DNA of 61,291 nt, counting the filler, from Catajapyx aquilonaris (taxonomy: Eukaryota): the NCBI GenBank assembly GCA_000934665.2. It is 2 parts of 2 records of this genome, joined end to end, with 100 filler letters (N's around TTAATTAATTAA, not from the genome) between each part and the next. Parts side by side here need not be neighbours in the genome. Positions count along the whole stretch, not along the records: positions 1 to 30,621 come from JYFJ02004630.1; 1 more part is not named here. The stretch is one strand, 5' to 3'. The stretch's first letter is position 1, and every line of letters starts with the position of its first letter. Below, in pieces: positions 1-61,291 of this stretch. The notes beneath the pieces were generated by a model. The model had not been told where the DNA came from. It saw nothing but the letters and a program-made list of their open reading frames with translations, and did no database searches. Made by a program: the position numbers and the translations under genes.

Positions 1-608
1 TTTTTTGAAAACCGGCCGCCATCTTGGGTCCTAAGGAACGAAAAAGATGGCGCCACGGGCAAAATCGCTTATTTTGGTCTAAACTACAATCCTGCAAAGC
101 GGCTTGCTTTTATCACGATTTGCCGCTTTTTTAGGCGTACCTCCTGCACTATTAGGGAAGTTTGACTTATGGAAGTTTCACTGTATGTTGCATGAGGCAA
201 ACCTGAATCTGGCCCAATGCAGGTAATTCCCTGAAAATAGGACTTGGCTGCACTCTTTTGAAGATTCATTGCTGCAGATCAAATGTAAGCCTCATTAACC
301 CAACCACGTAGATTTTGGCTTTAGCGTACTGCAAAGGTATGGATAAGATATTTTACCAAAAATAACAGCTACACTTACCACGTTCAGGGAAAACAGTCGG
401 AATGTGTCTGGAACAATTTTACTTGTCTAGAAGCCCCTAAATTAATATCAAAAAACAAGGCTACAAAAACTGGAATTGAATTGGAATTGGAGTACTGCCA
501 ACCAACTGTTAGGCTGATTTAATGATGAAAGGCGTGAAAATATGCGGAATAACAACCTTGAGAACCATGCGAGACGAAATTGCTTAGATCGTTGTACTTT
601 GCGAGAAG

Positions 609-696
609 TAAATTAATACTTATTTGCGCCTTTCTAGCACCTCAGAAAATAGCAAATTTCCGAAGTGCCAGAATGCCGCAAATAAGTATTAATTTA
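609..696. repeat. Imperfect palindrome / MITE remnant
   Basis: TAAATTAATACTTATTTGCG... pairs with ...CGCAAATAAGTATTAATTTA over about 40 bp with a few mismatches. Confidence 0.7.
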
Positions 697-875
697 TATA
701 TATTTCATTTTTCCCCTTGATACAACTGTAAGCCGTTATTGGGGAGTGGCATACCACCATCAGTTTCTGGTGTTTTCTGGTGTGTCAAAAGCAATATCAG
801 TTTTATTGCTTATTTTAAAGAATAGATCTTGTGTTTGTTAATTTTTGTAAATTCACATGTGATGTATATTTTCAG

Positions 876-3800
876 GCAATTTCCAGAGAAACAAGTGAAT
901 CATTTAGGCAACTGAAGGAAGAATTTGATACATACAAAGCAGAGAAGAAAGAAAATGACAAAATCCGTGAAGAACAACTTCTGACGTTGCACCAGGAGGC
1001 AGCAAGCCACAGGTTTGAAGCTATTTATTCATGTTAGGAATTTAAATTGTTTTTACAAAAGGAATATTTGATATTAATATACAGGTTGTGCTCCCAATGC
1101 CTTCTGTTGCCTTTTTAGCTTGAAAAATTGCTACTTTGTAATTATTCAAAACAGATTGCATAGGTGAGGATTTAAATAGGTAATAACTGCCCTTTGAATA
1201 TACAAAAGCTGTTAAAAAAAAAACGAACTTTTTCTATACAGACTCGATTGCTTAATTTGCAACATTTTAAGCACTGTCCCCTTCAAAGTAGTTCCCTCTA
1301 TAGATGATACAGTTTTAAATTTTTTCTTTCATTGTTGGAATGCTTCCTGGAACGCATTTTCTGTGATGATGCACAGTGCTCTTGTCACATTGTCCTGAAT
1401 CGCCTCTATGGTTCGGAAATGATGTCATTTCAAATTCTTTTTAAATTTCGAATCTAGCAAAAAGTCTGCTGGGGCTAATTCCAGACAATAGGGTAGATTG
1501 GCACAACAGATGTCCGATGCCTTGCCAGATAACTGATGACGAGGAGCGATTTGTGAGCCGGCGCATTGCCATGGCGCAATATCAAAGTCTGGCTTTCCCA
1601 CAATTTAGGCCTTTCCTGGGCACAGCAGCTCTCAAATGCACTAAAACATTCTGGTACAACACTGTTTGTCTGCCAATCTGACAACATGGTCAAAATTCAT
1701 AATGAAAAATGCTTTTCTAATCCAAAAACACAACCAACATCACCTTGACCTTTGACTGACTGATCTGTGCCTCATTTGGTTGAGGATACCCTTCCCAAGT
1801 ATGCTTGGTAAAGCAATCGAAATGTGTCTGTAAAATTTTTACCACTTTTTTAGCGACATTTTACACAAAAACATTGTTTTTCAACTCATTTTCACTTTCT
1901 CACTTATTCGACGAACAGCATGTCGAAGTGCTCACTTAAGTGGATTTGTCTCGATGACCAATGGTCATAGCGGAAAGTGGCAAATGGCAATTTGTTGTCA
2001 AGACATGTGCTAGGCACTGTCAGTAGCCGCTCTTTGTGCCAGTTGATGCCCTATTTAAAAAGTTCGGTTTCCTTTTGAACAGCCCTCGTATCTTACGGCT
2101 GCTTTAACAATATTGTCATGAAACATTCTAGAACAACCTGGAAGGCATCCATTCACCAGTTTTAGAATTACAGCAAAACCTTGATGTAACGCTCTTCAAG
2201 GGACTGCCCAAAAGTAGTGTTATATGCGGGAAAATTTACCGTATGGAAATGATCAAGGGACTGGAAAAAGGGGGTGTTAAAAGCTGGAAAGCGTTATATC
2301 AAGGTTTTACTGTATTTGTAACCTGTATGAAAGATAGTGTATTTACTTGAATCTGAGACAAAAATAAGGTGCATCTTAGAATCAGGTACAAAGCATTCTT
2401 ACATAGTTAGTTAACCTTTGACGACGTGAAACTAGGGGTGGGACTTAGATTCAAGTAAATGCGGTAACCCTCTGTGTGATCATTTCATGGCTGGCAAGTA
2501 GAGAAATGGTGCATCAATCTTGCTTTTGGTAGTTTGTCACAAGGGTATGAGCTCGGTTGTCAGAAAAGGTTGCAGTGTGGACACACCATACACACTTTTT
2601 GTAGAATTACCATGTAAAAATGCAGTCTTTGCACCAGTAATAGGAATGTTCATTTTATAGTAATGGCAAATAATGATACATAAGCTTAAAACATGTGGAT
2701 TTTCAAGCCACGTGATCGTTAGGCCCATGCATAATATAACTGTTTTGTGGGTTTGTCTCATGTTACATTGTGTGAATAAGCAGTGGAAGAGTTCATCAAA
2801 TATTGCATACCCATTGTTCTGAATATATTTTAAAGGTGTCCAGAATCATTAACTATTGTAATATATATTAATGGTTTTTACAATAGGGCATCTGCTTCCA
2901 AGGCAGTATCTCAATTGGAATATGTGAATGAGCGATACAAGACCCTGCAAGTAAACGCCGATTCATATAAGCGGCAGGTTTCGCATATGGAGGATAGGAG
3001 CAGAAAACTTGCTGAAACAGTCATAAGGCATGAACAGGCCATCACTGCCTTGCGTGGAGAGCTACTGGATTTGCAACGCAAGTTATGTAAAGCAGAACTC
3101 GATGTTAAGAACTTGGAGAGAGAGAAGCTGATTCTCAAATCATCTGAAGAACGTTTACTGCATGAGAAAAAGCTTGCGTCACAAGAGAAGTCCAACTATG
3201 CATTGGTTGTTTCTAATTTAGAGTCTCTGAAAAGCAGTCTAGAAAGAAGCAGATTAGAAGCCAACATGCGACTTGAAAATCACACAGTCAGCCTGAAGCG
3301 GGAGAACGTATTACTAAGAGAAAAGTTGGATAAGCAGCAGGACAAGTTCAGTGAAGCAATGAAAGTGTGGGATACCAGTACAAATGAGCTTCGGCAGAAG
3401 CTACAGGTGGAAATAGACAGGAACCGGGTTTGCCAAGAGCAACTGTCTAATACCTTGACAGCAGTACAAACCCTTACACAAGAAAAGGAAGACCTCCAAA
3501 AACAACTTAGTAGCAGTGACAGTCCTGTCACCATTGAATCAGAAACCAGTCCATCTTGCCAGACCTTGGAAAATTTGAAACATACCCAGATACAATTAAT
3601 GAATGCACAAGCCCATATTGATACTCTTGAGAAGAAATTACAAGTGGAGCAGGCTCATCGGAATCAGTTAAAGAGCATGACGGAATCATTTGAGAAGAAC
3701 ATGCAGGAGAGCAGTGCTTCTGCACGTGCCTATAAAGACACTATGGAGAGGAGGTAATGATCTAGATGCATTTCTTTTATTGGTATACTAAACATCGGCC

Positions 3801-5092
3801 TTTTTTTAGATATGAAGAATTGCACCAGACTTGCATAGAAGTGACAAAAGGAAAGGAGGCGCTTCAGGGAGAAAAGATAAAAATGCAAGAAGAATTTTAT
3901 CAGGCTTCTACGAGGCAGCAAGATGTGATTTCCAAATTGGAAAAAAAATTAGACAGTATTCAGACTGAGTATGAAAGTGCTCTAGAAAAGGCAAAGGAGA
4001 GAGAACAGGTATGAGTAGACTTTTTCAAAAAAGAAATAGTTTTGGAAATAATTTAATCATTTGTTATAGGCCGCTGAACAGGCAAGGAAGGACAGAGTGG
4101 AGCAAGAGGAGACTGCTCGGGAAGCCCAAGAAAAGTACGAGAGAGAACTGATTTTACATGCTGCTGACATTGAAGAACTGAACGCATTGCGAAAGGAAGC
4201 AGAAAACTTTTCTACTCGCCTTGAGGCTGCAGAGCGTACGGCATCACTGTCACAGGAAGAACTTGCACACATTCGCACTCAGTGGCAGGAAATGCAGCAG
4301 AAATTCGAGGAAGAGCTGACAGCAACGAAGAAGCAATTGGTTGAACTGGAGGACATTAATAAAGGCCTGCATGAAGAGTTGCTGAAAGTGACAACTCAGA
4401 TGTCTGCACTCCATAATGCCAACAGCACTGATACCTTGGGTGGCGTGAAGATGCCTCTCAATGAAGAATCATTTACAGAAGGTGAAGCCCGTACTTCAGA
4501 ACAACTCTTGACGTTGTCCCGGTTCCTTAGGCGAGAGAAAGAGATAGCTACCAACAAGTTGGAAATAGCAGATGCAGAGAATAAAAGACTTCTTGCTAAG
4601 ATGAGTTGTATGGAACGTCAAATGGTAGACATGCAACAGAGAGCTCAGGAGGAGCAAGAAAAATTACAAAAGGGTCTTAGTGATATGGAATCTGCGAAGA
4701 AACATGAAGAACTCTTGCGCAAACTTGAGACACTGAATGCTCTTACTGACAGCAATTTGTTGATGAGGGAAGAAATGGATCGACTTCGTGCAGAGAGGCA
4801 GGCTATGCAATCGGAGCTTTCGAAACTGCAGGCTGATTTTGCCCCTCTTCAAGAACAGAATCGTACCACTGAGGATCGCCTGAACACGTTAACAGCAGAG
4901 AACCAAGCCTTACGAGCAGATTCTGCTCGTTGGAGGGCTCGGGCCAATGCTCTTACAGAGAAAGCTAATACTAAGGCTACAGTGCCCACAATTAATCCAG
5001 AGGAGTTGAAGAAAGCCCAGCAAGACCGCGATCGGGCACAATCTGAAGCCTTACGGGCAACTCAACACATACAGCGACTGCAGGTACAGCAG
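876..5092 (+). CDS. TPR: Nucleoprotein TPR/Megator, internal coiled-coil portion (4 exons; 5' part upstream of the window, 3' part not found)
   Basis: Exons 876-1012, 2887-3753, 3810-4008 and 4070-5092, all AG/GT bounded and phase-consistent (2226 nt, 742 codons). Heptad-rich protein with TPR/Mlp1-like motifs EAQEKYERELILHAADIEEL, SEQLLTLSRFLRREKEIA and LNALTDSNLLMREEMDRL. Confidence 0.9.
1201..2090 (-). mobile_element. Degenerate mariner transposon in a TPR intron
   Basis: TIRs TACAAAAGCTGTTAAAAAAAAAACGAACTTTTT / AAAAAGTTCGGTTTCCTTTTGAACAGCCCTCGTA with TA ends. Minus-strand remnant HGNAPAHKSLLV...ELAPADFL resembles the mariner HDNAPAH...YSPDLAP motifs. Confidence 0.8.
2169..2314. mobile_element. 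Tc1/mariner-pogo-type MITE
   Basis: TA-CAGCAAAACCTTGATGTAACGCT ... AGCGTTATATCAAGGTTTTACTG-TA; 23-bp TIR with TA flanks. Confidence 0.75.
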
Positions 5093-5995
5093 GTAAGCTT
5101 GGCCATATTTTGGGATGTGGGTTGTGTGTGTAGTAGGGTGGTCCAAAAATGACGAAAGTTTGAAAAGTCAGCTTGGATTCTCATGAAAATTTTCCTTTTG
5201 ACAGAAAATGAACTTTTTCAAAATATAGGCAATATCGGATAATATTTAGAGGTCGCGCCGTGGCCTTGACGTTCCGAAATTTTGTGCCTTTTCGCTTTCC
5301 CCACGCGTTGGACCGCTATCCACAGCTTTCACACTAGGAAATTCTGTCACGGATCCTGCTCATTCTGTTCCTTCATTTCTGTACTGGGTGTGTGTGAAAT
5401 CAGAGTGAAATTGGAAAATATTTAGGGGTCGCACCGAGTGTCAACATGAAGGGATGCGCGCTGTCCACTCCTCCCTGTTCCTGCACCTCCACTTGGTTGT
5501 TAATAGCACTGGGGAACACACGTTTTGGTGCCTTGAAGGTTAGGTCGATTTTAGGGTATATCTGTGGTGCTGATTCCAAAACTGGCATCCGTTTTGCTCC
5601 ATCTGCTCTAGTTCTTGAGGTATATTGTTTTAAAGTTTGGACCGGTTTACTAGGGGTCTTTCCGAATCAAGTGAGCCGAAATGTTTTTACATCATCTCGG
5701 ACCTTGGTGAAAATAATCATGGATGTACAGACATATGCCATAATGCGCAATACCATTGGGAGGGGAAACATCGAGAAACTTTGACAATGGCCGAAAATGA
5801 CGTCTTTTTTGGAGAATTTTTTTAGGTTACTGAAGTGGAATTGTTCAAAACCCAATGAACATATCGCACCCCGGCAATAACAGGGGCACAAGTCCAAAAA
5901 GTCAATTTCACAGGAGAGCACTTTGAAAGTTGTATAGTGTTGGTATAGTGTTATCATAAATAACAGGGGTACAAGTCCAACAATGACGATTTTGA

Positions 5996-6117
5996 CTTAT
6001 TACTAGAGCAGGGTCCATGACCGTGTGCACATTCAGAATGCATATTCTGATTTAAAAAAAATTAATAATTAATAATTCTGATTATTCGAATGCTGCGGAC
6101 CCTGCTCTAGTAATAAG
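5996..6117. mobile_element. Short MITE / inverted repeat
   Basis: Perfect 21-bp inverted repeat CTTATTACTAGAGCAGGGTCC (5996-6016) / GGACCCTGCTCTAGTAATAAG (6097-6117). Confidence 0.65.
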
Positions 6118-7744
6118 CAGGGTTCCCACGCTGTCGGGAAACTCTTAAGAATGTCGGGAATTCGTATTTGCTTATTCCCGACCTTGAAAAAGTCGGGATT
6201 TCGAGGAAAATGACAAAATGTCGGGAAAATGTCGGGAAAGTGCAAAAATATTCGGAAAACCAAAGAATGGATTTTCCATCACCACCCCACCACCAAAATG
6301 CCCCACCCCCACTTCCCAACAAGCTTAATCCTCAAAAGGGTTTGGAAGCTAACCCTTATGAGGAGGAAGAATTTTGGTGGCGGTCAGGAGGGGGGCCAGG
6401 GGGGGGGGGGGGGGTTGACAGGGGAAAACCGGAAAAACCCAGGAACTCAGTCGCAACCAAGGCGGGATTGTTCAAAAAAAATGTTTCGCTAAAATTCTGT
6501 GTTAATTTTGATATGTTGCGGGAAGTCGTTCAGCATGATACGAAGGGTAACTTGTCGCCATTTTAAATTTTGATAATATTAACTGTTCAAACAAAAGAAG
6601 CAAAAAGAACTGTTTTTGCCGCCATTTTTCCAAGATGGGTGCTGTAATAGTAGTGTAAAACAGGCAGGTAAAACTGCCGAAAACTATTCTTCCGCTGGGT
6701 GAGATCAATATTGTAAGAAACAAGTCAATTGGTTGGGGTTAGTCCGTCTCATGAGGATGGGTGAAATTCAATTGTAATTTATTAAAAATATTCGAGACTT
6801 GGAGTCGGTAAGAATTAGGCGACCCCAAGTCTCGAATATTTTTAATTACAATCGAGCAGCAGTGGCGTATGCAGGGGGGAGGGGGGCCCAGGCGGGTCGC
6901 ACCCCCCCCCCCCTCTCCCCCGCCACACGAAATTTTTGAAATAGCCCGAAATAGCATTATAATTACTAGTTCGTGATTTTTGGGGGGGGGGAAGTGCTAC
7001 CAATTTCATCAAATACACACCCATTCAAATCTCCAACATTCACCTAAGCTTGTGTGACCTTCAACTCAAAAAATTTCCGCCTGCGGCGACCTTCCTCCCC
7101 GCCCTTTACCGCTTGTTCACCTAGTGCTTATGAAATGGGCCCCCACCCGAAATTTTTCTGCCTACGCGCCTGCCTTATTGCTGGATATTTTAATGGGGGA
7201 GGGGGATGTACAAAACTAAAACTAAAATTCACCTAGGCTTGTGTGACTTTGAAGCTTGAACCCCCCAAAAATTCGCCTGCGGCGCGCAATTTTTTGCTAC
7301 TCTCATTGGCCCTACCACTACGCTGGCTTTTGGACCTTGTCTCGTGTACGGTTTTATTAATGCGGTAGCTTAGGCTCTGGAAGAGAGTGTATTCTTCCTT
7401 ATTTGCCTTCTATTACTACAGCTACTGGATAGGGCTGAAACGGGCTATAAGTACTTATTTACACCCGCTGTATCGATTTTATCGATATTTTTGACCGATA
7501 TATCGGCATATCAAGATCGTACGATTAATGAAGATTTTTTGCGTTTTTCAATTTGAAATTAGTTCGCAAAATTTCTGGGAGCGGATATTAAAACTGGGCG
7601 AAAATACTCAGGCCATTTTAGCGGAAACAGTAGCCCATGTGTTGGGAAAAGGGGCGGAAAATTACGATAAAAAGGTCGGGAAATTACGATAAAAAAGTCG
7701 GGAAATGTCGGGAATTTCACTCTTAAAAACGCGTGGGAACCCTG
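6118..7744. mobile_element. Non-autonomous DNA transposon (hAT-like CAGGG ends) with G/C-run inserts
   Basis: 14-bp perfect TIR CAGGGTTCCCACGC / GCGTGGGAACCCTG; many subterminal GTCGGGA repeats near both ends; internal CAGTGGCGTA poly-G fragment near 6859. No clean TSD. Confidence 0.7.
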
Positions 7745-8343
7745 TAAAGCGTGCAGGCAAAACAGGAAAATTAATGTTCAACCTTGCCTGGAAAGGTCGT
7801 CGTTGAAAGGACTGTACCATATACTATTCCAAGATCTGAGGCAAGATGATGAAAGGTTTTTTCCCCCCGTATTTTCGGAAACTGATGCATCCCAAATATC
7901 AGGATAGGCCCATAGACCTCAACTTCAGATATAAAGTCTTCGTTATTAATTTCCTTCACTAATTGCACAATCCAAGGTGGTAAACTGACCTTTCCTCGCG
8001 GCATGAAATACAGGGTCATTGAAATTGAATGTCCCATTTTAAAAACCCTATAACTCGAAAACTTGCAGGCATATCTGAATGATTTAAGTTTTGAAATACT
8101 AAGAAAGGTCTACAATTTTGGTTTCAAGTTAGTTTTTTAAATTCGATATGAGCTTCATTTATCTCTAGGCAGAAAGCCTGTATTCAGTGTCAGGACAAAC
8201 TATCAATCACATCTGGAGTTACCGTTGCTATCCTATCCCGTAGGTGCTGGATATCTCTGATATTTACACCATAGAAATTGTTCTTGATGATTCAAATAAA
8301 AAAGTCGCCTCATCCATGAAATAAACCTGCCGTAGGAAATTTT

Positions 8344-8815
8344 TACCGTATTACCTCATATTGTGGCATGCCAGTGTAGGCAAGGTCAACCAGTTTTTAG
8401 AAATGCTTGATCTGGTGGCTATACCGGCATGCCAGTATAAGGCGAGGTTTTCACATAAGTTACATTATCCTTTCCAGACTTGACATTTGCCTGAAAAGCA
8501 ACATTCACGTAAAGGCTATCAAAAAGGCGCATTTTCTGGCAATAATCTGTATTTAAACAGTATGTTGGAGCAGGGGATTCCCCTGTCAAAGCAGGCTGAC
8601 GATGGGATTGGTCACACAATCTACATTTTTTGTTGCATATTCTCACAGCTTGTACACTCACCCATTTTCATTGTAACATTATTTTAGTATGGTACCAGAT
8701 GCATTCCAAAAAATTTGGTAATGATCAAAATTACGGAAATCTACCTCGGTTATTGCGGCATGCTGGTCGAGCTTGTTTTATACCGGCATGCCGCAATATG
8801 AGAGGTAATACGGTA
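8344..8815. mobile_element. MITE with TACCGTA ends, nested in the Tc1-like element
   Basis: About 50-bp TIR TACCGTATTACCTCATATTGTGGCATGCC / GGCATGCCGCAATATGAGAGGTAATACGGTA. Confidence 0.75.
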
Positions 8816-9119
8816 TTTGTTCAGCTTCCCAGTGTAAGAAGTCTCGTATGAGAAATTTCTCTGTGCATAGCCCCTCCAGAAGCCCAGATTTTACCCACAT
8901 GTACTGTTTTGTGGAGATACATGTATGGTGACAAGATTCGGCACCACCATCACCTACGAGAAAAGATTTCAGCGGTAACGCCAGACATGCCTGAGCGGGT
9001 TAGGCAGGACACTGATTACCATATTTACATTTTTTGAGCGACAAATGGAGCTCATATCGAAACAAACTATGGTAAGACCAGAATTTTAGACATTTCTTAG
9101 CATTTCAAAACTTAAGTGG

Positions 9120-9867
9120 CGGATTCTCGTGGACTCCCGTAAGTCCCGTAAGTTCGTCCAAGATGGCGACGGATGCGGGACCCCAGAAAATTGGCATACA
9201 TGTGGTACCCCGTAAGTCTTTACAAGGAAGAATTGAAAGTAGGGGGGAGATATGGGAGTTCTTGGAGCTCCGCCCAGCGGAAAAGGACAGGAGCCAATGG
9301 CAGGCGTTGTTTCAAACCGTAGTTCGGGCAAACGTCGCGAGAGTGTGCAGTAGGCAATCGAGTCTAAGGTCAAGGACCTTATCGAGTGTGGAGTGTCTGC
9401 TGCTAGTGAGGTGAGAGCGAAGACGATGCTGGGGAAGAAGTCTTCCCCGGGTTCTGCCCGCGCCCCTCACCGGCTGAACTGGGATGACCGTAAAAAAGAG
9501 GCCATTGTGGCCCGCATGGAAGACACTCCAGGACTCGTGGAAGGGGCCCTAGTAGCGGCGTCACTAGTGGCGAAATACTTACGTTTATGTGCACGTCCCG
9601 TGAGCGCAATCAATGGACCTGGGTATCCGTAAATAATTCGATCCCCGCCTTACGGACACACAGCCGCTGTCGGGGAAGCGGCCATTTTTGAGAGCAACAG
9701 ACGACTTACTGGTGCTGCCACCCACCCGTATCTTTGCGGGCCTTTCCTTCCCGCAGCCCTTGCGGGAGCGCGACACGATAATTACACTTCGGGAGTTGCC
9801 GGGGTGTGACGTCACGTTTACGAACGTTTGCGACTTGCGGGCTTCCCGTAAAGTCCACGAGAATCCG
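9120..9867. mobile_element. GC/CpG-rich non-autonomous TIR element, nested
   Basis: 16-bp perfect inverted repeat CGGATTCTCGTGGACT / AGTCCACGAGAATCCG enclosing about 720 bp that is visibly more GC- and CpG-rich than its flanks. Confidence 0.6.
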
Positions 9868-10340
9868 ACTATAAATCATTAAGATATCTCGACAAGTTTG
9901 CTAGTTATAGGGTTTTAAAAATGAGACATTCTTTTTCGATGACGCTGTAGCGTGGACATACGACTGGGCCTGTGGGCCTGTTGCGGGCTTGAGTTGCCTG
10001 TGGCTGTGGCTACGTGTGAATGCACCAATGCAAACCAATGCTCCTCGACCGAGTGGCGCCTGGCCTTGTAGGAGCAAAGATGCTCAGGCCTGCCACTCAA
10101 TCGCGCTGTCGAGCAACTTTCAAGCCACTCCGAGCCCACAGACGCCTACCCTCGCCACTGCAGTGGCCACGTGTGAATGCTCCCATTTAATCCTGTCTAT
10201 AAGCAACGGGGGCCGGTTACTGTGGCGAGCGTCTACCACTAAAAGTGGCCACGTGTGAACTGGGCCTTAGTGTACAGGCCCTTTTCCACCGGCATAATTT
10301 TTGTTCTGAACAAAATGCAAGCCTGAACAATTTTTGGTAA

Positions 10341-10559
10341 GGGTCCTTTTCCATTTGCTGATACCCACTATGCATATTTTCTGGAACAGGCCTATTTTGA
10401 TTGTTACTCCATGGAAATGCAGTCATTGTTGACACTGTTTACTCCATGAAAATGTGAAAGGTGGGATTGTTGACTATAACAATAAGGGTAGGCCTGTTCC
10501 AGAAAATATGTATAGTGGACCCGTATCAACCTTTGGTATCAGCAAACGGAAAAGTACCC
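10341..10559. mobile_element. MITE / long inverted repeat
   Basis: GGGTCCTTTTCCATTTGCTGATACC...CATATTTTCTGGAACAGGCCTA pairs with TAGGCCTGTTCCAGAAAATATG...GGTATCAGCAAACGGAAAAGTACCC. Confidence 0.6.
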
Positions 10560-10719
10560 AATTTTTTGTTGCTAGGCGATTAATAATAAAGTAGTATAAA
10601 TAAATAACACTTCCCTTGTTAGTAGGGGGAAATTTTCACAGCACAGATTTGGAAATTGGCTACAATGTTCAGTAATTTGCAGAACACTAACTCACAGTCC
10701 ATAACTTGTCTAATTGCAG

Positions 10720-13100
10720 CCCATCAAACACCTGTGCGATGGTGTCCTGGCAAAGGGAATGACCATTGCTCAAGCTAAAAAGGAAGTGCTTGCCGAAATC
10801 AAAGATAAGTGTGGGCTGGAGATTCCCATCGAGAGGTATGTTTGCTTTCTTCAGCCTTTGCACACTAGTAACGTGAAATTATATTTCAAAGTTGCCTCAT
10901 TAGGCTGAAATATCTTTATTCTAAACACTGATTTATGACCCATACATAATTTGTGTGTACATATGTCTTCCTGCTTTTGTTACTAGATGTCGACTTCGCC
11001 ATAAGAATTGGAAGAATCCAAGCACCGTGTACCTAGACCACCAGGTAATTGGAGAAGACATCAACATGTATTCAAACTGGGAGGTCCTTGTTCAGGAGCT
11101 AGAAGATGTTGAAACCGTCACATCAGACAAGCAGAACACCCTCTTTCTTCGGAGGTGGAGGCCCTCTCAGTACACACTTGACCCTTTCCAGGAGGTTGTG
11201 CTTGATACAGAAGCAGTTGATGAGCTCAAGCAGAAAGTAAGGTTTGGTCACCCAAGATTTGGGAACTTGGGACTGACTGTTTTTTCTGGCAGATATCAGA
11301 AGCAAGTGGGATTCCCTTTGAGTATGTGGACTTTGCAAAGGGTCCTGGCTGCTTCCCCTGCCCTGTGTCTCTCCTCACAATCCATCAAGAGTCTGATTGG
11401 AACCCAAACACCACTATGCTCAACACCTGGCCGCTCTACATACACAGGGACAGTCACGTCGTGTACTACAAGTCAGTTTCTCATATTATTTCCTTATACA
11501 GTGGTATTTTTATTTATCTACCCTGTGATAGGGCGGTGCCCTCGTGGGGGGACACAATGCTCGGAGAACAATGAAAAATAGGGTACTAAACAATGTGTGG
11601 GCATAATACAGTAAACATACATTACATTATCAATAACAAGTCAAAGTAAAAAAAGAAGCGATCCAGATATGATTAATCACAGAAATTGTTTAAATTGTAA
11701 GTCAACTCCTTAGGTAAGTTGTTAAACAAAAGGTGAAAACGATCCGGGGGGAATTTTGGGAAGTTGAAAAGGAATGAAAGACAGGGAGTACGGAAGAAGG
11801 GACAGACAAATAATATATGGTGTGGTGTGAAGGTTCGTTTATGTTACACCAAGTGCAATCTGACTCATTATCGAAGGAGATTCTGCGTCCAAGGAGAGAA
11901 ACACTGGGTGAATTGTGGCGGAGGTTCATCAGTAAACGAGTAGTTTTAATCGGGGTAAGGAATGCGAAATAATAAGCAGGTGAGTGGAGGGCAAGGAGAT
12001 CACGATAGTGTGAGTATTGGGTTGAAATAGAGAGTGCCTGTTTGCTTTTGGCGTCTAAAGAAATAGGAAAACAACGCAGGAGATGCTTTCACAGCAAGAG
12101 GAAGAGACAACTTGGGTGCAAATTAGATGGCGTTTTACGGAGCTGGTGCATTTTTTCGCTGCGCTCACAGTTCAACCATAGAATCATCATTAAAACTCCA
12201 GATCAAATTTCTCTCGAATTTCGCATTCGAACTCTGGAATGGTCGAAGTATGAGGGTAATTCCCTTGTCACTATCCAAAAATTAAGTCGCACACTGTGAG
12301 GTGGCTATGACTTATTGAAAGCAGATCATTATGTCATTTTGTCAGATGAAGATGGTGTAGCAATGTTCTGCTACCAGTTAGCAGCAGAGCCATGGAATAG
12401 TCGAGATATAATAGTCGTAACTGACGCAACTTCACAAGGTTTGTTGTGTCAGTTACGTTAATCCTAATCTCTCCTGAAAATATTAATATGAACAGGCGTG
12501 ATCTAAAGTAATCACAAAATTGCTCTTGAGGAGTAGATTGCATATCAGTTGTAACATTACTTCTAAACACATTCAGCTCACAGGGTTTCATGGCATTACA
12601 GTACCCCCCAAAGAGCTTGTCCTATTCATGTTGTGTGAGTTACATTACATTAATATTTTACAGAGTCCATTCAAGTTACTGTTGTGAAATTATAAAATTA
12701 TGGCAATAAGCTACCAGGAGGCACCCACATGGGAATAATTTTAAATTCCTTTCCATGAACATTTGCCATTGCCATCAATATCAATACAGCGTGAATCCTG
12801 TCCACCTGCAAATCTGTTCAGTCAGTGAGGTGTTTGAGGGATAGTACGCGTATAAATGTGCATTATAAATCCATTTTTTCTTTGAACAGGGACAGTAGAG
12901 AGGAGCTGAAATCTCTCTCTGAGGAGGAGAAGAGAGAGATAGCAGCCAAGGAAAATCCCCGCCTGGGGTCAGTAGGACGAACGGGGTCATCAACATCAGC
13001 AACAATCTCGTCAGCTTCCTGTACTCCTCGGAAGGAGAGGGCACTGAAGATATACTTGGATCAAACACCTCCATCCAGAGATGAGTTGGAAGTTGACTGA
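10720..13100 (+). CDS. USP47: Ubiquitin carboxyl-terminal hydrolase 47 (USP47/Ubp64E), C-terminal 251 aa only
   Basis: Exons 10720-10835, 10987-11236, 11293-11471 and 12890-13100 (756 nt, in phase, ends TGA). Motifs RLRHKNWKNPSTVYLD, RRWRPSQYTLDPFQEVVL, SGIP..VDFAKG.G.FPC..S.L.IHQ..DWNP, LNTWPLYI and PRKERALKIYLD match the USP47 C-terminus. AATAAA at 13810 and 14013. Confidence 0.9.
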
Positions 13101-14102
13101 GCCCGTGATTGGTCATGGAAAAAAAAAATCCAACAAGCTTCATGGGAATGGTTGTCGGTGACACAGATAAGGTGTCACAATTCTTGACAATCCCGTTAAT
13201 TTGCGTTTAATTTGTACAGCCCACCAGTTATTTTCCTCCAGGCCTCTTAATCCCCATCAGTGCAAATGGCAAGTATTGACTTATGAGCTGAATTTTGTTT
13301 TGTAAAGAGGCCTGCATGATTTGACCCCAGAGATTTTAAAATTTTAAGTTTTCTTCCAGTGCAGTGAAGTCATTGTTTAAAAATGATTGATAAACTAAAT
13401 ATTGCTCATGGCGTGAAATTGAAGATCCCTTCACAAGCCAAGTATCAATGACAATGTCACGGCACCAATGTTCACATCATGCTGACACTACAGCGAATTT
13501 GATAATGCCCAACTGACATTCTGATTACTGTGCAGTTTATCAATCTATTTTACACAATGAGATGCCTTGAAAACGCTACAGCCCAAAAAGTTTCATGCCT
13601 TACATAATGTGGGAAGGTAGTCCTTTTGTTCTCCGATACGTCTTATCACGTTCTCGTTAACTTATGACCCAATTAGGGGATAAGGGTCTAATTTTTTTTG
13701 GCCTTAGTTTTAAAAATGTGCTTCCTGTTTGGAAATGATGCGAAACGCATTCAAACAAGAAGCCAAACTGGATACTGCACCAGTGCTGTAATGTTAATTT
13801 ATTTGAATGAATAAAAGCATCAAACCCAAGCATGCCATATTATTTGAGAAGATTACTGTCAACTTATTGCTGAGTGTCATATCATGCTTTTTGGAAATCC
13901 TGCCAAAGATTAAAGTGACGGAAAGGATGAACTCTGGTGCATGGAAGCATGGCCAAGTTTATGAGGAATCAGTTGATGCCTGTTTCAGTCATTTACAAAT
14001 CTGTAGAAATTGAATAAACACAAAAGAAACAGTTAATTCTTTTGTCATATTCCAATGAGAGTACCTATTTGGTCCCTCTCTTCAGGATTATAGAGAGAAG
14101 GT

Positions 14103-14766
14103 GAGTACACCTCAGTTGCAAAAGCCGACAAATCCGAAATAGTTGGTTCTGAGATACTAGAGAAAAACTTGTCATGGCTGACCTAATTACTGTACAAAAA
14201 TGATCAGATGCATGCTTTTTCTCAAATGTAACTCATGTGGAAAGGGCTCATTTCAAAAGTGATTATTTGGATTTGTTGGGTTTTGCAAGGAACTTGAACT
14301 GAAAAATATTTATATTGTGTACAAAAACAAGTTTCTATATGGTGCAACCATAATGGACTACCAAACAAGGCCCAACATTACATTTATCACAAGAATGACG
14401 AAATTTTTGTCATTCCTATTTCGTCATTCCCGTGACTGAGTGATTCACTATTTAATGATGTGAAATATAGCACGATGTTTGAATGTGTCGCCCTAAGAAA
14501 CACCAGCAATAATCCTCGAAGGGTACAATGCAGGATTTTTTGTATCTTGGAGTAGGCACATGGATGTGGACATTTGAAGAAGAAAAAAACGTATTTTCGC
14601 ATTGGATTTGTCAGGTTTTGCAACAGTCCAGTTTTCCTCCCCCCACTTTAGGGTGCAATGTTCGTGTTTTGGAAAAGAAAAAAAGTCTCGGCATGTAGAA
14701 TGCATTGCCACCTCCATCTCATTTTTTTGACAAGTGGATTTGTTGGCTTTTGCAACTGAGGTACTC
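14103..14766. mobile_element. Sola-like non-autonomous DNA transposon
   Basis: TIR GAGTACACCTCAGTTGCAAAAGCCGACAAATCC / GGATTTGTTGGCTTTTGCAACTGAGGTACTC; 4-bp TSD AGGT (14099-14102, 14767-14770). GAG termini with a 4-bp TSD fit Sola. Confidence 0.7.
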
Positions 14767-14904
14767 AGGTGTGACCTCTTCTGAGCAATTTTACGATTTA
14801 TTGCTCCAGCAAGTTAGAGAGTGCAAAATGGGTTGCATTGTGGTAGATTGGGTCAACCTCTTGAGGACGCCAAGTTTGGAGCAATGCAATGGGGAAAGAA
14901 AGAG

Positions 14905-15584
14905 AATGGGGAAGTAGCCTTGGTCTGGGATTTGGGATTTTTGTTCATAACTAGCTAGCCCACGCCTGTAAACATACATTCCATCACTTTGTTGCATCAA
15001 AATGACATTACTGGATAAATTACGGCACATTTAAAAGTGCCTTCAAAATTGGTGGGAAAAATGCCCCGGCCGGGTGGTGCCAATCGACAGGGTACACTGA
15101 AATGCCTGGCTGACTGCGAGATATGAGGAATTTGACTTTGAATTAACCGCGGACACGACGGAAAGCATTCGGAAGGCGGCTGTAGGCCATCGAGGTGGAG
15201 AAAGGGGGCCTTCATGTGCCTAATTCGGGAGACAGATACTTCCGACCTGGTGGCATCACTGCCATGTACAAAGCGGCTTGAGCGGCCTGGAATAAATACG
15301 CGCCCCGGCCGCTATCTTGCTCACGGAATGGGACGGTTGCTAACAACAGCGAAGCATTTTACAACAATGACGGGGCGCGTTCTGTAACACCCTTTTTGCG
15401 TTCATTTCACTTCGCGTGACGTCAACATTTTCTAGGGAAACAGTGACGTCACCATTTCCCTACATAAAAACCCCAATTACTCCGGAACTGAAACTGATAT
15501 CTTAAAACGGAATATGCCAAAAAAATCCAAAAAATATGGGCGAATTTATTATGTAGTTTCCAAAATGAAGGCTACTTCCCCATT
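14905..15584. mobile_element. MITE
   Basis: 17-bp perfect TIR AATGGGGAAGTAGCCTT / AAGGCTACTTCCCCATT with a CpG-rich interior. Confidence 0.6.
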
Positions 15585-16179
15585 GGGAGCAGTTTTGTTT
15601 GGAACTGTGTAGTGACCAGGCAACTGGCTGTTGATGGTTGCCTGGTCACTGCATTATTGATGTCAGGGGATCCTGAGTGTTTGTGTTTGTTGTTTAGTTC
15701 TATTCCTGACGTCCTTTGGGACGGACGTATGTAGCCGGTTGTTCTGGAATACAATCCATTGTGTTTCTTAAACCTTTTCCCCGTGTGTTATTCGAGGTGT
15801 CTCTGACGTTGGCATCATGGGGCACTACAACTGCCAATCTTTCAATGCTGGCTCACTTTGCTACACTCAGGTGTTACTCTCTTCTCTACTCTTGCCTGAC
15901 CAATTTTACAATGCAGTGGAGGAAGTTCAGAAACCTGACTCCATCTGTATCTCTTTTTCGAGATTATGGAGAGAGAGAGAGAAAACACATGAATGGTGAT
16001 AGCTGTTTACATCGCCCATCGTACACATCAGTCTGAAGCAAGCTGTTCTTGAGGGTGGATGCAAGTCTGGTGGCTCCTGACTATTTACATCCTGGGGTTG
16101 TTTTTGCATAGTTTTAATGTGAATTTTTGTATGTTTGTACGTATGTGTACATTGTGCGAGTGTTTATGTGTCTGTATGT

Positions 16180-16467
16180 TTTTATTTATTTATTTATTTA
16201 ACCTGTGATAGAGCCAGTGGCTCTCTTAGGGGGGAAGGGGGTGGTTCCCTAGGGAGGGCGCTGAAATTTTTAGTCATTTCTGACTTATGAAAATACACCA
16301 GGCCTTTTCTACTGGCCCCGGGCAGATAGGGAGTGCAATTCTGCCCCGGCATGTCGGGTGAAAAGGGAAAAAGACCCGGCCAAGCAGAGGTGACAGGGAC
16401 GGGATTTGAACCCCGGCCTCCCGCTTGGCTGGCCAACGGCGTAACCGTTAGACCACCATGCCGCCCC
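16180..16467 (-). mobile_element. tRNA-derived SINE
   Basis: Minus-strand head with A box TGGTCTAACGG and B box GGTTCAAATCC; (TAAA)n tail; 11-bp TSD TGTCTGTATGT (16169-16179, 16468-16478). Confidence 0.85.
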
Positions 16468-17675
16468 TGTCTGTATGTATATTCATATCATCCTTTTCAT
16501 TATCATCCTTTTCATTATATACTTTGCGTGGCCTGACCAGTCACCAAAGGATTCATTAAATTGGTCGTTCGAGATGGTCAGGTGGATTGTACCTGGTCAT
16601 CGCTGGTAACCACATCTTGGGAATATGCCGTGAGTGGAATGAATGAATGAATGAATGAATGAGAGAAAACACCCAAAATCCAGCACAATTTTTGTGCTGT
16701 GTGGCAGTGCACTGCATTTGCATTGTTGACATTCTCATTATTCATAATTTCATGAAAGGAGTTAATATTATACTGTATATTACTACATATACAGCGTTTT
16801 CTGCTTTCCATATATCTAAAATGCACACTACTGCATACTGACTAATGAAACTATACACAAAAATGCAAAATTAGCTCACCTGTCAATTACGCAGGACCCA
16901 AAAAATCTGAGATTTTCTTCTCCCGTCACCTTGTTGCCAAGTATAGTAGAAAAAGCATGATTGTGACCTTTTCTGCAATTGTAAAGGAGCATCGTCTGTA
17001 GTTGTACATGCTGCACAACATCTTGGCTGTCTTCGTCTGAACTGCCTGACTCAGGTATGCACTCAGGCACAGCCCAAGCATGGGAACCAAGGTCTGGAAT
17101 ACATTGAACAGAGCATGTGTGCCTCAACCTTGAGATGCAAAACTTGCGACTAGGAAGCTTCAATAAGTGACAAATGGGGAAAATCACCCCCACTCTAGTA
17201 TGCAAGACTTTCTTCACGTGGGAAAGGAAGCTGAGTAATCAAAAGCAGCATATTTTTCCACCAAGGGGCCAAGAAATGGTCTGATATAGCCGAGGTGAGG
17301 TGAAAATTGAGTAATATCAGGAGTAAAAATACACAAGATGCCTTGTGGAAGTACGGTGGGACTGGCCTTTCGAGGCTGTTATATCCGGAGTCAACTGTAG
17401 TTGTAATACTATATTGTAGCACTTGGTGCATGGCAAATTGAAGTTCCGGTTTTTGAGAACTCACTAGGTTTTTCTGAATATTTTTCAGTTGAACACATGG
17501 ATGTGGAAGCTCACAGATACTGAGGGCACACTGTACTTGTGCTCAGTGCCATTCAAGTTTGACAGACTAGTTACAAAACATTCGTTATTTTGGCAAGAGT
17601 AGAGCTAATATTGAGTTTCACGTGTGAGACAATTAATTTCAAACTATTCTTGAACAAAGCGAATGGAGACAGACT

Positions 17676-17957
17676 TTAGTGGGGGCTTAACATCTGCCTA
17701 TTTCTGATGCTAAGGCTCAACACCGACACCAGGGGGTGGTCCTCCTCCTGGAAATTTTGCCACTCTGGGGATCTTTAACGTGCACTCGCGCAATGTCACA
17801 AGCACACGGGACCGACGGCTTTACTTCCCCTCCGAAGGAAGGCGCACTGTCACTTTTCTACCATCCGGAGAAAAGTCACTGACCTCGACCGGGTTCGAAC
17901 CCACAACTTTGGGACTAGAGGCGAGCACGCTAACCACCAGACAACCAGAGTGCCGGC
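17676..17957 (-). mobile_element. tRNA-derived SINE with a Deu/Nin-like central domain
   Basis: Minus-strand A box TGTCTGGTGG and B box GGTTCGAACCC; core GGGATCTTTAACGTGCAC...CACACGGGACC...CCGAAGGA recalls Deu/Nin SINE cores; 14-bp TSD AATG(G/A)AGACAGACT (17662-17675, 17958-17971). Confidence 0.8.
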
Positions 17958-20030
17958 AATGAAGACAGACTAAGAATTGCTCTCTCTCTCCCTCCAAGCT
18001 CTGTGCGAGGAAGTCATCATAGAGAAAGGGAAGAGAGCTACCCTTTCTAATGGCTGAAAATGCCCATTTGCCTGGTTGCTACAAGATAAAGAGTTGTTTT
18101 TTTTGTTTTTATTGCTATTGTTTACATAATTATCATCCAGCATTCTTTATTGGGTTTAAGGAACTCGATTCCTTGGTCCTCATCCACTTAATAAGGAAGA
18201 CATAGACACAAAATTTGGACAAAAGCTGACAGAGGGTAAGTGTTGTGCTGCGCCACATCGAAATGCAGCAACCCTTCCTTGAAAATGACCCATAATATAG
18301 GCTATTCCATTCATTATTATCGCAGAAACATGCCACTCAGAATAAAGGTGTTGCCTTTTCTGCTGGAACACTTCTGCCTCTCACGCATCGTAACCTTGGT
18401 CCTTAAGTCCTGCCTACGGAATCCAGATGGCGAGTCCCAAGGAAATACAGGAACTGGCCAAGACCATCCCAGTTACCGTCGTCAACAGGTATGTGCAGAG
18501 AATTATTCTCCTCGCCATTTACTCGGACCAGCAATACCAAGTGGTCAACATCCAAGATGCTCTGTGCCCCTGGTGCACCCGAGTCTCCATTGCCACCCTC
18601 TGAGCAGAGATCACACTTCTGTACAACCTGGACACTGGACAGGCTGAGGAACCTGGCCCATCTCTGCCTGGGGTGGTTCAACCCTGCGCTGGAGCAACCA
18701 GACTTAGCTGGATTTGTGTCCAAGCATCTCCTTCAACTCCGAAAGCTCAAGTCGCTTCTGATAGTGAGTATGGTGACAGATAAGTCATACCTGTTTAAGA
18801 GGCTGGCCAAGTACTGCCCTGGTCTGGAAGAGCTGCCCAGAGAAGCAGGTGTTTGTGGAGTAGGCTACTGTTACAGTACCTAAACTACTGTGAAGGAAGA
18901 ATCGACGGTGTCAATTGTTGTACCACTGCATGGTCCAAAGTCTGGTCAATATACCTATTGTCACAACATTATAAGTTTATTTGCCAAAGGTATTTAGTGG
19001 GGAGGTTAAGGACATTTACTTTGCACTTTGTGATTAACGCATGCCACTTGGGACATGTGTCATTTGGACCTATGTGAGCCGATTTCGGGTTGTTGCCAAG
19101 TTGGGGGGTCGTGCATGGGGGGGGGGGGGGNGGTCATACATGGCACCAACAGATTTCGGTCAAATTCTTCCAATTTTTATATGTTGTGGGCAACGACATC
19201 CTGGTCATTTTTTGTCTTTGGAAAAAAGTCGTAACTTTAATAGGTCACAGGTTATAGGTCAGGGAAATTCGGCAAATCGTTCCCTTATAACACCCTATAA
19301 ACAGCGCATCAGTGGATAGGTGTCGTGCAGAGGATTCAGAAAAACATATACACCTGACCTCTGTGACCTACAGATCAAAACTTATTGACTTGTGTGTGAG
19401 GTCACAAATGTACGTGTTATTTGATAACCCAGTCACCCCACTCGTGTCATATATCGATCGATAGGTCTATTCAAGAAGGTTAAGAAAATCATGTGGTTGA
19501 GCACAACTAATTTAATATGTGGAATCGTGTCCTTTCAAGTTGCAGCAATTTTAAAAAAACTGGCAGGAAATCCTTTTCTGTTATTCTATGCGATGTCTTC
19601 GGCAAATATGGCTGGAAACATACTTACGACGCCTCAAAATATGTTCATAAGTCGTTTAAACACAGGTCTTTAAACAGAGCTCAACCACAGTTAGGCCTAA
19701 TCATCGGAATTTTCCGCTGCACATACATAATGCTATACACTTCAGCTCTCGCCTAATGCAATATTACACTTCGACCCGCATGTCGTTTTGCATTTGCATT
19801 GGATAAGTTCCAAGCAAGCTTGTGAAGCAACCGGCATATTGGTCCAGACGGGCACCCAAAAGTTATCTTCCCTTTTCCATCCCCATCCTGCCGAACGTGC
19901 GATACAACCCCCTCTGCAGTTGTGGTTTATTTGTCAAAGTACTTTTCGCTCTATTCGCTTTCTCACTTGAATCAAGTGGTTGGCCCTGACAAGGGCCGTT
20001 TGTTAAATTAGTGATGACGACTATGAGTGT

Positions 20031-20383
20031 TTATGCCTTCTTCTCGGTCTTCTTTGGGAGGAGGACGGCCTGGATGTTTGGCAGCACTCCGCCCTGGGCG
20101 ATGGTCACCCCATAGAGAAGCTTGTTCAGCTCCTCGTCGTACCTGATGGCCAGCTGGAGTCTTCTTGTCACGGGCAGCGTAGCCTGCCAGCTCGAGCACC
20201 TCGGCGGCCAAGTACTCCCATCACGGCCGCCAGGTAGACGGGGGCTCCGGCACCGACACGCTCGGCGTAGTTGCCCTCGCGGAGGAGACGATGGATGCGG
20301 CCCACGTGGAACTGGAGGCCGGCCCGGCTGGAGCGGGTCTTGGACTTCCCCTTCACCTTGCCTCCCTTGCCACGGCCAGTCAT
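20031..20383 (-). pseudogene. His2A: Histone H2A (canonical type), frameshifted
   Basis: [25 protein letters not shown]...; an extra G at VM|E (about 20217), deletion of the RIIPRH segment, ends PKKTEKKA. Stem-loop GGCCCT-TGTC-AGGGCC at 19982-19997 has a mutated loop. Confidence 0.85.
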
Positions 20384-20469
20384 CTTTGCAGAGTATGTGC
20401 GAGAGGAAGCTGTACAACCAAACGATCGGAGCTCTGAAGAGAGAATGAGGGGTGGAAGGGTGGGGGGAT

Positions 20470-20583
20470 GGCCGTTAAATAGGCGAAATGGTTCTGAATA
20501 AGGGCGCGCGCTGATTGGGCCGCCCGGAGCCAATGGGAGCGCAAGACCGTGGCCAGTTGCGAACCTTGCCGCTTCTATAAAAC
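20470..20583. promoter_or_regulatory. Divergent H2A/H2B promoter
   Basis: Opposed CCAAT boxes (ATTGG near 20514, CCAAT 20530), TATAAAA at 20576 and TATTTAA on the minus strand near 20475. Confidence 0.65.
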
Positions 20584-20666
20584 GGCCACTCTGCGCGTGG
20601 AAAACTTCATTCTACATTTTGGATCTCGTTGCGTTCGGTCCGTGTCCCGATAAGCTCTGCATTAAG

Positions 20667-21037
<371 letters not shown>

Positions 21038-21507
21038 ATCGCTCCTCTTCATCCAGACAACTAAACAAACGGTCCTTTTCAGGGCCAACACTTTTCTCAA
21101 GTAGAGATGAGCATTGTTGCGACATGTCTGAATTTCATCTGGAACTTGGGGAACGAATAAAATTGCAAGCAAAAAGAGGCTCAAAGGGTAGATTAATATT
21201 GGCGTTGCCAGTTGACTATGATCGACAATGACTGTCAACTGCGCAACAATTAAGAATGCTGGTGATGGGGACAGTGTTGAAGCTGATTAAAAACCGATAC
21301 GATGCGATATTCAAATCACTGCAAATCGATATATCGACCTCGAATCGATGTATCATTGTTCCCAACAGTAATGTGCGGGAATTATTTGCAGACTGTTTCC
21401 CCTATTTCCCCTATTTAAGGGTCACTCAAGCCCCGCCCGTCTTCATTTACTGCCTAGACTTCTGTTCGTCTGCTTGTCCGGCACTGATCTCACACCGCAC
21501 CGAGAAG

Positions 21508-21882
21508 ATGACTGGCCGTGGAAAGGGAGGCAAGACGAAGGCGAAGCCGAAGACCCGCTCTAGCCGGGCCGGCCTGTTGTTCCCCGTCGGCCGTGTCCAT
21601 CGTCTTCTGTGGAAGGGCAACTACGCATCTCGAGTCGGATCTGTGCCCCCCGTCTACTTGGCGGCCGTAATGGAGTACCTGGCCGCCGAGGTGCTCGAGA
21701 TGGCAGGCAACGCGGCCCGTGACAACAAGAAGTCGAGGATCAACCCCCGCCACCTCCAGCTGGCCGTCAGGAACGACGAGGAGCTCAACAAGGTCTTCTC
21801 GGGGGTGACCATCGCCCAGGGAGGGGGGCTGCCAAACATCCAGGCCGTCCTCCTCCCAAAGAAGACCGAGGAGAAGGCTTAG
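21508..21882 (+). CDS. His2A: Histone H2A, divergent, intact ORF (124 aa)
   Basis: ATG at 21508, [50 protein letters not shown]...PKKTEEKA; stem-loop AGCCCT-TTTA-AGGGCT at 21925-21940; upstream TATTTAA. Confidence 0.8.
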
Positions 21883-22439
21883 ATTCACCGTCCACACATC
21901 TCTACCGCCTCTTATAAACTAAACAGCCCTTTTAAGGGCTACCACAAGATTCACGTGAGAAGGCGAACACAGAGAGAGCAAAAATAAGCTAACCTACATA
22001 CATTGTATTGCTCAGGTTGTCTAATTTTAGCTTTTGAAACCGTGAATCGAGATACTGAAGAAAAAAAAATCCACTCTTACGGGCAAGTTGAATTGTCTGG
22101 TTACAATCAATAATTGGCCTTCTTTCGAGCTGAAATATTATATAAAAAAGTTGATGTGTTACATGTCACATCGCAGAATAATAGCAGTAAATATTAGGCG
22201 CGCCAACCCGATATAGTACATACTGTATAATATAATTTTGTAGCATGCCAGATACCTCCTAACAATGTAGCTATGTACACCACTCAATTTGCTGCTGACT
22301 GTAACAGACAAACTGACAATATTCAAATATTTCCATGCCTACCATATCATTAGAACTTCCTTCTTTTTAGCCTATCAATACTTACTTGCTATGATTGTTG
22401 TAATTGGGATCCGGTACTCGGGTGAGGGGGATATGTTTT

Positions 22440-22703
22440 TATTAGATCGCCCATTTTCTTCTGAAATGTTCCGAAGAGCTAATTGATGCTATTTGGTCCA
22501 AAATGTATATCTCAACGTGATAGGTGTGGTAGCCCTGAAAAGGGCTGTTTGTTTAAGGCTGGGGCTGGTGGTCCTTCCTAAAAGGAAGTCTGAGGAGGTT
22601 TAGGCCCGCTCTCCACGGATGGGGCGGGCAAGCTGGATGTCCTTGGGCATGATGGTGACCCTCTTGGCGTGGATGGCGCAGATGTTGGCATCCTCCAACA
22701 GGC
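22440..22703 (-). pseudogene. His3: 3' fragment of the variant H3 gene (inverted duplicate of about 24848-25110)
   Basis: Encodes [33 protein letters not shown] (stop at 22600) and carries a near-identical 3' UTR and stem-loop (22531-22546). Confidence 0.85.
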
Positions 22704-22926
22704 AGCAGGGATGTTGAGCTGTCCAAACACAAAAAGGCATGGGACAAAAAAATATACTGTGCCTTCATATTCATCAGTCACTTTATTCCGAATGACTTTC
22801 TGAAAGCTGCAAGTCTTTACTGAGTAAGTGAGTTGGCATCGACAATGGGGCCCGAGACAAGTTAGCACCATTCACAGGCCCTGAGAAACCTGAAAACAAT
22901 TCAAATGGTCAGTCACTGACACTACT

Positions 22927-23135
22927 CAAGAAGTGGAGGATCATCCCCCGCCGCCTCCTGCTGGCCGTCAGTAACGACGAGGACCTCAACAAGCTTTTCT
23001 CGGGGGTGACCATCGCCCGAGTCCTGCCTAACATACATGCCGTTCTCCTCCCGAAGAAGACCGAGAAGAAGGCTTATATTCGCCCACCACCCATCTTTCC
23101 CGCCCCATATAAACAAAAGTGCCCTTTTCAGGGCT
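22927..23135 (+). pseudogene. His2A: 3' fragment of histone H2A
   Basis: [49 protein letters not shown] with the stop lost and no 5' half; stem-loop at 23120-23135. Confidence 0.85.
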
Positions 23136-23889
23136 ACCACTTGATTCAAGTGAGACGGCGACCAGAGCAAAAAGGACTTGAACAATATACTAAACGATGT
23201 ATAGCAGGCTGTTACTACTCTTGATTTCAACGGGTGAAACACGAACCTAGAAATTGAAATGTAATGGTTCGGCGGGTACTAATGAGAGCAGTTCAATTTG
23301 ATAGTAAAAACAAGTGGCAATGTCTCTGGCGCAAAATATTATAACAGGTCAAGTAATTGGTGTCACCTACAGAATAACAGCAGTGCATATTACAGTACTT
23401 CTTCCCGGCCAACCCGTATTTAAAATTAAAGCATGCAAAATATAGAGGGTGTTCCAGACTGGTGGGTCACTTTTTAATGACTTCTATAGGGCGATATCAG
23501 TTATCAGGGTTATCATATACCTGTCAAAGCGACAATCAATAACTGAAATAACAGATAACACCTACGAGAAAATTCTACTTCTTAATTAGAATAACGTATA
23601 TCATCTCATAATAATTATGAGATGTGACTTACGAGGTTTTTTGCAGAGATGGATTGAGCTAAATAGGGGGTCTAACGAAAGCGCCTTGTGAAGTCACCAC
23701 TTACATATCCTAATTACAGTCTCAAAACGAAGTGACCAGTGCACCCCATCCTTTATTCACGATTCATTTTTTACTATTCTACGAATGAGAAGAAAAAAAA
23801 GGTTTCGCTCTCAACTGGAGAATTTTGTTGGCCCTGAAAAGGGCCGTTTGTTTCAGTTGAGTTCTACTGGTAGGACCACCCGGTGATGT

Positions 23890-24440
<551 letters not shown>

Positions 24441-24540
24441 GGGGCACACTCTCGGGGCGGGAGCATCATTCCTGGCTTGACTTTCGGAGAAGACGCATCG
24501 CTCGACCGCCACTCTCGCCCGCTCTTTCCACGCAGCCATC

Positions 24541-24951
24541 ATGGTCCGCACGAAGCAATCCTCCCGCAAGTCGACCGGAGGGAAGGCCCCTCGGAAGGAG
24601 CTGGCCACCAAGGCAGCGCACCCGGGCGTCTATGCCAACGGCGCGGTGAAGAGGCCCCACCGGTACAGGCCTGGCACCGTGGCTCTTCGTGAGATCCGCC
24701 GCTACCAGAAGAGCACCGAGCTGCTGATCCGGAAGCTCCCGTTCCAGCGGCTGGTCCGCGAGATCGCCCAGGATGTCAAGTTAGACCTGCGCTTCCAGAG
24801 CTCGGCGGTGATGGCCCTGCAGGAGGCCTCCGAGGCCTACCTGGTGGGCCTGTTGGAGGATGCCAACATCTGCGCCATCCACGCCAAGAGGGTCACCATC
24901 ATGCCCAAGGACATCCAGCTTGCCCGCCGCATCCGTGGAGAGCGGGCCTAA
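24541..24951 (+). CDS. His3: Histone H3, divergent variant lacking K27/S28 (136 aa)
   Basis: Intact ORF with the H3 fold and the SAVM 87-90 replication-dependent motif; tail reads [17 protein letters not shown]; stem-loop AGCCCT-TTTC-AGGGCT at 25005-25020. Confidence 0.92.
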
Positions 24952-25342
24952 ACCTCCTCAGACTTCCTTTTAGGAAGGACCACCAGCCCCAGCCTTAAAC
25001 AAACAGCCCTTTTCAGGGCTACCACACCTATCACGTTGAGATATGCACTTTGGACAAAAAAGCATCAATTACATTTGCAACATTTCGGAATAAAATGGGC
25101 GCGCTGATAAGAACAGTTATTGGTAAAATCGCGTAAGCTGCTACTTTTTAAGCAGATACTTGCTAAGAGTTACTTTCTCGAGTATCTGGAATAGCACCTG
25201 CTGATATTATATTATATATCCATGCACCTGATCTCTCGCAAATTATTTAGCGCTGTACAATATAATATAAACTCGGAGAATTTAACAGTCGTATTTTGAA
25301 GAAACCTGATTTTGGCCATTATTGGGGCGCGAAAAAGGTGTA

Positions 25343-25781
25343 TGGGACAACGACTAAAAATCAGAAAGTGAGTTATTCGGATAGTCTAAAACGTGGGCTT
25401 TCAGAATATAATATATTCTGAAAGCCCACGTTTTAGACGTTTTTAGACGTTTTTAGACGTTTTAGACGTATTATCTACCTGATATATGATAATCTGGCCT
25501 GGAGAGACGGTAGGGCCATTTGTTTGAATGCAAGTTCCGCCGGCAGCTGCGGCGTTTTCACCCGCCATCATAATGCCCCCACGGGAGAACACTGGAAAGG
25601 TCCGAAGCCATCCGATGATGGCCGGGTGAAGACGTCGCAGCTGCCGGCGGAACTTGCCTTCAAACAAAAGGCCCTACCGTCTCTCCAGGCCAGATTATCA
25701 TATATCAGGTAGATATATTCTGAAAGCCCACGTTTTAGACTATCCGAATAACTCACTTCCTGATTTTTAGTCGTTGTCCCA
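25343..25781. mobile_element. Foldback/palindromic MITE with an internal rearrangement
   Basis: TGGGACAACGACTAAAAATCAG... and ...CTGATTTTTAGTCGTTGTCCCA form long inverted arms around a short spacer (about 25572-25613). Confidence 0.75.
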
Positions 25782-26497
25782 CATTGTATTCTTGGGTCCT
25801 CATATTGACCCCTGTTCCAATGGCCCTTTCCCACTGACAGTACGTTAACTATGCTGTCCGGGTCCGTCCCGTGTCTTCTCTGCTTCCAGAATAATTCCCC
25901 GAGGCAAACAGCCTTTCACTTGCATGCACAATGGTCAGCACTGACCTCCGAAGCTAAGAGTTCAAGCCGACGCGACGGTTCAAACTCAATCCAGTTTTTA
26001 GACTGGGTCCGATTTGACAGTCCAGTTCCTGGCCTCGGTTGTTTCAACAACTTAGTAGGCTAAGTGGTACCAATTCCACGCCCAGAATGTCCTCTTTCTA
26101 CCTGCCCAAGGGCCACCCTGGACCCTGGATATCCAGAAATCCGACCACCTGTCACATTTCGACCATTCATAACCGCCTGAGACATTTCCAGGGGCTTGTC
26201 AGGCTGAACCAAGTGGAGATAAATACAGTCCGAAACATCCCGAATGTCCCTGGACAGGTCCCGGGGCCGCCCACGGGCGCGCACTGTGGTGAAAATGGCA
26301 ATAATATAGACAATAAAGCACATTCGGATAGAGTGGAATGAGCCCAGGCTCTGCCGGTCTCCATTTTCGCGCGCTTCCCCTCAGAGGTCCGCGCCTCCAC
26401 TATAAAACGGCCACCCTTGACGGGGAGGGCTTCATTCCTCAGCCAGCAGTCGTCGAGGTAGCATCGTCTCCCGCACGTCTCCAGTTGATCCGCCGAG

Positions 26498-27022
26498 ATG
26501 ACAGATGTGGTAGCAGTAGCAGCCTCGTTCCTGGGCACACCCATGAAGCTAGAGGTCTACCAAGCCCAATGCGGGGAGGACCCAGCCCAGCCATCCCGGG
26601 ACCTGTGAGATGGGGAAGGGGGCCATAAAGAGCCTGGACGAGAGAGGAGGTTCCTCCGTGCAGGTCATCAAGAAGTACATCGCCTGCAACTACAAGGTGG
26701 ACGCAGAGAAGGTGACCCCGCTCCTCAAGAAGTACCTGAAGAGCGCTGTGCTCTCCGGAGGGTTGGTCCAGGTCAAGGGGAATGGGGCCAGCGGGTCATT
26801 CAAGATCGGAGGGAAGAAGGGGTCATCGGGGACAAGGGGAAGGCGACCAAGGAGAACGAGGCCAAGCCCAGGAAGGTAGCGGCTGGGGAAAAGACCAATA
26901 GGGCGGCCCCCAAGTGGAAGAAGCCTCTTGCTGCCAGGGCCAAGGACCCAAAGACTCTCAAGCCCAAGAAGGCTGTAACCAAGAAGACCACCAAGAAGGC
27001 CCCAGCACCCAAGAAGAAGTAA
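26498..27022 (+). pseudogene. His1: Histone H1, divergent, two frameshifts
   Basis: Globular domain HP..CEM...AIKSLDERGGSSVQVIKKYI...LVQVKGNGASGSFKI; K/P/A-rich tail in another frame ending PKKK*; frameshifts near 26550 and 26830; TATAAAA at 26401; imperfect stem-loop at 27102-27117. Confidence 0.8.
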
Positions 27023-28410
27023 ATTGCTCCCGATGCGATGGGAGTAGGACGACCACCTTTCGTCCTGGAGTAATGGAGATTTTAGAAGGACTTTTAAAAA
27101 CTGCCCTTTTCAGAGCCACCCAAATAAATCAGAAAGAGCCTAATTATGCGAAACCAATGGGTCTTGACCACAACAGTAGCTACTTGAGTCTCCCAACAAT
27201 AAAGAACCATCCCTTCCTCTTAAGTTTAAAGTATATGGAGGGAAAGTATTGTCGCCCACTGATAAAAAACCGGATCATGATTGAGGGAAAGTTGCCAAAA
27301 TCCCGGTTATTTGGTGATAAAACCAGATACCGTGTAAGTGTTTTCCAAAACCAGAGATTCGGACACCCCGCCAATGAACAGCGATAAGAGCGCACCCTCC
27401 CAATTGTTCCTGTGCGGGCACAGCAATGCCACCGCTGGTGTAGTGATGGGCAAAAAACGTGATTACTCTGTAACAGTGACAAAAGAAAGGTTTACGCACG
27501 TTTACGCGACACGTTTTGTCTGTGAGCGCGGATCTGTCATGTTGGTGTGCTTATCACCATATGATACGTCATGTGTGAATTGTAAACAAATGAATCGTGA
27601 ATAGTTTTGAATACTTTGTGACGGAATTAAAGAAAATCGCGAATAGCGTACGCGATTGAAGAATGACTCTACAATTGACCACTGATTTTACAATACCAGT
27701 GATTTTTAAATGCGACGTGACTTTAGTCCCATCGTCCAAGATGGCGTGGCAGATGGCGCCTTCTTCGTTGTGGTCCAGTTGAGTCTCGATCAGTGTCAAC
27801 GGGAGCTTACTGAAGATTATCGGTGCTGGGCGGGCGGAAAACGGGACTGTGCGGGGTAGGCTGAAGGACCATTCCGTCCTTTGAATTTGGGGAAGTGTGG
27901 GAAGGAAAAAGGAATAAGGGTGTGTATGACACAGGTACACAGGCCATGGACCCAGAGGACACGGAGCTGCTGAGATCAGTCAAGGGCTGTTTGGAAGGCT
28001 TCTTTGCTCGTTGGGACAAGGTGGAGGGGGTCATGGGCGTGCCGGAAGAGTGGGTCCTCTGGAAGGAGAAAGGCAGCAGGGTGAGTTGATGATGCTTGAC
28101 CCAATATCATCATGGGAAATGGTCATTGCGCAATGTGAGACTTAAATGTGAATTGTTTCCTTGTTAGCCACTGATGCGCATCCCAGCCACCATCCTTCAG
28201 AAGGGCTTACAATAACTGGCCATGCTGCAAGTGATCCTGCGGTGTTCTAGGGCTTACGACAGAATGATGTCAAAGTTGAAGCGGACCAGTTCAAGGTGGA
28301 GGAGGTGGCAATTGATATGGAAGGAGTGAAGGATGCAGGATGTTGGGTAAGGTTTACTACTGGAGAAGGCAGTCATGAAACACATAGGCCGTAGGGTGCT
28401 TGGAGTTGGC

Positions 28411-28439
28411 TAATAATAATAATAATAGTAATAATAATA

Positions 28440-28485
<46 letters not shown>
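28411..28485. repeat. (TAA)n microsatellite
   Basis: About 25 TAA/TAG units. Confidence 0.95.
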
Positions 28486-30269
28486 GAATTCTTTATTTCG
28501 TCATGGGGGTTACGATAATAAATGTGTCATTTTCACAAGTCAATTGTTACATTTATGATAATTTTTAGTCAAGGCAAAGAGCATCTGCACTCCTGACATG
28601 TGAGAATCACAATTTGCTGCAACCCGACCTTGATGAAGAATATTGTATAAGTGCCACCCTCTTCTATTGACCCCACTACTAATTTCACCAGGAGTAGGTA
28701 GGCCTATCTAGAAAGTATGTGAGATGCTGTGGAGTGCATCTGATTGTGTCTTGCCTCATACTTGGCATCCAAGTAAATGTTTTGTCTTGTTTGGATCATC
28801 ACTATCAGTTTTGTCATTGGTAAATAATGTGATTTTGTTCCAGGCTTTTAATACTGATTTCATCTTGGATTCCCTTTGTTCAAAAACTGCAGGTGAATCT
28901 AGGGCAGGTATTATGTAGCGTTCGTCAGCTGGAGGTAGACATGACATAATGATCTTGTATAGAAACTGCTATATTCAGCCACCTGGGAATATATGGGAAC
29001 CTGGATGAGGGCCCAACAAGCTATCAAATGCACCCAACACAGCTGATGAGCATACATCAAGTGGGTAATTACTAAGAAGTTGAGTGCCCTTGGTTGTGTC
29101 CACATATGTGTTTTAGGTTGTATGCATGCAAGCAGCCTAGAGCCTGGACTTGTCAGATTCTTTCCTTGCATGGATGGGTACAAACCTTCCAGGAAACGGT
29201 ATAATATTAATATGCATGAAAAGCCAATTATCTTGGTAACTAAGCTGTGGAGACCAAATGACACCTGTACGCAATGTCACCCTTAAGGTTTGTCATATCC
29301 TTCTGAATTACCTGGTATTATGAACATAATTATGAAGGTTCCCACAGTCTGCAAGAGTTTGAAGTGTCATAAGCGTATGTAATTACTAGAGCCAAGAGCA
29401 GATAGTCAATATCAAATTATGTTGAGCAATGTTTGTGGCTAAAACACTCTGCTCTGTCATATTTTTTACATGAGACCTTATCAATAAGGATTTTTACTGG
29501 CACATTCTAACATAATGAAATAATGGAGTAACTTAGACAGTGTGCATTGTAGAAAGTCAAGCTCATTCTATGCACTATTACTTAAAAAAAATTATCATGA
29601 GATAAGTTCTTTGCGTATGCTATCTGTACAGTATTTTGCACTGATAGTGAAGTCAATAGATAATAGAAATTATCAGAGGCAAACCTACAAGTTATAATAA
29701 TTGCACATTATCAATATCAAAGTAGTAACCCTGCACTGATCCTTATCATCAGAGATACCATAAATATCTAGAAATAGGCTATCTAGCTAAATGTTGCTGA
29801 CAAGTTTCTGCACCACACTTTAGTGTACTTGTCTGGCACATGCTCATGAGCACCTGACAAGTGAGTGAGAATTATGGTAGGCTACCAATACTATTTTCTT
29901 CTGCAGTGGAGGACCAATTTCCAAGATCAATGTAGATGGCTTCCATGTGTATTTTTTTGTGGTAGATATGGCCTACACTTTTCCCAAAACCTTGGCCACT
30001 GCTTACTATGCCAAATGAGATGGCAGTTTAAATTAAAATTGTATGGTAACAGACGTGTTTCAAATGGAAAAGGCAAGATCTTTGCAGATGGACACATACC
30101 TACCAGGATATTTTATATTTTGTGTTTGAAGAACATCTCGGTCACAGTAACAAGGCTGAAAATACTAAATGACACTGGTGTGCAAGAATTTAGTCTAGAA
30201 ATTTGTAGAAATTATCATGAAACAACCTGGATAGTGAAAATTCTTTTAAACAGTCTAACATGATGCTGG

Positions 30270-30421
30270 TACTATTGGGTTCAAATACTTTTGGCCACTT
30301 TATCCTGGTCTTGAAGCAACCCTTTGCACAGACCCCACGTTAAGGAGGTGTGTGTGTGTGTGTGCGAAGGGTTGCTTCAAGACCAGGATAAAGTGGCCAA
30401 AAGTATTTGAACCTGACAGTA
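30270..30421. mobile_element. Palindromic MITE
   Basis: About 50-bp near-perfect arms GGTTCAAATACTTTTGGCCACTTTATCCTGGTCTTGAAGCAACCCTT / AAGGGTTGCTTCAAGACCAGGATAAAGTGGCCAAAAGTATTTGAACC around a (GT)n-containing loop. Confidence 0.75.
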
Positions 30422-30621
30422 CAGTACCTGCCCTTAAAACATGGTGCACTGACTGCACTCAATAATTACTGTACTTCTATGACACAATATAATGATTTCA
30501 TTGGGTTGCATGCTGGTAATATTGGGGTGGTTCCATTTCAAATCAGGCGGAGGCTGTCAGGGCTTGGTCTCCGATTATTACGGAAAAATTACACGAAGTA
30601 CCACTGTCGAAATGATGACGA

Positions 30622-30721
30622 NNNNNNNNNNNNNNNNNNNNNNNNNNNNNNNNNNNNNNNNNNNNTTAATTAATTAANNNNNNNNNNNNNNNNNNNNNNN
30701 NNNNNNNNNNNNNNNNNNNNN
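30622..30721. other. Artificial scaffold gap / linker
   Basis: Exactly 44 N + TTAATTAATTAA (stops in all six frames) + 44 N = 100 bp. Confidence 0.95.
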
Positions 30722-33700
30722 AGAAAAGATAACTAACTCTGCTCGAGTATATGTGCAGGAAGCGCTCACCTACAATCCTGTAGTGTTGACGAGTACAAAA
30801 TGAAGGATTAAAAATTGCCAAAAAAAGATATCTAAAAATATGAACGTGGATCAGTTAAGAAAAGATAATAACTTAATAATGCCGACTGTTTGAAACATTT
30901 ATTATGCACATTTAATGGGAGGTTCCTGGTTACAATTAAGCATTGCGAATGGTTCAACGAGATTGATAGTACCTGATGCAGTTGTGAACTGGGTTGTCTG
31001 AAAACCAGGTATAACGCACATTATCTAGATTCAATTTTTTTGCCATTATTAGCTCCATATTAGCCACTAGACCAATGCAACACATGACAAATATCTACTG
31101 CATATGCGGGTAATTAGCTAGTACTGTAATACAGGCCAATGTTTAACTCGAACGAATACTTGCGAGTAACGGATTTTAATGTTTAGATGCAATGACATGC
31201 TATAAAATTGAAGCCTTTTTTATTCTAAATTTCCTTAATAATATACTGTACTTGCCTCCCTGAAGACCTGGCACCCGAAGACCTGGCACACCGAAATTAC
31301 TCGTAATTGACCTGGAATCTCAACGAGGAAGAATTTATTGAGGGGTAATTAAGGTTCTTTATTAGCAAGCTTGTTTTTGTTTTTTCCGATCCACAGATAT
31401 GGGCACAACACGCATTATATGAAAAAAGTTAGTCTGTTTAATCGCACATATACGTATAGATGTAGATTCTGCTATAGGTTTGACGGTGATGACCGGTGCT
31501 TCAATATTCCTTCGAGCGTTCCTCTCTGAATTTCTTGCTCCTCCTCCTCCAGGGGGTTTATGTGAACAGGAGCTCTGTCCTGCATCTGTGGAAGAGAACA
31601 GATAGTTGTGAAACTATTGGTCATCACTCACTTTATAGAGACAGAGAGTGTCAGATATTTCCTGATATGCAGTATTTTTCTGATAACGTGTTCTTAGCAC
31701 ATATAGCTACGGTATTTTCTTTCTGGTAATAATTTATTTGCTCATTTCATGAACATTGAATTATCAGCTTGGGGCAACTTGACACCCTGTAGTCATAGCA
31801 TTGTTTCTAAGAAGGCAACGACTTCTGTTTCCTCAACCCTAAATAACCGACCCAGGCGCCATTGAAAAGTAATCACTCGGAGAGACGGATATAGCAGTAG
31901 GTCTATATCCAGCACACGTGTGTTTTCGAAGAGGAACCACAGGCACATAAGGACATATGAGTCGAACTTACTTTTCCGAATGTGCGTCACACTACTATAC
32001 AGTATAACCCACTTAGAAAGTGCCAAGCGCCAATAAAAGTTTGGCTATAGATGATAGATAACCTACGTCAACCTAATGGAAGCCTCCCATTTTAGTGGAC
32101 ATAGTTGACGTCGAGGAATTTTCTTCTTCAAAGAAACTGTCTCCGCAATGCTCAGTTTTTTTTCTTTAAAAAACATTCCTGCTCTGCACACAATCAATAC
32201 ATTTTAATTAGTGCCTGTTTCCTACCAGTTGAAAACATACCGTCAAAAGCTCGCGGTCACATATTATAAAATGACACGACTTATGTAATATTTAACGAGG
32301 CTCGGTCACATTCACGTTAATAGGCTGACATCGCTTATTTCTTTTTATTTATGCGGCTCATTACTGCGGTTATAAAATTTTCCGGCGGTGTGCAACATTT
32401 TAACAGACTCAACGAAAATCAATGTCTAGTTCTGCTCTAAAAAAAACTGGGAGGTAAAAAAAAATGGTGGAAGTAGAATCGGAGCCAGGTCTCTAAAATT
32501 GTGCATAATTAAAAGTGACATCAGCCTAAAAATGTTGGCAGTTCATTTTGCAGCCTCACTGACACCTACTGTCGCATTGTCTGCAGACTGACAAAATTTT
32601 ATCCGGGTGCTGTGGAGGAAAGACAAAAAGGTCAGGAAATGCAGGACGGCTGCTCTACATCATAAATTGAATTTAAATAGATCTGACAGTGAGACTGAAG
32701 CGACTCTCTGCTGGCAACACTAGAAACAAAATGCTCTGGAACTGTGCACAAAAATATTTCGACACTGGAAACGCAAATTAAATACCGTATCTAATACGAA
32801 AAACAAAAACCAATAATGCATTGGAAAATTATTTGAATTATTAATAATTGAGAATATTTTGTACTCCAATGAGTTTTTTTTTCTGATGAAGCTAAGTTGA
32901 ATTTTGCTCCAATTGAACAGAAAATAGCATTGTTTTATGGTCTATCTGTTTAAAATATTAACTCCTACTCTTTTATGCGCGGTCATTCTGCCTCAGGAAT
33001 TTTACATAAACCGGGGGGAGTTGAAGGGGGCTTAAAAATAGTGTCAGGTGAAGTTGGGTGGGACAATCTGTGGGGAGAGTGGCCAAATATCGGTCTGGAG
33101 CCTTCTGGTGCTACCCCCACGAATCCAATATTCCAACTCACCCTACCGGAAACCAACCCTTTTTTTGTGTGTCTCTCTATCCTCACCACCATCACCTCTG
33201 GTCCTCTTCTTCGGAAAAAAGCCTCTTCCCTAATCTCCAACACTGAAGCTGGAAAATGGCATGGACCAGCCCACATCTGCTGCTGAACCGAAACTTTTCT
33301 TTTTGCTCCGGATAGCTTTTAGCGGACCGAAAAACTTCCTGAGGGTTACTGTGTCATGTGATACAGGGTGTGCCAAAACTGCTGGACAATTCCGCATTAG
33401 GTGCATAATTAATCATGTTTCAAGAAACACTGGCATCTTGTATCGAGCTTGAACCATAACTCATTGGGTTTCCATCAGGTCTTTTGTTCCGTGTATGCCG
33501 CAAGTGGCATTCCGCTAATTAGCGCCAAGTCTTGAGCGAGAATGTTATCGCTGCTTTTGAGCGGGTGAAACGTCGCTAGGAGGAATTTCAGAGGGAAACA
33601 GGAAATGAAGAGTGGATGTTACATCTGGAAGTTTTGTACAAGGGCTGGGAAAAGGGACAGTAGTTGCCATTTCCATTTCTTTCTTTTCTGTGGAAGAAGG

Positions 33701-36700
33701 GCTCTTGAATTATTCAGGGGGACAGCAGTCGGCTTGGGGGCTCGTTAACGTCACTTGGAGGCCACGAACAAAAGGGAGAAAACCATAGAGTGCTTGCACT
33801 GTACCAATATTGGTACTAGCAAAGTCCAGGGCTCTACTATTACCATCCTTTTCATCAAGCATGTTGTGCCAGTAATGTTCACATATATGGCAAAGAAAAG
33901 TCTCAGCATTTGAAACGTTCTGCGTACGCAAAATATGTGGAGCACAGTGATTCGGTTTCTTTATGCCGAAAATTCAATAACGCATGGCCGCATTTTCCTG
34001 GTGACACACTGGCACAGATAACATGCAATAAAATAATTATGTGAGCCCATAATAATCACATGTGGCGGATCAGTTGCTGAACTTTTGCAATTAGCATTAT
34101 GATGCCCAAAAGGTTGTGTTTATTTAGTACCGCCTTTAACCATCTGCCATATTTATACAAACATATTAACGATCAGTAAGCGGTTATACTATACGTTGAA
34201 AATACACTCTGGCAATGTAATACTCTTAAAGGGTTCCAAACCACATTTTATAGCATTCTAGACGAGAGAGGGTGAGAAAGGAAATAGAAAGAAAAAAAAA
34301 AGTTTGGGCAGGTCTCGTTTAGACTCGTTTTACACCCTTCAGCATGCAAATGGCGCGCAGTTTCGTTTCTATCGAGGACCAGCCATGGACAGGCCACAAT
34401 TTTCCACTCACTTTGATGACACGAGTATACGGTTGGTATCGTCTCCTCTGGTTCTAGAGGTGTCCCATGGAAACTCGGGAGGACTGTTCTGATTCCTTTT
34501 TTTTTGTCCGGGAAGAGCATCCTGCTGCCAAGCTCAATTCTAACGATACACGTTTTCCAAAGGACGATAAGCTGGAAATGTGGGTCCCCAAGGAAACGGT
34601 AACAACGACAACTTAAAAAAAAAAAGAAGAGGAGGAACGGTGAAAGCAAATGGAATCTGATCGATATTGAACGAGTAGTGTTTGTTACTTGTTGTCGATT
34701 CTAATTTATACTAGGCTATATGCTACACTTTATTCGGGACACGAGGATTTATCGGGAGCTTGTTAGAAGGCGACAATATTGTTGGCCACTTAAACTGCAA
34801 CATACTGCAAATTCTCCCCACGCAGCATCATAATCAGTAAACTGGAAGCAATAATATTATGGCATCAGTGTTTCAAACGCAAACCAAGCGTGAGAAAATC
34901 CTCTTCATAATGTGAAAAACAGGGGGGGTAATTGAACGATCTGACTGAACAACAGCGTTAAAAATTGCGAACCTCGTTCAATTAATTCTTTAGTGTTGCC
35001 ATCGATGCAGACATCCGTAAAATTTAAGCGTGAAAACGAAAACAGCTGCGTAGAAAAATAGAGTATGCACGAGAGAAGTGACTATCCTGCCGTATAATAA
35101 ACAAGTTGTTTGCATAGTAAAACTCTGTTGCAGCATTGAACATGCTGAGAGAAAAATGTGTTAAAGTAGTACACGGTGTGCGATTAATTTATAATTTCGT
35201 AGAGATGCACACCTCGAATAAATTGGGGCACTCTGATTTTTTGGCTAAGTTTTTAAGTTGCTTAAACATGTGCAGGACTGCGGGTAATTTGGTGGAACTT
35301 CAACATGCAGTACATATCTCCAGCACTATAGCCTGACACGAGTATGAAATAATTCATATAACCTGACGCAGCAAAGTGCATTACTGTTGCATCAGACCAG
35401 TGTACCTTTCCATGTAGACTTGGCAATTTCTATGGCGCCGCTGTAAATATTTTATGATATACATCGCACGCAACAAGTTTTCTTACTCAGATATGACACT
35501 AGTAAGGTCAGAAACTTCCTACAAAACCTTGAAGGTCGTATTTGGACACATACTTCATGTGACGAAAATATAGCGACGGTAGTACATAGAGCGTGTGATT
35601 AGATCAGTCAGGGCCTGATCGTTCTGCATTGTTCAGTAGCCCTACATGTGAACACACATAGATATCGATGGCACTGTGTGCGGATTACACCTCATCCATA
35701 TTTCAAGAGCACTGCCCACCACGTATTTACCATTCACAGCCTGGCTTATTACGACACCCTGCCGATAACACTTGATCCTGCAACCAAATTTTTAGCATAA
35801 TCCATTCAGGTGCATGTTTCAGGGTGTAATTATCCAGTCGATTTATCGCAATCTGTTAATTTCGAAAGGTCCAACACACGGTTCAAGTTACTTCCAGAAT
35901 ATTTTTGTCCATCATGCTTCCGGTACACCATGTAGGACCTATTAATAGATCGCAAATATTAGGACTCAACACAGCACAACTGAAGTTCGATAATCGTATA
36001 AATTTTTAATATCGCTGAGGGCCAAAAGTTTGTAACACCATTTTAAGCCTGAGCATTTCCATATCGTTGCTTTATCGTCTGACATAACCGGATCTTTTTA
36101 CTACCTGATACATTTTCTGAGCTTTATAATACGGCAATATTTTGCATGATAGCATAATATAATTTCCACTTAGGAGAACGGATTGATAAGTCCTCGCTTC
36201 GATCATAAAACTTCTAAAAAGCCTGATTTGCATGACTCACGCGACTGTTATTTGATTCGGAAACGCCCCGTCTCTTTATACGGTCTTCATTTCCGTCCGA
36301 TTTTAAAGGGGGACGAAAGGGTGCACAGTTTTACAGCTCCAGTTTCTAAATGTCACGATAGTATGTGTCTCGATTAAAAGTCATGACCCGCACTCACTGA
36401 ATGCTTAATAAGTTGGTGGGGGCGAAAAAGCAATTGCGATGTCAAGGTTGCCGCGGCTTTGCTTATGTTGGCAGCAAGCCCCTTGCCATTCTTGTCTTGT
36501 AGAGCTGCCCGGATTATTTGGAATTCTGTGGGAAACTCATGTCAAATATTCCAAGTCTTGCGGTAAAGCGTGCGGGAAGAGCACTCACTGGGGCCACTTT
36601 GAACAGGAAGAATGCAAGAGCTGCTCTGTGCTTGAAGTGACGGCAAATCTCCAATCCTGCTGCTGGGCGGTTTTGTGTAGCATTTCAGACAAGCTACAAA

Positions 36701-39700
36701 AGCCAGAAACGTGCTCTGCCTGTCATGAAATGCAATTTTAAACGCCAGGGAACAAAATGGGAAAAGCTAGCTGTTAAAAGTAGCGGCTACTTTGCACCAA
36801 ATGTGGACCGAAAAAAGCACACTTTGCCTGCACAGTGTTTAAAGCTTGTACCACAATGTTCTTGCACTGTCCGCGATTCTGTGGGTGAAATATTTTATTC
36901 TCGAGACTTCCTGCGTATGGTTGAGACATATCCAGACAAGATCTGTTCCTTAAATGAAAACTCAATTGCTCTGATGATAATTACGTTGTACAATGGCTGA
37001 CAGGTCAAAGTGCCTGGGAGTAATGAAATAGGGACGTCTCAGGCTCATTCCGATGCATGAATTTAAAGGAAGGGACTCATTAATTAAGGAGGAGGCTGTG
37101 TCAGGTGGAAGTAATTAAGAGGAGTGATTAGGAGAGGTGTAAAATAATTGATATGTCTACTTAATTAACAATAAATATTCATAAGGTTTCGAAATGCACG
37201 GTATGGATCAAGTTACAAATCCTTGAGAGAGGAAGACACTATTTCAGAATCGTGGAGATTTTGCGAAAATTAGTCAATTTGTTAATTAACCGAAATTAGA
37301 AAGTACATCGATTTTCTTTGATGGCATGTTTGCACCTAGATCACAACAGTAGTAATTAAGCTATGAGTCGAAATTATTGCGAGATACTTTGATAGAGTGC
37401 TAAGTTTATTATGGAGTAGTTTCTTATCAAACTGACAGGCACGTCCAAGCCAGATGTAGCCTAACTATTACAGGATGAGAAGTTCTGAGGGCCACAGACT
37501 GTAAAACACGAGATTAGAGGTAGTGGTGCGGTGTTGACAAGTGGAGAAGGGGAATGAAACTAAGTTTTGGAGTCACAACTTTGGTGTTGATTCTCCTTGA
37601 TTACCTTTTTCATCTGGCGCAAAGGATCGTTGAGGTGTCACGCTTTGAGCTTGTCGTTTTATGTCGCAGGTATATAATCTCACTGGATCATGATTCGAGA
37701 ATTGCAATCATTGCAGCGGAAGTGTGGTAGAAGTTACAGATTAATCGCGTTGCAAGTTATATAAGTCTTCTAGTAAAAATTTCAGAGGGACATCCCAAAT
37801 TAATGGACGTTTCTCGTTAACTACAGTACACATCAGGTCGCATCAGGATTCATTTAATCCACTTTGGTGGCAATGACAAGTATCCAATTGGGTTTTCGTG
37901 AGAACTTTCCTCCGTGGAGGATTCCAATTGATTGAAATACTAATCACTGGCTTTCTTTTTTCCATTTGAAACGGCTTTCCATTTGCAGCCAGGGGAAAGT
38001 GCTTTCTACGTCTTTGTTAGACCTCACTCAGAGAGGTTCCTAAACTACATTATTTGAGGCCATAAAATGAATGAAGCTGTAGCTTGTTTCCAGATTTGAT
38101 TAAAGGAAAACGATGCATTTTGTGGGATTTTAAAGATCTGCCCAAAGTCGCGTTGTGCATTGGAAAGAAATTTATTCAGGCATTCATGTTAATAATTTAT
38201 TCAGGACGGCTGCTGCATTTGGCCCGTGTGATATGTTTTGTGCACCTCATGCATTAGCGTAAAAATTTAAAATAATACTACGCTCTCTTGCATATGAGCT
38301 TTTATTAGTATTCATGAGTAATTCCCCTGTTTTAATACCCGTCAAACAAAATATTATCCGAGATCGATCCGCATCGATAATGCGAGCAAATAGCTGCCTC
38401 TTAAATTTAATGTGCTGGAAAGTGCACCATATTTTTAATGCTCGGACGCAGGATTATAAATTTAATAATTCGCCAAAAACGACAGCTAAAAAAGTGTTTC
38501 CCTGAATCTTTTACGACCTTTCACGCACATAACCAACAGTGTTGCAATAATGATGCGACTTGCAATGTTCCGCTTTGACACGTAGCTTACCATAACTTCC
38601 AAAATTATTTTGGCACTAAAAATCCAACGCACCTCTGCGTGGCTTGCAAATGTCAATTATTATTTGCAAAATAAATTATGCATAGCTTACCTTCCTGGCT
38701 GCAGATTTGTCCCATCGAACTGGTTCGACTCTTTTCAGCCTCACCTGCACACTATTATGTCAGACCATTAATTGTGGACATACACTCAGCTCGTGCACAG
38801 TAAAAGCAATACATTTCAGCTGACACAGCCTGCATAAATATTGAAGCTGCCCGCAACTCGGACACCAAGAGCATTTTACCACTTGCTTCACTGTTACAGT
38901 GCAATAATTCAACTCGCGTTGTTACGCCAAAAAATAAACCTCTTCATTCCCACTGTACCTTGGGCAAAACCCCCAAAAACTGATAATTTTCTGACAAATT
39001 ATGGGAAGTTTTGTTAAAAAATTGTCAGAACCTTTTGTGTCGCATTTTTTATGTCTTTATACCCGCGGCTTCATTCACACACGCATTCTAATTAGCCCAA
39101 TTAGCTTAATGATGCATTTTCCCTTGGCGTATTGCCGACCAGACCAAACGCATCACCAGCTACGTCTGGAACATCAGATTGAATGATTTATTAGTGCCGG
39201 TAGGTAGGACATTTTTTTATACCACCCCGAATAAAATGAAAGTGAACCCATCCCTTCAAATGACGTTTGAATGATCAGGGCTGTATAACCACGGCTGGGA
39301 GGGGTAACCTACACTGTAACCTGTGTTCGACAGAGTCCGAGTTAAATTAACGAGTCGCGTGCTTTCGGGCTATCTCCACTAAAAATTAGGGGGGCCTCGG
39401 AAAATTTATGCTGCCAGAGAGCAACGTTTTCACACGATGAACACACGGCCTTTCAAAAAGGAGAAACACCTAATCTTCTCAGCTTTGATGAGCCTTCCGT
39501 CTGCACTAACTAGGTGCGAAAAGTAATGAAGTTCTGGTGTGAAAAGAACTTCGGGCGGGTTCCCCAAAAATTATTATTATTCGATTCCGAAAAGAGCCGC
39601 GGTAATGAATGGTATCTATCACTTTTCATAGTGTGAGAGTGTGACAACAACTGTGAACTTCCGGGATTATTATTGGACATGACATTCATTGTGCATTCAC

Positions 39701-40619
39701 AGATGAATTAATTCTGCGGGGAAGAGTGATAAATCGATGCTTTCATTTGTGCGATGGCTACATAAAGGAATATTCATTATGAGAGTAACAGTGTATGACA
39801 TTGTTTTCTTTCTTGGACCTGTGAAGCCTGTATCCTCATCAGAAAATTAAATCATATTTTTCCGTTTAACGTTTGAATATATTATATTATAAAGAGTCTT
39901 AGGAAAATTTCGGAAGAAGTGTGCATATCTGGCGCAGAAACTTCTTAAATTTCCAGAGAAGCGACATATGTAAATGTACATCATTTAGCCTACGTACTGT
40001 GTACTTACTTAAAAATGCACTACTTCAAAGTAGGGTATAATTTTTTGCCGTGTATCGAATTTCCCTTGGGCACTAAAAACTGCGCAACATGTCTGCCACT
40101 AATTGCATGCATTTTACATTCATGGTAGCATTAAAATGTGAATAGTATACAGAGTATGCTTACACTGTTCTAACTTTTCAATAACGGGCCGATAATTCCA
40201 GATTTTTTTTGTCAACACTATACCCAACGTCAACTTTTCAAAACATGTTACGTCAAACAGTCTATCCACTCCACAGATGCACCTGAAAATACTGTACAGG
40301 TTCATTGGATCTTTATTTTCTTGGATCGCCGCCAATGTTTTCCTTCTTATCTGTTGGTAGGGAAAGAAAACAAGTGAGCGCTAATTGAAAATGATCCTTC
40401 CCAGTCTGTTCCAACACCGTAGAAATTTTTCTTCCGTGACAGAAATTGAGAGCATCCTAGGATAGCATTATTAGGAACCCATGCAGTAAGAGAGTCTCCA
40501 TAATAATCCAGCAGGCAGACGTCTCCATGTAATATCTTCTAGCTATTTTTTTCCACTCTCCATTTCAGAGTCGATATCACGTGTCCAATGAAGGTGGAGA
40601 CGTCGGTTCGTGCTGGGGC

Positions 40620-41304
40620 ATGCCGGCCGTCAACGTCAGCTTGTCGACACCCCCACCTGAAGAAGACGATTCGACGACGGAGGAGTCGCTGGCGAAATTT
40701 CAGCTGAGTCTTTTCTGCAAGAATGTCACCCTGGCACTGGACAGGTTAAAACCCAAGAACGAGTACGACGACAGCTCCAACGCCTTCCTGTACATAGTTT
40801 TCGTTCTCACGTTCTACGCCTGCAGCATAGTTATCCTCATGATCAAGTACATTCGAAGAGAAAGGGAAGGTGTCCAGCTGGAGTATTATTACGACGAGTT
40901 TGTCAAGAGGGAGGCGTTCCAGTATCGTCTTTTCGACAAGACTGGACGCCTGCTCCCTTTGCCCTCTGACCCGTCCAGTATCCAAACACTCACGAAGCTA
41001 GTCCAACCAGGAACGTCGGGACACAGGTTAGTACCAAATGTGCTCACCATTAGGCCTAGATTCAGGCCTAGAGCAACTAGGCCTAGCTCCAGGCCTAGTT
41101 ACTAGCCCTGAACCCTAACGCGTTAGGCACAGCTTCAGTCCTAGTATGACCCGGTTCCTCCAACATTTTAACTAATCATGACCTTGCAGACCTGAATGTC
41201 CAGGGGACAGAAGAGGATCGACGTCCTCATCTAGTGATGCGGATGACATTCCCCCGTCAGAACCTCTCAAGAAAGTGCGAGTGTATAACGAAACCAATGT
41301 ATAG
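40620..41304 (+). CDS. Small single-pass membrane protein, KCNE/MinK-like (about 173 aa, 2 coding exons)
   Basis: Acceptor before 40569, ATG 40620; exons 40620-41026 and 41190-41304 (522 nt, in phase). Sequons N5-V-S and N35-V-T, hydrophobic segment AFLYIVFVLTFYACSIVILMI followed by KYIRRER, C-terminal ETNV. Confidence 0.75.
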
Positions 41305-41641
41305 CAGCAGTCGGCCCCATTTACAGGGGGAGTGATTGGATGGTGGGCCCCTTTTTGACGCAAAATGGGCTCGACTTAGAGTGTGATTTCTGGTCAGGCT
41401 GACGTAGGCCAAATTTAAAATGCCATTCCGATCGGAAATGAGCAACACACGAAATGGATAAGAGTTAGCACCCCTTCACGATAAATCACTTCGAGGGGGA
41501 GTAAGCACCGGTGATTTACGATCCCGTTTTATTGCTGATTTCGGCTACTCGGCAGCCCCCGTGGAGGAGCAATAAGGGAAATGAATAGCAGTTCCTCAGT
41601 GTTGGGTTATACACATACACATACACACACACACTCGTCTT

Positions 41642-41988
41642 GTCTTGACTAAGGCGTGGGGACGGACATTGATCACTTTTCACTGCGAGTGTAAACTGAT
41701 CTAACCTAACCTAACCTAACCTAACCTAACCTAACCTAACCTTACCTAACCTATCCAACCTAACCTACCCTACCCTAAGTAACCTAGGCTGAGAAAAATG
41801 GACTTTTGTGAAAACCTACAAATGAAAATAGTGGGGACATGTCCCCACTAATTTACACATGTCCCCACTGTAATGGTACACTTCGCGTGTGTGAGACTGT
41901 GGGGACCGACAAATGTCCCCACAATTGGAACTGGTCCCCACAGCTACAGTAAAACCACAGACTTCCGTCCCCAGACCTTAGTCAAGAC
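41642..41988. mobile_element. TIR element flanked by (CA)n and carrying a (CCTAA)n tract
   Basis: 25-bp TIR GTCTTGACTAAGGCGTGGGGACGGA / TCCGTCCCCAGACCTTAGTCAAGAC (2 mismatches); internal GTGGGGAC/GTCCCCAC motifs; (CA)n on both sides. Confidence 0.7.
41701..41786. repeat. Interstitial (CCTAA)n = arthropod telomeric (TTAGG)n repeat
   Basis: Eight perfect CTAAC units followed by degenerate copies. Confidence 0.9.
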
Positions 41989-44900
41989 CTGATCACACAC
42001 ACACACTACTCCAGTTGTTATAGCTACTGCATAGGGTGCCTTCTAAGTGTTGGGAGATTTAATTACTGTGTATATGTTGTATCAATTCTTGCGTGCATTT
42101 TTATAGTTATGGAATTTGTGGGAAAGCAGGCTCATTGTTTCAAATGTGGGATTGATATTATAGGCTACTCTATGTAAGGTTGTGGATTAGTTTTTGACAT
42201 AGGCTTAGGTTCTGATTGCTTTGCAAAATGTGCCAAATTTAATTGAGATTGATGGACTATAAATGGACATTCTTAAAATTTTTGTTACTGATCTGGTGCT
42301 GTTTGAAATTAATGAATGCTAATTGCAGGATATAAGCACATTCTACTGCATTTTCAGGTGTTGCTGTTGCGTAACAAAAAAAGCAATCAACCATTTAACA
42401 TTTGGTGTGGGTTATTTTTCTTTGCCAGTCTCTAGCCCGCAGTTTCTGCTCGTGGGTTTATAAAAATCAGACCTTTACTTCCTTTTCACATCTGGAATAC
42501 ATTTGAGGTTTGGCACGCACATTTGTTGCTTTAGCCATCAAGAGTCTAAAAGTGAACGCTGCCGCAAAGTGAACATCTTGGTAATGACAAAATGATCGTA
42601 AATTTCTGCAACGCAAATTTTTGGTTTTACTATATAGCGTTCCTCGAAGAGCTGTCTCTGAGTACCTTTGAGTAACTGATCCCCTTAAACTACTATAGCT
42701 GCAGTTGATCAGTAGGGTTTGCTTATTTCCCAAGCCCTAAGAGCATTCATAGGAGAATATTTAAGTATTCTAGTTGAACCCTTTAACAATGCGTTGCTTC
42801 ATATCAGTGAGGATCACAGTGAACATTTCATTTCAGACATGGGAACATGAAGGATCAGTAGCATATCAATACCAATAGGATTGAGGTACCAGAGGTAGAA
42901 GTTTTCTGTAGGCTATATTATAAAGTAGCCAGCATTTTCCTCCCAAATATTTGCTCATTTATGTCAGTACCTTTTTGCTGCTAATTTTCATTGTGATAAA
43001 TTAGGCACTTTTTTGTTACATCTAAGTTTTAGTAGTGTAGTTAATACTGGCACAGTATAGACTTTAATAGAGTCAATATCTGCATTTGCATTTGAAATCA
43101 TGTAGGAATGCTAGACGTTACTCTTCTTTATCGATATTGCGAGAAAAATACTCTGGTATAGATTGTTACAGTACACATTTTATTATAATGCACCGTCTCT
43201 ATCTATGCACTTAAATGCGGGAGCACATGTTACTCTTCACAGTTTTTACTGAACATGATCGTATTGCAATTGAAAAATTGCATTTTACTCCTATACCTCC
43301 TCCTTCCTTTCGAGAAGTAGTCACAATATTAATTCAGTAGTATCAAATAACTACTGCAATAATGTACAAGTCGATTTACAACCTACGTAGGCCTTACCTA
43401 TATTCAATGCAAAGAAATTAAAATGTATCTTGTAACTCTATACAGAAACAGTTTTATTCAAGCCTGATGATCGTTATCCTACTACTTGTAATGTTAACAT
43501 CCTTTCAGGAGAAACGAAAATAAATAGTTATTCGACTACAATACTTTTTCTACTTTCACGTTAATTCCTACACACAAAACGGTGACACACTTTCGACACA
43601 AAAATATACTGTATGTCATATGACACAAAAAAGCGCCAGAAATCCTGTCAACTCATTTTGTGTCAATGTGTGTAAAAAAAAGTGCACATTTGTTGTGTCA
43701 AAACGTTTTATACGTTACACATTTTAAAGTGTGATTAATATTATTCGTTATCTACTTATACACTGTAACAGAAATTCATCGAAGCCTGACTTTCGTGGTG
43801 CATAAAGGTCAAAGCAAGTTAACTGATCTCAGTCACTCAGAGAGTGAACCAGGTGTGAAATGACAAGATTAACCAGTCTCCTGCGTCATACAAGACTTAA
43901 GTTCACTAAACAATTGAAACTAATTTGGAAGAGCTATATATACGCGTGAAGGATTTTCCATGGTGAGTACTTAATAGCAGCGAGTGCTTCAGTACGCAGC
44001 AAATGTTGAAGTGTTTTGCACGTTGGATTAAACGACATTCCCATCTTCACTATATCGTTTTTGGAATTTTGCACGCATATTTACCACAGAGTGCAGCAGC
44101 ACTCTCGAGTCTCAGAGCTTGCCGCTTCGTTATCTATTTGGAAGATTACCATAATCCGATTAAAAAGCATTTGCAAACTTTGTGGTAATGAGTATAAACT
44201 CGGAAAATAGTATTCCGCCGAAACGCGCACAGTATTCAAAAAGCTATTTCCACGAAACACAACACATTTCACGCCCCAGTGATTTTTCGAGTTAGCCACA
44301 AGTAATTATCATTTTTACGACAATAGCAATAATTACACATATGACAGACGCTTCATTGTGTGAATACACGTGTATAGACACACCCCCAAATTTCAATTTT
44401 AAGTGTCATAAATTCAACCCTGGTCATGCATGCAGTGAGCACGCTCTTAGCTTCGACATTAATGGCTTGTAAGTACCCACGTAATTAATATGCACCATGT
44501 CCCCGCATTCCCCTAGACCCCTATTTGCACACGCAAACCTTCCGACTTTTCAACTCACTGAACCCTCCCAGAAAACACACACACACACACACAAAAAGAG
44601 TGGAAAGCCAAGCCCCCTCGGCGAAGGGAACAACCACAATATGGTCCCCCAGAATGAGGCTCGAAAACCAGCCATAAAATAACCGATACCGCAGGGCTCC
44701 ACGCTGCCTCCGAAACACCCTTTCAGTCCAGAAATTTAGCCTGACAGGCACCCTGGCTTATGGGGGGAGACCATATAGGTATATGGAAGGCTTGAAGAAG
44801 AAGAAGAAAAAAAAGGTCGACCTAAAAACTGGAAGCATATTTTATACTAAACATTTATTGCGCAAAAAGCAATTAGCTACATGTTATTAAAGGGCGAAAA

Positions 44901-45303
44901 TCAGCGAATAATTTAAATGTGATTACATGATCGGAGTTTCATGTCTTTTTGTCACCTGCTCTGCTGTGACGTAAGTAAACGGCCCAAATATAGCCGGGCG
45001 GTGATGTGTTTAAATATATAATTCATAGAATCTGAAACCTAGAGAGTGGCACGAACAGGTGCAACATTCGGATTCTGGACAAAACCCTTGCCTAACATAG
45101 ATCGTCTCTATGCCAGAAGCTGACATTGTGAATACAGGACCTACTTGGCTAAAAATATTCGGACCAGCTTGTATTATTCCTGATAGCCGTCAGCAGTTTT
45201 AGAGCGGATCTGTACTGTGCAATTTCATAAGTTATTCCGCTCGGAGCAAGAATGCCAATGGGTTCAAATACAAGTAACTTCCATTACGGTCACATTAAAT
45301 ATT

Positions 45304-48300
45304 TCATTCCCTAAATTTGGCCTTGATGAAAGCAGGCAGTGGGACCACATACAGCAGCAAGTTGATGACCAGCATCCCAGCCCAGAACACGAAGCTGATT
45401 CCAAAGTTAAAGTAGAGCTTCAGATCTTCGTCGAAGGCTGGGTCCCTCAGGTGGTACCTTTCCTCCAGGTAATGGGTACCGTTCAAGTATCTGCATCCGA
45501 ATCCCGAGTTGGTGGGTGAGCACGCAAAGTCCCTTTGTTGTGTCTCGTTCCTGTAAGGAAGCAGCTGCAGGCGGTCCCTGAAGTGTTGTTCCTGCAGGAA
45601 GGCTCCTGTGTATCGGGCTTGTACTATGTAGCTCAGATAATAGAGCCAGTCGGATAATCCGGTTAAGGTTCTGCGGAGAGAAAATGAGGCTGCTTTTACA
45701 CGGAGCATGCGGATGGAATTCTGAATCCGGGTAAACAATCCCCGGTCTAAAATGGAAGCAACAAGCCCACTGGTACATTTAACAAAAATTGTTCCTTAAA
45801 TTTCCAGTAGATTAAATGTAATGAGAACCGTTTTTGGAGCACCCTAGAGGGGTACCGAATGTTCAGAGTAATTCGAAGCCTACTCCACAATATTAATAAC
45901 CGTCATCAGCGGTGGGCTCTTGTTCCTTGCCACGAGGCGTCATCTCCACACCCCATTTGTTTGCCGATAATGGCTAGAAAAACACCTTGGGCACCCCCAA
46001 AACCAGTCCCCGTCAGGACCAGACACAAGTCAAGGGGAAGGGTCCCCTTGTTTGGTGGCATATAAGCCTCCTCCAGAGCATGTCTCACAGTGCTTCTGTA
46101 TATTATTTTTTCGGCATGTACTGTATACAGCTGGTGCCGGGAGAATCGATTTGCAAAATTTGCATAGGATGGGAATATAATATACTGACTTGAGTGTTCC
46201 GCTGGCCAGCACCAGGTAGATGATGGTGAAGTAGATGCTGCAGGCAGCAGAAGTGAAGGAGCTCTTGACCACCATCATGATGGAGATTGTTTGTTGCTCG
46301 GCGAAGAGATAACAGGCCATCAAAGTGCAGGCAAACATCAACCACTGGATGTCACCTTCGATTCCTGACAGCCTAATAAAAAACATAATAATTTCTTGAT
46401 GCGCATAGTGGTACAGAACAAACCCATCAAGCACCCAATATTTAAACATCGTACCAAACTTTCTCGCCATCAGAAATTAACCGATACGCCGCAGGTTTCT
46501 ACTTTTTCCCATCCAGTATTGACAAAAACCGTGTGTGTGTGTGTGCACCGTTCCAAAGTGAAATTTCCTGGCCGCGTAATGTGAATCTGAAAGCAAATCT
46601 GTCTTCTGCAACCCGATTCTGCTGGGCTTGCTTTCTCTCTCTCCCCACACAGCTCTCAGAAACAGAGCTTGTTGATAGCGCCCGAGGAAACCTCATAAAG
46701 GTGATGTATGTATCTCACAGCACCAACCGGAGGATTTCAGACCGATAAAACACCGTGGAGATAGAAACGACCACAAACGCCTTTAGTAGATTCCTGCCCC
46801 ATATATCCACCACACATTTTAAGCTCAGGCCATTTTTCCACCATTTTCTTAGAAGAAGATAATGCGATGGAAGGCTTTCAGAGCTGGATAGATGAGCCAT
46901 AGGAGAAACTTCCTTCTTTGATAAAGCACAACTAGCAACCGCCTGCGTGTATGCAAATCCTACAAACTTGGCTCGTTAACCCGGTTGATAAGGAAGATTT
47001 GTGGCTCGCATGCTGCCTCTTTAAAGTGAGAATGTTCCGACAATTTGAGCTCTAATTTTGCACTTACCCAAACACGATCCTGGAGGCTGCTAACATGGAC
47101 AGCAATGCCATGGGAAAACTAAACAACATGTAGTTCAGGATAAATAGTGGTCCAGAATAAACTCCTTCTCTCGATTCCTGGTAGTATCTGGTGCGGAAAG
47201 GTCCAACTATAGGATTTAAAACAGAAAATGTAAGACCCAAATTGTAACTGTAACAGGTTAGATAAATTCATAGTTTGATCAGGTTGGCAGCACTGTCGGG
47301 ATCCATTTCATGGTGTCATAAAAGTAAAATCCAACTTTTGCTGATCCACATTTTTTGGTGGGCGAAATACTACCTAGGGACTTACTGAAGCGTGAATGAG
47401 ATTACCCATTTAAGATTTAACAGCTTTCAAATTACAAGATCAGATATGACTTCTCCCATATTTTCTTCTTCTTACATTATGAGAAATTGCTCCTGGTGGC
47501 AATGGAACCACTCAAGGTTTATTTCTTATGGTTGGGCAAATAAAGTGCATCGTTTGTCTGTCTAGATCCTGTCGTCAGCAAACAGAGTGACGGGCCAGAA
47601 TCACCGGGCCCCTTTTTCTCTTCTTCTTCTTTTTTATTATTTTCCTTTCCTTGCCCCTGAGGCGATAATGGAATTGAGAAATGATTTCTCCAGCTCTTTA
47701 CAAGCCGCTGGCCCAAAATCGATATGGAAGAGATCGAACTTGGTGCCGTCACACAGAGGACAATCCCCCTGGCTATGTTTTCCACAGAATTTCCAGTCCG
47801 TTGATCCTATTGTTTCGCTCCCTTTTGATCCGGTTTTCTGCTAAACTACATGACAAACAAATTATTTTTCTGGGAATGTAACAGTGGGGCAGGGGGGGGG
47901 GGGNGGGGGGGGGGGCGTGTAAAAATTTTAGCTACTTTGAAGCCATGTCGGTCCACAGTACTTTTGATGTTTGATTTGCATACGTGGTAGCAATTTTCAG
48001 CGCACATTACGCATACCATAATGCTTGACCTAGTGGAGTAAAAGGCGGAAAATGCGCAATCACGAGCGTGGAATACCATTACACTAAGTAAACTACAAGC
48101 TGACCAAAAAGGTGACGGACACATTAGTGCGAATTGTTGCAAAGTTTACTTGTTTAATATTATTTAATACTCACATGTGCATGCGGTGATGCATATGGCG
48201 AGAAAGTAAGCTCCAGCCATGCAGTTGAAGATGAGTCCGTTTCTGGACACGAACGTCCTCTGATAATTCTGCGGATACAAAAATCGCGAACCAATGAACA

Positions 48301-50277
48301 TCACCCACCCGCATATTGTATATATAAGCAGTGAGATTACAGGACGTCAGAGCTGTCAGCAAACGAATAAATCCACCCGGATTAGCCCCGGATTTAAAAA
48401 CCCGGGTGACAGGTCCCAATGTGGGTAATGGCTCACCTTCATGCCGTAGTAGAATATCCAGAGGATGAAAAAATACAGAGGAAGAAGAGCCAGTCGGAGG
48501 AACATGTCCTTCATGCCTCTCTTACGGAAATTAAAGGTGGCCGAATAGGAGCGTCTGAAAAAGATGGGTGTGTCATACAGGTTAGATTGAACCACAATAT
48601 TTAATTCATCTGATTTTTTTTCTTCCTTACGAGACGAGTGAGGCCAGGACGTGGAAGCATCCGGGCCTCCCGAATGCTGTCAGGGGCATCTTCTGCTGGA
48701 CTTCCGCCTGGTCCAGCTCCAGGGAAGGTCCAGCATATTTCCGGAAAGGTGCACCCTCCAGCTTGAATTTCTCTACCAGGGCTGCTATCTGATTTGTAGA
48801 CTCTACAAACCTATCTCGAGAACGACGGTCCACTGTAGACAAGCACACTGAAATTGAAGAAAAAAAAATGTATATGTGAGACAGCATACCAGCTAAAAAT
48901 TACTTTGCGGACTTACAGTAGTACATGAGTGGGTTCTCCAGCTCAGGACATGGAAACCCGATGTTTCTGAAGTAATCTAACATCATCCTGGTGCTTCCAG
49001 TGTACACAACGTCACCGAGACAAAGGTAGGTGACACGATCCAGGAAAGGAAAAATGTCTGAGCGAGGCTTCTCCATGGTAAGCACCACTATTCGGTTGTA
49101 CTTCTTGGCATGGTTCGATAATATCGACACCAAGAAGTAGGTGTTGAGAGGATCCAGGTCTTGAGTCGGCTCATCCAGCAGAAGCACCACTACAAGAAGT
49201 TTACAACCAGATGTTAGCATAAATCAAAGAAAGTTTCAGATTAAACTATCCTATATAGTAACCATCAGCACTTGAAGGTGAGGGTTAGAGGAAGTTACGT
49301 ATGTCAAAAACTTTTTTGCGTACGTAGTACTTGACTAAACTTTTCCAAACTCAATGATTCTTTCAGTTAGTTAATTCTTCTGTACTAATATGATCAAATT
49401 TGAAGGCCATTACTGCTGAATCACTCGTAAGGATGGCCATGGGGTGGGCAGTGGGCGGTGACCACCACAAAGTGAAAATTAAAAAGTCACGTCCTTTTAA
49501 GACACACTTTCATGAACAGTGTACCGTTCACAAACAGTGTAACTCCCAACTAATTTCAAGTTTGAGCGAGGCCCTGTAATTATGCTTTAATTGCTTATTA
49601 TTGCCAGTTTTTTTTCTATTTTCTTATACCTGGATCTTTAACCACTTGCACGGCCACCACCAGCCTGCGATATTCGCTGGTGGTTATGTCTTCCGTGCTC
49701 CAGTTGGCCACTTGTGTCAGAGCCAAGTCTCCCAGAACCTGCTTCACGCGCGACTTCTTCACGAAGCCTGACACCTGTTGGAAAGCAAGCGAAACTCATT
49801 TTATATGACAAATATTTCACAGTTTGAATTTTATATAAACACACCTTTGATCCGATGGTAAGATTGGCCGCGTAGTTGAGCGTCTGTTGCACTGTGAGCC
49901 CTGGCAAAAGGTCACTCTTGTGCGTGACATATCCGCAGTTGTCTTGGAAGAGTCGCAGGGACACTGGCGTATTGTTGAGGAGAATCTGCCCTCGTACGGA
50001 GCCTTGAGCTCTTCTGGACAATACCTCCAACAAAGCTCGCTTGCCACTGCCTGTATAATTAGACGTGGTGTACTTGGCCATTAATTGCTAAACAACTAGC
50101 CTTACCTTTAGATCCAAGAATGGCCATGACCTCTCCTCCATGCACCTCAATTGACACATCTTTCAGGATAACACCTGTCCTGATGTTACCCACCAGCTTC
50201 TGAAAGCACGTTCCTGGTTCCACCTGACCCGAATGAAACACATTGCACAGCTCCAGAACATACTCGTTGGTCATCAT
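45304..50277 (-). CDS. ABCG5: ABC transporter subfamily G half-transporter, ABCG5-like (637 aa, 10 coding exons)
   Basis: Exons 50277-50106, 50050-49845, 49774-49630, 49189-48917, 48847-48631, 48554-48437, 48268-48175, 47206-47068, 46372-46190 and 45670-45304 (1914 nt, phase-consistent). N-terminal NBD (ILGSKGSGK, LLLDEPT, FPCPELENPL) then TMD. YVLELCNVFHSGQVEPG and VPLPAFIKAKFRE recall the Drosophila CG11069 group. Minus-strand AATAAA near 44854. Confidence 0.88.
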
Positions 50278-53200
50278 GGCTGCCACACCCGACCTGTAAA
50301 GAAACATGTTTACCATCGCATGTCTCCTCTTCTTCTGCCCATTCTCAAGGAATGGAGGGTGGGCATTCTTTTCCAGCCAGTTGCATCACTTCCTCGCTAC
50401 ACTTCCTTCGCGTGTTGAGGGCAACGCAACAAATTTCCGGCCATTTTTCCGGTTTGCTTTAGAGTCCTATAAGGAATGTTACTTACAGGCCAGCCGAGAC
50501 ACACTCCTTCCACCAGCTATTACTTTGGAATCACTACAAAACCAAGGCCTAGTGACGAGGTCTACCACCCCTCTTTGGCAACCTCCATCCCTCCCCACGT
50601 CACCATCCGCATCTCCGATTGGTGGACACCTGCCGTGACCGGAGGGGGCTGTTTGTGTTGGAGAGGTGGGTTTGGAGAAGGTAGTGGGGGTTACAGAAAG
50701 AAGAGGAAAAAAAAAACATACCACAAGCCATCCGAAAAGAGCCGAGTTTGCAGTGCGGAGGACGTGAAATGTGCCTCTCCTTATTCTGAGGATCACAACT
50801 GCTGGAGGACTGCTCCGGATGAGGTGAAGTTTCGCGTCATGGTGTCTCGTCCGTGCCAGTGACCTTTTCGGATGGGAGTGGTCATGCTCGCCGTTGCTGC
50901 TGGGACCATTTCGTGGTAAGTGACCAGTGGACACTCGGCACAACTGTGTCCAAGTAGTACGAAAAACTATCAGTGTCTCGTGCATGTAATTCCGCATTCT
51001 GGGCCTCTAAGTACTGTGTATTATAATTGCCCTGACGTTCATAATTAGTGGTATGTCTGCATAAAAGCCCATATGGCCCACCTAGCCAGTGCGGTTTGGA
51101 CCAGGAAGAAACTTGCGGTTTGTCAGGACGTGTCGGTCTTTTTGCAGGAAATCGCCATACTTGAGCAGGTTATTTTATGTTGAAAAAATTGTAGTCACCA
51201 TTATATGGAGGCATAAAAACTTGGTGGTTACACGTACCTACTTAGTGTGCAACAGGCAAGTGAAGGCTCGAATTTCTCACACTGGAATGTGGGATAATTT
51301 TACAAAATTATTAATTTTTTTGTGTAGTAGCCTACTGCATGCAATTATTATTTTTGAACAGCTGCCACGTTCGCCGATTCGGATCTTGACCGGGCTTTTT
51401 CAAGATCAGACCATGCATGACTTATACATATTGTATTCAGAAGCGCTTGAAGTTTCATAATAATTAATAAACCTTTGCGTCACATACGATGCCAGATTAT
51501 ACGATATTAAGTCACGCACTCTGAGAAAAAAAAACACCGTCCTATTTCCCCACACTGCTTCCAAGGTCCTACTCTTAGGTGCAAGTCCCCCCCTTCTCAT
51601 TTTCACGCAATTATTTTCTCCCCCGGAAAGCTGGTGTCACGGGTCGAGAATGCAGCATTACGAAGGTATAGGAGAAGCACACAAAAAAATGGCTTCTCTC
51701 CCTCTCCGACATGCCTACCTTTTCAATGGTGCCCCCCCTGATGTTGAAGGAGACCTTGAGCAGTTGGTTGTCCGGACAGCATTCCTTCTGGCGGGCTATT
51801 GCAATTTTAGAGCTGAGTCACAATGCACGTAGCAAAAACGGTTCTTTGAACTACAGGCGACAGATCGCTGCAGATTCGATCATTCAAGTCTCCCCAAAGT
51901 GCAGGATAAATAAAGTCTTTAGACGGCAGATTGAAGGTGACAAGCCCTTTTGTTTGGGCACACTGGCCCGTGGAAATCTGCCAAGGTCTTCCTTCTGGCA
52001 GGATTGGCGAAACAATGTGGTCTAGGACAATGCCACTGATGGCGATACTTGTCTTGCATTTTGGCAGCCACCAGATGCTGATGGAAGTACACGTCTACAA
52101 AATATTATATTCAGGCCGAAGTCGTAAAAAAAATGTACGTATAGGAAATGCCAGCACACCTTACTTAGCATACAAGTCACCGTCCCTTAAAGGCGGGACG
52201 AATGTGTCATCCGGCCATGTACACACGTTTAGCTTGAACAGTTATAAGAATTGCAGGCGTGATTTTTCTAGGAGGAGGAGGAGAGAGGGATAGAAAGAAA
52301 GAGAGGTGAAAGCATGCAGTTACTCTCGCCTTCCGAATAAAAATTTCTGGTTGACTTCACTTTAGGCTCGACTGAATTCAAGTGTTTCGTTTCGGCGTGA
52401 AAAATGAAGCAGAGGGGGGAGGAAACGTGACAACTCAAGCCGTCACCCAAAAAAAAGGGTGCTCGTGATCAGAGAGCGTATCCAAATCTCATTTTTTTAA
52501 CGTTAGATAGAGAGACCTTCGTAGTTTTATAATAAAAAAATTCAGGTGCAGCAAAGGATGATATATTTACACTTTTAAAAGTGAAGCTTGGTTTTAAAGC
52601 GTGGGGTAGTACCAGTAGTATCAATCAAGACATTTGCAAGGATAACACGAACTCCGATCAAAGACAACAACATTTCCGACCTCCGCCTTTGGTCTATTGA
52701 CAAATATCGTAAGACACGTAAGCTACTTACAATACAACAAATCAAAGGCGGGGTCACAAACGTGGGAAATTCGACCTTGTCATCGCCCATTTTGATCACT
52801 GAAAAAAAAGTTTGCAAAAGGGCGGATTCCCAAATTCTAATACAGTGATGAGTTTTAGTGACTTCCCCGCCAAAAAAACAAGGGCGTAGACATCCTCTTT
52901 TTAAAAACGTTTCCACACAAGTGTGTGCTACTTACAGAAAGTGAATGTGCACTTTTTTTATTTGTTATTTTTTTCCCATATCACAACCTGTGCGTGAAGT
53001 TCACAATCCACGAACTTGCATGTGTCCAAATATCTATTGTGCTCAATCATTGGGCCGAGCCACGGGAATAAGCCGTGTCATGATTTTCAAACTGCAGCAT
53101 GCACTGTGTACCAACCTGTTAATTTGCTTGGCGCAATTCATAATAATTGCACCCCCAATAAACCTGACTTGAATTGACATTTGCTAATATTGTGGGCTGA

Positions 53201-56200
53201 TAAATAAGCCAAAATTTGCACTACCCCCTTATTTTTTTATTAGATTTATTCCACCCTTAAGGGGGCTTGGCACCAAGGTGAAATCATGGGGTTGGCAACT
53301 CATGCTTAAACCAGTCGGTTATGCAAATTCAAGCCAAAGGTAACCGCTATCGTAGATTGTTACGCTTGCTCAGATGGCTCGAAAGATGCGCAAAAAAAAA
53401 AGAGCGAGACCTGTCCTGAGGTACCATCAACCCGTACCTGCCCACTGCCCTTCCATGACCCTCAAGGTCCTCTTCATTTACGGTTTTTAAGCACTTTTTT
53501 TGTTTCTTCCAAGCCTGCCTTTTAGAACGACCCACTTGTACCTCACACCCCCTCCGTTAAAAAAAATATATAAATGTTGCAGATAAGAAAATATACTGTT
53601 TTCTCTGCGGTGGCGGTTTAGTTATATTCACGCCCTCCTTCATATGAATATCACTGGTGAAAAGAAACGTAAGTGGAGCTTGTTGGCAATGTGTTTTCTC
53701 CCAGGTGCATGGCCATAATTTGGTGCAAGTTGCATGCACCAGACCTCGCATATTTAAAGGTTTGCTGGATTTCTAGGAGCGACGGAACAAACGTAATGTG
53801 CAGTCAGGACAAGGGCAGACATAACACAATGCAGTAGGCTCGTCATGTTACATTGCAAGGAAGGTCATGTCCTCTTTAGACGATAAACTTATGTTCCGGA
53901 GACTAAATAACGCGCATCCTTTTCCAATCCATGCGTTGATTCCGTTCCTTCTTATCGCTCTCGAAAACACTTGTTTTCCACCACCTAATACCATTCTGTA
54001 AAAAAATTAAAAGAGAAGGGTATTGCACCCCTTGAAAAATAGTTGAACTTCTTCCGGCATGTTTAAAAAAAAGGAATTGACGAATAGTGTTGAACCATGC
54101 AATTTGTAGGAGAGGCCAAAAAATGTTGAGTGGCACAATCGTTCGCCAGTGTGGCGAATGCTTTTGACTCGCCCTGTGATTTGAATGGGGCTTGGAGGAA
54201 GCGGTTGGCTGCTAAAGCCCATCATCTTCCGTGGAAATGGAACTAAACTTTGCTGCACACATGCCAACAAAAATGCTTAACATTGCGAAATTCCGGTGAT
54301 CCATCTGTATATAGCTAAATATTTAGTAGGCAATTACCGTAAAAAAATTTGGGTGGACTCGGAACGTGTGAGAAATAAAATGGAATCGGTTTAGCTGGCA
54401 ACGTCTCAAGTTTGGGACGAAGTATACACTAGGCGCTGCGAACTCGTCAGGTGAATGACTCCTTTCGTGGCCACTTACGGGAAGCGAAGGACTTGGAGGA
54501 GATGCCTCCAAGGGAACCAAGGTTGGAAGGAGCGGCCACTATCACGTATATGCTGGATTCGTACTCAGAAAATGCCACGAGAGGAGTTGGAGTGGAAAGA
54601 AAAACAAGCAACAACAATGGTGCGAGATCATACGCCTTGCGACTCGCAAATATTATTGGAAGATGACTCAAATATGAATGTATTGAGCACATTATAACCT
54701 AACATGTATTGAAGCAATTACGTGTAGTAATTAAACCGCGCAAATTTATTCAATGTGCGAGCACAATGGCCGTCAATTTCATAATCGTGTCACACGATTG
54801 TTCTGTGTGTTTGCGATTAGGGCGAGTTTGGCCCTCAAGCGCAGAAATGATCAGATTGGTCAGATATGAAACGCGAAGTTTGCTAATTTGTCTCAATATT
54901 ATACCATTTCGGGGGCTTCCGCAATTTAATAGTAATTATGACGTCTTAGGAAATGAGGCGTGAGAATCCACGGCGGATGTAACACACCCTTTTCAAAGAA
55001 ACTTGTTACTTGCATAATTTTTGCACCTTGCTTTTATTTCACATGTATACAGTTACTATCTGGAATACGACATTTATTGCTGATGTCATGTACATGCAAG
55101 AGAGAAGCGATTGTATGAATTTTTTATGAGTATGCACATATCTTTCAAGACAAAAAATTGTGCTTTCAGATAGACATACAGTATACCGTAATTGGGAATG
55201 TTCATTATTCGATTATAAGTATGAGAGCAAATATCCAGTGTTCCTTACGCTACATTGAATACAAGTAATAAGTAGGCCTATTACAGACATGATTATATAC
55301 CTTGCAGTGAGTTTTAAAACTTCCAATTAAATTCCCACTGTGCTGAGCTGTATAGTCTCAGAGAAGAAAAGATTAGCATAAATGATGAAAACAAAAATAT
55401 GCAGGCCAGAAAACGTGTCTCAAAGTTCCATATTATTACCCTTGTTTCCTTCCTCTATTCTTCGACCAATTCACAGAAGGTCATAAAATTTGTGTTTCTG
55501 GTATTACGGTCTAAATATTTTACGTGCACGAATGGGCAGAAGACAAGTGGCCTAGTGAAAAAAGGTCGCAAAACCTTATTTTTTGAAACAAATGCCCTGA
55601 ATATTCACTGAACGCACAGTAAAGGATATTTGGGGCGAAAAAAATCATTATGGTGCAATAATATTCCAAGCGCTATTCAAATGATCCTAAAATTGGTGCA
55701 AAGACAATAAACCGAGCCAGTTATTATCTCTGCCCGTCTTGTACTGTATGAGTTGAATTAAAATAGCACGGCGAATACATCATCAGTGCATGACAGGATA
55801 TGTTATGGAAACTAATGGTAAAAGTCCTTAGTGCATGAAAAACGATTACTTAAAATAGATTGCAGACAAATATTTTTTCCATCGTCCTAGACCTTGTGCA
55901 TTTGTTGCTACGTTTTGAAGAAGAATCTTATAAATAAATCCTACTTGTGCAATAGTGTGACGTTTCATAACAGCAATATATTCCAGAATATATTTAGACC
56001 TGATACTATCAAGATTTGTATACATTTGCATATTATTTGCGTAATTTTTATCCTACTTTATTGTTCTGGGGTAGTATGAAAATATAATGATATTTTGCTA
56101 TGTGCTGAATATTATTTGCTCATGCAGAACTTTCGACTCAAATTTGTCAATCTCTTATCTCACTGCCTCATTAGCTCTGGGAAAGAACTTTTCCTACGTA

Positions 56201-58581
56201 TATCACATGAGAAAAATGAACGGGAAAGAAAATGGTACGGCCCCAGTGAGTGGAACTCGTTACAAATTGTCAGAGAGGAAAAAAAAACGTACTGCTCAGA
56301 CCTAATAATTTCACTTATTTTCTCTTATATGCGCCAGTCACTACAAAGCACACATTTTTTTTCTGCGAAAAAATCTTTGTTATGCAAGCAAACTAGAAAA
56401 CTGTATATCAAACCCGGGAAGCTGTAATAAGTGGAAGCACATGCATAAACTTTCACGTCTGTTTGCTTTTGTCTCGTATTATATTTTATCAGATCCAAAC
56501 CACAGCAGCTTTTACGTTCAGATTACACAGCTGACCCACACCCCAGCTCGAGACCATAACAGTGTCCCAGGAGGAGTCAAGGGGGACAAATTTTCCGATC
56601 CCATGATTAAAGTGGACGTTCACGAGACCAGGGCAAAGTACCACTACTAGCAGATCTGCATGGTGACGCGATCGGTTTATCTGATGACGACTCGGCATGG
56701 ACAGTTCGCATTCTTGTGCTAATCTCCTCTGCCTAACGGTGATGGCCCTACTCGACTGATACAGTTGGGTATTGGGACCCGCTATATCGCACAAACTAAT
56801 TATTAAATTGAATTGGGCGAGAGGAAGCTGAGGATTTCCTTGTTGCTGCGTGAAAACCAACTCAACTCTATAGCGCGTTATCCAAGCGTTACCTTTTACT
56901 AAAGTCTTCAAGGACTAGCCAAAAAATTTAACAGATTCCAAATCCTGATTACGTGCCTTCTCTTTTTGGGGTCTAACCTCCCATTAGGTGATATGGAACC
57001 TGCATTGTTGCTGAGGATTACTGTACATGAATCGTGCCGGATTTCTGTCGGATTAGGCCATTATTAATTTGTGACGGGTTATAGGGCACGTTACTGGGAA
57101 CTGTAATGTGGAAAGTACAGCGTTAAGTACCGAATTATTTTTGCCTGACCTATACGTATCTCGTTCAGAGTGATCAATTTGTACCATATAGGTGCGCATA
57201 AGTGCCGTTTAAAAAATAATATTATATTAATAACTGCACCATTCGATAAGTTTCATTTCTTGACATATTGGGCATCTGCAAATGATTAATTTCTGTTTTT
57301 TTCGAATATTGTGGAAAATTCATGAAATTTGTACTGTACAAGGTAACGTCATTCAGTGGTAGGTTCCAAACTAAAAATATGGAATTAAAAATCATACTTC
57401 GCAAGCTGCACTCTCTCGATTGGTTTAAATAATATTTTAATAGGTTTTCCAAGTCGACAATTTTGCTTTCGTGGTCATTTCTTTTTACCCAAGACCTACA
57501 GGGTGTGTCAAAATATTTGCCGAAGTCACCTAACTTCTAATCGCGGAATTAACATGCTAATTTTGACAGTGTTGATTTAGTCAACAATCTGGGCTAGTAC
57601 AAACATCAACTTTAATAATAGTTATTAAAAGTATGAATAATAATTATTACAGTTGATGACCTCAAATGCTCAACGTCTTGGAATTCTTCGATGCAGATTC
57701 ACCGGCCGTAATATTTATTCTCTTGCAAAACTGCAATATTTTATGTCCTTATACAATGCTGCACCCCCTTCATTGCAACCGTTTAAAATGAATAACAGGC
57801 AACAAAAAATTGTGGGGGCGGCACTGCATGTACAATAAGTCTCCTTACAGAAAAAAAGAGCGTATGACCCACACATTCATGTTTTTCCAAGTTGTTAGAA
57901 CGGTACTTGGAGGGAATGCAGGCGCCTCACGACCAATACACACGTATTGTCCAGTGACCCTATCCCCCGCATATGGCCAATCGTTTGGCACGAGTCTAGC
58001 TTCTTTTTTGGCAACCCAGGAACATGCGGAAGCTGCTCATGGGAAGAGGAACCGTACGGTACACCCCCACTCTTCCGTATAAAAAATTCCCCCTCCGACT
58101 CTACGTGCAATAACAACGTTGGTCACGCCATCAAGCTCCCAGAGATTCGGTTCGAAATGGATGACAGAGCAAAACAACAAGCATGGTCCTTTTATATATC
58201 AAAAAATCCGACCCCGTTCCTTCAGAAATGAAACGTGCTGTTACGTCAATCCCCCATGCATTGTTGCTGCTGGTTTGATTCACGGCCCGATTGAGAATCC
58301 AGTCGGTGCTGGACCAGTCGACGCCCATTTTCACGACGGTGTGAGAAAAAGGAGACCCTTTGGCCACACGTTATGACAAGATTGCACACCTGGGTGGAAA
58401 AGTAAGGCTTTCACGTTCTCATGAATTAGTCACGGCTAGTTTCGCGATAAATAAGTCAGTGCTTTTAAGAGCTGCGAGTTCTGAAATGTGACTGTGCGTG
58501 ACATGGGGGGACAGCCGAGGGGTGGTCCAGGCCTTTTAAAATGTGTGTACAATTCGGCGTTTTATTTGGTAATTGCAGAGC

Positions 58582-61291
58582 ATGCAAGAGATGTGGGAGC
58601 TGAGCCCGATGGAACGCAGGTACTCGGTACCGCCAACTGGTGCCCCCAACATTGAAGCACAGGGTGCAGGGCGTGGCTCAACTTCTGAGGACCTTCACGC
58701 CTGGTCCATTTACAGACAGAACCTCAACTCGGACTTTACCGACTCTGCTTTGGGCAGCTCGGAAAAGTCGCCGTTGCCTTATGGCAACTTCCAGCTCAGG
58801 GAATCCACAGTTCATTCCATCATCAACCATCCTAGGTAATTTATGGCAACGCATATATTAAATTGCGGTTAATGCTCCGTTTTTAATCATCAGATATGGA
58901 CCGAAATCAGAACTGGGTTCGAACATGTACACGTACCTCAAGTTCGGTCTGCCCCGGGTCCTGCCCCCATCCAGGGCGCCCCGGGAAGGCTCGAGCGGGT
59001 ACGACTCCAGCGACGATGGCTCGCCTGCTCTCGGCAACCGAAATTTCAAGAGGGCCAGAAGCGACCCCGATTTTCGCAACCAAGTCATACACCGACAGGT
59101 AAACTATATTATTGGTACACTATTCTGGACCGGTATACATGGTTGTATTTGCAGGAAGTTGCTGGCAGTGTGGCGTGGCGAGAGAGGGAGAGGCGACTGA
59201 AGAGTAGCAGTGAGGCCAATCTGTTGACCCACGACTCGTACTATCGGGACAGAGAGAGGACAGCGTCCCGATCTGCTTCCAGGGTTGCTCAGCATGACAC
59301 CTACTCGGACGTAGGCCTTGTTTATCAGGTAAGTACAATTATTTGCTCGTAATTACGTTTGATCATAAATGAATGCGCCTGCAGGGTCGGCGACCAGGCT
59401 CCAAAGCTGGATCTCAGCTATCGATGGCATCTCGCCATTCAAGATCCTCCAGGGCTACTGGTTTGGGGATGATTGGGGGCGGAGGTGGAGGAGGTGTGAT
59501 CAACGGGAGCTACGCAAGAGGATCGCGTCTCTTACCGGACAAACTGGTGGCCAAAGACGGCCTTCTCACGCCTCTGCCTGGAGAAGTTGAGGCCGTCGCA
59601 TTCAAGCATCCGCATCTGCAGGTGGGTAACAAAAGTTGCGCATCCGTACTGCGCACACATGCGCAGTACGGATGCGCGTTGGTGGACCTGCGCTGTATAG
59701 TTGCGCATTAGCAAACATGCGCAGAATGCATGCGCGTTGGCGAACCTGTCATGTGCAAACACGCGAAGAATGCAAGGGACAGAAACTAATTACTGTCCAA
59801 CCCTAAATTAACTCTGAAGAGTCACGATTGGTCCCGTTTCAGGTGCGCAACCTGACGTACGAGATAACAGGTGGCAAGGTGCCCCGCCGGCTGCTGGATG
59901 GCATCTCCTTGGAGGTCCGCGGTGGAGAAATCCTGGCTGTCATGGCTACAAGTGGTGAGTTACTCGCCTGCAACTTAGTCATTTGTCAATGCTGGAAGCT
60001 GCCACACCCAGAGCAAAGCTGTAATAATTGCGAGTGAGACGAAACTACGTAGATTGGGCACGGTTCAATCAGATGGAAAAATAGAAAGTTAACCTTCAGG
60101 TGGTGTTGCGCCTTCGAAAGGGAAATGGTATGCTCTGGAAGGTACTTGAAAAAATAAAAAATAAATGGAGGGAGTAATGAAGGCTCTTTCCCGCGACCTT
60201 CACGGTACCACAACACACTACTCCACCGGATGTTGCGTAAAGCACGTGCGCAATTTCCCCTTTAAAACACCCGAGCTTCCTCAGATGCGCCCAAAAACCA
60301 TTCATGAGGAACGTGTTACGCTCCAAACAGTAACAATACTGTATTTTTTCTCTCTCTCTATACACAGATGAGGAAGGCACTGCGCTTCTGGAAGTTTTGT
60401 CCAATCACCACTCCAGATGGGGAACCAGGCTGATGGGCGATATTGTCCTGAACGGAATGTCCGTAACTCCGAGCAAACTGGGTGATAGATTAGCCTTCGT
60501 ACAAAGGGACCACGATTTTCACACGGACCTCAGCGTGAGACAGACCATGCTTTTCCACGCGCTTCTTCAGGAACCTGGTGCTTCTCCAAGAGCACGAGAC
60601 ACCAAAGCGAGGGTACGGATATCTACAGTATATGACCAACATGATTATCGGCACACGCAATGTTTGAAAAAAACAAAATATCCCGGCGGAAATAGATAAC
60701 ATAATGACGCATTGCATTACAACCAGAGGCACTGCTTGCAGCAACAATGATCAAGAGTGAAAGGGTTAACTGTCGTGTGAACCTGACCGTGAGAGATTTA
60801 TAGCCTGATTTTTTTATTCATTCGATATATCTGCAGGTCATAGGTGTATTTTGCTCATTTTTTTGTTATTGCCCTGAATAGTTGTTTTTTTTCCTCCAAG
60901 TAAAAATGAGGGCAATGGCCAAGTAACAAGCGGGTCTTTGCTCCCTTGAACGAAAGTGAGCATGTCTATTTAGTCATGCATCAATGGTACCGTTGGAATT
61001 GTCAATGCCATAATGGGCTTTTGTTGCCCATTCATGCTTGTACTGTGCTTCTGCCGTACCGTGCGTGGAGAATGCAACAAACAAGATCAGTTATACCTGC
61101 ATACGTAATAAATTGAACTGTCTTAAAATAGTACCACGTGTTAGTGTAACCTTCATGAAACTGATGACATTTGTTTCATGGTTTAGATCAGCGCGTTGAT
61201 AGAAGACCTTGGTCTGGGCCAAGTGAAGCACACCAGGATATCGGACCTGACCCTGTCTGAACGTCAGCGTCTGAGCGTAGCATGTCACCTA
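58582..61291 (+). CDS. ABCG8: ABC transporter subfamily G half-transporter, ABCG8-like, 5' part (runs off the window)
   Basis: Exons 58582-58835, 58894-59098, 59155-59328, 59385-59621, 59843-59954, 60368-60612 and 61187->61291, phase-consistent. N-terminal SEDLHAWSIYRQNLNSDFTDSALGS and YTYLKFGLPRV recall the Drosophila CG31121 group; NBD start LLDGISLEVRGGEILAVM; divergent from the ABCG5-like gene. Confidence 0.82.

Follow-up and report, generated by a model that had tools for sequence, protein, structure and literature searches.

The coiled-coil protein of the nuclear basket, TPR / Mlp1-Mlp2 / Megator, is known as a partner in oncogenic gene fusions. In TPR-MET and TPR-NTRK1 the N-terminal TPR coiled coil dimerises a kinase domain; these fusions are somatic. 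Spurious chimeric gene models, in turn, are a well-known artefact of misjoins and collapses at repeats in draft assemblies. In the locus described here, a TPR coiled coil stands ahead of the C-terminal part of another protein, USP47, as it does in TPR-MET and TPR-NTRK1. Unlike in those fusions, the partner would be a non-catalytic tail and the TPR part is a central piece of the protein; no transcript across the junction was seen. As in the spurious models at draft-assembly repeats, two unrelated fragments are split by high-copy repeats, and their transcripts run on into exons that the locus lacks; unlike in established cases, the misjoin here is a probable one. We conclude that the TPR and USP47 fragments are real, and that the claim of a chimeric gene made in an earlier note on this DNA is not supported. 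Their adjacency most probably reflects a misjoin or collapse in the assembly, and a TPR::USP47 gene is not expected to exist.

We use the term “window” for the whole analysed stretch of DNA, 61,291 nucleotides in length. On its left side four TPR exons lie on the plus strand. The first (876-1012) runs from phase 0 to phase 2 and has an AG acceptor, a GT donor and an open frame; it matches residues 601-638 of two carp TPR proteins (tblastn, 52% identity, E 0.001). The second (2887-3753, 867 nt) encodes coiled coil, has AG..GT borders and an open frame, and matches TPR relatives with tblastn E-values down to 8e-32. The third (3810-4008, 199 nt) has AG..GT borders and ends in phase 0. Exon 4 (4070-5092) has 1023 nt, i.e., 341 codons, with phase 0 at both ends, and holds the TPR_MLP1_2 domain that the window gene has in common with TPR, Mlp1-Mlp2 and Megator (frame 4070-5152, E 3.8e-18, 66.2 bits versus the Pfam gathering cut-off of 36). 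It aligns to approximately residues 1065-1416 of TPR relatives of 2300-2600 aa. Together the four exons have 2226 nt, or 742 codons, and no internal stops. The claim that the TPR exons end at a phase-0 donor, CAG|GTAAGC at 5092|5093, agrees with the exon borders and frames, apart from small coordinate corrections. The start of the following intron (5093-5156, plus strand) shares a DNA contig with exon 4; one such contig in each of the three DNA runs X1-X3 (contigs 4, 12 and 21) spans 3889-5156.

The match to TPR is collinear. All 22 HSPs from nine TPR relatives fall within 900-5077 on the plus strand, in line with approximately residues 540-1350 of near-full-length relatives, and 122 of the 124 HSPs from 60 long relatives fall, in order, within 800-5200 on the same strand. 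Over approximately residues 600-1416, identity to the relatives of 2300-2600 aa is 29-38%. The TPR homologue search gave 462 matches at E up to 0.001; the closest among the 150 of them that are listed have 35-38% identity over the full exon. Another homologue search gave 23 matches, the best of which have 34-45% identity. No close relative of either protein was found among the matches of these searches.

Only the middle third of TPR is encoded in the window, so a complete TPR is not found there. The N-terminal Pfam domains of the relatives (PF25481 and PF25785) would fall upstream of the window, and approximately 1000 C-terminal residues are missing from it. No further TPR exons were detected elsewhere in the 61,291 bases by tblastn, a weak negative, since in that part of the protein the relatives are only 25-28% alike mutually. 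The residues of 60 long relatives beyond approximately 1400-1450 likewise had no tblastn match in the window.

The right side carries the 3' end of a USP47 gene, also on the plus strand. The earlier note regarded a phase-0 USP47 exon with the acceptor CAG|CCC at 10720 as the next recognisable exon on the strand after those of TPR, and the exon is confirmed by the Pfam USP47_C domain, open frames and splice sites. The exon (10720-10835) matches positions 13-52 of the USP47_C profile (E 5.6e-7) and residues 1146-1179 of the USP47 relative P0026 (BLASTP E 1e-7). It is followed by exons at 10987-11236 (Pfam USP47_C, E 8.5e-31), at 11293-11471 (AG..GT borders, open frame, tblastn matches to six USP47 relatives) and at 12890-13100, the last coding exon (Pfam E 1.6e-6, extending to profile position 240 of 240), which ends in the stop codon TGA at 13098-13100. 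The four exons have 756 nt, i.e., 251 codons and the stop, with no internal stops. The three frames with Pfam matches all exceed the 27-bit cut-off and together cover profile positions 13-240 of 240. The end of the intron that precedes the first of these exons (10564-10719) is in the same DNA contig as the following exons: contigs 6 and 14 begin at 10564, contig 22 begins at 10585, and all three reach 11616-11622 with no differing letters. A contig of the putative transcript run X5 (contig 31) starts exactly at 12890 and extends to 13829 with one differing letter, which places the 3' untranslated region at 13101-13829 at least.

Identity of the window exons to the six USP47 relatives is 35-39%. 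P0026 (1402 aa) matches the window by tblastn only via residues 1180-1342. Its UCH catalytic domain (residues 201-591) has no counterpart in the window, no catalytic-domain exons were found anywhere in the window by tblastn, and everything upstream of the last approximately 250 residues of the full USP47 is without a counterpart there.

Between the two fragments lies the 5.6 kb interval 5093-10719, which the earlier note described as having no long ORFs; the longest stop-to-stop frame is indeed 149 aa, and the depth is of the repeat type. The Pfam scan included 11 frames, four of them intronic and seven from the interval; none of the latter seven (96-149 aa) reached the cut-off. Tblastn revealed no homology to TPR or USP47 in the interval. 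The summed DNA word depth is 111-8808 across all ten bins of 5138-10741, versus approximately 23-56 over the exon contigs, and 1812-1912 contigs per run were placed, roughly two thirds of which are only 95-99% alike. Because of this raised depth and the many imperfectly matching contigs, we regard the interval as interspersed repeats. DNA depth, loose ends and repeat-type joints delimit a block of high-copy interspersed repeats at 5157-10563 (no strand assigned), with the suspect join somewhere inside. The stretch between the last uniquely covered base on the left and the first on the right is high-depth repeat DNA only. No listed DNA contig crosses 5157-10563, which is evidence neither for nor against continuity. 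Among the repeats of at least 60 nt within 1-30600, none connects the two gene fragments, and there are no N letters in 876-13100. The record is of draft type, with single Ns inside poly-G runs. An artificial N44-TTAATTAATTAA-N44 linker occupies 30622-30721; among the literature matches listed for the TTAATTAATTAA string, none connects it with assembly linkers.

The evidence that separates the two fragments comes from X5, a single run of a second study on the same organism; its sample is not the one that all three DNA runs share. X5 contig 29 (1268 letters) covers 10718-10833 and 10985-11236 and is a letter-for-letter match to the USP47 exons of the window. It bears a GT..AG joint at 10835|10987 that none of the contigs of the three DNA runs has. 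Since this contig is spliced at a joint unseen in DNA, X5 behaves as RNA, and we infer that it is RNA. Upstream of 10718 contig 29 continues for 691 letters as a loose end that is not joined to 5092. The 30 loose letters beside 10718 have no match in the 61,291-base window on either strand at up to three mismatches; they are therefore unlike the last letters of TPR exon 4. Translated by hand in the exon frame, they give IYHLVPNDPE with no stop. P0026 has IYQLKINDTQE at residues 1131-1141, immediately ahead of the residues aligned to the exon (1146-1179) and at the beginning of its Pfam USP47_C domain, at residue 1130. The two peptides are identical at six of 10 positions, an alignment with a single relative that needs a one-residue gap. 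Judged from the letters, the part of contig 29 upstream of 10718 reads like the preceding USP47 residues. An origin of the loose end in spliced-leader trans-splicing was considered but rejected, since the loose part has 691 letters and reads as USP47.

On the TPR side, X5 contigs 25 and 26 cover 3124-3751 within the second exon. The fit of contig 27 begins at 4068, two letters before exon 4, and its 201 extra letters fit a splice of TPR exon 3 to exon 4. Contig 28, of 444 letters, agrees with 4694-5092 at every position, stops exactly at the predicted TPR donor, and then has 45 more letters. The location of this tail can be judged by depth arithmetic, not by letters. In the bin 10742-11208 the X5 depth is 17.8; contig 29 alone accounts for 17.80, and with the tail of contig 28 the value would be 18.10. 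The same calculation for the bin 4671-5137 gives 5.20 from contig 28 alone versus 5.21 reported. This arithmetic excludes the tail from 10742-10764 in the USP47 exon. A joint 5092|10720 is absent from the X5 joints listed, at the contig level and in one run; contigs lose rare variants, and a minor chimeric isoform could escape a contig-level search.

Both exon sets appear to belong to ordinary mRNAs, because contigs 28 and 29 continue to non-chimeric partners. The proposed splicing from 5092 to 10720 into a TPR::USP47 protein is not supported on either side: contig 29 enters another USP47-like exon outside the window, and contig 28 leaves the genome sequence at 5092 with a tail that depth arithmetic places off the USP47 exon. 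The junction transcript that the earlier note had suggested looking for is not among the listed joints of X5 contigs. One of the refuting conditions that it named, missing exons found elsewhere as the true continuation, is closely approached for USP47, whose exon continues in the spliced contig into an exon outside the window. The repeat-mediated misassembly that it had allowed for is the reading best supported here.

Under the misjoin or collapse, the window would contain the middle of an ordinary TPR gene and the 3' end of an ordinary USP47 gene. Each fragment would be spliced into its own mRNA with onward exons outside the window, those of USP47 reading as its own. The false join would be located inside the 5.4-kb repeat block 5157-10563, and should the two genes be genuine neighbours, a collapse would have deleted the DNA between them. 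Both the artificial nature of the DNA join and its place within the block are deductions from the evidence above. The one listed contig accounts for all of the summed DNA depth in each of the bins 2803-3269, 4204-4670, 10742-11208 and 13544-14000, so the contigs placed on these exons include no further copy with 95% identity or more. Several observations speak against a misjoin. The fragments have the same strand, 5'-to-3' order and compatible phases, as a real fusion needs, and a random misjoin yields such order and orientation only about once in four. The interval is free of Ns, and the case for a false DNA join is indirect. The phase agreement of one donor and one acceptor has a one-in-three chance and carries no weight alone.

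An unlikely alternative, though the best of those considered, is that a partial duplicate of TPR starting at approximately 3889 (the end of exon 3 and exon 4) lies in the USP47 intron upstream of 10720, and that the true TPR locus on the left was stitched to the surroundings of this duplicate on the right; the locus would then hold a real dead gene fragment in a chimeric assembly and would give no chimeric mRNA. There is indeed a hint of a second, approximately 99% identical copy of 3889-5156. In each of the three runs the word depth of the DNA contig over this segment is 1.5-1.7 times that of the remaining unique contigs, and a hand calculation for two copies predicts approximately 60, 57 and 46 in X1, X2 and X3 versus 56.4, 46.5 and 44.6 observed. 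It is to be remembered that word depth is not equal to copy number and that the three runs represent one sample. The differing letters of the segment number 2 in X1, 7 in X2 and 11 in X3, with 11 sites at which the letter flips between runs, whereas approximately 5.1 kb of other unique contigs bear only 0-1. In every run the contigs are interrupted at 3889, which falls within an exon, and both exon 4 and the USP47 intron are in phase 0 at either end. Against the duplicate, the window letter equals the X5 letter at the eight variable sites covered, up to 5085, so exon 4 of the window looks like the transcribed copy; moreover, nothing ties a second copy to USP47. Of the dead segmental duplication suggested by the earlier note, the part concerning the USP47 exons does not fit the single DNA contig per run at flank-level depth and the letter-for-letter match of contig 29; for TPR 3889-5156 the hint of a second copy is left.

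A real junction is less probable still than the duplicate. A deletion or translocation in at least one haplotype would have produced a gene joining the TPR coiled coil to the USP47 C-terminal domain, with intact genes on the other haplotype, and we consider this very improbable. The same strand, the 5'-to-3' order, the match of a phase-0 donor with a phase-0 acceptor, intact splice sites, open frames and an interval without Ns are all in its favour, and a rare isoform could be missed by contigs. The spliced contigs, however, pair each exon set with other partners and not with each other. Such a fusion would also cut USP47_C approximately 12 profile positions after its start, and a USP47_C-like tail was found in none of 167 TPR relatives (local HMM search, E up to 0.01). 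A heterozygous in-frame gene fusion is presumably far rarer a priori than a repeat misjoin. It is equally doubtful that TPR exon 4 really lies 5.6 kb upstream of the USP47 exons in any haplotype. If it does, this exon of 341 codons, phase 0 to phase 0, could be spliced as a TPR coiled coil with a USP47 tail or as a cassette that inserts a coiled coil into USP47. Finally, a correct assembly with nested or interleaved genes and very long introns, the 5' exons of USP47 lying upstream and the 3' exons of TPR more than 56 kb downstream, does predict that the upstream USP47 exon and the later TPR exons are not in the window, but it is hardly credible, as each of two same-strand genes must splice across the other's exons and TPR transcripts must also bypass a histone cluster and ABC-transporter exons, and we know of no nested or interleaved TPR-USP47 arrangement.

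A real junction would represent recent exon shuffling that combined a nuclear-pore protein with a deubiquitinase, and would be of moderate interest. With a misjoin or collapse as the preferred reading, the locus is a probable assembly error and mainly of value as a warning. A gene predictor could call here an in-frame TPR-USP47 protein of at least approximately 1000 residues, which the organism most probably does not produce, and on such an annotation the real TPR and USP47 models would come out truncated.

The window is animal DNA that contains spliced genes along with a histone cluster and remnants of transposons. Four exons of TPR, the nuclear-pore nucleoprotein, lie on the plus strand at 876-1012, 2887-3753, 3810-4008 and 4070-5092, each with an AG acceptor and a GT donor. 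Together they make 2226 nt, or 742 codons without a stop, and the fourth matches Pfam TPR_MLP1_2 (E 3.8e-18). In tblastn with nine TPR relatives, all 22 HSPs were collinear within 900-5077. A search of 1.84 billion database representatives placed exon 4, among the matches listed, against residues about 1065-1416 of TPR proteins that are 2300-2600 aa long, with identities of 35-38%. Thus the window holds roughly the middle third of the protein, ending about 1000 residues before its C-terminus. In TPR intron 1, two runs have DNA contigs in which 1290 is followed by 35 other letters and then by 1955, at single-copy-like depths of 36.7 and 24.5; in some of the reads a 664-nt stretch with transposon-like surroundings may be missing or replaced.

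The last four exons of the deubiquitinase USP47 follow on the same strand at 10720-10835, 10987-11236, 11293-11471 and 12890-13100, the last closing with TGA. They sum to 756 nt (251 residues and the stop), and their Pfam USP47_C match runs from profile position 13 to the end of the profile at 240. Both sets are ordinary members of their families (TPR/Mlp and USP47), incomplete in the window. The earlier note had proposed that they form one in-frame gene through a splice from 5092 to 10720. Both borders are as it described them: a phase-0 donor at 5092 (CAG/GTAAGC) and a phase-0 acceptor at 10720 (CAG/CCC). A USP47_C-like tail was absent from all 167 TPR relatives compared. TPR-MET-type fusions offer a parallel, and the likeness of the proposed chimera to them is conceptual only.

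The splice itself is not supported by the contigs of X5, a run from a different sample and study of the same organism. These contigs sit on exons without introns, and the 1268-letter contig 29 has a GT..AG joint from 10835 to 10987 that is missing from all three DNA runs; therefore we treat X5 as RNA. Contig 29 spans USP47 exons 1 and 2 and carries 691 further letters upstream of 10718, recorded as a loose end and not as a joint to TPR. The 30 letters next to 10718 have no match in the 61-kb window on either strand with up to 3 mismatches. Translated by hand in the same frame, they read IYHLVPNDPE. The sole full-length USP47 relative in the comparison (P0026, 1402 aa, with UCH and USP47_C domains) has IYQLKINDTQE at residues 1131-1141, at the start of its USP47_C domain (residue 1130) and immediately N-terminal to residues 1146-1179, which align to the 10720 exon. 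The absence of a window match and this resemblance indicate that the 10720 exon is spliced to its own upstream USP47 exon, outside the window.

On the TPR side, X5 contig 28 (444 letters) matches 4694-5092 without differences, ends its match precisely at the predicted donor and leaves 45 letters beyond it. The X5 depth of bin 10742-11208 is 17.8, which contig 29 alone accounts for (17.80); the tail of contig 28, if placed on the USP47 exon, would raise it to 18.10. In bin 4671-5137 the reported depth is 5.21, and contig 28 alone gives 5.20. By this arithmetic, which rests on depth and not on letters, the partner to which TPR exon 4 is spliced at 5092 would not be the USP47 exon. Farther downstream, X5 contig 30 (12629-12919) crosses from the last USP47 intron into the last exon without a splice and has 4 other letters, and contig 31 begins precisely at the exon border 12890; both spliced and intron-containing forms seem to be present in X5.

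Between the two exon sets, the longest frame within 5093-10719 is 149 aa; a Pfam scan of seven frames there gave nothing above the cut-off, and a homology search of the interval found neither TPR nor USP47. The DNA contigs come from three runs (X1, X2 and X3) of one sample, which is probably the source of the assembly. Single contigs span 3889-5156 and 10564-11616/11622 in the three runs. Between 5156 and 10564 the summed word depth is 111-8808 in every bin, whereas the exons have about 23-56, and loose ends and repeat-type joints abound in the interval. This marks it as a block of high-copy interspersed repeats, and the layout described earlier (TPR exons, an ORF-poor repeat interval, USP47 exons) is borne out in full.

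A dead segmental duplication, also suggested earlier, does not fit either the USP47 exons or TPR exon 2. Here each bin's summed DNA depth is that of its one listed contig (33.0 and 33.7, for example, in X1), the DNA contigs have no other letters, none of them represents a second copy of 95% or higher identity, and X5 contigs equal the window letter for letter. The contig at 3889-5156 differs: its depth is 56.4, 46.5 and 44.6 in X1, X2 and X3 against 21.5-36.7 for the other unique contigs (1.5-1.7 times theirs), and its other letters number 2, 7 and 11 and fall at 11 sites where the choice flips between runs, against 0-1 in about 5.1 kb of other unique contigs. The contigs of all three runs break at 3889, inside TPR exon 3. 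By hand calculation, these numbers fit a second copy about 99% identical and do not fit one heterozygous copy. They hint at such a copy of the end of exon 3 and exon 4 somewhere in the genome, and a hint it stays because depth does not measure copy number and a single sample underlies the three runs. At all 8 variable sites covered by X5 contigs, these have the window's letter.

The record is visibly a draft. Single Ns lie within long poly-G runs at 19131 and 47904, as is typical of a draft consensus unsure of homopolymer length, and positions 30622-30721 are an artificial linker of 44 N, TTAATTAATTAA and 44 N. The linker string has stops in all six frames, and a literature search for it gave nothing relevant among the matches listed. 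The linker shows that a pipeline put pieces of the record together, by concatenation or scaffolding. A histone cluster occupies 20031-27022, with H2A-type frames at 20031-20474 (minus) and 21232-21882 (plus), an H2A-type fragment at 22832-23224 (plus), H2B at 20702-21037 (plus), an H4-like frame at 23890-24282 (minus), H3 at 24481-24951 (plus) and a lysine-rich frame without a Pfam match at 26609-27022 (plus). The arms of a 224-nt inverted repeat, 98% complementary (22480-22703 and 24848-25071), enclose the whole H4 frame and the larger part of the H3 frame. Exon-like minus-strand frames at 45304-50087 have weak matches to PDR_CDR (E 1.5e-4) and ABC_tran (E 7.6e-5, under the curated cut-off), which suggest an ABCG-type gene.

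We consider it quite probable that the TPR-USP47 adjacency is an assembly misjoin or collapse within the repeat block, the repeat-mediated misassembly that the earlier note gave as one of its alternatives: the adjacency rests on 5.4 kb made only of high-copy repeats, and each exon set has other spliced partners. Each set comes from a normally spliced mRNA with adjoining exons outside the window. The genes may be true tandem neighbours with the stretch between them collapsed, which would account for the shared strand and order; or, if the putative second copy of 3889-5156 lies near USP47, the assembler could have passed from one locus to the other by way of it. We rate a true rearranged haplotype yielding the chimera as very unlikely. 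A correct assembly in which two same-strand genes splice across each other is implausible, as TPR splicing would also need to bridge the histone cluster and the ABC-transporter exons. The chimeric gene as proposed is most likely not real; the locus is useful as a warning of a probable assembly error and of gene models that would go wrong here.

Follow-up and report, generated by a model that had tools for sequence, protein, structure and literature searches.

Orphons are solitary histone genes or units located outside the main arrays, a term that comes from the literature on sea urchins and Drosophila, and an 'orphon origin' has been cited for mussel H1 genes (reference list of PMC12153100). 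Concerning H3 proteins with an altered tail, Arabidopsis H3.15 is an atypical H3 in which a K27H replacement precludes H3K27me3 (Yan et al., 2020, as described in PMC10426802); the same account lists this plant protein with HIRA and presents it as evidence that an H3 without K27 is able to clear chromatin of H3K27me3. Human H3.5 is described as a hominid testis variant derived from H3.3, with distinguishing positions 29, 33, a missing 37, 79 and 104, in which the Phe104-to-Leu replacement weakens the contact with H4 Ile34, Ile50 and Thr54 and destabilises nucleosomes (PMC4714512). The mouse H3mm sub-variants (PMC4574566, PMC5895627, PMC13744785) are species-private H3 copies, some of them once annotated as pseudogenes, that were found to be transcribed and incorporated (PMC4574566). 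A search of the full-text literature returned no description of an H3 lacking K27 in arthropods or other invertebrates, and the term 'K27' is absent from the main text of the annelid and mollusc histone surveys PMC12153100 and PMC12210499.

The gene presented here belongs to the only histone unit (approximately 19.9-27.2 kb) found by tblastn of the window's own histones and by reading of the DNA, the window being the whole stretch of 61,291 nucleotides that was analysed (two joined record parts, the first ending at 30,621). It encodes an H3 in which R26, K27 and S28 are all replaced. Judged from its sequence, the finding is real and mildly intriguing for its non-random pattern, and its setting argues caution on any putative function.

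The H3 gene and its rewritten tail

The H3 ORF is located at 24541..24951 on the plus strand and runs open from ATG to TAA over 136 codons plus the stop, so that the disrupted frame expected of a pseudogene is absent. It encodes a 135-residue protein of H3.2 type and belongs to the core-histone family (PF00125, residues 7-132, E-value = 4.7e-47). Compared with canonical H3.2 (P0096, residues 29-164), 119 of 136 positions are identical with 0 gaps. Twelve of the 17 replacements are found in the tail (A1V, T6S, A7S, Q19E, R26H, K27P, S28G, A29V, P30Y, T32N, G34A, and K37R) and five in the fold (F78V, T80L, F104L, T107A, and L109I), while K4, K9, K14, K18, K23, K36, and K79 are retained and residues 38-77 are identical to canonical H3.2. 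At least 20 nucleotide changes separate the gene from canonical H3.2, and K27P, P30Y, and T80L take two each. An earlier sequence-only reading of this DNA had listed the same 17 replacements, the same retained lysines with residues 38-77 unchanged, and a need for at least two nucleotide changes at each of those three residues; alignment and the minimum-change count agree with it on all of these. Its further proposal, an origin from a replication-type H3.2 with loss of the R26-K27-S28 motif, also holds: the gene has A31 and S87-A88-V89-M90, which we take to be the replication-type H3 signature, and its derivation from such an H3.2 is supported by the sequence.

Four of the replacements remove canonical modification sites (R26H, K27P, S28G, and K37R), each of which is unchanged in 79-80 out of 80 H3 genes from the environment, a set that consists of the best 80 of 561 relatives and was chosen by likeness to the query. 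Among these best 80 of 561, little or no variation is seen at any of the 17 replaced positions. Additionally, the contexts of K9 (T6S, A7S), K36 (G34A, K37R), and K79 (F78V, T80L) are altered. With Pro at residue 27, it follows from the sequence that the H3 protein is unmethylatable there. If made, it could not carry methylation or acetylation at K27 or phosphorylation at S28, and R26 would be gone too; by analogy with human H3.5, its contact with H4 would probably be less stable through F104L.

The replacements are far from evenly spread. Of the 17 replacements, 8 fall in a rewritten patch at codons 26-37 (24619..24654, plus strand; [12 protein letters not shown]), and this stretch of 36 of the 408 nt also accounts for 10 out of the minimum of 20 nucleotide changes (binomial 2.3e-6). 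In the tail 12 of 37 residues are replaced, against 5 of 98 in the fold (Fisher 8.7e-5), and the tail is still richer when the patch is left out (4/25 vs. 5/98, P = 0.08). Neutral simulations reached 17 replacements free of stops in 1482 of 3000 runs, and so the open H3 frame is unremarkable as regards stops; none of these 1482 stop-free runs showed at least 8 changes per 12-residue window or at least 12 in the tail. The pattern had previously been called unlike random decay, and the simulations together with the tail-to-fold comparison bear this out, as the neutral-type spread of substitutions expected of a pseudogene is not what the H3 displays. Severity of replacement is also milder than random (mean BLOSUM62 0.12 vs. 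-0.48 +/- 0.38, P = 0.064), and each of the five fold changes exchanges one hydrophobic residue for another or Thr for Ala/Leu. Eleven of the 12 patch codons end in G or C, and GC3 of the whole gene is 0.89, near the 0.92 of the near-canonical H2B fold. Taken as a whole, the pattern of changes fits a fold that would be under some constraint and a tail that may have been released, now or in the past.

Candidate sources of the patch were also examined. A compensated frameshift or micro-inversion was rejected, as no more than 3 patch residues are recovered when 80 canonical H3 DNAs are read in the other frames or on the reverse strand. A local template switch was rejected as well: between 19900 and 27300 there is no match of at least 9 nt to the patch region on either strand, apart from one edge match that is unrelated. 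Allowing up to 3 mismatches, the patch matches itself alone in the window and no second copy was found.

Relatives of the protein were sought among candidates drawn from 5.8 billion proteins, 8000 of which were scored against the whole protein and 5287 against residues 1-45. The best 120 of the 8000 are all at most 89% identical (canonical H3 stands at 88%), and the best tail candidate among the 5287 is 80% identical (P0127) and keeps K27; no relative nearer than the canonical histones was found among the proteins scored. The exact H3, H4, and H2A sequences gave 0 matches in a collection of 15 billion proteins. In metagenome contigs, a degenerate DNA pattern for [10 protein letters not shown] gave 0 matches, and a protein-guided scan with patterns that included KAAHPGVY confirmed 561 H3 relatives, the best 80 of which are all at most 88% identical. 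The nearest of these 80 metagenome H3 loci has a DNA identity of 82%, too distant for a meaningful dS. Among the 24 sequencing-run matches listed, the best four are DNA runs from one sample of a single organism and hold 0.24-0.32 of the unit's sampled words, while the others hold at most 0.09; such shares speak neither for expression nor for habitat. The K27-less H3 that had been read from the sequence is confirmed, but a relative bearing its tail was found neither in the scored proteins nor in the metagenome contigs.

The surrounding histone unit

H3 and the divergently placed H4 have a common promoter (24202..24540) with TATA and CCAAT motifs. Specifically, the H3 TATA box is located upstream of H3 at 24434-24439, a TATA-like sequence for H4 at 24282-24287, and CCAAT boxes at 24326, 24374, 24379, and 24400. 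A histone 3' stem-loop follows H3 at 25005..25020 on the plus strand (RF00032, 27.9 bits, E-value = 1.4e-4); it scores below the RF00032 gathering score of 34, as do all six stem-loops detected in the cluster. The purine-rich GTTGAGA at 25035..25041 (plus strand) is a candidate histone downstream element, and a like motif is found 3' of all 8 stem-loops. The first stem pair of the H3 stem-loop is A-U and not G-C, having been altered on both sides with the pairing retained. This form (AGCCC...GGGCU) is common to H3 (25005-25020), the open H2A (21925-21940), and an inverted H3 fragment (22532-22547), while G-C, the usual first pair, is found in the stem-loops of H4, H2B, and the broken H2A. The presence of two stem-loop kinds in one cluster suggests a unit of mosaic descent, from two histone gene lineages. 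The sequence-only reading had described these signals as intact, and the TATA and CCAAT boxes, the stem-loop, and the downstream motif are indeed present; however, broken histone copies retain the same stem-loop and downstream motif, and intact signals are therefore no argument for function. An AATAAA is also found at 25089-25094, approximately 70 nt 3' of the H3 stem-loop, where the H3 fragment reads AAGAAA; a polyadenylated read-through transcript is conceivable and would show in poly-A RNA-seq.

Of the 8 histone pieces in the unit, five are broken, three of them by frameshifts (H1, H2B, and one H2A) and two by truncation (one H3 and one H2A). H1 (26498..27022, plus strand) has at least two frame changes, with its globular domain out of frame with the N-terminal and C-terminal parts, and the broken H2A (20031..20383, minus strand) has frame changes, an in-frame stop, and a 23-nt deletion. 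The truncated H2A fragment (22928..23074, plus strand) retains approximately the last 50 codons, with a 6-nt deletion. H2B (20667..21037, plus strand) has a single frameshift near 20783 in a histone fold that is otherwise clean. This frameshift stands at TACATCT-CAAGGTG, next to a clean 83-residue fold with the highest GC3 of the cluster (0.92); either the gene died very recently or a base was miscalled in the draft.

Besides H3, two ORFs are open. H4 (23890..24201, minus strand) differs from the fly-type H4 (PDB chain 4uuz_B) at 3 of 103 positions, G13A, G56R, and R67G, the last two being radical and out of the ordinary for a functional H4. The H4 pocket for H3 Phe104 includes Thr54, two residues away from G56R, and the neighbouring H3 has Leu104; co-variation of H4 G56R with H3 F104L is possible. 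The open H2A (21508..21882, plus strand) has 21 differences from fly H2A (6dzt_C) over 124 positions, 15 of them after residue 20. Its L1-loop is rewritten (fly AERVGAGAP to ASRVGSVPP), and R-to-W in RLLRKGNY and Q-to-L in GLQFPVGR were also found. Counted from the alignments, its private replacements number 15, compared with 6 for the frameshifted H2A, and among the 8000 scored proteins it has no relative nearer than the canonical histones. Its dN/dS against the frameshifted H2A is 0.32, that of the two dead copies against each other 0.31, and lineage-specific columns since the split number 16 in the open H2A and 14 in the dead H2A fragment. Its coding sequence has been somewhat slower than its flank (5/125 vs. 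11/100, P = 0.065).

The 3' end of H3 is present a second time as an inverted partial copy (22434..22703, minus strand), which comprises the last 33 codons (22603-22701), the stem-loop, and flanking sequence. It has F104L, T107A, and L109I like the gene, plus one extra change of Arg to Pro, and the occurrence of these derived residues in both places indicates that the odd sequence is real and exchanged locally. Aligned over 24848-25115 of the gene and 22434-22703 of the fragment, the two show 1 mismatch in the first 197 columns (24848-25044) and then 16 in 73 (P = 3e-9). Such a sharp step in identity suggests a recent gene conversion, or a recent partial copy over an older duplication, and a putative conversion tract would end just 3' of the H3 downstream element. 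On the function of the gene, the fragment carries no information.

Ordinary genes were identified on both flanks in the window, namely a USP47-type exon (11066-11578, plus strand; USP47 C-terminal domain, E-value = 3.8e-16) and an ABC transporter gene of several exons (45300-50100, minus strand; weak ABC_tran, ABC2_membrane_7, and PDR_CDR matches), and hence the histone unit is solitary and outside an array. A solitary unit flanked by unrelated genes is what defines a histone orphon, and within the window this is what was found. A foldback or MITE-like element is located at 25343-25781, between H3 and H1, with terminal inverted repeats of 68 nt (25343-25410 and 25714-25781) that are identical at 67 of 68 bases; Rfam miRNA-family matches on its hairpins are weak and sub-threshold. 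The broken neighbours and the radical changes in H4 suggest that the whole unit may no longer be held to histone standard.

Explanations for the divergent H3

We favour, with a probability of about one half, the explanation that H3 is a drifting orphon copy without a K27-related purpose. A histone unit with an H3.2 gene would have been copied from the main arrays into ordinary single-copy DNA and, once outside the arrays, would have been free of homogenisation and of dosage need. It would have been decaying since, with H1, H2B, and one H2A frameshifted, truncated duplicates of H3 and H2A formed, and a small inverted-repeat element inserted. The H3 frame would be open merely through the absence of a stop or indel so far, and the loss of R26-K27-S28 would be a by-product of lost constraint and no adaptation to escape Polycomb; a single complex multi-nucleotide event, or an earlier period of weaker relaxation confined to the tail, may have contributed to this loss. 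The sequence facts and the broken neighbours are observed directly, while the lack of selection on H3 and the orphon origin are what we infer from them. The drifting copy is preferred because the unit is alone, because five of its eight pieces are broken and the paired H4 has radical changes, because dead copies evolve no faster than the open H2A, and because no tail relatives were found in the collections searched. The strong clustering in the tail, for which no single-event mechanism was found, counts against a simple decay of the gene. So do the approximately 41 replacements (17 + 21 + 3) that the three open ORFs (H3, H2A, and H4; approximately 1.1 kb) have accumulated with 0 indels, their neighbours having several, together with the compensated stem-loop pair and the G/C-ending patch codons. 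A drifting orphon copy would be an ordinary by-product of histone gene turnover, and a caution that an open frame with intact signals does not prove function.

A serious possibility, if one short of even odds, is that H3 is a lineage-private variant that works, or worked until recently, and was kept while most members of the unit decayed. The gene, and perhaps the paired H4 and additional H2A along with it, would have been kept for a new use, e.g., in early embryos or the germ line; it would be synthesised in S phase through the histone-type promoter and stem-loop, deposited like H3.2, and would yield nucleosomes without the K27/S28 switch and with easier exchange, from the rewritten tail and the loosened H3-H4 contact. 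An open frame with all expression signals present agrees with such a variant, as do a tail far more altered than the fold, which fits constraint on the fold only, the conservative nature of the fold changes, and the G/C-ending codons kept in the patch. The same can be said of the fruitless search for a mutational shortcut to the patch (other frames, inversion, local template, and copies in the window) and of the compensatory change in the stem-loop pair, in a form common to the open H2A. Moreover, changed positions 29, 34, 37, those beside 79, and 104 overlap the differences described for human testis H3.5 (PMC4714512), and mouse H3 genes once annotated as pseudogenes are reported to have proved expressed and incorporated (PMC4574566), which warns against declaring an open divergent H3 dead from sequence alone. 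A working variant is nevertheless hard to reconcile with the location of H3 among broken histone genes, the radical changes in the paired H4, an open H2A no slower than dead copies, the lack of a tail relative in any collection searched, and an H3 stem-loop below the Rfam gathering score. In a broader form, which we consider tentative and rather unlikely, an arthropod would possess a private replication-type H3 that lacks R26-K27-S28, still has K4, K9, K36, and K79, and bears F104L with its loosening effect on nucleosomes; with a co-diverging H4 and an H2A with a rewritten L1-loop, it may make up a small variant-nucleosome set derived from an orphon unit in which the remaining members decayed. 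Such an H3 would be the first in animals to match the K27-less variants of plants. If expressed, the gene would provide an animal H3 unmarkable at K27 and S28 and made by the replication-type route, a natural experiment on chromatin with K27-free nucleosomes and on Polycomb memory through S phase, and insight into the origin of new histone variants from stray copies of array genes.

A narrower version of the working variant, in which it is deposited by CAF-1 behind replication forks and dilutes H3K27me3, appears improbable. Pro at 27 and the loss of the whole A-R-K-S motif would leave no PRC2 substrate in cis, A31 and S87-A88-V89-M90 are of replication type, and the plant H3.15 is a precedent as described in PMC10426802. 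However, R26, S28, P30, T32, G34, K37, T6/A7 near K9, and both neighbours of K79 are also altered, and with so many sites changed beyond K27 this looks like a general loosening and not a targeted K27 change; furthermore, the precedent itself is reportedly deposited by HIRA and not by the replication route (PMC10426802). That the H3 exists in order to dilute H3K27 marks is a conjecture. It was the interpretation of the sequence-only reading, in which the H3.2 origin, the loss of R26-K27-S28, the whole-looking signals, and the non-uniform pattern of changes have stood, but tail relatives were not found in the collections searched and the setting of five broken pieces among eight had been left unweighed.

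Finally, there is very little likelihood that the patch or the frameshifts of the neighbours come from mis-assembled histone repeats or sequencing error. Four N runs in the window point to a scaffolded draft, and histone repeats are hard to assemble. However, the derived F104L, T107A, and L109I were found independently at two places of the window, the gene and the inverted fragment, and the locus is embedded in unique flanks; a weaker point against an artefact is that the DNA runs holding 0.24-0.32 of the unit's sampled words come from one organism, possibly the source sample.

Comparison with known systems

Like H3.15, the present H3 is a paralogue without Lys at 27 and offers no PRC2 substrate in cis (PMC10426802). 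According to the same description, H3.15 is H3.3-like and listed with HIRA, whereas the animal H3 presented here has an independent origin, S87-A88-V89-M90, and a histone stem-loop; H3.15 is changed at K27, whereas the present gene is rewritten over the whole 26-37 segment; and function and expression have been demonstrated for the plant protein (PMC10426802), whereas the present one is known from its sequence. No similar tail was found in the proteins and contigs searched that would indicate common descent with H3.15, itself described as H3.3-like, or a conserved family of K27-less H3. With human H3.5 it has in common F104L and further differences at or beside 29, 33/34, 37, and 79, but H3.5 keeps K27, is derived from H3.3, and is expressed in testis (PMC4714512), while the present gene is H3.2-derived. 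The mouse H3mm copies are described as being a few residues off H3.3 and their expression has been shown (PMC4574566), in contrast with the 17 changes of a gene read from DNA. Compared with histone orphons and pseudogenes, the present H3 stands apart in having an uninterrupted ORF and in changes that, instead of being evenly spread, crowd into one segment of the tail; its unit resembles them in standing alone among non-histone genes, in having escaped homogenisation, and in combining open and broken copies with local duplications and a transposon-like insertion.
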